A DNA stretch of 64,000 nucleotides from Raillietiella orientalis (lineage: Eukaryota): contig JAYWIR010000003.1 of NCBI GenBank assembly GCA_036172245.1, forward strand, positions 1,054,001-1,118,000, written 5' to 3'. The number at the start of each line of letters is the position of its first letter. Position 1 is the first letter of the stretch. Of the stretch, positions 1 to 64,000 are shown piece after piece. Made by a program: the position numbers and the translations under genes. The notes beneath the pieces were generated by a model. It was not told the origin of the DNA, ran no database searches, and worked only from the letters and a program-made list of their open reading frames with translations.

Positions 1-3000
1 CTGCCTCGGGCAATGCCACAGATGTATCTTGCTCATTATCACTCTCTTCCATATCAGGCCAGGAATCCTCATCTATGTGAAGTGGGGAAGGAGATCGACG
101 TTTGATCTTCTTCTGTTAATACATAGCAAATCGTGAACAGCGCATACATATTCCAGTTTACCCTAAAGGACGGCAGTTTAGGTAAAGAGGCACGAAAACC
201 AAGACGAAAATTTTCGAAGTTATAGCATTCTACTCCCAGCTGGTCACGTGCTTCTAAGAGCAAAGACAATGAATTGAATTCCTGCTTAGCTGGTTTTTCC
301 AACGTGGCTCCCGGATCCGTCTCCTGCAAATGGGTCTAAAAAGCCCATTAAATATGCGAGAATTGAACCTTGAATTGCCTCAAGTTGTCATCCCACCAAT
401 TCTCAAAGCATTTGAAAGCTGTGTTCTCGATCATCTTCTTGCTGAAGTCCTTCTTGAGAATCTGCTTAAGCTCTGCTATGATTTGCGTTATCACCAAGCT
501 GGCAGCATACAATCAACCCAGTGCCAGTGCACCATCCCACTTACTTTACAGTATCACATTTGGATTCATCATCAACACTGTCAGGATAGGAGTGAGGAGG
601 TGGATAACGTGGCACTGCAACAGGGAAAGGAGGATAAGCATGCTGGGAATACACGGGAAACTGATTTGAGATGTTGGAATAGAAAGGGTACATTGGTCTT
701 CCGGAGAGCACAGGAGAATAATACCACCCATAAACTCCAGAAGGGGGAGGGAGCATGTATGGAGGGGGGCGGAAATAATTGACAGGATGAAAAGGTGATG
801 GAAGACCTGAAGGAACTGGCAGATGTGCATACCCTGCATAACCAGTACAACCATTGGAGGTCTGATCTAAGGGCATGCCAGTTTGAGGAGGGCTGGAAGT
901 TAGAATCTTTTCCTCTCCTGAGCTCAGACTAGACAAAGACATGCAGTCGTCTTCCGAGACGCAGCTAGCTTTCTCAGAATTTGTTTGCTCAGAAGAGCTG
1001 CTCTCAGCATATGCTTCATGCTTGAGATCTTCAAAATGCCATCGGCGACGTTTTTGCTTTTGGATCTTCCTGCCAATCTCACGTCGCATGGAATCTTCAA
1101 TAGATTTGCAGGTCTGGATGTTTTTCAGCGCACTCTCCACATTGGCCAGAATCATCTCTGTTTCATGTTGATCCTGTTCTTTTAATTGCAAAATTCTGTC
1201 CTTGGTGAATTGATGCCATTTCAAATATAACTCGTGATTTAAAAAAGGAGATGGAGGATGACTAAGAGGTTCAGAATCCTGCTCAGCAGGCACACTATCC
1301 AACACTTCCGAACAAAAACTACTGGAAGGTGGTCCATGATGACTGGATGAAGAGGAAATGTCTTCCTCTGATAATTCACTTACAGGATGTTCAGCAGGCA
1401 ATTCTTCACTGCCTGAGTCACTCAGACCTAGATTGACAAGGGAACTTAGCCCACCTTCACTTTTTCCCTTCAGAAGTAACTCAATTCTCTTGTCCAGGCT
1501 CATTTTATTCTGACTATCAGAGTCACTGTCCTCACTGCTACTACCTTCTCTGCTGTGACTTGCAGAAGGATAAACGGAAATCTGCTTTTCATAATTCACA
1601 CAAGAATCTGGGAACACTTTGCAAGTAGCCATTGGTGGAGGACAATTTGCATCCCACAAAACAGGGGTGCCAGCTAAACTTGGTGGTTGCGGAGGAGGTA
1701 CCCTATCCCATCCTGGAGGGGGCCATGGAGCATGTGGTGGAGGGGGAGGGGGGAAGCTATGGTATTGGTTTATTGTATATGAATAACCATCAGCTATCCG
1801 AAGAGGATGTGGGGGTGGCAAATGACTGAGCGAAGGGGGAGGAACATGAATTGGTGGAGGAAACTGTTGAGGAAAATCCAATACAGGGGTTACTCTTGAA
1901 GAAGCTGAGTGATAACCAAAATCAGATGCAAAACTGCTTCGATCTACACTTAAATAACTTTTTTCACTATAAGTATAGCTTTTGTCACTTAGTACTGAGA
2001 CAGGTGTGGATAAACAATTTCGACACGACCTGCTATCACTGGTTTCATTTTCAGTTTTAATCTCAGAGTTTTCAATTAACTTTATTCCATCTTTTTCAGG
2101 GGTGGAGCTGGTGCTGTACTTGGAAGATGTTCCTTTCTCACCTTCATGATCCCCATCCACCAAAGGAGTAACTTTTTTCAATTCTGATTTGCTTTCAAAT
2201 ATTTTCCTGCATTCATCACCTGTAGGTAAACAAAGATCATCTGTACTACGTGCAATAACATCAGCACTTAAATGGAGTAACAGCACATATCTGCCACCCA
2301 GAAGAGTGTCACCCTTCATTATAATTTATTACATTCTTCTTAGACTTATTTAGGTTTCATATTAAGCTCTCCTTACCAAACTGATCTAGGAAGACATCCA
2401 ATTTTTTCCCCATAACCGACTTTTCATTCAAATTTTCCACACAACTGTTGGCTCCCTGGATAGTTTCAAAGACAACTCTAGCAAGTCCCAAATGCTTTTT
2501 GGTCATAGGATGGTAATATATGTGCAATTCTTCTACTGATCCATACTTTGTTACTAAGTCAGTAAGGAAACCTTTATCAACATTGTCATTCAAATTTGTG
2601 ATGGTTACTTCAACTGGAGGTGGGATTCCCACATAATTAGCATCAATCTAAGGTTTAGAAAATTCAAAGATTTGCATTGTAATCCTAGGTATACCTTGAA
2701 TTTGGGCACAGGCAATTCAAGAATTTCTGATCTTGTCCATATTTTTGTAAGATGGGATCGCGGATCTCGCAAATGTATTGGAGGATATGTGGGATCATTC
2801 AAAACACGTCCATCATAACGATATATTTTAAGTTTTCCTTTATCTCTTATTAGCAATGGATCCTGAAGTAGTTTCCAAGCTCTGCAATATAAAAGAATTT
2901 TAAACTATTTTCTAAGTGAATAAAGCAAATCAAATTAAATCATTAATTTATTGTAACCTTGAAAGATAACAAATTTCTTCACAAACAAAACATTAGCCTA

Positions 3001-3928
3001 TTTTATAGACTTTTATTCATTCACATAAAACTTCGGACATGAGATCAAGAATATCAACTGAAACAACCAATCTGTAATCTGATTAACAAAAGTATGCAAA
3101 AAAAAACTCATTATGATGACACTATATTATGGACTAAAACTAGACAACCACACACTGAATGAGAACAGAATTAATGAAAAATTCCTTCTTGATAATAACC
3201 AAACACCTACAATCATACCGTTAAATAGTAATTCTTGTTTTTTTAATGTAATCAATTCACCATTAAAATTTCCACTGAACTGCACCTGGTCTACTTGCCT
3301 AAAGCTTCTTTCACATATATAAACAAACTGATCTTTATCTACAAGTTCACTTATGCTTTTCAAAAGCATACATAAATCTGTCATGGAGATGGGTGCTTTA
3401 GGCATGAGAATGAATAAAGTTTACACACAAAATGTGTGCAAACTCTATTTTCCTAGCATAAACATGCCTTTATGACACTTAAATGTTAATAAACTGTTTA
3501 TAAGTTATTTATCTTCTGGCTCATTCATTTTCATGATTACTTCCATTATTTTCCAAAAAGGCTGCAAATGACTCGAAAATTTAAAAGTTGTTTTAGATAA
3601 GTATTGAAAATCTTACAATCAAATTTACCACTAAAAGAAGTGACACTTGTGGGTTACCATGCTACTTTGCATATAAAGTTTTGGTCAATGTAGGTGATGA
3701 AGATACACTGAAAAACTTATTTCTAAAACTACAAACAAACATGATGCAAATGGATACAAAGAAGAATGAAATTCTATAAACACGAAAGTCACTGCCCATT
3801 TAAATCAATGAAAAATGAATTAAGGGATAGCTGGAAAAAAAAAAACAAAAAAAAAACTAATGGATGTGAATTTGAAACCATGATAAAACTTTTTCATAAT
3901 CATTTTTATTTCAGCTTGTGACTGTCTG

Positions 3929-3960
<32 letters not shown>

Positions 3961-5750
3961 GGGGCAAAAATGAATATCAGGCTTAAATGCAAAGACTGAT
4001 TTTCATATGTAATAAATTATGATCTAATTAATATAACTCCAAAGCATATACCATATTATGATGATGATGATGATACTATAATCAGCAGTAAATTCATAAT
4101 ATATGATGTAATGTACCTCAGCTACAAAATTTCATGGATACAAATTTTTGCTATGTAATTTTGTCAAATGCACAACAGGATATTAAAAAACTGTGAAATA
4201 AATACACAACTTGTACAAAGCTTCCAATGAAATCAAAATTTAAAGTCAAAAATAGAACCTAACATAAAAATCAGCTATTCTACACAATTTAATTGTAACT
4301 GAATCCAAGTGATTGGAGAGAAGGTTTAAAAAATGAAAAAAAAAAAAAAAAAAAAAAACTCTCTGGATATCTTTTCAAACAGACCTTGTAAGAAGCAATC
4401 ATTTAATCATCATGGATTCCCTAAAAAAAAGAATCCTACATGAATTAACACATGAAAAGACAAATGAACAGATTACTTGTTCACAATAATTAGCTTCTGT
4501 AAATATCCAATATTGTTATTTTGCATTTTGTTCCATGAGAAACATGATGAGCCCTCTCAAATCTAAAAGTATTCCTGAATATCAAAAAGTTTTTTTGAAA
4601 ACGGAAGTTCCTTTTTCATCTGGATAACCAATTTTACCAAATTTTTCGGAAATACGATTCCAGCATTTAGAAGTGAGAATTTTAAAATACTACCTTTTAT
4701 TAGGATTATTGAATAAGGGAAAACACAAATACTGAATCAGATTGCAAAAGAGCTTGGAATCTTCTTGTGGCTTCAAGACTAGTTACATGTAATCTGCACA
4801 CCTGCAGAAAACAAAAGTCTTGTTCTTAAGCACTCTAATGTACTGAGATAATTTAAATAGGTGCCATCATCAATTATAATTACGCTACTAGCTGTGTTTC
4901 ATAATGAATATGAAAATAAAATGAAATATGATATCATGGATGATACTGTGCTAACTTGGAACAATTTCAAAACAAAAACTGAAAAAAGTATCCATAACAC
5001 AAAATAGCACGATTGTAAATGCAATACCAAAACTCTCTATCGAATGCATTCGTTAAAATATTAATGTGAAATAGATCTATCATAAATTCTTGTTCCTTCT
5101 TGCCCGTTCTGAAATTCTGCAAATTGTGAAGTAAACATTCCCAAACTACTACCATACTCACAGGAAATATCAACAACTCATGATACTGAAACTAATACAC
5201 ACCTTTTATTCACACATCTCTAGGAGTGCTAAAAACGCGGCTAAAAGATCACCAAGAAAAAGGGGTATACATACTTTGTAGTATGTTTCCGAAGCCATAC
5301 GATAACTCACACTGATGACGATGTTATTAAAGATGAGTCGAAACATTACAGAAAAATTTCAATTTATAAATCGCAAAACTTGATACGTTTACGTTGGTGG
5401 ATTTGAGATTGACGGAGATTGCAAGATCTGCATGCGAAGGATAACGAAGTACTTTGGGACAATCACACGAGTCAAATTTTCATACAGAATTTCACGTTAT
5501 TTAAATTTATGCTTATGAATATACGTGTAAATCGTTGTGTTGCATCGAACTTTGTTACGTGTTACACAATGGATAAATAATGAAAACACATTAAACAAAA
5601 TCCAACTATAACGAGATATTCGGGATCAAAATGTGCTCCCTTATCAAATTTCACAACTTACTTGTAATGTTTGGGAACATGAAATTTTTCCGATGGTTTC
5701 TGCTGATTTGGATCAATGTTATTTGCAATAGCATCCATAGCTCCATTCAT
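1..5750 (-). CDS. Set1: SET1/SETD1 histone H3K4 methyltransferase, N-terminal part (gene continues beyond position 1)
   Basis: GT-AG spliced exons 5750-5662, 2881-2695, 2647-2377, 2219-545, 498-369, 323-162, 112-<1 keep one frame. Motifs: WKLLQDP..KIYRYDG..DPR, RRM (VEVTITNLNDNVDKGFL...HLGLARVVF), Pro-rich linker, LDKRIELLLK, DDCMSLSSLSSG, ELKQILKKDFSKKMIENTAFKCFENWWD and LPKLPSFR, all typical of metazoan SETD1A/B. The SET domain lies outside the window. Confidence 0.9.
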
Positions 5751-6845
5751 GTTATTGATTCCTTTTGTGAGCTTCATACGAAACCAAAATTTTTATATTT
5801 ACTAATTTTCATTTTGAAACTGCAAAACGCAACACTTCTACAGCAACAAATCACGACATATTTGCTTTACAGATAACGCCAATTTGCAAGTGAACAAAAT
5901 ACCACATTTGCTACAAGCACTCAAAGCTTACATCTGCTGCACACATTACACTATTGATTCATAGTAAGCCGTTAGAATTGGTTTGATGGAAACCTCAACT
6001 AAAGGCTGAAATCATGAAAACACGGAATATCACATATCCGACCACCACCACCACACCACGCGATCAAGCGAAGAGTTCGTAAAAAACTAAACATGGAGTT
6101 AGTGGCGTGTTTCGGTTATTCAGTTTCTGAAAGATTGATAATAAGATAATTAATAGGATCCAGGCAATTTTTTTTCCCCTTTTCCCCCTTCCCTCTCTCT
6201 CCTGCACTTGTCCGAAATAAAACTGTGTGACAGCGAGCTTTTCCGACTTCTCTGCGCCGAATTTTTCTAAATTCCCAAAACAAAGTAATCTGTGATTTCG
6301 AAGTGACGTATTTACAAGGTACTGAATGAAAGTACGCAAATAAATATAAATTAAATGAATATCAGTAACAGCGTCGTCGAGTCATCATTTCTTGATTGAA
6401 AAGTTTAAAGCGAAGCTTTGCAGAGTTTATGCAAAACTTTCAATTTGTTGGCAGTTGCATGCTTGCAGAGGAAAAGGTTTGGTGGGTGGGTGTAACACGT
6501 TAGGAGTAAAAGCTCGTATGAAAAACTGGTCGGCAAAACTTGGAACAAAGAAAGGCATCAGGAAGAAGGAAAACCCCCATATGTATATGAATGGAAACCG
6601 TTATAGGGACAATATTTCGAAAAAGTACGGAGATCGTAAAACAACAACAAAGTTAAATGATTGTCATTGAGTTAATCAGCGTGATGGGTTGAATCGGATG
6701 AGATTTTTTTTTGCCTCATTGACGAGGATATTGCGAGTATAACACGCTGCATTAGCGATGGTAAAAGAATAATAAACAGCTTTTAAGCAACGAAACCAAA
6801 TCGAGAACAGTTTATAGTGAATGATGAAGAGTACCACTAGAAATT

Positions 6846-7139
6846 TCACGGTTCTGCTGACAATCCAATTCTACACAAAAGATGAACATTTCGATGTTCT
6901 TTTGACTGGCTAGCCACAAACTCCTTCCATGAGTCTGGATATTTCTTTGACTCTAGCAACTCTAGCACAATATTCGCTTTGTGAATCCAAAAAAATGTTC
7001 CAATGTCTTTAGTGTTTGAACCAATACCTATCGATGCACTATGATCTATCCATTGATTATCATCTATATAGTTCTCTTTCTTGCCTAGGCTATCAAGTCT
7101 CGAGTTCTGCTCATAACCATACTTACCGGAATAATGCAT
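6846..7139 (-). mobile_element. Possible highly decayed LINE reverse-transcriptase fragment
   Basis: The translation contains LLESKKYPDSWKEFV, resembling the G.FP.SWK...V motif at the start of non-LTR RT domains. There is little other support. Confidence 0.25.
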
Positions 7140-8979
7140 CTCTTAATCTTCAAGTCCAACTCCTACTTATCTAGGAAACTAATTTACGCTCCATTAAAAT
7201 ATGATACTGACCGGTGTGTACATGAACACACGAATGCTCGATGAAATTATGGATGGTTCACATATTCATGTCCCTTGAATAATCACTAGGGTGTAGGCCT
7301 TTTCCTGGCTTCTTGGCACATCTTTTTGCTTCGATGCATTTTAGTAGCAGAATTTTTTTTTTACTTTCCTTAAGAAATGTGCAACTTTATATTCGTTGCG
7401 TTTAGTACTCTGTACGAAATTAACTTTATTAATCTTTGGCCGGTTTGTTGAGACTCAGGACTGATTAGTATGGCCGATCTCGAGGTCTTTGCATTGCATC
7501 CAAAATAAGTGAGACAATAACATAGAGTCAAGGAGGGGAAAATTTTCAACTCGTCTCACTACTTTTCAAACTTAGCATTTTGTTAAAAAATAAATGAGGG
7601 AACAAGTGGATTGAAAATGAATTTACGCGCCTTCATGCATAGGAAATTTTTTCATCTTTCAGAAATTTCAGTGGAAAAAAGAGGATGCAATTAGGTTTAG
7701 AAAGCACAGACGCCATCACGAAATCATTTCCTCATTTCTCTCATTCTGTGAGATGACTAACCGAAACATTGAGCATTTACTGACGAACAATCAGTAAATT
7801 AAATTTACCAACAGCAATAGAGCTTTAAATTACCTTACGTAATATGAATTCATGAATCGATTCTTCGCATCGTCTCAGTACTGAACACAGAACTGGTGTA
7901 TATGTGTTGAAACATTTTCAAACTGTAAATGTCTTTTCAACATGTCGATGCTCTCGCAAAAAAAAATAATTGTAGCATCACTCATGTGAGATGCATTGCA
8001 TTTCATTCTATACAAAATATAGATTGCAAACATTGCTGACTTATATTTAACTTTGATAAAGAAACTTTATTTCTTAATCCTGAGATATCCTCAGCATTTC
8101 TCCTATCATTTTACAGTTGCGTTTACCGAGGAATTCTTCCTATTAGAATAAATCACCATATCCTGCATCTCCGAATGAGTTGACACTTCAAGTGATCATA
8201 TAATTACATGTCACCAGAAAGAGTATGCTTGACCTCTTGACGAATTGTTTAATTGCAGCCATAGTTCCAATTTAAGACCTATTCGTATATAATGAAGCAT
8301 TAAACCTATGAAAATAGCGGCACGATATATTCGCGCCTTTATGCACGCGTAAAGTAGAGGCGTATTAAATTACTATTTGTAATTGGCTAAGCAGTTAAAC
8401 GTACTGCAATGAGGTTTAATTGTATTTAATTCAGTGGCATTCTAATTATCTAGAACTGGAAACACTAGTGCATGTTGTAAGGTTAGCATTAAAAAGGCCA
8501 CTAAGGATGTCAATAAACGACTTCGGTCCTGCGATGACATCATGCCCTTACTGTTTTTCAAGAGTACGAAAAAGAGCAGAGAAATAATAGGATTTTTGTT
8601 TCGGGATCCGAAGTCACTAAATAGCTGTTTCATAATTTTGGACCCCACAGCCTATTTTGATACTCCAGAATAATTTAGAAATTTCCCAATCTGAGTTATT
8701 GAGGTCTTTTGAAAATGGCTGTGTTTAGAGACTGACTGGTTTGAACTCATCACCTAAAAACCAATCTCACGGAAAAATCTTTGATCCGGGAATCGGGTAT
8801 GCAGTGCATCTAGACTAGGTAACACAATATGTAAAAAATGTTGAGTTTGTGGGCTTGAAATGCTGGCAGAGGAACCTGAGGAAAACATGAATAACTCACC
8901 GAACAGCTGGTTGTGTACTCACCGAATTGCAAACTCCTCATTGCTACTCGATTGAAACTTCAAAGTCCTATCCTTACAT

Positions 8980-9014
<35 letters not shown>

Positions 9015-10374
9015 GCAAAGGAATACAAGCCTTATGGAAATGCAATAGCAAATTCGGTGTATAAGCAACCGACATGTTTTAGAAAACTGCGGAGTTGCAT
9101 CGGTTGGAAACGCGTAAAGTCCAACGTGCAGAACGGCAAGGTTTTTTTAAATCCTCCCCCAAAAAACACTTGCACAACTGCAAAGAGCACACTGCTCTAC
9201 GCAAATATCTGCAACGGCGCGAGCAGGTCTTTTACAAAGGTGAGCTCGCGCACGCCACCAAACGCTGCGGCGCACTTGCAACACGGCAGCTCACGCGCGC
9301 AACACGAGGTGCGAACGGCAGCGTCCTTAGCTGTACGGTCCCTTAGGAAATGGATGTGCCAGTCGGATGATGAAAACAAAAAAGGAAGGTAATTCTAACG
9401 AATTCGGAGGCCGTTCGTCCGAAGAGAACTCCGTTCCCGCGGATGCGGAAATCCCCTTGCCGAGCAAAGCATTTCTTCCCGATTCTCCCGACAGAAAGCA
9501 GTACGTAACACACGAATGTGTGACAAGTACTTTAATATACTTGGTCTTTATGCGTTAAATTTCCGCTTGAAATATGGGTTTCGGTAGGGTACCTACGGCT
9601 GAATTGCAGATTCTGTATCAGAATTCTCACACATATAAACTTGCATGCCCCTCCAATCACTTTATTCAAATATCCAATGATATCCCAATTTAAATTTTGA
9701 ATAGCAAAAATGTCAAGGCCTCATTTTTCTAAAGTAAACGTTTTATTTGAATGGATAAATCGGATAATTTGTTCCCTGTTATAAGAGAATCTGTTTTGGA
9801 TACTTTCATTGTTCATACTCAGATGTGGAACTACCAGTCATGTATTGTAGTGGTATTTTATGATTCTTATAAATGCTTGATTAGAATAAAAGTGTCCAAA
9901 CTTATGAATTACAATCATAAGTTTAATAAAAATAGCAAATTTTTCCTTTTGATCTCCTTCGTTTATCATGATATCATCACTTATGATGCATCTGATTGGC
10001 AGCAGTGCATTTAGTAGTTTGGATCTCAACACATTACTGAAAAAGTCCTTCATCAAGTAGTCTCCATCACTTGTGCTAAATATTTATTGACATAATATTG
10101 TAACATGAAAAGGTTCCCTGGAAAGTTAAAAACAGATTCAACTGTGAAATATGGATCAAAACTTCAATTACACTTTATGGGAATTCATTAGGCAATGGCA
10201 AAATAGCTTTTTAAAAACTAATGCTTTTTGAATGGAAAAAGCCTTACTGATTTTAAATGAGTAAACAAGATGGCAGAAAAGTTAGAAAAAAAAAAAAAAA
10301 AATTATAAAAACAAAACACATATCAAATGCAGTCTACTTGAAAGTATAGGTTTACATACACATCATTACATCAA

Positions 10375-10785
10375 TCATTTACCAAAACCTCCTTTACAAG
10401 TTGGAGACTTTCTTGAAACACTACTGCTATCCCACTGTTCAGGAGTGAATGCCTAACATTCATATTCAAAACATTTTCAAATTTTGCAATGTAATACTTA
10501 CAATTATGGAGAGTGCATGAATTCCTGAACTCATTTCTTTACTTAACGTATCATATATTAATTTATGTCTCTAAAAATTGAAATCTAGCTGGCCCAAAAC
10601 TTAACATGATTTACCTTAATCAGATTCATATTATCAAAAACGTTGGAAACAACAATAACTCTAAAATGCGTTTCAGAGGATTTTGGAACATTATGCATGC
10701 CTGATTCATTTATAACTTCCACAAACATAGGTCTGAATGCATCTTTCAATTTTTGTTGCACTATCTTTTGCATGGAACGGGCCAT
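10375..10785 (-). CDS. BOLA1: BolA-like protein (BOLA1 type)
   Basis: Exons 10785-10615, 10570-10502, 10452-10375 (introns of 44 and 49 nt, GT-AG). Translation ...VEVINESGMHNVPKSSETHFRVIVVSNVF..LIK|RHKLIYDTL..GIHALSII|AFTPEQW...SPTCKGGFGK* carries the canonical BolA motifs. An additional upstream exon is possible. Confidence 0.92.
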
Positions 10786-13700
10786 TATCTTTGAATTTAT
10801 CCAACTTTAATAGCATAGAATTGAATATACCAATGTGATATGAGACTTCATTCAACAACATAAAACTTATGAGACTTCACTTGCTATCCCTTGCAAAAAA
10901 GTTGCTAATTATATTAAGAATGCAATTTTCTCAAGCAATCCTATTACATTATCAACATTATTGCAAATTCACCAATGTGTATTAGGAATTTCTTACTTCC
11001 TAAAAGAACGAAATCGCAATTAGGTAATTTTTGATCAAATGTTTGTCATTCTCCAGTGGCAACAAAAATTATACTACCAACACATCAACTTAATTTGCTC
11101 TGGATTATAATAACCCATGCAAAGTTACGTGCATAGTTCTCTTCCTACACCACATTGATGAATATCTTTGAAACTGACAGTACTCAACAGCTGGACAATA
11201 AAACACTTATTCATAAAAAGATAATAATAATAATAATAATACAAATGTTTTCATTAGGGCATGCGTAAGTACATAGGTAGTAGTAGATTCCAATACACAT
11301 GTGCAAAAATTACAATTTACATTAAAGTTATGGAAATGTTTCATCAGAGTCAAAGGTCCATAGGACATGGCAAACGAAAATAAGTAAACCAAGGATAAGG
11401 AGGGAAAAAATAACGATGAGCAAAGTAATTGTGATCAACCCTTTCATTTTTATATATTTATCACGAAACCTTTAAAAAAAATGCGATGCATGTGACGATA
11501 GTGAGTAAAATATAATATTCTAGCACATAAATAATTACTTTATGGATACTCTTACTTACGCAACTAATATCTATGAACTCGGAAAATATTATTGATATTT
11601 CCAACTCTATGAAAGTTACACTGCTAACATTTCATACACAAAACTTCAGATGTTGCACTACCGAAAATTTTGAATGATTGTCTGAAGCAAACCCACATGT
11701 GACTTCTAATTTTCGTGCGCCTTTTCACAGAAGTCAAGGATCCCAGCAGAAATAACCAAACTAATAATAGTAGTAATAATAATGCGCCAATTTACGCGTC
11801 ATTTGCTGGATTCCGAGCTTGGGATTTGGATTCACAGATCCAACCAGATTTAAAAATTTTTTGTTTCTTGTTCTACTCCCACACAGACATATCTTTAAAA
11901 GCAATTCCTAAACAATTTATACAAAGCGTACGAGGTACAAAGTAAGCAATAAATGATGGGATTTAAGTTTACATGAGTAAATCTACTATGAGTTCTGAGC
12001 GAAATCGGAGTTATATCCTTTTGGAAAAGTACTTGATCAGAAACATCCTGAATTCTCGAACGAGTCCAAGTTCATTAAGATAAAAGTAGCTCGGCTAAGT
12101 TAATCGGCAAATATTCCTGGTAGTTATGCATGAAATCTTATCTTTGAGAACCACCACTGTTTTCGTCTAGTAAATTAGTACATGATGCACAGTCATCTTA
12201 AACATGGTTATTTTCAAAATTATTGCTCACCATTGTCGATTTGACCTGGAAGGTTTAAAGATACAATTTTCTAGTCTAAGTACTTACAATAGTAATATAA
12301 TTTCTAAAATTAGCATAATTTAATAGCATTGAACGTGGAGGATAGGAAAATTTCATGGTTTCAAATTTCTTTTCAGAAACAAAGAAAAGTGATTCTGATT
12401 ATGCAAGCGTCATTTTTGTATAGTGTTCTAGTTTTGTTAGAAATAACTAGCATAATACAAAGATAAAATCAGCAAACTTTTCCTTACTATTTCGAAAAAT
12501 GCACATCACTTCTTCCAAAAAGCAAAGGTGTGCAGAAATGATGAACGATGGTTAATATACTTACATTATGGATCATTATGGTAGAGAGGAGCATTTTTAG
12601 CCAGAGTACCAAAACAGAAGTGTGATATTTATCTCGAATGATGTTCGCATATCTTTGGCATCTCGCGGAACTGTGCTGACTTACAAAGCTGGCAATATGT
12701 TTCGTCTATGACAACAACAACAAAGTTGTCGATATTTCAGAAAGCCCAATATTCAGAAAAATATTTCAGTTATATGTAATTGTATGTATGATTTCTTCGA
12801 GTTCAAATTCAAAGTACTGCATAGAAATGATATGAGGCCAATAAATATCACGCGAAACATTTTTCTAAGTAACTGCATAGTAAGGTCTAAACTTTTAACG
12901 AATGACTCGGGGGAAAGAGATGCATGTAAAGGATGGTTAATAGTGATACTGGTAAGGAGTAATGAACGACAATGGCAATTTTCTCGGTTTGTGTGTGGCA
13001 GTGAAGCTATGCTTTTTGAGATCTAATTTTTTTCGACGAAAATGCTTCTTTTTTCATTCAAAAGAGAATGGTCCGTATAAACGTTATGAAATAAACTGGA
13101 TATGCAAGCTGACACAATTTGAATTACTTCATAGGAATCTGATGAGTTGCCAAGTGAAACTTAGGCCGAATATGATAAAAGAGATAACGTAATTCTAAGG
13201 ATTATAAAATAGAGTACTCAAACAGTGAGTTTCAAATGTCAGCTAACTTTACTTTCAAGCTTCTGAGAATTTGTTATGAACAGCACAGGTAATATCTTGA
13301 ATGCTTAATTAGCGATCCGCAGTTCTAATATCGCAGTACTGAATAAAGATCCTTGATTCATAACTGAACACATGTTTCTCTAGTAAGAATGGGCATATTA
13401 AGGGAGCCATTGAAAGCCTACTTATTAAATATAATGTTTTATTTGAAAAAAAGTTTCAATTTAATATTATCTTATTTCAGCACTTTTTTAATTTTAGTAT
13501 CTAGAGAGATGGACGATTTTACATAAGATGCCTCTCCAACCATGTTGTCCATTGACAAATACTAGCGTTCCTTCATTTCTGATTGTCGTTTAAGTTTCTC
13601 TTCGTTTTGCTAATCTTAAGCCTTCGTTACCTGATCCTCAATATTCACAGAAAAACTAGCAGAAATGCAGTTTACAAACCCTTCATTTGAAGAAATAATA

Positions 13701-13999
13701 TGTATTGTGACTCGGTAACGTCTTTTGAGGGAAAATATTGTCCATGAATTCTGTAACACTAATTACAACGGACTATGAGCAAATTGCTTTGAACGAACTC
13801 TTTTAGAAATTCATGGCTAATTTAGGCTTTTAATAACTATTTCAAGGATTAAGAATGAGTTAGCAAACAAATCGTTTTTAATGATTTGCTTATTGACACT
13901 TAAATTATATTATAATCTCCTTACGATGACTGAAAATGGACGTGTACTCTTCATGCAAATGCATTTTGGGACTTTATGATGGAAGACCTAGTATTGATA

Positions 14000-15232
14000 A
14001 CTTGCAGGCGTAATGGGTAATGATGCCCACTTGGCATCGTGATTGTCTAATTCCCATGCTGTTTAGAGGTATCCATGTTTCCACGGTCCGTATTGTCTAT
14101 TTTACTAGGAGTTGCCGCAAAAAGTTTTCAAAAAACAATTCCTAGAAGGCGCGTTTCTTGCATTTTCAGCAATTGCTAATTTTAGCTGTTCCAATAGCAT
14201 TCAGAAGAAATTGCTTGTGTTTTGGAATTCACGAAGAAATTAGGTTTCTCTGTAAATTTTGTGATTTTGTCGTTTCTTCTACTTTGTTTTCGAGCCTGTA
14301 CCTAGATTTTGCTAGCTGCTTGTTCTTTTCCCACTCAAGGATAGTGGTGACTGAAAGTCTGACACTTTTGCACGGTAGCTTCCATGACCGTACGCTTCTG
14401 TTCTTTCTTATTTCTGAAAGCTTCCTCATAGACGAACTCTTGAGTGAAATCAGACATGTTACGAACAATCTTAACTTAAATGCTGATTTTCTCTAAAACT
14501 AAGGACGTTATTTTTCTGGAGGTCACAAACACCTTAATTTTAGTGAGAATGAGGTAGCAAAGTTATCAATTTGTGGCTGTTTTCTAGTGATCAGGGACAA
14601 CTTGTGGTTGGTCAACCATATTCCAACATGAGGAGTACACTTATCTCAACGGTGTATTGGTATGAAGTTCTATGAAACTCGAAACTCTGGAGTCTTTGGA
14701 TTTCTGTTTAAAAACAATGTTCCTGAGTGATAAAAACAGTACACATAAAGTACTGATCAAACAGAAAGTTTCCATTCCCACTCTTCAAAGTCAACCTCGA
14801 AAGCTTCTGGGAAGATGATAAATAAGTTAAAAGGTTACCATTCTTCAATATTTTGTATTTTATTTCTGCTAACGACTCATCAATGCTGCTGCTAAGATGG
14901 AACAATAGGGTAACAAATCTTTCCATTCCTGTTGCTTTTGCAATGCTGCCACACGAGAAATGAGCAAGAGCTGAAGGAAAAATAAAAAGAATCAAAATTT
15001 TGTCTAGAAAGGGAAACGATTTTCCAGATAATTGGTTGAGCCCTTTCAGAGTACAAGCGAGAGAAGTACAACAATCAAGTATCAAATTGTATACTGAATC
15101 TAAAAGTGTCAGAGAAGCCAATATAAAGATCGCCACTTTACACCGAAATGAGGATTTTGTTTTTATATGGTGAATGCAAAAGTAGAAACTAGAAAGACAC
15201 ATTGGTACTTCAAGTAAAACATACCTATACAT
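14000..15232 (-). mobile_element. Possible AT-eroded L1-like retrotransposon relic
   Basis: Interrupted frames with weak resemblance to endonuclease/linker/RT segments (TLKSGNGNFLFDQYF; MGIRQ). No host-gene splice structure was found. Confidence 0.25.
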
Positions 15233-16654
15233 AAATTACACTTATTAGAATAATTTGTAATGGTTAATCTAACGAAACTCTGGAGTCATTGGAACTGTTT
15301 TGGGATATATTTCTAGCTAAACCAAAGATTTTGTGTTGAACGTTATCACAGAAAGCACCCCTATACTGCAAGCAGATGGAATGGAAAACCACAGAGAACT
15401 TTGCCATAGCTAACTATAGCATTCTTTGATAAATTAATGGATGCACTCATTTCGATTCGATACATCCTTACTGCGGCCAATGCACTGTTTGATAGTCCAA
15501 AAAAAAAAAAAAGAGTCAAACGAGAAACCCAAAGAAAAACTTAAGGGTTCAGTTTTTTGCAAAGTTTGTTTTATTCCTTTCGTGTTCGAACATTTGGGGG
15601 GAAGAGGGTCTCATTTGCATATTACACTTATGGATGTATTTAGGATTTCTCGACTGTTCAATTAATACTGTGCATTTTACAAACCAACTTTTGGGGCTTG
15701 CCAAATGATCTGGCATAAGGATCTTTATGCTTCACAACGTTTACGGTGGCAGCTTTAAGCTTTTATTTTCAGCATCGTTTACTTTGATAAAAATGCAACT
15801 TCATTTTATCACATTACTGTTAAACGAAATTAGTGATCACTAGGTATTTTATTTTTAGACCAAAATTCTCTTGGAAGATCTGCACAAACAATCGTTTTTA
15901 AACTTTTGTCTTTCTCTGTTTGTTCATGATTATGATTCGGAACAGAATTAATTCCAAAATAACTTTTGCATAACTTTTGCACCAAACTTGGTCACTTAAC
16001 GCATTCTAGTTTTAGCTAATAGTTCTTGCATACTCTGCAGCGACCTCAGAGTTGGTTAGTTCTGCAAACCATTTTCCTGTTCTGGCTGACTGAAAGCTTC
16101 ACCATTTCTAAATTAGCGCGAACATGCTACGTTCACTTCTTACAGATTACTTGCAATCGGTAACTACGAACATGAAACTTTTATATCACTTTAAAAATTT
16201 TATAATGGATACAAATACTTTGGTGGAAAACAAACTTGGAATCTCTGAAATGCACACTGCATCTTTTTTTGTCGCAGTTACTTGTGCAAATATAATTTAG
16301 ATTCAATGACTACTTGACTTCAAGTGATGCATTTTTAATACAATTTGCACCATTATCATATTGATGTGTCAAAATATGACAGGCTGCACTTTGTTTTTTC
16401 GAAGACTGAAAAGACATACTGGGGATGTTTAGGCGTTTCACATTTCAATGCATGTACTAAAAATCTTAGCATTTGTGCCACACCATTTTCTACAGCCAAC
16501 AAAACTTTTCCAACTGTAACAAAACAAATAATTCTTATATTCTCTGTAATACGATGATTATGTTTAAAAATAGTAGCAGCATGCATAAGTTACTAGGTCC
16601 ACAATGCATGGCTTTTGTAAGTTATTCAATCTGAATTCTTGGGTTTCTGCTGAC

Positions 16655-23846
<7,192 letters not shown>

Positions 23847-25449
23847 TGTAACATTTCGTTAATTTTTGTTTCATTGGAAGCACTAAGTTACTTCCATTTT
23901 GCTACATATGATGAAAAAATTCTACTTCTATTAAGAACACCAAAGTATGTGCAAGCCCACAAAATCACACACAAAAACTTTCTTCATAATTACATAAACC
24001 TTTAAGTTTTGAAAAATAGACTTCTATCACTATGGTGGGGAATCCAAATTCGATGACGGTTACGGAAAACATAAGCTTTCTGTTGAAAGTCATTCCAGTA
24101 GTGAACAAACACTGTTTTAACCCAAACTTTCTAATCAGCACTCATAATTTTAAACTTAACCTCAAAATCAGGTGCATATTCATTACCTTAACAATACACC
24201 AAATACATACTGTGGTAATTACTCTGATTCGGTAAAAATGTTCTCACAGTTGTAAACAATTTTCACGTTTGGATTATCTCCCTACCCGTCATTCAAAATT
24301 CCGCAATTTCTCAAGCGTAATGGCCAACTAGGAATCTCAAAGCTGCTTTTCAGAGCCAGCTGTATTAACCGACTAGTCTGCAAATTAACTTTTCATGATT
24401 GATCAGTAATAGAATTCTTAGGATGGTATGAAAAAGCAGAAAATTTTCAAATTCCATAGCGATAAATTGAAAGCCATCAATACGACTGTATTGACTATTT
24501 TAACTGAGGACGCATCATGGGAAAAATATAATTTACATTGATTTATTTGTTCATCATTCCCGTTGTTCTGAACTTAGGTAATTTTTGTTTCAACAGAACA
24601 TTTCAAATTTGACAAGCACAGTATAACGGAACTAAGAAAATTCCAAGTATATGTCAAGTGTCATCTCAAAAGTAATATTTTCTTAGTTTAATAAGAATAT
24701 TCGTTATTAGAAATTTTTGATGTTTTAGTAGTTCGTAGTTATTTAAACTCGGGCAAGTTTATTTACTGTTGCAAAACACAGTACTTTCGAAACTTTGAGG
24801 ATCAAATGTTAACTATTTAAGTTTTAAATCAATGATAAAGCATTTTCCATTAATAAGAATTAATACCAAATTGCATTGTCATTGTCAGTCTATTTGACAT
24901 GTTTTCTAAAAATTCACATTTTCTAGAGAACCACCTAAAAATATTTTTTTTCCTCTAAAAATCAGCAAAATACTCTTTTATTATGTAGGAATTTTAACTT
25001 CTGAAAAATGCAACACCTTAATCAGAAAACTTTCCCTTTCAGTACCTATTAAACAAAACAACAAACTTGGTCTCCGTTGAAAAAAATAAGCCATTTCATT
25101 TCAAAATTACATTAAACAGAGATTGCGATTCCATTATCAAATTATTTCTGGTTTGCCAAAAGCCAAGTAGCTAAATCCCATAATCGTTAAATGAACCGAT
25201 ATATGCGAATAAATTAAAGATTTCGCTACATCCATTAAGGAATCCGCAAAAAGGTAACTCCGATTAAATGTACTTTCATGAATCCAATGTTTCCTTTAGA
25301 TGGAATTGAATTCTTAAAGCAAGCGTCGGTAGTTTTTTGAATCACATGAGTATTGTTATCAAAATTTCACACATCAAAGACATGCATTCCTTGGTAATTA
25401 ATGTGACAGACTCCAGAATGCCAGCTGCATGGATATTTCTAACAAATGT

Positions 25450-26720
25450 TGTCGAGGATCTTAGGATATAAGCACGCCAGCAACTTTTCAATAACAAAAG
25501 AAGCAGGTTTCAGAATGCAAAAGCATAAAATGAAAGGATTTCCTGTAAGAGATCGTTGCTGAATTCCGAGAATGCAGGAGACATAATCAAGGCAGATTAA
25601 TGAAATAAAATGAAGAAGCGTATGGAATTCAAAATAGTTTAAAATTGGTGTAAACAATGATTAATGCCACAGGTGCTTCGCATTGAGTGTTGAACACACT
25701 ACATTTGAAAATCATAATTCCATTAGTAACCGTAAAATAAAAAAACAATTTCATTAATAAAGCAAACAGTGTGGTTACTAAGACATAGGATACCGAACAA
25801 AAATGCCCAAGATGTGCAAATACTTTGATTGAGATTTTCAGGATTAGGTTTTGGCACGGAAAGCAAGTTCCAGAAATCTTTTTATATCATAAGATTATGA
25901 AGAATAAATTGGAGACTTGTTAAAACTAATGCGAATATCAAAAAATTATATCCAATTCTGACTGGAAGTTTTGATAGGATGACTAGATATTTCTTTTAAA
26001 TGTGGACATCTTGATTAGAGCTGATCCCATAATTTTCCAGAAAACACTGGATGATGATGATGATATCAGTTTTCCATAAATACATGAGTGAATAGGTAGT
26101 CATTGTTCTTCGCATAAAAAATTGGAAACACCTCATTAAAAAAAGCGTTTGTTCTTTCTCAGCAAAGATAGGATAATGAAGAACAATATACAAGAAACTC
26201 AGTTTTCAGATAAAATACGTAAACAATTTCTCTTAAAATTAAACGTACTTTAAAAAGCAATTGGAAATCAGAATAGGAGGCTTTCATAGAGTTTATAAAA
26301 TCACAAAAAGTGAAGCAAGTCCGATTTGAATATAGACGTCATATAACTTAACGATGAATTAATTTTGAATATACAAAAAATTCTAACAAAAAGCAGCAAA
26401 GGAAATCAGCAATGAGTGAAAATATGCTGAGTCACACTTCATACCACTACAGCGTGAAAGTTGACCGAAGATACTGAAGATACAAGTGCAGAAAAGTTGC
26501 CAAAAATTAGCGGGCAATTCTTCAACAGCTTAAAGGCTTAAAAGTTCAGTTGTTTCTGTTTTAGGACATTGAATAAAGTGATGCTGAAGGAAGCATGCCG
26601 GCCGAACAGCAATTAAGGTGTCATTAATTCCGGTGCTGGATTGCGGTAAATAATATTCGGCTTCACATGCGTAGAGTGCAGAAGAGTCCTTTTTCATCGT
26701 ATTTATTAAGAATGCTTTCA
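25450..26720 (-). mobile_element. Decayed L1-like reverse-transcriptase relic
   Basis: Fragments in the expected RT order on the minus strand: YLPQSSTGINDTLIAV, IIQCFLENYGI, and LGIQQRSLTGNPFILCFCILKP (degenerate GVRQGCPLSPLLF...EP). Confidence 0.35.
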
Positions 26721-28778
26721 TTTAAAGATCCTTTATTTATTGTTTCAATAGTGAAATAAATTACTTACCTGCATTATTTTCATCATCAATTAATCTTTTA
26801 ATATGGGTTCAGAAGTAGTATTTCTTAGCAAAATTTTATCTGGAAAATATGTATTAAGATGAATTGTTCCTTTTTATATCAAGGATATCTTTCTACTATA
26901 CAGCAATATTAGATGGTTTCCTTTCAAAACAGGCTGCCAAGTACTTGAAACAAGTACTGAATAATAAATTTCAGATCTTTATTAGAATGGATGATTCCTT
27001 GGACTTACCGTTGTATTTAAATGCACCAAGCATCCTGATCTTTGCGAGGATTTATTTCTTATCTCAACATTCATCTACATAGGAATCCGATTAACAGTCA
27101 GGTAATAATCAAAAAATAATTTCTCATCATTATCCACAGATTAAATTCTATCTCCTTATTTAGTTTCTTATTTATGTGTGAGAATCATTTGTTTTGTGAT
27201 TGTTGACTTTCTTCCTCAGATTGCCTTAGTCCTTGATCATTGCAAACTTAATGCAATTATACTAGGTGAATTACACATGATTATCGTATGCAAACTTAAT
27301 CCATTTTCCCCTCTAAAACAAGCTAATGGATAGTCTTTGGTACTTTACTAGCTCTACTAGTCTTTCATACTAGAATTTCATAAAAATGCAATAATTAAAC
27401 TGAGCAATAAATAAAACAGTCTTATGATTTTTTTTTTGTATCCTAGATTTTCGTTTTGTTCTTATCATTTTTTCATTGGCTTGTCTCCATGATTGAAAAA
27501 CTGATATTACTAATTGTTCCTTAGTTAATAATCCAACGAAAGAAGAAAACATTAATCCAAAAGTAAGTCGAAAATTCCTACGCATCAAACGAGTGGATGA
27601 TCTGCTTTGAATCTCAAATATGAAATTGAAGTTCATCATTTTCACTTCTCATACTTATTGAATCAATTTTATCCACACCAAAGTTTTTAGGGCTTGAATT
27701 GAATTCAATTTTTGTTAATTTAATTTAATGTTAATGTTAAGTTCTTTGCTTTGGAAACCAAGAGCTCAGTTGTCTTTGGACAGTTCAACTAATTTTTCTC
27801 AATACGTTCTAATCATTTACAATAAGATAATTTAAATACTAAGAGCAAGACATGCCATGAGTTACTTTATTACAAACGTGGCTCTGAAAATCGCAATGGT
27901 TCATGTATGTAACACTGATTTTTGCGATTCTAACTTCAGACTCAATTCAAAACTAATTATAGGCTTATCGACAAATTAAAATTTAAGGGATTATCAATTA
28001 AAAAATACCAATTCTTTGTTTGTATACTATATTACACACATAAGTGGATAAACAGTAGTAGCATTTTAATCACCCGAATTCAGGATGTAACTAATTGCTT
28101 AAGCATGCTGAACCCATATTTTTTCATTCGAGTGGAAATTAAATCCCGAGGATTGCTTTTCGATTGGTTGTGGTTTCAAGCTTCCGTACGCAAAATTCTC
28201 AAACACAAGTTGTACTATGAAACTTCTGAAGAAAAAAAAACCTGTTCGCAAAGTTTGTATGTCCGTAATGTATGCCCGTATGTTTACCAGTCATTCCCCG
28301 AACAAACATGGAATTTCGATGAATATTGAGTACTTTGAACTAAGAATTCGTATATGAAAACATTTTGTATTCGTTGTACAGCAGATCTATCTTGATCACT
28401 TAAGTACCAGGTTTTTCGGTATATTTTTGTTTTGATTAAAATTCTAAAAATGCCAAAAGTTATTCTCAGAGCTCAATTTTCATGGGTAGATAGAAATTAG
28501 AAATAATTATTCACAGTTGCATTCCGTGAGTGATGACTGCATTTCATAAATCGTGGTGTGCGATGCTTATCATTTTTGGTTGTATACAAATAAAAAATTA
28601 CTCATTGTAATCAGTTGTAAATTTTATGATGTACTGACTACACAAACTAATTATTTGGAGCCATTAATTTACTTCCCATCATCTTTCTGGTTTAACCATC
28701 ATTACCAGTTCATTTTCCAGGCAGATATTTGCATGCATGAACTCTAATAAAAATGTATAACACCTGTTGGAGTTTTAG

Positions 28779-31700
28779 GGGAAAAAAGATGAAAGAATTC
28801 ATCGCGTTGGTGACTGGTCAGAACATATAAGCTCTTCTGGCAAGATATATTATTATAATTATGTTACTGAAGTTTCCCAATGGGAAAAACCCAAAGAATG
28901 GGTGGAAATGGGAAAAAAAAAAATACGTGACAAGGAGAAGGATAGAAAAGAATCCCAAAATGGTAAGAGTGAATAAAATTTCAATACACTTAACCATGAA
29001 GTTTGGAAATGAGTATGAATCTTAAAGTGTAGTCGTTTTTTTCCAAAGTTGTCAACCGTTGCTCATGATATACAGTGAGTCCAGCATTTATGCAATTATC
29101 TATCAACCCTATTGCATAGATAAAAAATGAGTGCTTTGTTATACTCATTTTACCATTAATTGAACTAATCATTAATTGCCAAATTTTTCTTATCAAGCTT
29201 TGATTTTTAGCTTTTCTAAGCAAAATCATTACAAATGTTGGAAAACTTTTTTAATGATACCTTGTTATGTGACAAGTCAATCAAGATATGTCTGAAAGTT
29301 CAATTCAACATTATGGTACCATAATCTTCCCTTCTTTATCGTTTTATTAACAATTGTATCATTTTTTAAAGTCGACCTAGTAACAGTGAAATCATTCTTC
29401 AAACTCTGTTTGCTATTATCAGTGAATATGAATTTTCATTCCCAACTTTCCAAAGTTTGCCTAACAATGTCTGAGATTTCAAGGTTGTAAACATGATAGC
29501 CATATAGATCTTCATTTCAAATTCCTGTATGATAAATTACAATCATTTTTATTGCAGCATCATTTTCAGAATATCAATCTTTTGAGTTGATTTGTTAGAA
29601 ATGTTAATTTTCTTTTTGTTATTAATCCTTATTGATATGCATGAATCGCATTTGGAATAAGTGAAGTATTTATATGTCACATACTGTAGACACAGCATCA
29701 TGATCCAGTAGTTTATGGGACTTTTTTGCATTTTTTGGAATTCCTTTTCGATCTGGCCAGTTAGACCATATTTTTGAATATGCTAAATTAACTTAAGGGA
29801 TTACTAACTGTTTCAAACATTCATTTTGTATGTGCTACATGTGTAACTTGCATTCTCATTCATGTTGCATTGAAACATATATTTATACATGTAATTAAAA
29901 TAGGATTGTTTTAACAATATTGATAGCTTAGAATCCCAGATTCGTGTCCTTATCTGTAGTAATAACCCTAAAAATGTTTTAAATTAGCTGTCACATAGGC
30001 AAAATAAAGATTTATGATTCAGATGTTTAATACTAAAAACAATTCATAATGATTTATGGTTGCTTTAGTTTTGTTTTGCACATGTTATGTGGCATTAATT
30101 TGATTGTTTACTTTCATATGACTGCATTGAACAACATTTCCAAAATTTATCATGGATGTGCAAGATAGCGTTATACTCATGAAATCAGCAAGGAATACCT
30201 CTAGGATACTTATTTGGAGAGATGCCTTCCTGTTACATTGCTATAAATAGGCTGTTTTGTTTTTTAAGCAAAATTTATATTTGATGAGTAACTGATTAGT
30301 TGAAATACGTTGTGGTTCAGTGAATTTTTACTGAACAGTAAGCAACCAAATAATAAATCAGTCATGATATCTGAGTACCCAAGGATGCATCAGCAGAGAT
30401 GTGTCAGGAATGTTATGAAGATCAAATTAATTATTCAATCAATTTAATTGCTGACATGTTTTTTTATCACTAGAAACCTGAATTTTGAAATTGAATAATG
30501 ATTAGTCTGTGTTTTTAGGTAGTTGTGTCTTCTATTGGCAATGCTTTTTGATGTAGCAGTGTTTTTCTGTGTTAATTTTCTGTTGAAAATCCTTTATTAA
30601 TATGCATTAAGATGTTCACAGTTTATGTGCACTGCAAAATTATTGTATGTATCATTTGCCCAGTAATATGGTCTCATAGTTTACATTTTTTCTTCAAGAG
30701 ATTTAATTTGTTGAATTCTGTGTGCTATTTTCCTGTTGGTTTAATTGTTTGCAAAATTGTTTATTGTTACTTTTGCAACTTTTAACATTGCCAACATGAG
30801 ACTCAGTGTTTTAAAGTTGCAATTATTTTTATTTCATGTCTGTAGATTATCCTTAGATCTTATGTATTTCCTTGAAAGTCTTCCATTGACTTTGATCTGT
30901 TTAATGCTGTAAGGCAAAATAATCCCAATAAAGTTAAAGAGCTTATTAATCAGGGTGCTAGAATTAATACTCAAGAAGAAGGTGTTTATGGCAAAAATCC
31001 TATACACATTGCTGCTGAGAACAATAATAAAAGCATTATAGAGTTTCTTTTGAGCAAAGGAATAGACTGTAATGAGACTGAAAGAGTGGGTAATACATTA
31101 CTACACTATGCTGTGTGGAGAGACTGTTTGGAGACTGCTAACTTTTTCATTGATGAAAGGGCAAATAATTAATGCTGTAGATATTTCCAGCCAATTGGTA
31201 AAAAGTCTATATATATTTCTGCTGAGAATAGCAATAAAAACATTATAGAGTTCATCTTAAAACTTCTTAATCGTATAAACTAAATAAAAGTTAAAGCATG
31301 ATGTCTTCATTTCTGGACAATTCAACTTCGTTATAAACATTTTGTGAATCACGCTTGTTCTTGCATTGTCCAAGAAGTTTTCATGGTGCTCTGTTCTTTT
31401 TGGCTAGTAAAAGTGAAATCTGAAGTTGAAGTGAGCATTTTGTTCTTTCAAGTGAAGGAGTGAAATGCTGGAAACATATAATTGAACAAATTAATCCCGA
31501 GCAATAATGTTTGTTATACTCACGTAATGTTTGTTAAACTCAATTAATAGTGTATACTCATGTTTGTGTGTGCTTGCATGCATAAATGTATATGTTTTTT
31601 TTTGCTATCACCCTTATTTCTAATTCTTGAAATGTACACAAGGAATACAGTTATCCGGAATTAAAAGCCATTCATAATTCAGAACGTGCTGTTCAGTTGA

Positions 31701-32364
31701 ATGCTATCCTGTTAATTTTTTTTTGAAATTAATAGTGTATACTTTTGTGCATAGTTCAAACAGCTACTTCTTTGTGTGCTCAACTTTCCAGCAGTGAACA
31801 AGCTTCACAAACTCCGCCTACACCAACACAAGAAGAACAGGATAGTACAAGCAGCAGACAAGATAAAGGTCATACAATGTTAGATGAAAATACCGTATTG
31901 TGAATCGAGACTTTAGAATTTCAGCAATCTGGTTTCTCTTTTGCCGACACTCAAGTGATCCCATCAAATTTAAGCCAAACAAGTATGATCTTTAATTCTT
32001 CAAGGTCTCAGCTACCATCACTTACTCCAATTTTGGCTAATTATTTTAAAGAGGAACTTATAGAGCATGTCATGGGATGGCCTTCACATGTTTTGGAAAA
32101 GCAGGTAAAGTATTTTACCTTTTAAAAGGCTAATGTTTTTATTTTATTCATTAGGCACATCGTTGTATGGAAGAAAGCTTCATAATGAGCAGCTTGCATT
32201 GTACTAAAGTTTCAGCAGATCTCAAGATAGCACGCTCAATAGTACGTTTAACAGAAATACAGAGCACACTGCAGGAACAGAGAATCTTATTTTTTCGACA
32301 ACATATGCAAGAGTTAGAAGAAAAAGATATGAAATCACAAAATTCACATATGTTAGATGCTTAA
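28779..32364 (+). CDS. WAC: WW domain-containing adapter protein with coiled-coil (WAC/wacky), 5' exons not identified
   Basis: WW exon 28779-28962 ([31 protein letters not shown]). Phase-compatible exons 31755-31868 (TPPTPT), 31917-32104 ([29 protein letters not shown]) and 32155-32364 (..[35 protein letters not shown]) match the WAC C-terminal coiled coil. Confidence 0.9.
30888..31283 (+). pseudogene. Intronless ankyrin-repeat fragment, endosymbiont (Wolbachia-like) style, inside a WAC intron
   Basis: Frame from 30888: [94 protein letters not shown] (stop 31170-31172). A frameshifted continuation follows: [28 protein letters not shown]. No start codon. Confidence 0.8.
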
Positions 32365-33899
32365 AAATTCTGATCAAAAACTGACGCTCCATGTCTGCAA
32401 ATTTTTGCATGTGTTATTGTAATGCATTCATTTGATGTCTTTCAATCACTATGCATGGGAATTGAGATTTCAAACTTGGAGAACTGAAGTGATGTGATGT
32501 ATTAAAATTCCTTTGAATAGATAGCGATATTTTCATTGAACTGATAGTAATAGTGCTGATGTGTTTGAGAGTTGGCAACTGTAATCTATCTGGTTTGATG
32601 TATCCGTCAAACCATCCACGCCTCAGCACATCTTTCACCCAATGTCAGATATTTGTGGTCAACTAAGAATGGTACAGTTACTAAAAATAATGAGGAGCAA
32701 AAATTGACATTGACCTTTAGTTTAATCAGATTCTTAGTTTGAGTTTTTTGGTTTACAAGAAGTGCACTTGAATGTTATGTTGGTTTTTTGAGAATCTATC
32801 TGCTAATAAACTGGTTAATTAAGGAAATAATCTCAAAAATGGAATTTGGAAATAAGTTTTAATGTCAGTTGTGGCAATGATTGCTGCAAAGCTCTTTGCA
32901 GGTTACATCCCACCTGGTGATCATCGTTAGCAAAAACTTTTAGCAACGAACACGGTCGGTGTTTTTGTATCGTTGTTTTTCGCCTGCTCTTCTGCTAGAA
33001 AGTTGTGATGAAGAGCCAGTGATGATTGTACCCACTTTTATTAAGCATGACTTCTAATTGGATGAAATCAACATATTTGCGGGCGAGACTAATAAAAGGC
33101 GACTGTAGTCACAAATATTTCATAACATTCTAGGAGTAGATAGTCCTCGTGACTCGTATACCAGTATATTTTTTCTCGAGAAGTAATTTTCACCAGTTCC
33201 TGGTTCCTTCGAATTACTACCGTGATTGCAGGTCTCGCGTTCAAGTTGCATTGCCTTTCTTTTTGACTTCATATCAGAGAAATCAGCTTGTGAGTCGACA
33301 TCGAAAGAGACAATCATTTCTTATGTTACCCCGGTATTAAACTTGTGGTTTTCCAACCACCGCCACTTATCTTTCCAGGCAGATGTCGTGGCCTTTATGC
33401 CACTTTATTCAACAAAGGAAGACTTCATTTCATGTAAATGTAATGACAGGTGTGTACTAAAGGTGTTTCAAGTCGTACATCTGGTATCTTGACTTTGAAT
33501 CGTGAGTGGCTGATGGCTATTTTTCCCATCATTTCGTATGTTACGTATCAAATATCGCTTGCTTGAAAGAAAATCAGTTCTGATCTTCCATCCGGTTACA
33601 AGTTGATGAAACTTTTTCATGATTTTTCGCTTTCGTTTCGGAAACGAGGCAACTTCACATCAGTTCGCAAATGGAAAGTGCAGGTTCTCCCAAGCATCAT
33701 CTGACATGCTGTTTGGCAATAAGGGATTTTAAACGACATCTGTCATGCGGGTTCCTTCCTCCCACCTTCCAGCGTAGATTCGACCCATGGACCCTACTGG
33801 GTGCTGTAAGCTCCACTCTCAACACTCTGGTGTTAATAATGCGTTCGGAGATCGGAAGAAGGAAGAACAACAGACTGAGCTGAGCACAAAATGGAAAAA

Positions 33900-34150
33900 T
33901 AAATAAATAAGAATAGAACAGAGATGTCAAAAGGTTAAGAGGCACCGTCAAGTGGTCTACATCGGTCGCTAAGTGCACGTTTGTGTCTAGCGACTCATGG
34001 GGAAAGACTTTATGGAAAAGGAACAATCTCTTCATCCAATCAGAAATCCCAGCTTTCCCATGTCTGTAACACTTGCGTGCAGTACATGTCCATGTGGTAT
34101 TCGGTGAATTCATCTCAACGGTTCTGGTGGGATATGAAAAGCGGGTGAGG
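33900..34150 (-). mobile_element. L1/Tx1-like endonuclease fragment (degenerate)
   Basis: PNTTWT...ISDWMKRLFL...TDVDHLTVPL resembles the TW...SRIDR.F...SDH..V motifs of the AP-like endonuclease. Confidence 0.35.
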
Positions 34151-35559
34151 TAAAAACACACCACAAGGACGAGGGCATTCCTGCAACCCCCTACTGAGCG
34201 TGCGCGTGCTAAAGGTCCCCCCTTGCAGATGGCGCGAACCACACGGCCCCTGCAAGGGCTTTGATCGATGGACACTTCACGCACGGTTTGGGTTCCATCT
34301 CCATTCTGCTACCCGGGTCTCATAGCAGATGCAGCGTGCACGACGACTTGGATGGCTCACACCCTCAGCCGGTGGTAGTGCTCATGATGAGCAAAAACGG
34401 CACCACCAATTGGATGTCACGACAACTTTGTTTTCGTCAGCCGACAGACGGACGAATTTTTTCGGCTATCAAAACGCTTGCGAATAAGGCGCATCGGATG
34501 ACAGTTTCTACATCCTCTGTCTCGCGCCCGAAAGACGGAATTACCGAGGTAATTTCTGGGTAGAGTCTGTTTCAGTTGTCCCAAGTCCTGTCTCGGTAGC
34601 ACAGGACTCGATAGTCAGATCACACTGGCACAGGCTGAAGGGAACGGGAGGATTGTGACAGGCATTTTCTCGGTGCTCCTCAACTTGAAATCTGAGACGC
34701 GGAACGCGGTTTCCCTATGAGGCATTGCATGTCGCGTGCAGGTGTACTGCATGCCCTTGCTAGGAATGTAGCTTTCGGAGATGTTTTCGGACAAAGAACT
34801 CGCAACTTCTCACGGTAAGGCAGCGTCTGGAGACGAAATGCAGCCTCCTCTCCAGAAGGAACGAGTGTCGGTTTCCCATGCCGTCGTGAGCATCGTAGAG
34901 ATGTTCATCTAATCCACAAAGACGCATAGACATAGACCATGCAGTTGCAGCCGTAATCCCCTGTTTCTACTGCAGTCTGATTTCTTGGAAGTCAGGACTC
35001 CCTGTAGCACGCAAGCCTACCTTGAAGGTGGAGTTTCCGAACACGCGTAGCTTTGCTAAATTCTTGATCACGCGGTGAACATAGAATTTTGCTTTCCCTT
35101 TTCCCTTATGGTGCACTTCCTCAGGGAGAACAGCATCAGTGCCGGATGGCACGCATGAAACGTATAAAATACACAGTCGGCTACCCAACAGCCTAGTATT
35201 CTTCTAGGTTCTGGTCAGAGCAAAAGAGCTTTCTTTCTCCCTGGACCATCGCACAAGATTAGCTACGCTTCTCTCATCCATCTGAAAGAAAATTTCCTGG
35301 AAGATCTCTCTCTTTAGCTTCCTGTTTAAGACTTCCGCATTCGGGACTAATGTCCCTTGCGAAATCCAAGAAACACAGGTTCCGTGGTTTCAGCCTTCAC
35401 AACCTTCCCCGCTTCGCCAGCAACCCAGTTCGCATTGTCCAAACCTCTTAAACGAAACTTCCTCTCCCTGCCCCTGCCTGCTTTCCATCAAGCTTCTCTT
35501 CCTCATTCAGTGACTGAGGAAAAGCGATACATGATCTTACTGCCACTGGTTGCATTTCA

Positions 35560-35960
35560 CAGGTAGTCGTGTTTCGTCCGATCCTGCTTGATCACCTTAC
35601 ACTACACATCCCTGAACTTCCCAGAAGACTACCTAAGGGCCTTATTCAGACTCTTCTTCACGCGTGGCGGGATGTCGCCTATCGCGGAGATCGCAGCTTC
35701 CGCGGAATCGTGGCGGCTGGAAGTCCCGACGGCAGAGGCCGGAATAACCGAGAAGCCACCTCCTCCACTCCTTTCGTTCCTAAGGATCGCGGCAAGGTGG
35801 GCGCACCTGAGGCACAACCAGGAGGAACTTGCCGGTATCTTTGAAATGATGCAGAAGCCACCACCAGGGAGCAATCTGTGATCCCTTCCATAACTCTCCA
35901 CCCCCAAGCACTTTAGTACTTTTTTGTTTCATATTTATGTATTTTTTCTTTATTTACTGC
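35560..35960 (+). mobile_element. 3' end of a Tx1/L1-like retrotransposon
   Basis: LFRLFFTRGGMSPIA...FLRIAARWAHLRHNQEELAGIFEMMQKPP* is homologous to the C-terminus at 61309-61758. It is followed by GTGATCCCTTCC and a T-rich tail, as in that copy. Confidence 0.6.
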
Positions 35961-36479
35961 CACTACGTGCCTTAATGAACGACTCATTGTTGAAATTTTT
36001 ATTTTTATTTTTATTTTGAAACAAACTTCCCGGCGTGACCAAATAGAAATATAGTGGATGAGTGACTACCAATTCATCAGGTCCCCCACCTATGGCTTCT
36101 TTTTGACTTTCGGGATACGGCAGCGGACTTCTGTTCGTGGAGCACCTTCCTCGCGTACCTTGTCCGATCCCTCTTCATTTACGTTGCAGGCCGCCGAGTG
36201 AGCCGTCAAGCCCCCGGTCTAATGAGATAGGTCCCCTGGGGCTCCATCGGAGGTGCGACTCAAGTACGAACTTGGTCCCTTCTTTAAAAGACGGGGATCT
36301 GAACTTATCCTCCTCCCCCGAACAGATGCAGGAGAGCGGGCGTCATTTCTCACCGTGAGGTGCCCTGAAACGCCCTCACCATGCCAGCTTCTGCATCCGT
36401 TCGGCTAGTGTACCCCCCTTCCCCTCCGCTCATTCTCTTGAAGAACGCCGGAAACTGCGGAAGATTAAAACCCATCCTC

Positions 36480-37100
36480 TCACGCAATTGCGAGCGCAAA
36501 CGTCTGGGTCACCCACTTCGACCGACTGCATTGCCGATGGAGGAACGCGAGTGGACATCCTGCAGCCTCACTGGACAGGGATGCTTGGCGGCAAGAATCA
36601 TTGGAAGCGTGAATGCGAGTGGAAAGCAATGTCATCACAGGCTGGGAAAATTCCCTCTTGCAGGGACGATGTTAGCCTGCTCCCCAGATCTCAGCGTGTG
36701 ACCATCGAAGGCGCCATACGTTCATTACTTCAACGCTGTGGAATCGGAGGAAGAGGATCTCGAGAGACCCCACAGTAAAGTGACCTCCTTATCGTGGGAT
36801 TCGGGTGGCGTTAGCAGCAGCAACTCAAGGTTTTTCCCGCTGACACACAACCAGCAGAAAGGACGAAGCCGCTCGAGTTGCCACGGCATGGCAAGTCGAG
36901 CAAGAGAGCGAGACGGTAGGGAGTAAAGCATCGGGATGGCATGTCATCCTCTCGCAGCCGAGCCCATCGATTCCGTCTGAGTGCACTTCCTGAGGCGGAA
37001 GATGCAAAGAAGCGCCTCCCTTCGTCAGCAGCATTCAGTCGAGCCGAAAAGTGAGTCGCTGCTCGGGAAGGTTCTCGCGAACGTTCAACCGGAAGGAGTG
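36480..37100 (+). mobile_element. Tx1/L1-like endonuclease N-terminal fragment (degenerate)
   Basis: VDILQPHW...HWKRECEWKAMSSQAGK..SCRDDVSLL resembles DI..LQETH...W..EW.G..F.S.G....GVAIL. Confidence 0.35.
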
Positions 37101-37515
37101 AATCTCTTGGACGCCTCCTAGCCGAGAGCGCAGTTGCAATCCTTTGCAAAGGTAACCCAAGAGCAAGAACACACACTCTCTCACTCTGGGAAGAGAGGGA
37201 AGGAGAGAGTGTGCATGCTGATCGCCGAGATCTCTTCTCCGGAACGCGTGGTGGAGGCGGAGACCTCATCTCGAAACCATCCAACATTCCACCCTTTCAT
37301 GAAGATGAGTGGTCTCGCTCCTCTCGAAGCATTCAAGCTCAAGCTGGATACAGGGATGGTCCTCCTCCAATGGGAAGCCGATTTGGTTGCAGAAAAGAGA
37401 GCAATTCAAGATTCCTTGGAAGGAGGCGCGAAAAAGAAGACCGCGCGGCCCATTTTTTCTTCCCCACACTCCCCGATCAACGCGAAGACGCGTTTTGGAT
37501 GCGTTTGGTTGTACA

Positions 37516-38502
37516 TTATGGCACACTTAAAAAGAAGTTCACATCGTAGCACGCGATCTCCTCTTGGTCTTTCTTGAGCTCCAGCCGAATATGATAATTG
37601 GTTTCAATAAGAGGTATTATATCCGGCATATGGAATGTGAATTGCCTTTCAAATTGGAAAGGAGGAAACGGACAGCGTCCGACAACACCGACCACTGACA
37701 GGAACGTGCAGACGCTGTCGAAGTGGCAGCTTCCGAAGTTATCGCTGCAGGATATTTCAGACCATTCGCCCATCATATCCACCTCCGCAAATACATCCAC
37801 CTGAAATCAGTGGACTCAAGTTGAACTCTGGTTCCGATGCTAGAATGCGAGCACAGCTCCGTGAGGTGCGCTCCAGGATCTCTGGTTCGGGTCAGAGATG
37901 GCAGGGTGGCGGGAAGAGAAGATTGCACTTACCGATAAGCTGCTGTTGATCTCAATTTTCAGCTCACCACTCAGTTGAAGGTCCACAATTCCCGGGAATA
38001 CTATCGGATCCGGCTCGATCACGAGATTGACGTCAAGAGCATCTCTTGTATTCGGGGAGCAGCTGCCGAAGCTGAAGCCATTCTGGAAGCAAAGAAGGAA
38101 CAATCGAAATGGTCCGCAGTTTTGCCTGTGCTTTCCGCAGACCCATCTGCGCCGTATTGCACATGCCCCCACTCCGCAGCACGTCTCCTACTGAAGTCAC
38201 CCTCAATCCTTCAAGAGATTTTCGCCATCCTCCTTCAGCCACAGGGGAGTCGTTGAAAGTTCCGGAGATTCGGAAAACGGCAGGGGTTGGGAAAAGAAAT
38301 CCTACCATCATGGCCGATGGTAGGCGGTGTCCACAAATGATCCCTCGGGAGCCTTCCGCCTTCAGCCTGTAACTCGCAAAAAGTTGGTTACCTTTGGGAG
38401 ATTCCAGACGTGTATCAGATTTTCCAGAAAGTTTTGGCCACGGTGAGCGGTCCTTGCAGAGGTCTCGATGACGATGAGAGACAGCAGGAGAAACCGAATC
38501 AT
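37516..38502 (-). CDS. GM2A: GM2 ganglioside activator-like secreted ML-domain lipid-binding protein (181 aa)
   Basis: Three phase-0 exons with GT-AG introns and an intact frame: 38502-38392 (signal peptide MIRFLLLSLIVIETSA...), 38082-37933 (FSFGSCSP...LVIEPDPIVFPGIVDL) and 37800-37516 (GEWSEISCSDNFGSCHFDSVC...CPF...NYHIRLEL...IACY). The Cys pattern is as in GM2A. Confidence 0.87.
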
Positions 38503-39169
38503 CCTCCGATGCTTATTCGCTTCAGTTTCAGAAGACTGGGATATCGTAGTGCAGAGGCCACTTACCCAAACCACGAGGGCGGCCGAGTATATGAAGGGTG
38601 GTGCTTATCGCTATCTGCTGCACCTTTTCGGCCCCTCCTGTCGTGCGCTCACTTACGCAAGTGGCCATGAAAAAGGCACATCCCAGGTGATTCCATATTT
38701 CCAAGCTTCTGCTGACTAAGGAATAGCGGTGGGATTGCAGGCCCTGTTTTCCCAGGAGGTGAACAGGGGGAGAAGTTTTTCGCACGCACGTTAACTTAGG
38801 TGCACCGGGAAACCAAGCGGAAAAAGGATGGGAACCTCACACACTGATATCTAGAGTAAAACTGGGATGCTTTGGAAGAAATCCTGATGCTGTGCACGCA
38901 CGTTTCCGCCAGGGCGTTGTGTGTCCTTTTGTTGGCCTTTCAGAGGAAAGAAAAAGGAAGCACCGAAAGAAGTGATTCAGACTATCGGATCAGCCATCTC
39001 CTCCATCTAGAAGACTGACTGCCCCATCCAGACGGAGTTGCAAGGATGACCAGGGTGTGGTTTCCGAACATGGCGAGAGCAGGCGACGGCAGAACAAGGA
39101 TACTGACCAATGAAGTCGATGACCTCAACCGAATTTATACGCCATTGGTGTTGATGGGGAACAGCCAAT

Positions 39170-40333
39170 GCTCTCTCGGTTGCCAAACCAATGGTTTCCC
39201 ATCTGGCTTCGTGTGACCTTCGAAGGCAACACCAACGTGAGGCATGCGGTGCGAGAAAGAAACACGTGGTGCATCTTGCTCTTCTTGAGATGGCACTTTG
39301 CTCGTCTTCAGGAGCTCGTGCACTCCTTGGGCTATAGGATTATACGGATTTTTAGTTTGCACTTTAGGAAAGAATCGAAAAACAAGGAGGTGCTACAAAA
39401 TTCCAGAAGGGAATAGAATGATCACTTTGCTCATATTGATAGCATATATTTCCCTCTGGAAGACGATGCCCTTAAAGGATCTGCGAACAGCACAACGGCT
39501 TTTTTTCTCCTCAAGCTATCAGGATGACTGAGGACACATAGGACAAGGGTTTGTTGCATGAGTTTTCGAACACTTCGGTACCATGCCGAGAAGCGTCTGG
39601 CTGTTTGTTTGTTTTTTTCGGTGCACGGATGCACCTTTCTCAGTCCTGGAAATACGCCACGTCTTCAAAATCCGAGAAGTCCAACTGTTCTCAGGAATGT
39701 TTGCTCACATGAAAAGGTCTTGTTTCGCATCCTGAGGATTCGCACACGTTGCCTTAGAAACGTCATCGAGTTTGTCCACCTCATAGCACTTTCATGTGAC
39801 TTATTAGTTGGCTTGCAGCGTCGGTGGTCGGTCATTCTAACCACTTTTTTGTTTCTGAATCAGCAGCTGAGACTATCCCCTGAAGGAATTCCGCTCCCAG
39901 ATGCCGCCGAGACAACCTCTTTCCCAGGAGAAGAGCTGCGTGCTGCCTGCTGAGCAGAAGGGATTCCTCATGCCTGAATGATCGCCTCGAACTGGTTATG
40001 GCAGCGTTCCCGCTAACGCCGAAAAAATGAGTCGCCCAAAGTGCATCCCGGATTCCATAGTTTAGCTGGGATTCTGAGGAGAAACTTTGTCTGCACAAAG
40101 CACAAACAAGCTGCAGATCTCTTATGAGTGATCAACGAGTTTCCACAGCCATAAAAATCAGTTCCTTCTGTTGCCGTCCATGGTCCAGAAGGCATGTGGG
40201 CACAAATCGGCACAACAAATTCTACCCCAAGATGACTTCGATTTTGGAAGCGAAGCTTCCGTTTGCTCCTCGAGGAAGGCCACGCATAACGCGAGGCAGG
40301 GTAACCAGAAAAAAAAAAAAAAAAAAAAAAAAA
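39170..40333 (+). mobile_element. Degenerate Tx1/L1-like ORF2 (endonuclease plus linker), ending at an A-run
   Basis: Ordered weak motifs WLRVTFEG.., AIGLYGFLVCTL (cf. ILGGDFNCTL), KDLRTAQR, CSHEKV, and a poly-A run at ~40309-40333. Confidence 0.4.
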
Positions 40334-40845
40334 GCCCTGCTCCTCGTTTCATCAGTACCGTTAACTGAGACCTACGTCGTGCTTTTTGGTACAATAGGCA
40401 AGCGTCGATAAGAGGAATAAACACCGAAGAGCTGAAATTATCTGCCGGAGGTAACCTGGTGAAACATGTGTGCTGCAAACCAAGGCCTCACTTGAAGTCA
40501 TGTGTTGCCACTGAGATAAATAATGACGTTGGGCTGTAGATCCATTCCGAGGAGTATAAGTGGGATGAGGGCTGCAGAGCAGAATGCCATGGGGCTCATC
40601 GGGCAGACGACGGATGGAAACGAATGGGAAGAGAGCTGCTCGTCAGCGAATGATTGTCCTCACCTGCTGTCTCGTGGGCTTTCATCTTTCGCTTTTATTG
40701 CTGCCTTCAGAAATTCAGATGGATGTGGGCTGAGCAAGCCAGCATTTCTGCAGGGCTATATCAGCGGCTTCTTTTTCCGGCTGCGAAAAGGAAACCCACC
40801 AACGGTTGCCCTACTCGCGACCGCGATTGGTAGTGCAACACTTGG

Positions 40846-41692
40846 CCCTCTATAGCGCGGTGTGACTTTGAAGTCACATACTGATATATCGATATCTTAT
40901 TGATTTCTTTAATTTTTAAAATAATAAAGGTGGCATATACATCTTGTATAACGTCCCCTTGGTAACCAACACCGTTCTTGGTAACGGGTAGCAACTCAAA
41001 CCCGAGATGTCGAGGTAAATTGTTCTGCGAGTTGTCTATAGATGAAAGTTGTGTGACCCATCCTGTGCAACTGTTATTATTTTTTGTTCTATCGGTGTTT
41101 TGGTGAACAAGAAAAAGCCTACGTAATAGCTCTTGGTTTGTGTATCAATAATCCCTTATTTGTTTGCATTTAAACAGTCATCTTGTTATTATTTTCACAT
41201 GATACAACTTTGTGACCTTCAAGCCACAATGAGCTATGATTCGAGTGGCAGGATTCGGTGTATCGACCACTGTGGATGAACAGTTAGAAGAGAAGAAGAA
41301 AAGGGGAACAAGTGCAGTGCTTCCAGTCAAAAACGTGCGAAAAGATGAAATAGCACGTGGACGAATCTTTTCGCATAAGAGGGGACGCTGCAAAAAGCCG
41401 GGATGCAAAGGAGTTGCAAAAGCAAAATGTTCGAAATGCAACGTGTACATCTATATTGAACGTCAATCACAAATTGTTTTATGGAATTCCATACTTAGGC
41501 TTTCCTTACACGCACAAGTGCAAACGTTGTACGCCGTTGCAATCCCAAAGTTACAAAGCATATTCGTTATAATGAAGTCATTGAAACAACAGAATTCATT
41601 GCGAATTTGTGCTTAGAGGTTGATGTTTTTTCATTTCACGCTACATAAATGTTCTTATAGCTGTAAAAACAATTCGGGCTGAAGAGGCTTAA
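40846..41692 (+). mobile_element. Internally deleted piggyBac (PGBD2/3-like) element
   Basis: C-terminal Cys-rich domain VRKDEIA..IFSHKRGRCKKPGCKGVAKAKCSKCNVYI (41236-41616 ORF). The 3' end is CGGGCTGAAGAGGC-TTAA (TTAA at 41689-41692). The putative 5' end CCCTCTATAGCGCG at 40846 is followed by the palindrome TGTGACTT-TG-AAGTCACA. Confidence 0.7.
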
Positions 41693-43356
41693 GGATCCAA
41701 AATTTTGAAGCTTTCAAAGCCATTTGCGTACGGCAACCTGATGTTGGCACTCATGGAGCTCGAGGAAATGCAACTAGCAAAATCACCATATGGCGTTCAG
41801 CTGAGGCGTCTCGAAACTGATCCTTTGATTTCACAGGAACAGGAACACGCTTCTTAGGCAGAGGAAAAAAAAAATGGAAACCACTCTTTGCTGGCCTTTT
41901 TGAGTTTTGGCAAAAAATTTCCAGGAAGAGTGCACCACACCTTTCTTTATCAAGACGGCAGCCGTCTTATGGTCGCCCTTCAGTCCCCGACGTGCCTGCG
42001 AAGTCGGCTTAATGCACGAGGCTGGCATCTTTTGGCTTCTCGGAAACTGAAGGGCGAAGATCTTAAAGTCTTCAAGAAGAAGTCTCCGTCTCAAGTTGAT
42101 GCCATGCAGTGTTGCGTGAACTCCTTGTTGACGTGGAGGTGCATCTCATTGGTTTCTCCGTGGTCCATTGTGTTCCACGACCGCGCTGCAGGAATCAGCC
42201 TGCGTAGGCACTCAGCTTTTCAAAAAGTCGACACTTTGCAGAAAAGGCACACTCGTTCCCTGGAACGAGAGTTCCAGAAGAATCGACAGTTGTATTTTCC
42301 GGCTAGATGAGCTGCATTTTTGGACAGAGCACTAAAATTGCGAGGGAGCCATACGCATCTCAGTCACGCAGGACGTTTCCCAAATGCAACGTTGCAGCTC
42401 TCATCTGTTTAATATCGGCACATTCCAATCACCCCAGTGGCTTCGCTTTCTAGGATGTCAGGATAAAGAGCTCAGAAACGTGTTTCCAAGGTTCTTCCAG
42501 AACGGAGCCGAGAAAATGAAGCCTTTTCTGTCCAGCGCTGACGCTATCCATTGGCAGCCCAGCCTAAGGCTGGGATTTCTCGATGAACAAAGAAAAGAAA
42601 TCCTCATCTCACAGTGATGACAAATGCGGTAGCGTTCAGGACGATGTCATAGGTACTCTGAAATGCTTTTCTTCCAAATGCCCTGAAAGTTAGGTACTGC
42701 GGGCATCGGAAGCTATTATCCCGAGGGAGCTCGCGAGGCGAAGTTTCCATTCTCGTTTCCGAGGTGCTTCCACATGTCAACTTTCTTCATGTTGTTTCTT
42801 GTTCAAGCAGGTAAGAAAAAGGAGGAGCAAAAGAAGAAGAAGAAGAAGAAAATACGAGCAAAAGTTTCGGGATTCGATGTGCATTGGCATTCTTTTCCCT
42901 TCGAATTCTGCCTGTCGAGTTTCTAGTATTCTCCAGCACCTGTGAGGAAGGTGGGTGGCGTCCGTTCGCTGTGCTTTTCTTCCCCCCCCCCCTCCCAATC
43001 AGAATCCGTAAAGAACACACGGATTTGCTTTGCTTGTGGCTCGGGGCGTCACGTCACTTCAGCCAGGCGACGTGGGCTGAGACAGATTTCCACAGATCCT
43101 CTTTTTTCTGGTGCCTAACGTCATATCCAATACACAGCGGATTCAGTGTGTCAGCACTTTATCGTATCCTCATGAGACGCTGGATCAGTATTAAAGAGGA
43201 AACAAAAGTTGGACTTCCTCCCGGGTTCGCCGATGCGTTTTATTTATTAATCCTTTGCTCTCCAAGAGCTTGTTCGCACGACCGACCAGCAACTCGGCAG
43301 CAAACTTCCGCAATCGAAAATTTGAAAAGGAATGGTTTTGCCTTGATGAGAAAAAA

Positions 43357-44224
43357 TTACAAATGTTCATCCGTCAGGTGTTTCGCTGCGATCATTCTTT
43401 TTGCAAAGCTGTGGGTTTCTTCGATGGTCCCCTTGACAAGCCCTTCTGTGAAAAATAACTGGAAATATTCTATTGGTTCCACGATGCTCGATGCAATCTG
43501 TGGTCCAGTGACCCTGGGCGATCCTGTAAAATTAATCCTCTTTGGAATCCTTTTGCTATCTGCTCTATCGACCCATTCGTCTTCTTCTCCGAAAGAGTTT
43601 TCACTCTCGATAATTCCGATTCTTCGTCGCCTTTTCACAATAATTTCGCTGCCACTGGGACGAATTCCAGGATCATCATCACTGGCACTATCTTCAGATG
43701 CAAAATCAGTTAAATTGTCATCAACTAGGTATAAATGAAGTTCTTCTTCACTTCCACTCAATTCAAAATTTTCATAATCCCTTTCCCCTTTATCCAACTT
43801 TAGCCAATTGCTTTGCAGCTGTCTGATGGCCATTAGAGAGCAACTTTTATGGAAAAGCCGAGGTCCTGTTCGAAAACAATCAAACTTTGAGAGATCACGG
43901 TTGCAATTTTACACCGTGTAATGCTTGCAAAGCAGTGATCTGTAGCAGGAAACTGTGAACGATCACAGCGCTTGCTTGCACTCACTTTGCATGCCGGTGA
44001 ACGGATTGCACATTTTCGGTCTGCAATGCAAAGAATGCATAACTCTGGTCCTCCATTTTAATGCCTCAACAGTGCGTCAGAATGGAGGCCAGAGTTGTGC
44101 CGGAATGCATGTCCAATGGGTCTGCTGAGGGGACCAGAAGTCATGTCCACTCAGCGGAGCCAGTGGGTCTGTGGGGCAATTCTGAATGTCATCTCAAAGG
44201 AAACAGTGGAATGCAAAGGGTTAA
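43357..44224 (-). mobile_element. 5' part of a piggyBac (PGBD4-like) transposon
   Basis: TTAA-CCCTTTGCATTCC terminus at 44224 on the minus strand. ORF 43833-43357 has an acidic N-terminus followed by FTGSPRV...EPIEYFQLFFTEGLVKGTIEETHSFA, the start of the piggyBac transposase domain; it is truncated by a stop. Confidence 0.75.
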
Positions 44225-44339
44225 AAAGAAACATTACCAAGGTGGTAGGACCATATCATGTCCGGACTATTAAATTTTGCCTCAGATTTGGTGTGCAGAG
44301 CGGGGCGAGGGTGTCCCACACAACAGTGGGGATAAGAGA

Positions 44340-44900
44340 AACCCACCCCCCCAAAAAATATAAATATCCATAACTCTGGGGGGCACAGTAATGGATCACA
44401 GCCTGATGAAAGGGAGGGCAGGGGGGCATCCTCTGCATCTCCTCGAGGATACCGGCAAGTTCTCCAACAGTTTTCTCCAGGTGGAACCATCTCGTTGCCC
44501 TCCACAAAAAAAAACAGGGCAAAGAGGATGATGTCCCTAGCGCGGTCTCTCGGAGCCGCTCCAGGCTGCCATGATGCCGCGTAGGCAGCAAAGAGCTGCT
44601 GGGGATGCAGCCGGCGGCAGTGCTTTGCGCGCGCGCGAGGAGAGGTTCCCGTGCGTCCCTGAGGTTGCCACATGCGGTCCGGAAGGGGGTCGACCAAGCA
44701 AGATATTCCCGCAACGGTGCGGGCGACGCTAAGCAGCCCACGAGCAGGTGAGGGAGAGCTTCTTGTTGCTCGCACCTGCTGCCATTCGGGTGCGCACCCC
44801 CACCCCGCCTGGGTGCAACGATGTCGGCGGGGGTTACACAGGAGGTCCCAGTGCAACGGTAAAAGCGCCGACTCCCGCCGCTCGAAAGGAAGGGTGCGAC
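44340..44900 (-). mobile_element. 3' end of a Tx1/L1-like retrotransposon
   Basis: FLWRATRWFHLEKTVGELAGILEEMQRMPP followed by CTGTGATCC; same family as the ends at 35560-35960 and 61250-62200. Confidence 0.55.
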
Positions 44901-45213
44901 TGTCCAAGAACGTTGGGGGCCACATGATCCCGAAGAATTGTCAGCAACTCATCCCAGGGGCAAAATTCCTTTTCGTAGTAAACTTGCGGAGTCGCTTAGC
45001 GTCTGTGAGCTGAACCGAGGATATGAGCTGGAGGCGCGTTGTAAGCAGTCGCTGAGTCACAGAGCAGTTGCTAGGCTCAAGATTTCAGCTGCCTTCCACA
45101 CTGCACACCACCACACACAGGGAAGTGCTTCTCAGCCTCCTCGTGGAAACAGAGGATAGTAACAGCTTGTTGCAGCTTTTGCATCCGCAATGCAGGCATC
45201 ACTTTTCGTGTCT

Positions 45214-45830
45214 TACGAGTAGCATCTCGAAAGTAAGAGCCGATCGGATACAAGGAAAGAACAAATGAGAGAAACAAAACTGTGTTGGCGGTTTCAAAAA
45301 CATGCGTCGACATGTCATTTTTCTACGTGGTCACCATTCTTTTCCAAACAGTTTTGATCCCGTGGAGGAAGCTTTTTGGAACCCTCTGCATCAAATTCCT
45401 CCTCCTGTGGGTTCAGCCGGTTCAGCAGCACTGCAGTTTTCAATTCCTCCCCTTCCCCCTCGCATCCTTGAGCCACTTCTTGAGGTGCAGGAAGACGTGG
45501 TGGTCACTGGGTGCGAGGTCGGAACGGTAAGATCAAAAAGTTTCCATTCGAATATTCGAATTGTCTGGAATGTGAGGACGGCATGTGTGTGGGACCGAAA
45601 GGGTGTGTGTGCATTTGGTGGACCTTACGGAGCCTGGAACAGCCATCTACTGTGCGCAAGTCTACTGTGCAGAAACACTTTCAACACTGCGGCGTGCCGC
45701 TCAGAACCGACGATGTGGGATGCTGAGATCAGGAAAGACTTGTTCTCCTTCACGACAACACGCGCCTTGGCAACACATGCTGTCCACACATTCCAGACAA
45801 TTCGGAAATTCGAATGGGAGCTTGGAATTT
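45214..45830. mobile_element. Rearranged mariner (Tc1/mariner) transposon relic
   Basis: TA-CGAGTAGCATCTCGAAAGTAAG TIR-like end at 45214. The minus strand (~45590-45295) gives SDLAPSDHHVFLHLKKWL...CLEKNGDHVEK*. The plus strand (~45590-45830) gives WDRKG..LVD..PGT..YC.ETL..LRRA.QNRR.GML..LLHDN. Confidence 0.8.
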
Positions 45831-46357
45831 CTAAATTGAAGACTCAGAAATGCTCAAATGGAACCTCCCTGAGAGCGTAAAAAGATCTGCATTCATTGGA
45901 AGGGAGTCCGTGGAAGTGGGTCAGCTGCCATGCACTGGGTAGAGATTCCGTGGAGTGCTACAACGAAGATCAGCTTCGGATACCTAAACATATTGGACCC
46001 GCTAACCGATATCTAGAAACATGGAGGTGTTTATGAAGAGAAGAGTCGGACATAACACCATCAGATGGAAATGTTGCCTCCTGGTGTTAAAACCAGCCTG
46101 ACCGAGGAGCTGTTGAAGTCACAGAGTCTTTCAGTAATGAACACGACTCAGCATCCGTTCCAAAAAGACTGCGGCAAGAAAGAACTCGAAAGGGTTGGGC
46201 AAATGAGCAAACTTCGCTGGAGGAAACTGCCTGCGGATTGTCCGAGTGAACCGGGAGTCATTCCCGAACCTTCCCTGACACTGGATCTAATGGGACGCCC
46301 CCGAGGTTTCGGGCTGATTTTCGAAGAATCTGTTGCACCATCAAACATGTCGGAATC

Positions 46358-48171
46358 CTATAAACACTCAAGGAGGTGGTGGAGTGCTCTGCTTCCAGTG
46401 CTGACGCAGCACCGAATCCTCCTCAAAAGTGCGCTTTGGTCGTGTGGTCCATAGCTCGTGGTCAGCACATGCAAAAACTCATTTGCGCGGGAACGACCGA
46501 AATCCCGAAGAAAGAATGTACAAATGTCGCTTGGAAGTTTTGAAAATTGAGTCTCCCACATTCCTTTGGGTGCATAAAGAACTAAAGATGAGGTCTATGA
46601 TAAATCGAGGTGCTATCAGTTTTTTTTCTTTCCTTTTTCTTTAAAAATCTCGTTGCTGCACCACCGGAAGACTGAAGCGAAAACATGCGCGATACGCTGT
46701 CTGAAGGAATGAGGGACGACACATTTTCAAAGTCTTGTAGAGGAGCTTAGATTCTCTGGACAGTGGACGACACCCTCCCCCCCCCCCCCCCCCCAAAAAA
46801 AAAAAAAAAAAAAAAAAAAAACGCTGGGAATTCTCAGTGCTGGTTGAAAGCGAGCAGCTCTATTTGACTTCACGCTGCCATGCGAGAAAATAAGCCCATT
46901 CTGGTGCACTTTGGAGAGATCGTTACTGTTGGCCTGGGAGGATGCAAATCCTTATCATGGGTTCCCCTATTTCCGTTGCTTTCCTTCCAGCTTTTTTCCT
47001 TCTTCCATGGAAACCATCATTCAAAAGCCGGCGCTGAGGAATCAGGATGGTTATCGCGCTTGCTTTAAGCCACGGACGGCTCTGTGTGAACTGTGTCGGC
47101 TGGAATCCACCGTTTTGGTGCTTACACGAACCAAGAGAGAGAAGATCCTGCTTCGAATCACAAGTGGAGAAGAATCTTTTCCATCCTTTGTCAGCAGTAT
47201 TCAGAATCCGGCTACGTCACTTTGAGAAAATGAAGTCCCTTTGAGATGCTGGCTGCAATGGGTGGAGACTTCCTTCTCCCCTCCCACTCTATGAGTTTGT
47301 GCACTCAGAGGCGATCACATGACCTTCTCAGCACCCTCGTATCGGTGACTACTAAGCAGTGCGCCTCAAAACAGCATCCAGGAGGAAGGGTGCAGCATGC
47401 TTCCATGAAGCGCAGAACACGAAGCCCGTCACACGCGCTTCCTCTCGTCCTGAGGGGGAGTCCCGATGGGAAGTTGGGACTACTGGAAAACACCTGAAAC
47501 GCTGGATGGCGGAGCGGAATCCCTATGCGTCGAATGGACGGTCGGATAAAGTAGATGGAGGAAGGCGGTGGTCATAGAGGCACTCGAAAGCACAATGCAG
47601 ATTCTTTTGGAAATGTAGGGTGAGTACGCACGCCTGAGAGATCAATGTTTGGGAAACTTCACTTCCGTTTTTGTGGTATCCGGTGATGGAACAGAATTGT
47701 GCAAAGACGTTCGAATCGAAGACAGCAGAAAGAAACAGCCAGTATGCACATGCACGGTACCGAAATGTAGGTGCCTACGAAACGCAGCTGGATTACGATG
47801 ACGTCATTCCTTAGCCGGCATGCAAGCGTGCTCTGTCCTGCTAGAGTTTCGTCTCGCGGAGCGAGTTCCGTGGACCACACCACTCGAGCGCGAGGTCGGC
47901 TTTCGTGTTTTCCTCGTGAGATGCGCGCGCCCCCTCGAGGAGGCGCGAAAATGGAGGGCAGTGGGAATGTTTTTAAAAAGAGTCTGGAAATGGCAGCCTC
48001 CATCATGCGAGAGATCCGCTTGCAGATCTCCAAGAGATTTACCGCGTCCTTCAGTGTGAGCAAGTTCGAGGGGGGATGACCATGTGCTGCAGTCGGTTCG
48101 TGCACCATCACCGAGGGCAGACAGGGGATATGTGATTGCCGTGAGCTGGTCACCGTCCTATGTGGAACCAC
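46358..48171 (-). mobile_element. Fragments of Tx1/L1-like ORF2 downstream of the RT domain (degenerate)
   Basis: ISRMMEAAISRLFL...IFAPPRGGA (within 47659-48171) and RIRCCVSTGSRALHHLLECL (46358-46561) resemble the post-RT L..P...GG and zf-RVT regions. Confidence 0.35.
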
Positions 48172-48407
48172 AACGAACTATTCTCGAGCACAAGGCCTTT
48201 CTTTGACCGGAAGGTCTGCGTGTGTTCCGCAACATGACCCTAGAGAGGAGTTGACCCATCGACAAGGCGATCACCTGAAAACAGAGAAGACTTCCACTTC
48301 ATTTCCCCCGTCTTGACTCTTCCTGGGAATTCCTCCCTTGGCAGCGGACACCACCTCGCCGTAAATCCAGCGAGGCACTTCTCCGCCAAGACGACATTCA
48401 CAAGACG

Positions 48408-48750
48408 ATGAATCCTCAACTCATCACTGCGAGAAAGTTCCTGCACGTCCTTGAGAGAGTACTGAGCTATCCGAGGAATGAGGCAGATTTCCTTTCTGAG
48501 AAGTTCCGAATTTTGCACAAACACTATGACTTCTCGGCTGGCTCGATGGCCTCACCATGGCTTCTCGGAAACGATCCCTGGAACGTGGACAAGACTCATG
48601 CCCGTACTTTATGCTAAGGGAATAACCGCTGTTATGGATATCTTCAAGCTGTTTGTTCAAAGCGGTTACGACATGATACGGTTTGGCTGCGCATTTTGTA
48701 CAACCACCGGCAATCGAAGGTACCAACTGCTTCGCTTATCATGTCCGTGA
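48408..48750 (+). pseudogene. BAF-like paralog copy C (frameshifted)
   Basis: MNPQLITARKFLHVLERVLSYPRNEADFLSEKFRIL.. then a frameshift near a duplicated CTTCTCGG, then ETIPGTWTRLMPVLYAKGITAVMDIFKLFVQSGYDMIRFGCAFC. Clearly homologous to 56958-57359, with the same AAGACGATGAATC start context. Confidence 0.75.
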
Positions 48751-49382
48751 AGACATCCTCTGACGGAAAACCCCACGTACCTGCGATGCCTAAACTTGAA
48801 TTAAAGTTAAAAAAAAGTTCTGCAGCACCGCAATACCCGACGGAGGCAAGCTTCCAGTTAAAATTCGTGTGGTCCTCCTTGTCAGCGAAATCGAATGGTA
48901 GCTTCGAGGATCGCCCTCTCCTCCAGCGTGGCGATTCGCTTGTCTTCTGCTTTCAAGCTCCGTCGATTTCCATGGGAGCAGCACCGCCGATGCGCGCAAC
49001 AGCGACGGCGATTGCAGCATCCGTTGTGGCAGCAGCTAATTTGGCCGGGATATGCCATTACGTAGATACGCAGCCTTCGGTGTCAGACAGGAGCATAGCT
49101 CGCCTGTAGCTCCCGCTCCCCCTTTTCCGCAATTGCACTCGTGCGTGACTGGGATCCCGGTTGGTGTTTTCGGGCAAGATTCGGTGAGCTCAGTGGTCGA
49201 GAAGGTGGCGTCGGTGCGGATGGCGCTGCACGCGCAATCAGGCCACTGCCGCGAGCTGATCATCATGCTAAACAGAAAAAAACAGAACCATTATCGAGCA
49301 GGAACCCTTTGGGTCTCCGGTAGGGCCGCGTGGGTTGCGCGGCATGACCGGCAACCCGTCGACAAGACAATCATCTCGTACC

Positions 49383-49411
49383 ATGGAGATCGCTTCCACG
49401 GAGGTGGACCT
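49383..49411 (+). promoter_or_regulatory. Conserved upstream element of BAF-like copies (candidate promoter/5'UTR motif)
   Basis: ATGGAGATCGCTTCCACGGAGGTGGACCT (29 nt) is identical at 55466-55494, with a diverged version at ~56710-56742. Each lies ~220-245 nt before a BAF-like start codon. Confidence 0.45.
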
Positions 49412-49603
49412 CAATCCGTAACCTGGACAACAAGCACGCCACCCCGAATACTTAAACCTCCACCGTCCTTCTTTCTCCTGCCATCTCCTCCACCTCGTCT
49501 TCTGGGAATTTCCCCCAGTGGCACCTAGCAGCATTTCCACACAAATCCAGCGACTGTCTTCGTCGCCAAAAACTTCCCGTTGCTTTTCCCATTTCACAAG
49601 AAG

Positions 49604-49957
49604 ATGAACACGGTTACCACGGTGGAGTTCCTGAATGCCTTGATGGAAGTACTGGAATATCCTGAGAACAGACGACGTTTCTCTTCTTATGAGTTTCAAA
49701 ACTTCTGGCGTAAAGGCCACTTAGATCATCCAGTGGACATGATATCTGGAATGACAAGAAGAATGCTGTCCAGGCTTGATTCTGCTGGAATCTTCCAGGC
49801 GCGGCAAATCTTCCAAATTTATGTACGAAGCGAACGAAACATGGAACGGTTCGTCCAACAACTCTGTGCACTAATTGCAGATCGCGAGTACAGATACCTA
49901 GCAAACGCAAAAATCATATACCTTTCAATGCTATTGTACGAACTGTGGAGGGCTTGA
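49604..49957 (+). CDS. Divergent barrier-to-autointegration factor (BAF)-like protein, copy A (117 aa, intronless)
   Basis: SYEFQNFWRKGHLDHPVDMISGMTRRMLSRLDSAGIFQARQIFQIYVRSERNMERFVQQL aligns without gaps to human BANF1 [60 protein letters not shown] (recalled from memory). Intact ORF with AATAAA at 49996-50001. Confidence 0.72.
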   Translation: MNTVTTVEFLNALMEVLEYPENRRRFSSYEFQNFWRKGHLDHPVDMISGMTRRMLSRLDSAGIFQARQIFQIYVRSERNMERFVQQLCALIADREYRYLANAKIIYLSMLLYELWRA

Positions 49958-51646
49958 CGGTGCTGGCTGCAAGAACGGGTAATCACAGAGAGTAAAATAA
50001 ATTTTTGGTCAAAGGAAGCGTCCACACCAGAAGGTGAAGTGAAGGTGAGCAGCAGCTTCGAGTAAAGACCGGCGGAATGTATTCGCTTGTCTTCTGCGTA
50101 TGCCGCTGCGTCTATTTCCAGGGGAGCAGCACCGCCGATACGCGCAACAGCGACGGCGATTGCAGCGTCCGTTGTGGCAGCAGCTTCGCGTACCCTTGGA
50201 GGAAAGACAGCATCTGCTGAACAAGACATTGTGCACAGGGGCATCTAAGCACATCTGAGTTCTCAGCAAGAACGTGCGACACCAAACACCGCCAGGACCA
50301 CCACTTGGATGCGCACACTCCTACAAAGGGAGCCGCGCGTAGAGGTCTCCCTGCCCAAGGGAACATTCCCCCTGGCTGGGCAACTCGAAGGCGTCCCGGA
50401 GTTGAGAGAGGGTGGGAAAACGCCTTCGCTGTAGGAGGCGACCCCGCTGGACGATGCATTCGGGTCAGGTTCCAGCACCGCTTGCAACGATCGCCTGCCG
50501 TCCACCTCTAGGTTAGTGGGCATGGATTTCCTCCGAGAACCGGGCACGACGATCCAACTGCTGCAGCCTCCTTCGTCAAGCGAGCAACCAGAACATGCTC
50601 TACTTACTGAACGACGTCGAAGAAGCGGCTGCAGCAGACCTCGGTTGGCGTTTCCGCAGGCACCGGCCATGCTTTCGGTTTCCCCCTTGCCACACGTCAG
50701 CCCAATGTGTTGAGTCAGGCGCATAGGGAGCGGCGGGAATCGGAAAAGAAACGGAACCATCACCTCACCAACTAGAAGTTCGTTCTGTCGAGCGATCGTC
50801 AAGCAACGGCGGCTTACTCTAAGCGCAAAAGGGACAACTTCCTCACGCAGAGAGGGAAGCGATTGCGGTGTCGTCAGGTGTGGCTTGAGAGGAAGAAGTT
50901 GGACATCGCCTGAAGCATTCTCTTCCGTGTCGGCACCCTCTAAGACCACTCAGTGATTTCGGCAGGATATCCGACAGTCGATCGCTTCATTCACGAAATG
51001 CAAGCGGCAGTGGGAGGTGCAGCTCTTGAGCTGAGCGTTCTTTACGGTTCGGAACGTCTCGGCGCCGCAGGCGTGTGCGCAGACGGTGCACCTTCGTACT
51101 GCTCGACTCGTTGCTTGTGTTTGGGAGCCCGCGGAGATTGGATGCAGTTCGCCTGCTCCGCCAAAGACATGCTGCCACCCACGTTTGCGTAAGTCCAAGG
51201 CATAGTTTGGGCCTCGCGTTTGGCTGCGTTTCCTCGAACCGTCTGCCTTCAAGGAGCGTAACTAAGCAGCGTGCGTTTCTTCACGGCAGATCTGAAGGAA
51301 GACGGCGTTTGTGCATCCTCCAGTCCCGCGCTCGTCCGCTCCGGGACTGCACGCGGAAGCTGCACTCGTTCCGGACCAGTGCGAAGCTTCGCAGTGCATC
51401 GCAGTCGGAGATGACGAAGTTCCTCTCCACCTGGACCGGAGACGCGAATCCGCTGAGACACAGCGTTCGCACTGATGACGTGGTGATTTCTTTTTATCGT
51501 GTCCGAGGGGTCCCGTGGACACCCGAATGTCTGTGGAACATGATGCTTACCCTTGGTGCGCAAGGGTGTAGAGACGCGACCGTTTGGAAGGTGGTGCCCT
51601 GATTGCGGTTGCGGTGGGAGACCCAAGAAGTGCAGCGACATTGGAT

Positions 51647-52338
51647 GGATGATCCTGCAGTCCGGGGAGGTGCCATGCCCATCCGGAGAAGTGAAGGCGC
51701 CGGGCTGCAGCGTTTCCAACAGGACCATCGCGCCACTGCTCCACCATCTTTGACGGTCTCCACGGAGTGGGCAACTCTCGGGATCAGGATTTGCATCAAT
51801 GGTCGGCCTATCCAAAAGGTGGTCCGCTCCCACTCTAGTGAACGGACGCTCCGCTCTCGCACGTTGCGTGCATTTCATTCAAGAGAGATCGCGCAGGCAA
51901 CCGTGGCTGGCTTCCCGCAGCTTCCGCTTTCGATCGATCCAGCTGCGTACTCTGCGAGTGCAGCTCACCCTCTTTTCGCCAGCAGTTGCGTTTCTTCTTC
52001 AAGGCAAGCCGGATGAGTGCGCACCCTCCGGAGATCACTTTCGAACTCCACGAGGCTCGTGGAGAACGACCGAAGCGAGAGGAGTGCATTCTGAGAGTGA
52101 GTGCGTGCCTCGTCCCTGGAGTGGCGCACCTCTTCTGCACGAAGCAAACGGAAGTGTTCCTCGCGGCAGCTGCTTTTCCCGCAGCGTGAACCCCGTGTCT
52201 CGTTGCTGAGGTCTTTCCATGCGCTCGCTGTTCGTCCGGAAAGAGCCGCTGCAACGCCCAGAACGCGTTCTCCGAGGTCGCGTGAGTCCGTGCGTGACCA
52301 CAGCTCGTGCCTTGCACCTCGCGGAAACCGCGCAGCAG
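51647..52338. repeat. Left arm of a 692-bp inverted repeat
   Basis: Reverse complement of 54473-55164 (position x maps to 106811-x). Mirrored ORF translations are identical, and spot-checked nucleotides are identical. Confidence 0.95.
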
Positions 52339-52449
52339 GGTGCAGTGCTGTCAGAATGCTTCACTGTGAAACGACGCTTCGTGGGCAGCCAGGTTCACCT
52401 GTTGTTTTTTTTTCTTGGCGCAGCCGGAATCGCTAATGTGGGTGATTTG

Positions 52450-53580
52450 TGTATGCGCCAGCATGTGTTGCGCTGCGTTCTAGCGGAAGGACTCTTACGG
52501 TCGCGGCGTTTGCCAGCTGTCTCATGGGCCATCCGTTTAACATCTCTGTTTTACTGCGATCTAGCAGGAGACTTGCCGACAAGGCCTCTGGATGCTGCCA
52601 AGTGCCCTCCCCAGGGAAGGCATCGCCGTAGATTGGGGGGTCATTGCCGCCCACGTACTCCTGGTTGGACACTCCAGGACCTTCGCTTACGCGTCAACTG
52701 TTTCTTCTAGCCACGCGCTAGAATTGGCAGGGCCACGCACCATCCAAGTGTATTCCTTCGCCAGTGTGGCTATTCGTTCGATAAGGAGGCCGCATCTCAC
52801 GATCTTCCGGCCGGGGCACAAACGTCGAGACGCAAACCCTTTTGGTCCGCATATACGGCGAGTAGGAGGCGCAGCGGAACGCATCAACGGGTGTACTTCG
52901 CTGCGATGGCGATGGTTCGCTATCGCAACTGAATCTCCATCCGCTCTAGCGTCAGGAGGCGAAGACCGACGTCCCAACGCGGAGCACACAAGTCCATCAG
53001 AATAACTCGGGACCTTCCGTTGCCCCACAGGGCGATGCGCAGGAAGTCCTTAGTCCATTCATTTGAACTCGGAGTGGACGGAAGAAATAAAAAGCAGGAG
53101 ACGGAGGATGGGCGTCGCGAACGTGTTCCACACAGCGGCTCAATGCTGCCAGGGAAACCTGTCTCTCAGGAACGGGCTGATCCCTGCTCCACTTTTTGGA
53201 GATGACCTGACCAGGCTTCTGTCAGACAGAAGTCCTTCGACGGAACGGAGAGGTACTTCATGTACCTAGCTGTGGGGATCCCCAGGAGGATCCAATCAGG
53301 GCGCCCAGCCCACGTCGCACCAACTGGCACAACCGAAGACTTGGTGCTGCTCACCCGAAGTCCTGTTCCGATGCTCAACATCGCGAAGAAATGTTCCAGA
53401 GCTGAGACCGAGGCGGACATGGGGAGCAGGAGCAGATCATCGGCATAAGCGGACACGGCAGGCGTGCCGTGGCAGAGTTCGGCAGGGTGGCCAAAGTCTC
53501 TCTGTATGCTCTCAGCACCAACGCGAAGTAGGTGCTAAAAAGCAGGGACTCAGGCTATCGCCCTGCCTCATCCTGCGGCA
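52450..53580 (-). mobile_element. Tx1/L1-like reverse transcriptase fragment
   Basis: MRQGDSLSP (~53572-53546), then VSAYADDLLLL...GTGLRVSSTKS...MKYL (53456-53166), the canonical non-LTR RT motifs. Frameshifted. Confidence 0.78.
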
Positions 53581-54472
53581 CACCTGCACGCCGTACACGT
53601 GTGGTCCCCTAAAAAAGAGCTTCCTCAGAGGCTAGCAGCGCAGCAACGCGGGGTGAAGCGCAGCGCTGCGCGCATCCTCGTATCCCACGCGGAACTTTGC
53701 GTGGGCGGTCAGCGTTGGTGCGATGATCCGATGCATCAAGGAATATCAAACTCAGATAATTGATGGATCGACTTTTAAGGAGATGTTGACGTTTCGCGAA
53801 CAGCTGCCTCTGCGCAGCTGCTCCTCCTTCCCGCTGCATGGTCCCCGGCACGTCGGTCGCCCGCAGCTCTCTTCGCGGCTGCGTGCGTCGCCCGGGCACA
53901 CGGAGAGCTCGCGCGCCATTCAACGGTGCGACTGCTGACTAAAATCGCAAAACGACGAGAAGGTTCGAAGGTCCGCATGGATTGACGCGCAAATGGATTC
54001 GAACGCCCAGCGAGAGCAGCTGACAGTCTTTCAGGTGCATCTCGTTAACAGTGACGTCATTCCAGTGGGTCTGTTCCTTTGGGTCTGTGTACAGAAACTG
54101 CAACTACGCCTCATGAGTTCGTCTGACCTTCCGCCTCTTGATCTTGCGCAAGCGTCTCACAAATCCTGCTCCATTTCTGCCTCTCCTCCAGCTGCACGAA
54201 TTCCCGCCAAGCATGCTGCATCCATTTTTACCTAACCTCATACACCTTCCCCTTCTGTCATCACGCAGCATCTTAACATCTGGCCATCCACCTACCATCG
54301 CTCCGGCATGGCTACGGAAGAACCAACCGACTGTCGTCCCACGGAAGCGACCCCAAGCGAATACATTCATCCAGTCAGGGGAATCGGGTCGCACATCGGG
54401 AGAAGCGCATCCCCACATCAATGAGTGCGTACACTCCGAAAGGTCGTTGCAACGCACGGCACGTCGAAGCTT

Positions 54473-55164
54473 CTGCTGCGCGGTTTCCGCGAGGTGCAAG
54501 GCACGAGCTGTGGTCACGCACGGACTCACGCGACCTCGGAGAACGCGTTCTGGGCGTTGCAGCGGCTCTTTCCGGACGAACAGCGAGCGCATGGAAAGAC
54601 CTCAGCAACGAGACACGGGGTTCACGCTGCGGGAAAAGCAGCTGCCGCGAGGAACACTTCCGTTTGCTTCGTGCAGAAGAGGTGCGCCACTCCAGGGACG
54701 AGGCACGCACTCACTCTCAGAATGCACTCCTCTCGCTTCGGTCGTTCTCCACGAGCCTCGTGGAGTTCGAAAGTGATCTCCGGAGGGTGCGCACTCATCC
54801 GGCTTGCCTTGAAGAAGAAACGCAACTGCTGGCGAAAAGAGGGTGAGCTGCACTCGCAGAGTACGCAGCTGGATCGATCGAAAGCGGAAGCTGCGGGAAG
54901 CCAGCCACGGTTGCCTGCGCGATCTCTCTTGAATGAAATGCACGCAACGTGCGAGAGCGGAGCGTCCGTTCACTAGAGTGGGAGCGGACCACCTTTTGGA
55001 TAGGCCGACCATTGATGCAAATCCTGATCCCGAGAGTTGCCCACTCCGTGGAGACCGTCAAAGATGGTGGAGCAGTGGCGCGATGGTCCTGTTGGAAACG
55101 CTGCAGCCCGGCGCCTTCACTTCTCCGGATGGGCATGGCACCTCCCCGGACTGCAGGATCATCC
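54473..55164. repeat. Right arm of a 692-bp inverted repeat
   Basis: Reverse complement of 51647-52338; spacer 2134 bp. Confidence 0.95.
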
Positions 55165-55691
55165 AATGTGCTCCATCATCACATCGTCGTACTTTCCCCT
55201 CGCGCGCGCAGTGAATGCACCACCGTCTTACTGGTGAATCTCTACGCGCTGTGTGGTCGAGAGTTGTTCACCATAATGGCTGGAAAACGCGTGATGAGGA
55301 GACCTAGTTGAGGTCAATGCTGCAAGCTGGTCACCATGCTAACAGGAAGGCTTACCGTACTATTTTCGAGCAAGAAGCCTCTGGCCTTCAATTGGATTTC
55401 ACGTTTGTGGCAACATTACCCTGGAGAGGGATAATAACCCGCCGTCGAGGCAATCACATCGAAAGATGGAGATCGCTTCCACGGAGGTGGACCTGAATAA
55501 TGGATAACCCAGGAAAGAAGCAAGCTCATCCGAACAGTGGTTAAAGTTCCTACTTCCTCCTCTCTCCTGTTATTTTCGCCTTGTCTCAACCGGAAATTGC
55601 TCCCCTTGACAGCGTGAGAAAATTCCATGTAAATCCAACCAGGCATTTCATCGTGAAAAGTTCTTTGCTGCCCTTGGAACTGCGCAAGATT

Positions 55692-55886
55692 TTGTTCCCG
55701 GAAGTCGTCACTTCTCGATATCTCTTGAACATCGTACTATACGTAGTAAAATATCCACAAAACCGGAAAGATTCCCTTTCACGAAAGTTCTGCAGATTCT
55801 ACGCACGCAATGACTTTGCAGATGACTCGAAAACACCTGTAAGATTCCTAATTTTTCCGGGGCAAACTCCAGAAACTTCTCATTGA
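55692..55886 (+). pseudogene. BAF-like paralog copy D (ATG lost, truncated)
   Basis: (L)FPEVVTSRYLLNIVLYVVKYPQNRKDSLSRKFCRFYARNDFADDSKT matches the N-terminal half of 56958-57359 (FYARND shared), then homology stops. Confidence 0.7.
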
Positions 55887-56957
55887 GAAGAATCTATTTG
55901 GACACGGAGGCGGTGGAACGCGCGTCAGCCAATTGAACGCGCCGTCCAGCACCCCCCCAACTGTACCCTGTTCCCCGCAACTCCGCTCGCAGGATGCCCC
56001 CCATCTTGCGGGCGCAGTGCCATTTCCGCCCCCTCTCCGCATTCGCAGGTCGGAAGTCTTTTTTCGGACCGCCACGAAATGGCGCCACCCGGGCGACATG
56101 CGGAGCAATCTCATCAGCGTCCTGGATAAGACGCAGAGGACGCCTTGCGGCGAGCGGCGATCCCTTCTTCCATTTCCTCTGCCCCCCGCCTCCCTCTGAA
56201 TGGAAGATTCTCCCTTCCTTTCTTTCGTTCCTTATCTCATGTTTTCGGTTTTCCCTTACCGCCTTCCCTGCCGGCTGGGACCGCTGCGGACCGCGTGCCG
56301 GAAAGTTGGCCATCTCCGTGCGTTACCATCTTATCGGGTGGTCCAAACACGCGCTTTTCCACAAAAACTCGAAGCGATTATTCCACGTAGCGAATGGGCC
56401 GCAGAAACCGGGCGACAAACCACGTGGACTTCCACGCCGCACGGAGCAGTTACGATGCACGACCACCCTTCCCCTGAAATGGCAGCAGTCGACGCTGCTG
56501 ATATTGCACCGGGGTCTCCCCTGCAACGCACGTCGGAATCACCGGACCAGGGATGTTGGGAGGGTACGCAGAAGTGCAGGGGGAGAATGAGTCGGCGTGA
56601 AACGCGCGACGAGGTGGCCAAGGTTCACCCCTTGTCGCAAGCACAGTGCCACCACACGAAACTATTTTTGAGAAGAAACGCCTTGGTCTGCGGAAGGGCA
56701 ATCATCTCGAAAGATATGAGACGCTTGCAAGGAAGTGGACATAAGCAATCGGTTACCCAGACAACCAGAAAGTCTCCTCGAATAGTGGAACCGCGCCCGT
56801 CCTTCTCTCTCCTCCATTTCGCCTTCCTCTCCTCCTGGGAATTGCCTTCTCCCCCCACTCACCCTCCCTTCACAGAGGCAGGAATTCGAAGCATTGAAAC
56901 ACAGCCAAGCACTTCATCGCGAAACGTTGTTCGTTGCCCTTTGAACTTGGGAAGACG

Positions 56958-57359
56958 ATGAATCGTGAATTCGTCACTTCGCCAGAGTTCGTGAAATTCC
57001 TGGCTGCAGTAATACAGGATCCGGAGAACCAGATAGAATTCCTTTCCGAAAAGTTCCGAAGTTTCTACGCACGCAATGACCTCGAAGCCGACGCGGAAAC
57101 GATACCTGGAACGCGGAGTTTTATGATGCCCATCCTTTATCATCACGGCATAAGTACTGCCGCAGATATGTTCGTCCTCTTTGCCGGAAGCCAGTACGAC
57201 ATGTTTCAATTTATCACGGAATTCTGCGAACTCCTCGGCGACGAATCTTTCGATTACATGAACAACGCACGCATGATCTTCTTTTCGATGCTGGTCATGG
57301 CTGTGAGGATGCCTCTGCACCTTATTCCTGACGTAGGCAGAGTGCCCCCGCCATTTTGA
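56958..57359 (+). CDS. Divergent BAF-like protein, copy B (133 aa, intronless)
   Basis: LSEKFRSFYARNDLEADAETIPGTRSFMMPILYHHGISTAADMFVLF..YDMFQFITEFCEL keeps the BAF pattern S.K.R.F...(I/L)(A/P)G.......L...G...A...F. Paralog of 49604-49957; intact ORF with AATAAA at 57379-57384. Confidence 0.68.
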   Translation: MNREFVTSPEFVKFLAAVIQDPENQIEFLSEKFRSFYARNDLEADAETIPGTRSFMMPILYHHGISTAADMFVLFAGSQYDMFQFITEFCELLGDESFDYMNNARMIFFSMLVMAVRMPLHLIPDVGRVPPPF

Positions 57360-58099
57360 CTCCGAACTCGGACTTTGAAATAAAGTTTCGCAGCACCGAA
57401 GTACCCGACGGGGGCGAGTCTTCCGCTCGTCACCACCCCTGCCGTCCTCTTTGTGAGCGAAGGCGGACGGCAGCTTCGAAGAACGCAAGTTCGTCTACCG
57501 GAAGGCATTCGCCTGTCTTTTGCGCTCCCAGCTCCGTCGGTTTCCAGGGAAGCAGCATCGCCGACGCGCGCACCAGCCGAGCAGATCCCGGCGTTCCCTG
57601 TGGCAGCTGCTCCGCGTTCTCAAGGCGTAAGGCACGCGCGTGCTGCACACAGCATCGTGAACGGGAAGCGTCCGAGGAGCCCTACGCTTAGCGCCGCGAC
57701 ATGGGAAACCCAAGAGCCGACAGCAGCCCCACCATTTCGATGCGCACGCGAGCACCAAAAGGAACTGCGCCGCCGAATGTCTCACCGCCCAGGGGAACAG
57801 CAACCGCAAATTTTCGTCTGGCGTGGCTCTGCAACGCGCCGGGAAGCGTCGAGAAGGTCGCAAACCTCTTTTTCTGTAAGGAGCTGACGCCGCTGTGCGG
57901 TGGATTGCCGCTAGGCACATGCACCGTTTGCAGCTATCCCCAGGGATTCTTGTCGCCACCAGCTTGGCCTCTTTTTGAAAAAAAGAAAAAGAAACGTGCG
58001 CCAGTGATGCTGAGGAGCATCCCCGCCAGTTCCGCCGTGGCTTCGGCAGACGTGAGCTGACGACTGGGACGAGCCCAAGAGATCGGTCCGCGAGTTCGA

Positions 58100-61000
58100 A
58101 TGTCCGTTCTGCTTACACGCGATTCCTCCCAACTGCAAAGGGGGCGTGGCTAGCAGAAGAGCTTCTCCGCGGGTTCTTTCGCAGCAGCTTCTTCTTCATG
58201 CACGGGTGCACCCGCCTCCTTGAGGACCTCAAGGCCTGTAGGCCGAGGAACGGGTCTGGCAGTCTGGAGCGGCTGGTCCGATGGGCAGGAAAGCTCAGCG
58301 CTGACGATCCGCATGCCTTCCCTTCGCGCACCACCCACGACGGGGTGCGTTGAACGGGCACGCAAGTGCGTGCGTTTCGCTCCTGGAACGCCAGTTTTTG
58401 TTTTGTGTGTTTCGTGCGTCCTCGTGTGCCACGAACTGAACACTATGAAGCCAACAACAGAGAGAATGGAGGTGGAAGCTGCAGCCAGCACGCAAGTCAC
58501 TGCGTCGCATGGTCTGCTCGGCTGCATGTGCGGAAGTCGCGTTCCCATCGAAACGCCGGAAGCCTGCAGCGGCGTGAAGCGCAGAAAGAAAAGGGAAGGC
58601 AGAACGCAGGGTGAGCGTGTGCAAGCGAGGAAACGAAGCATCTTGCGCGCACCGGCCACCGGCGCCGACATCACGATCGTTGCGAAGGGGATTCGGTCCG
58701 GGACGCAGGAGTGGCGCGCTGCAGCATCCAGCAGAGTCGCACACGGAGCGAAGACAGCCTGGGGCTTCACGGAAGCTGCAATACGTCCCGGGAGACTCTT
58801 CGGCACTTCCGGTGGACACTGGCCCCCTTGGACACCCTCCAGAATCATGCGCATCCATCTATCTTTCTTTATTGTTCATCCATTGTGACCTCCCCCGAGT
58901 GACGAGCACCTCCTAGAGGAAGGCACAGTTTAAAGGAATCCCGCGGATTGCACAGTTGATGAAGCCGTCTGCGACCATCGCACAATTTCGGGGAGTTTCC
59001 TGAAAAGTTGCTGCGCATCAGGGAGACTCCAGCTTGGCACATCTCGTTTGCCGACAACAAACACGCCTCACCTCGTCAGGGAAGATAATTTGTGCATACG
59101 CCATAGTGGCACTTCCTGCCCGGCGGGCAGTCCGCAATTGTGATGCAACGTTTTCGATCACGGATGGAGCCTCCTCGAAACGAGTACTTTGAATCAACCA
59201 TCATCTCCTGGTTGCCGCCCCTGAGAAAACACCAGCAGTCAGTCCACCGTTCCTCTGGCGAAAGCGAGCAGCTGTCCCTCCAGCATCCCAAAGCGGGAAA
59301 TGTCCGAGAAGCAAAAAGGCCGCCTTTCAACGCTCAGCCATCTCGTTGCGCCTCCAGGGGTTCACCGGTAGCAATCCACTCAGCAGCCCGTTCGTGAAAC
59401 CACGGTCGATACAAAGGGTGTTTCCGGATACTGCATCGTTCCGTTTGCACAAGTTGTCGGCGCGCAGTTGTCGTTCGCCCGAGGGCGTGCCGAGAAGATT
59501 CCTAGCAGTCGCAAGGGTGTTCCGGATCTCCGAGCGAGGGTGACCCCCTATTCCTACGCGAAGCCACGGCTTCCCGAGCCGTCAGCGGGGGAGCTCGCGT
59601 CCTTCCTTCTGTCCGGAGGCAGGCGACGTGCATCCAAGGAGCGCGAACGAGCAGCGAACGTCGCATGGCGCTTCACAAGGCTTTCTTCGCGAACCACGCG
59701 TGCGGGGGCGTGGCGTCGCGAACTTCATCACCACGCACGAACGCGCTTCGAAGCGCACGAAGGAAACGTCAGATGCGCAGAGGACCATCCGAGAGAGAAC
59801 GCACGCAGCACATCGGCTCGCTGGGTCGTGCCTGGCGCACGGATCGTCGTGAACGAGACGCCGTGCGCCCTGAGGGCAAGCCGTCGCATGGCGCTTCCCC
59901 CACCCTGGGGCGTGACGTCGAACGCCGATTGCGTTCGAACCGCCGCAGATGCAGAGGCGCGGCTCACCTCACGAATTCCTCGCAGTTTACCTCCATCGTC
60001 ACCAACACTGAAAGTCAGAGAAAAGGAATGAGTCGAGCTCGCGGTGTGTCGGCATGCAGGCCGACCGACACGCGCCTTCCGCGCTTCAAGCGACGGACGC
60101 GCGACAACCAGCGGTCGGCCTGCGTCGCAAAAGCGCCGCAGGGCGGTAGGAGCCCGTGCGAGACGGAAGCAGATGGCGCTAGCCTCCGGGCCGATGCAGG
60201 CGTGAATCCGGCCGGGAGGCACGCAAGTTCCTGCACCCAGCAGGAACGCGTCGTTCGCTTTTCCCGCACGTGCCGTCGCTGGTCTGGTCTGAGATGGCGC
60301 AAGCGACCGGCGCCAGTCGCGCAACCTACCGAGCACCAAGGCCGCCAACAGCAAAAGCATCGCCATCGCACACTTCGCGGACATTCTCACGCGGCCGTCC
60401 ATAAGCTGAGTGGACCTCGGACGAAGAAGAGAAAAGTGGTTCCAGAGAAAGTCGGTCGACGCAAGCAGCTCCTTGCCAAGTTCTTGCCTTCACTCGAAGA
60501 GCAGCAACCACGCCCGTCCTGCTTCTCGCTCTCCAATTTATCCGGCGTCTTCCACCTGGGACCTTTGTTCCCGGTTGTGCAGGGCGCTCGACATCCGCAC
60601 TCCAGGAAGATCATCAATCAAGTGCAGCTGGCACCCTTCTTCGTGACCCGGTCGTCAGCCGAGGGCAGTTGTCACCTGGATGGAAAGGTCGCCCACGCCA
60701 CAACGGCTCTCCGCACGGCGGCGTAGTTGCGACAACTCCATTTGCATCCGCTAATCGGCTTTTTCGTTCACTACGCGGGAAGCCTGGATGCTTTTAGTGG
60801 CTCCATCTTCCGTGCCATTGCGCAAGGCTGCAGCTGCCGGGTGCTAGCACAGCATGCTTCGATGCCAGAGCGTGTGAGAGCCCGTCCTGCCTCCTCCCGA
60901 AACGCTGGATGCGTGCACCACACCGATCGCAGCAATCGGTCCTCCACCTTCCAAACGGTCCTCGTCGTCAAAAACAGGGGTGGCAACGTCCTAGCGCGTT

Positions 61001-61140
61001 GCCGTGCCGTCCAGAGATGCCCACGCCTCCGTATCCGTTTCCGACGCCCCGCCAATCGACGCGTTCCCGTTCGTGTCGCGGCTGCAGCACGGCTCGCTTT
61101 AAACCCGCTTCGCAGGGACGTTTATTTTGTCAAACAAACT
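58100..61140 (-). mobile_element. Long degenerate Tx1/L1-like ORF2 (endonuclease, linker, RT)
   Basis: Weak motifs occur in the expected order on the minus strand: LLRSVWCTHP/ASRL (EN), GNKGPRWKTP (EN end), DSKY...PGRK (RT), WMRMIL, and LRSV..GC.SAPLL...NPL. Many frameshifts. Confidence 0.5.
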
Positions 61141-61249
61141 TAGCTACACTGCGACTGGACCAGTAGTGCAGCCACGTCCTAGAAAGTAGCAGCTCGCCGG
61201 GCTACCGGTGCGCAGACCGGCGCGGTCGACCTCGGCAGCAGAGGGGAGG

Positions 61250-62200
61250 GGTACGAAACAAAAAGAAAACAAAAAAATAAACAAAACTGGGGAGGGAGCG
61301 GGAAGGGATCACTGTCTGCTGGGAGGGTCCGTCATCCTCTGGAGGATGCCGGCAATCTGTTGCTGAATGGTGGATGTCAGATGGCGCCATCGCGTCGCCA
61401 TCCGCAGGAAGCGGGCGGCATACACGGTGGCACCCCTGTCGCTGGATCCTCCCGTCGCTTTGCTCCATGCCACGACGATCCCGCGTAGGCAGCACAGGGC
61501 TGCAAGCGAGGCCGCTGGAGGCAGGGCGTCTCGGACGAAGAGGGGGCGCAAAACGCCTCTTGGGTTGCCTCCGGGGATACCCAGGACCGCGGCAAAGCGT
61601 TCCCACAAGGGACGGAGCGCAACACAATCCACTAACAGGTGGGGGAGGTATTCCGTCTGCCCACATCTGACACAATTGGGGGTTGACACCCCCCTCGCGT
61701 ACTGTGGCGTCGGCGGGCGTTGCAGGTGAGGCCCCAATGCAACACCATGAAGTGGCAACAGGCGGCACTGCTGGGGAGGGTGTGCGAGTCCATGAGCACC
61801 GGGGGCAACTCGTGATGTTCCTCAGGAACATCCAGTAGCTCGCCCCAGCGCAACAGTCCTTGTGCGGTGGTCCCCGGAGTGGCAGCTCTGTTCAGCTGGC
61901 CCGTTCTCCAATCCCCGATCTTCTTTTCCCTGTTGGCGATCTTAACGGCAACCTGCCATTGTGCCGCGATGTCGCTACCCAGATGTTCACGTAGGGTAAT
62001 GCAGTACCGCAGCAAGGGAGCTTCTTTCTGCCCACGCTCTCCTTCGGGGGCACGGCTCGCCGATCGGGCACTCCTTCCGCTCACCCAATGTTCGCAGGGT
62101 CGGCAGGCGCACAAGAAGCGTTTCGAAGATGAGCGAGTAAACGCGTTGGACCACGCTCCTCGGATCGAGGTCCCTGCCGAGAAAGCGATGCCGGCGACCA
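61250..62200 (-). mobile_element. 3' end of a Tx1/L1-like retrotransposon with zf-RVT (CCHC) domain
   Basis: PNCVRCGQTEYLPHLLVDCVALRPLW...FLRMATRWRHL...IAGILQRMTDPP, stop at 61309-61311, then a pyrimidine/T-rich tail. Confidence 0.75.
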
Positions 62201-62229
62201 GGCCGAAGACAGGAGCTACGAAGGAAACG

Positions 62230-64000
62230 GTCAGAAAGAAGAAAAGGAAATGAAGAAAATAAAAGAAAGTGAATGCAAGTCGAAGCTTCGACAAAGGAAG
62301 GCTGCCTGCTTCGGAACGTCCTCTGCATGGATGTCCTTCCAAGAATGCAGGCAAGTTCATGCTTCCCACATGGGGTTTCTTCGATGACGACAAGAGAAAG
62401 CGGACCGCAGCAAGGCTGTCGTCGTCGCCTGTCTCGACGGCGCTGCAGGCAGCTGCAATCCCTCGCAGGAAGCACAGAGCTGCCAGGGATGCGGCCGGCG
62501 GCAGGACATCACGTACGAACAAGGGTGCCGAATGCTTTTCACAGTTGCTTCTGCAGGTGGCTGGGATCGCGTCCGAGCGCTCCCATCACGTCCGAAGGGG
62601 AACACCATCCGCGAGCAGCTGCGGGAGAGATTCCCGTTCTGCAGAAATTACTGCAGTTCGCGTCCACACCCCTCTCCAGCTCGGATCCCATGATGACGAG
62701 AAGCGCCGCACGAGAGACACCAGTGCAAATACAGTATCGCGGACTCCAGCAGTTCAGTAAGGAAGTGTGGGTGTTCCGGAGCAGTGGGGGCCAATCGAGA
62801 CCCTGCAGGGGTATTTCGAGCAGCTCACTCGACGACGAGAGTCGTGTAAGAGGGGCACTCGGCCTCCGTTTGGATACCGTTCGCGGGGTGCTAAGGAATC
62901 CCACCGCCTCCCCTTGTCAGATGAGTGAGTCGCCGTAGGATGACTGTGCGCCTCCGGACTTGGCTTCGGCGCCGCCTCGGCAAGAACGAGCGTCCTTCGC
63001 GATTAGCATGCGTCCACCTGGCCAATGCCGTCCGTCAAAGTCGTCGGATCGTTCGCTCCCAAGGCAGGAGCACTCAAGTCCTTCTGGCGGAATCGGCACC
63101 TCGCCGTGCTCGAAAAGGCTTTGCGGAGGTGGTCGTCGGTCTGCTTGTCAACTTCGCCGGGGGCGGTAGCACAAACAAGACGCAGGGAGTGGAGCACTCG
63201 CACCGTGGGCCGTTCCAGAAATGGAAGCTCGCCCTGTTGCAACAGATGGTGCGCGAGCTCGCTCTTCTGAAGGCGGTTGGACCCCACTTTCGGTGAAGGG
63301 AATTCCTGAGACGAGGCGCCGAGGAATTTCAGACACGCACCCCTAGAAATCCGTTTTCGTCGCCGAGCCCACGCCAGACCCACACCAACCACAGACCTCA
63401 TTTCTCCGTTTCGCTTGAGGAACGTTTCGCGTTTTCTAAGCCCGAGGGACGCTGCGGGAGCTGACGCTGCATTGGACCCGCGTTTAGCAGCGTATATCGC
63501 GGGCGTAGCGAAGTACGAACTCTTCAAAGAAGGCAGAGTCTGCCTGCATGCCCTCTGCATCTACTGGAAACAGATATTCGAGAGGAGGGGGCTCTGACTG
63601 TCACTCTGTAGCACGCCGTACCTCGGTTGCGCGCTTTCCACGTCCTCAACTACGAAGGACAGACCCATGAGCTCTCAGAAGCAAGTTGAGCGTCGCAGAT
63701 AAGCCCTTGAAAGGTTGTACAGCCCATGCCTTCCGGATGTCTCCGGGGAAGCGCCCGGTCGACTCTGTCGAAGGCTTTACGCAAATCAACTGCGACTTCC
63801 AAGACCCCAGTTCCCTACCCTGACGACCGTGAGCAGGAGCGGGCGACGAGTGCGGTGGAGGAAGGTGGGAAGCAGTAGCGCGAGACAACCGGCAAGAGGA
63901 AGCCGCCGGCTTAAACCACTTAAGCCGCTGGCGAGCTCGAACGTCGGGCTCCAGGTCGCCGACCGGCGCGCGCTGCTCCGCTCACCCGCAGGCTCGCAGC
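62230..64000 (-). mobile_element. Second 3' portion of the same Tx1/L1-like family, head-to-tail with the previous copy
   Basis: GVDANCSNFC zinc-knuckle remnant; LFVRDVLPPAASLAALCFLRGIAAA is nearly identical to LFVRDALPPAASLAALCCLRGIVVA of the 61309-61758 copy; T-rich tail at ~62270-62235. Confidence 0.65.

Follow-up and report, generated by a model that had tools for sequence, protein, structure and literature searches.

The window, a stretch of 64,000 nucleotides of Raillietiella orientalis DNA, probably harbors a real, lineage-specific tandem family of intronless genes that encode very divergent proteins with a BAF fold and are gained and lost by birth and death. Four paralogs (copies A to D) were found, all on the + strand, of which B and D are intact and A and C are decayed. 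BAF bridges DNA and rebuilds the nucleus in animal cells. It binds dsDNA independently of sequence via a helix-hairpin-helix motif, and phosphorylation of Ser4 is reported to lower the DNA binding of human BAF. According to PMC3198171, BAF is conserved in metazoans and has dsDNA, lamins, histone H3 and proteins with a LEM domain as binding partners.

Gene family and its surroundings in the window

The features of the family and of the interval between its two pairs are as follows.

48408-48750, + strand: copy A, frameshifted pseudogene (ORFs, tblastn, alignment)
48934-49037, + strand: downstream block D1 of unit A, 90% identical to 50081-50185
49353-49603, + strand: upstream block of B, with homologous blocks ahead of C and D; presumably promoter or 5' UTR
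49604-49957, + strand: copy B, intact, 117 aa, predicted BAF fold, pI 9.2 (ORF)
49996-50001, + strand: AATAAA of B, 39 nt past the stop of B
50081-50185, + strand: downstream block D1 of unit B (repeat search, blastn)
51646-55165, no strand: inverted-repeat-bounded stretch, arms 51646-52338 and 54473-55165
55436-55691, + strand: upstream block of C (repeat, blastn, unit alignment, pairwise identity)
55692-55871, + strand: copy C, 5' fragment (sequence, tblastn, blastn, unit alignment)
56697-56957, + strand: upstream block of D (blastn match to the C unit)
56958-57359, + strand: copy D, intact, 133 aa, predicted BAF fold, pI 4.6 (ORF)
57531-57611, + strand: downstream block D1 of unit D, 77% identical to 48934-49037 (alignment)

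Copy A is called frameshifted because its N-terminal part (48408-48548) and the remainder (48541-48747) lie in different reading frames, with a few additional codons where the frame changes. Copy C has TTG at the site of the ATG of A, B and D as well as a stop codon at 55869-55871, and is regarded as a 5' fragment because its homology to D stops near 55835. In tblastn searches against the window, B matched D with an E-value of 2e-18, while D matched A in two frames (1.5e-13 and 3e-6) and C with 2e-6; such similarities lie far beyond chance and argue for paralogy of all four copies. A family profile run against the six-frame translation of the window matched A, B, C and D and nothing else. The distance from start to start is 1196 nt between A and B and 1266 nt between C and D, and the array of tandem units (approximately 1.2 kb) is broken by about 5 kb between units B and C. 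The sequence-only reading had described four co-oriented paralogs, one frameshifted, one truncated and two intact, forming two pairs of a pseudogene and a gene with 1.2-1.3 kb spacing on either side of a large inverted repeat, and all of this agrees with the measurements. The lineage-specific birth and death of a BAF family that it proposed likewise fits the pattern of two intact and two broken copies: B and D would be the surviving genes, while A would have been lost by a frameshift and C by being cut to its 5' part.

The duplicated unit would comprise about 250 nt of upstream sequence, some 350-400 nt of coding sequence, the poly(A) signal and a downstream block that is conserved. The upstream blocks of B and C are 66% identical and those of B and D 69%, with scores of 58 and 44 compared to about 2 for shuffles, and those of C and D are 75% identical over 224 nt. 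Within the blocks of B and C, a repeat (D3) pairs 49353-49415 with 55436-55498 at 84% identity. A blastn comparison of units C and D, upstream region included, gave 67% identity over 413 columns, pairing 55449-55834 with 56697-57100. The start context is conserved and reads caagaNgATGAA. AATAAA or ATTAAA follows the stop by 50 nt in A, 39 nt in B and 20 nt in D, so that the signals noted earlier at the intact ORFs are present after A as well; neither motif occurs in the 400 nt downstream of C. The D1 block was considered as a structured RNA and rejected, since the covariation term (+2.45) is unfavourable and just 2 of 35 pairs are compensatory; for a coding exon, its substitutions are too few to discriminate.

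The inverted repeat lies in the ~5 kb between units B and C, outside the gene family. Its arms (693 nt each) are 100% complementary and its ends are sharp, a target-site duplication is absent, and the ORFs inside the stretch matched no Pfam family. Mobile-element families (reverse transcriptase, integrase, transposase and others) were not found in any of 268 ORFs scanned, namely 7 + 52 + 59 ORFs of 90 aa or more and, among the ORFs of 60-89 aa starting at or past 33 kb, 150 of 159. The surrounding "retrotransposon graveyard" with shattered transposon frames, claimed from the sequence alone, is rejected since not one of these ORFs contains a transposon domain. No Rfam families or tRNAs were found in the window. 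The window belongs to a eukaryotic genome with spliced exons that encode RRM, bromodomain/EPL1, ankyrin and ML-domain sequences, the host-type ML-domain exon lying in the GC-rich part of the window. A search for relatives with the 594-aa ORF returned a single weak match, and one with the bromodomain exon returned nothing.

At about 33-34 kb the composition changes abruptly, the GC content rising from 0.31 to 0.50-0.61 and the CpG observed/expected ratio from 0.60 to 0.97. This break might indicate that the GC-rich and CpG-rich 30-kb half is a degraded insertion and that the BAF-like ORF derives from an endogenised virus or a mobile element; in addition, a 111-aa cluster without a name, labelled 'Viruses 50%', ranks third among the ESM Atlas neighbours of B. 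Such an origin is considered very unlikely, as the 268 scanned ORFs are devoid of viral and transposon families, the GC-rich part contains a host-type exon, and the copies are arranged in tandem with shared flanks rather than dispersed, in units without terminal repeats. In contrast to viral BAF homologues, A to D are not set in a viral context: the B model found no match in a fold search of BFVD (best E 1.5), and none of the pattern matches in IMG/VR contigs, 6 for B and 5 for D, was confirmed as a relative.

Predicted fold and resemblance to BAF

The AlphaFold (AF2) models of B (pLDDT 81.7) and D (pLDDT 80.4, pTM 0.77) were built on an alignment of five rows and their confidence is uneven, with only one of five models of B exceeding a pLDDT of 63 and three of five models of D exceeding 73. 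In Foldseek searches against the PDB, human BAF chains occupied the eight top rows for both models. E-values were 0.012-0.051 for B (probability 1.00, target TM 0.76-0.84), with the first non-BAF match at 2.5, and 0.049-0.19 for D (TM 0.82-0.88, rmsd 2.0-2.1), with the first non-BAF match at 3.0. VIA-align, run against 48,161 representative chains, ranked BAF (9j8m_K) first in both cases with 88 of 88 residues aligned, at Z 11.4 and rmsd 2.4 for B (next chain 6.4) and at Z 12.3 and rmsd 1.8 for D (next chain 5.7). Both predicted models thus display the BAF fold over the entire domain, in line with the resemblance that the sequence-only reading had proposed to check by structure prediction. The domain begins at model residue 24 in B and 26 in D, after a conserved helical extension; each gene product would consist of a whole 88-residue BAF domain behind this extension, which is specific to the family and about 23-25 residues long. 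A homodimer prediction for D (ESMFold2, run without alignment) gave a score of 0.00 (mark 0.32), a result that is neutral with respect to binding.

On the sequence level the resemblance is far weaker. PF02961 (SAM_BAF) was the sole Pfam family found for B at E ≤1 (E 0.0047, 17.8 bits), B residues 28-89 matching positions 4-65 of the 88 in the profile with ungapped length. The score was 18.6 bits (E 0.0028) with the domain of B alone and 17.2 bits with a longer frame of B, and did not reach the curated gathering score of 25 bits. As D and the pieces of A gave no BAF match in Pfam at E ≤10, the profile check suggested earlier speaks for B, if below threshold, and fails for D. BAF clusters took the first two places for B in the ESM Atlas (0.94 and 0.93, sharing 179 and 178 of 256 features; 16 of 30 matches), while no usable match was obtained for D. 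No relatives of B were detected in a word-index protein search, and exhaustive phmmer with D against 1.84 billion representative proteins returned no match at E ≤0.001. Similarly, PDB sequences searched with B, D and the family profile contained no BAF match at E ≤10, and none of 146 and 166 pattern matches in metagenome contigs was confirmed. The family is accordingly as divergent as had been claimed: structural alignments with human BAF show 10-19% identity, and the large databases searched yielded no relative at the sequence level.

A few positions may be shared with BAF. All four copies have a Ser in the column aligned with PF02961 position 4 (residue 28 of B), and every copy that extends as far as the first hairpin (A, B and D) has retained a Gly there; these would correspond to human BAF Ser4 and Gly25. 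The positions that presumably correspond to Lys6 and Gly47 are both lost in B, while Lys6 is kept in D.

The low identity, the Foldseek E-values of 0.012-0.19, the sub-threshold Pfam score and the shallow alignment are what would be expected if the family were unrelated to BAF and the resemblance were due to generic SAM/HhH-like helices or a bias of the predictor; SAM and HhH domains do occupy lower VIA-align ranks, at Z 4-6. An explanation of this kind is nonetheless highly improbable, given that the Z score of BAF exceeds that of the next chain by 5-6.6 units, that BAF is covered completely by two models of proteins that differ at most positions (32% identity), and that Pfam and the ESM Atlas independently name BAF for B. 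The assignment to BAF is supported by the predicted structures, whereas the sequence falls short of the threshold.

Coding signal and selection

Over 108 codons, the comparison of B with D (NG86) gave a dN of 0.68, a dS of 1.45 and an omega of 0.47, a value that is approximate and silent on recent constraint because dS is saturated (ML estimate 18). The bootstrap median was likewise 0.47 (95% interval 0.21-0.83), and none of the 287 usable replicates out of 300 reached 1. Codon positions one, two and three of B and D are identical at fractions of 0.50, 0.60 and 0.44, respectively, with the third position lowest, and GC2 is 0.34-0.36 amid DNA of 54-61% GC. Pairs including A or C showed omega values of approximately 0.5-2.0, as expected from their decay.

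These latter values might also be taken as a sign that all four copies are dead, having arisen by duplication of an old BAF retrocopy and being in decay, with B and D open because no stop has struck them yet. Two of the four copies are plainly broken, and long open frames are common in GC-rich DNA, the window containing 178 stop-to-stop frames that reach 90 aa or more. The coding DNA is conserved no better than the flanks; it is in fact less alike (B-D identity 0.58 compared to 0.66-0.69), which is not what conserved genes usually show and would also fit rapid evolution of the proteins or gene conversion of the flanks. Still, we consider it unlikely that B and D are remnants. Their omega lies below 1 in all usable bootstrap replicates, and conservation is lowest at the third codon position. 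Frames of this length stayed open in only 5 (B) and 10 (D) of 5000 composition-matched shuffles of the coding sequence. Moreover, start context and poly(A) signals are kept, and both proteins yield confident BAF-fold models despite their 32% identity. Either the lack of a BAF fold or a dN/dS near 1 would have spoken against the family as first described; BAF-fold models and an omega of 0.47 for the intact pair were found instead. Hence purifying selection appears, as far as the approximate omega permits, to have acted on B and D during most of the time since they diverged.

Comparison with known BAF proteins and possible roles

The models of B and D match the full 88-residue fold of BAF/BANF1 (PF02961; PDB 1CI4, 2EZX, 6GHD, 7Z21, 7ABM, 9J8M) with an rmsd of 1.8-2.4 Å. 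They differ from it in their identity of 10-19%, whereas BAF is normally highly conserved, in the N-terminal helical extension and in their length, 117 and 133 aa exceeding the ~89-residue single domain of BAF. Furthermore, the genes lie in a tandem multi-copy cluster with pseudogenes and their products have opposite net charges, B being basic and D acidic, which suggests different partners or a heteromeric pair. The vertebrate paralog BAF-L is not known to have an N-terminal extension. PMC13443024 gives a length of 89 aa for BAF and reports that the BAF homodimer interface forms the LEM-domain binding groove. According to the same paper, BAF-L/BANF2 is 53% similar to BANF1, with which it heterodimerises; its DNA binding is weaker, and it is enriched in testis and pancreas. 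BAF-L resembles B and D in being a duplicated, diverged BAF paralog and offers a precedent for a modulatory role, but it is a single gene, whereas B and D are clustered and far more divergent. Measured against human BAF, their 10-19% identity falls short of the BANF1-like similarity of BAF-L, and orthology to BANF2 is not plausible at such divergence.

We infer that B and D are small BAF-derived chromatin or nuclear-envelope proteins, and by analogy with BAF-L they may be specialised or modulatory paralogs. The roles suggested in the sequence-only reading, namely defence against mobile DNA, a part in germline chromatin or dominant-negative modulation of BAF, would be speculative. With rather low probability, B and D form an oppositely charged, fast-diversifying pair in which the coding sequences evolve faster than the flanks, and serve as a lineage-specific modulator or decoy of canonical BAF or restrict DNA of foreign or mobile origin; genetic conflict would then drive the turnover of the genes. 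No description of a tandem, highly divergent BAF expansion was found among titles in the open-access literature, which is weak evidence for its novelty. If B and D are expressed, the BAF fold would tolerate duplication, an N-terminal extension and diversification to below 20% identity, and the two proteins would provide natural variants for separating DNA bridging, dimerisation, LEM binding and phospho-regulation. Should they indeed act as modulators, decoys or restriction factors, they would represent the first known fast-evolving, multi-copy branch of BAF, an otherwise very conserved DNA-bridging protein of the nuclear envelope.

Gene copies and their repeat unit

The locus holds a tandem gene family with a BAF (BANF1, Pfam PF02961) fold in structural models, of which two copies were under purifying selection in the past and the other two have decayed. 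The four copies, designated A to D in their order along the sequence, are the following:

start at 48408, plus strand: copy A, frameshifted, a few additional codons being present where the frame changes
49604–49957, plus strand: copy B, intact frame from ATG to stop, 117 amino acids
start at 55692, plus strand: copy C, TTG in place of ATG, stop codon at 55869–55871
56958–57359, plus strand: copy D, intact frame from ATG to stop, 133 amino acids

Four co-oriented paralogs in these states, two frames intact, one shifted and one truncated, had been recognized in the sequence-only reading, and both frames and tblastn agree with it. When the 64 kb were translated in six frames, the family profile matched at the four copies only. 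B and D share 32% identity and 58% positives over 108 residues without gaps (E 4e-22 in the pairwise comparison and 2e-18 by tblastn of the window). Copy A matches D in two frames (48408–48557, E 3e-6, and 48508–48732, E 1.5e-13; tblastn, window) and is therefore frameshifted. The similarity of C to D is confined to the first approximately 45 codons of C (E 2e-6), with none beyond, and is followed by the stop. Start-to-start spacings within the two pairs, estimated earlier at about 1.2–1.3 kb, were measured as 1196 and 1266 nt.

The duplicated unit extends past the open reading frame. Copies B, C and D have homologous upstream stretches of about 250 nt (pairwise identity 0.66–0.75), with alignment scores of 44–58 compared to approximately 2 for shuffled sequences; blastn also detected this homology. 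Of the upstream DNA of A, roughly the nearest 130 nt join the multiple alignment. The start context (caagaNgATGAA) is kept among the copies. AATAAA or ATTAAA is located 50 nt past the stop in A, 39 nt in B and 20 nt in D, which includes the poly(A) signals previously noted for the two intact frames. Further downstream, 120–185 nt past the stop, a block of about 100 nt (D1) shows the highest conservation within the repeat unit:

48934–49037: D1 block of copy A
50081–50185: D1 block of copy B
57531–57611: D1 block of copy D

D1 is 90% identical between A and B, while the proteins of the family are only about 31% alike, and is 72–77% identical to the block of D. Neither covariation support for an RNA structure nor a clear coding periodicity was found in D1. 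Since homologous upstream and D1 blocks lie beyond the open reading frame, the locus consists of tandem copies of a unit the size of a gene, approximately 1.2 kb long. In unit C, everything past codon 48 or so is lost. Units B and C are separated by about 5 kb of unrelated DNA, in which the inverted repeat reported between the two pairs was recovered:

51646–52338 and 54473–55165: arms of the inverted repeat, 693 nt each, 100% complementary, spacer of 2134 nt

The ends of the repeat are sharp, and similarity stops at the arms. No target-site duplication was found, and Pfam searches with the open reading frames of the repeat gave no match. The repeat may have arisen very recently as a foldback or insertion, or may be an artefact of the assembly.

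Relationship to BAF

Judged by sequence alone, the link to BAF is weak. In the Pfam search, PF02961 was the sole family for B at E up to 1 (E 0.0047), with a score of 17.8 bits (18.6 for the domain alone), below the curated 25 bits; D had no match. The alignment covers residues 28–89 of B and positions 4–65 of the 88 in the profile. Searches of the PDB sequences with B, D and the family profile did not retrieve a BAF chain.

Predicted structures provide a strong link. AlphaFold2 models were built on a very shallow family alignment of five rows; mean pLDDT was 81.7 in the best model of B (52–62 in the other four) and 80.4 for D (pTM 0.77; three of five models above 73). Foldseek against the PDB placed BAF first for both models, human BAF chains making up the first eight rows each time, with a probability of 1.00 (B: target TM 0.76–0.84, rmsd 2.3–2.6, next row E 2.5; D: target TM 0.82–0.88, rmsd 2.0–2.1, next row E 3.0). 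An independent all-against-all search of 48,161 representative chains also ranked BAF (9j8m_K) at the top, both for B (Z 11.4, rmsd 2.4; next chain Z 6.4) and for D (Z 12.3, rmsd 1.8; next chain Z 5.7), and all 88 BAF residues were aligned with each model. In the ESM Atlas, B adjoins two BAF clusters (0.94 and 0.93; 16 of 30 matches), with which it has 179 and 178 of 256 features in common; nothing usable was obtained with D. As three partly independent lines coincide for B, and D is backed by the fold evidence, the designation "BAF-fold, most likely BAF-derived" is accepted for both proteins, on models from a shallow alignment and with no Pfam match above the threshold. The family is genuine, and its BAF fold has good structural support.

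Among known proteins, BANF1 comes closest, together with its vertebrate paralog BANF2 (BAF-L), the latter by functional analogy. The family has the fold of BANF1; its scores stay below the sequence threshold, its proteins are longer, and its genes are present in multiple copies with pseudogenes. Identity to human BAF in structural alignments is 10–19%. Unlike in BAF, the BAF domain starts only at residue 24 in B and residue 26 in D. The one or two helices that precede it fall within the most conserved stretch of the family (consensus ...VT..FL..L..V..YP.N...FLS.KF). The two proteins differ in charge, B being basic with a pI of 9.2 and a net charge of +2.7, and D acidic with a pI of 4.6 and a net charge of -9.2. 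Each of the four copies has a serine at the column matching position 4 of the PF02961 profile, and the glycine of the first hairpin is kept in all three copies that reach so far; these would correspond to human Ser4 and Gly25. Ser4 of human BAF is a phospho-switch for DNA binding. The putative equivalents of human Lys6 and Gly47 are not kept in B. Among the open-library entries found in the literature search were papers on BAF-L, on a Banf2 variant of cichlids and on the general biology of BAF, and none on a tandem divergent BAF expansion.

Constraint and divergence of B and D

Over 108 codons, dN between B and D is 0.68 and dS 1.45 (NG86), resulting in an omega of 0.47 (0.49 with LWL85); the maximum likelihood dS of 18 is saturated. 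In a codon bootstrap the median omega was 0.47 (95% interval 0.21–0.83); of 300 replicates, 287 were usable, and all of these stayed below 1. Identity at codon positions 1, 2 and 3 is 0.50, 0.60 and 0.44, and GC2 is 0.34–0.36 compared to 54–61% GC in the flanks. Composition-matched shuffles of the two coding sequences stayed open in 5 and 10 of 5000 cases (B and D, respectively). Taken together, an omega below 1, the codon-position pattern, GC2 and shuffle openness argue that B and D were protein-coding through most of their divergence, which concerns past and not present function. Pairs including the broken copies gave omega values of approximately 0.5–2.0 on 42–55 codons.

Between B and D, identity is lower in the coding DNA (0.58 over 346 nt; 0.52–0.57 in the multiple alignment) than in the flanks (upstream 0.69, downstream 600 nt 0.66, D1 block 0.72), for which the Jukes-Cantor distance of about 0.42 is far under the dS of 1.45. 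This fits fast, possibly diversifying, protein evolution. It also fits a homogenization of the flanks by gene conversion, a reading based on the mosaic relationships of the segments, A being nearest to D in the coding sequence and nearest to B in the D1 block. Optimistic gapped alignments of non-coding DNA would fit as well.

Genomic surroundings and proposed role

The window is eukaryotic. Its left half (GC about 0.31, CpG observed/expected 0.60) contains spliced exons that encode RRM, bromodomain, EPL1 and ankyrin domains. From approximately 33000–34500 rightward, GC increases gradually but markedly to 0.50–0.61, with a CpG observed/expected of 0.97, through the window end. Host exons recognized are:

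544–2647, minus strand: 594-amino-acid open frame and, next to it, an RRM exon
17986–18309 and 22904–23284, minus strand: bromodomain and EPL1 exons
30876–31169, plus strand: ankyrin-repeat exon
37519–37806, minus strand: ML-domain exon (MD-2-related lipid-recognition, PF02221; E 4e-6, above the gathering score)

The bromodomain and EPL1 exons represent a BRPF-like gene. The right half is almost devoid of recognizable genes; the ML-domain exon encodes the only Pfam family above threshold in the GC-rich half and the only recognizable host domain there besides the BAF-like genes. Scans of 268 open reading frames detected neither a reverse transcriptase, integrase, transposase or gag family nor a viral one, and thus lend no support to the "retrotransposon graveyard" in which the cluster had been placed. 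Rfam families and tRNAs were not detected in the window. Long homopolymers are located at 40309–40333 (A25) and 46777–46821 (about C18, then A27); neither a poly(A) signal nor a domain of a retroelement was recognized adjoining them.

No viral structural neighbours of the B model were found in the BFVD fold search, nor relatives of B and D in IMG/VR or metagenome contigs. A role of B and D in defence against DNA of mobile elements or viruses is conceivable. According to passages of a 2026 review (PMC13443024), BAF acts as a homodimer; BAF-L is described there and in PMC8877947 as testis-enriched, heterodimerizing with BAF and binding DNA weakly or not at all. By analogy with these properties, B and D would most likely be specialized or modulatory BAF paralogs acting at chromatin or the nuclear envelope, and the N-terminal extension and opposite charges of the two proteins point to changed partners.
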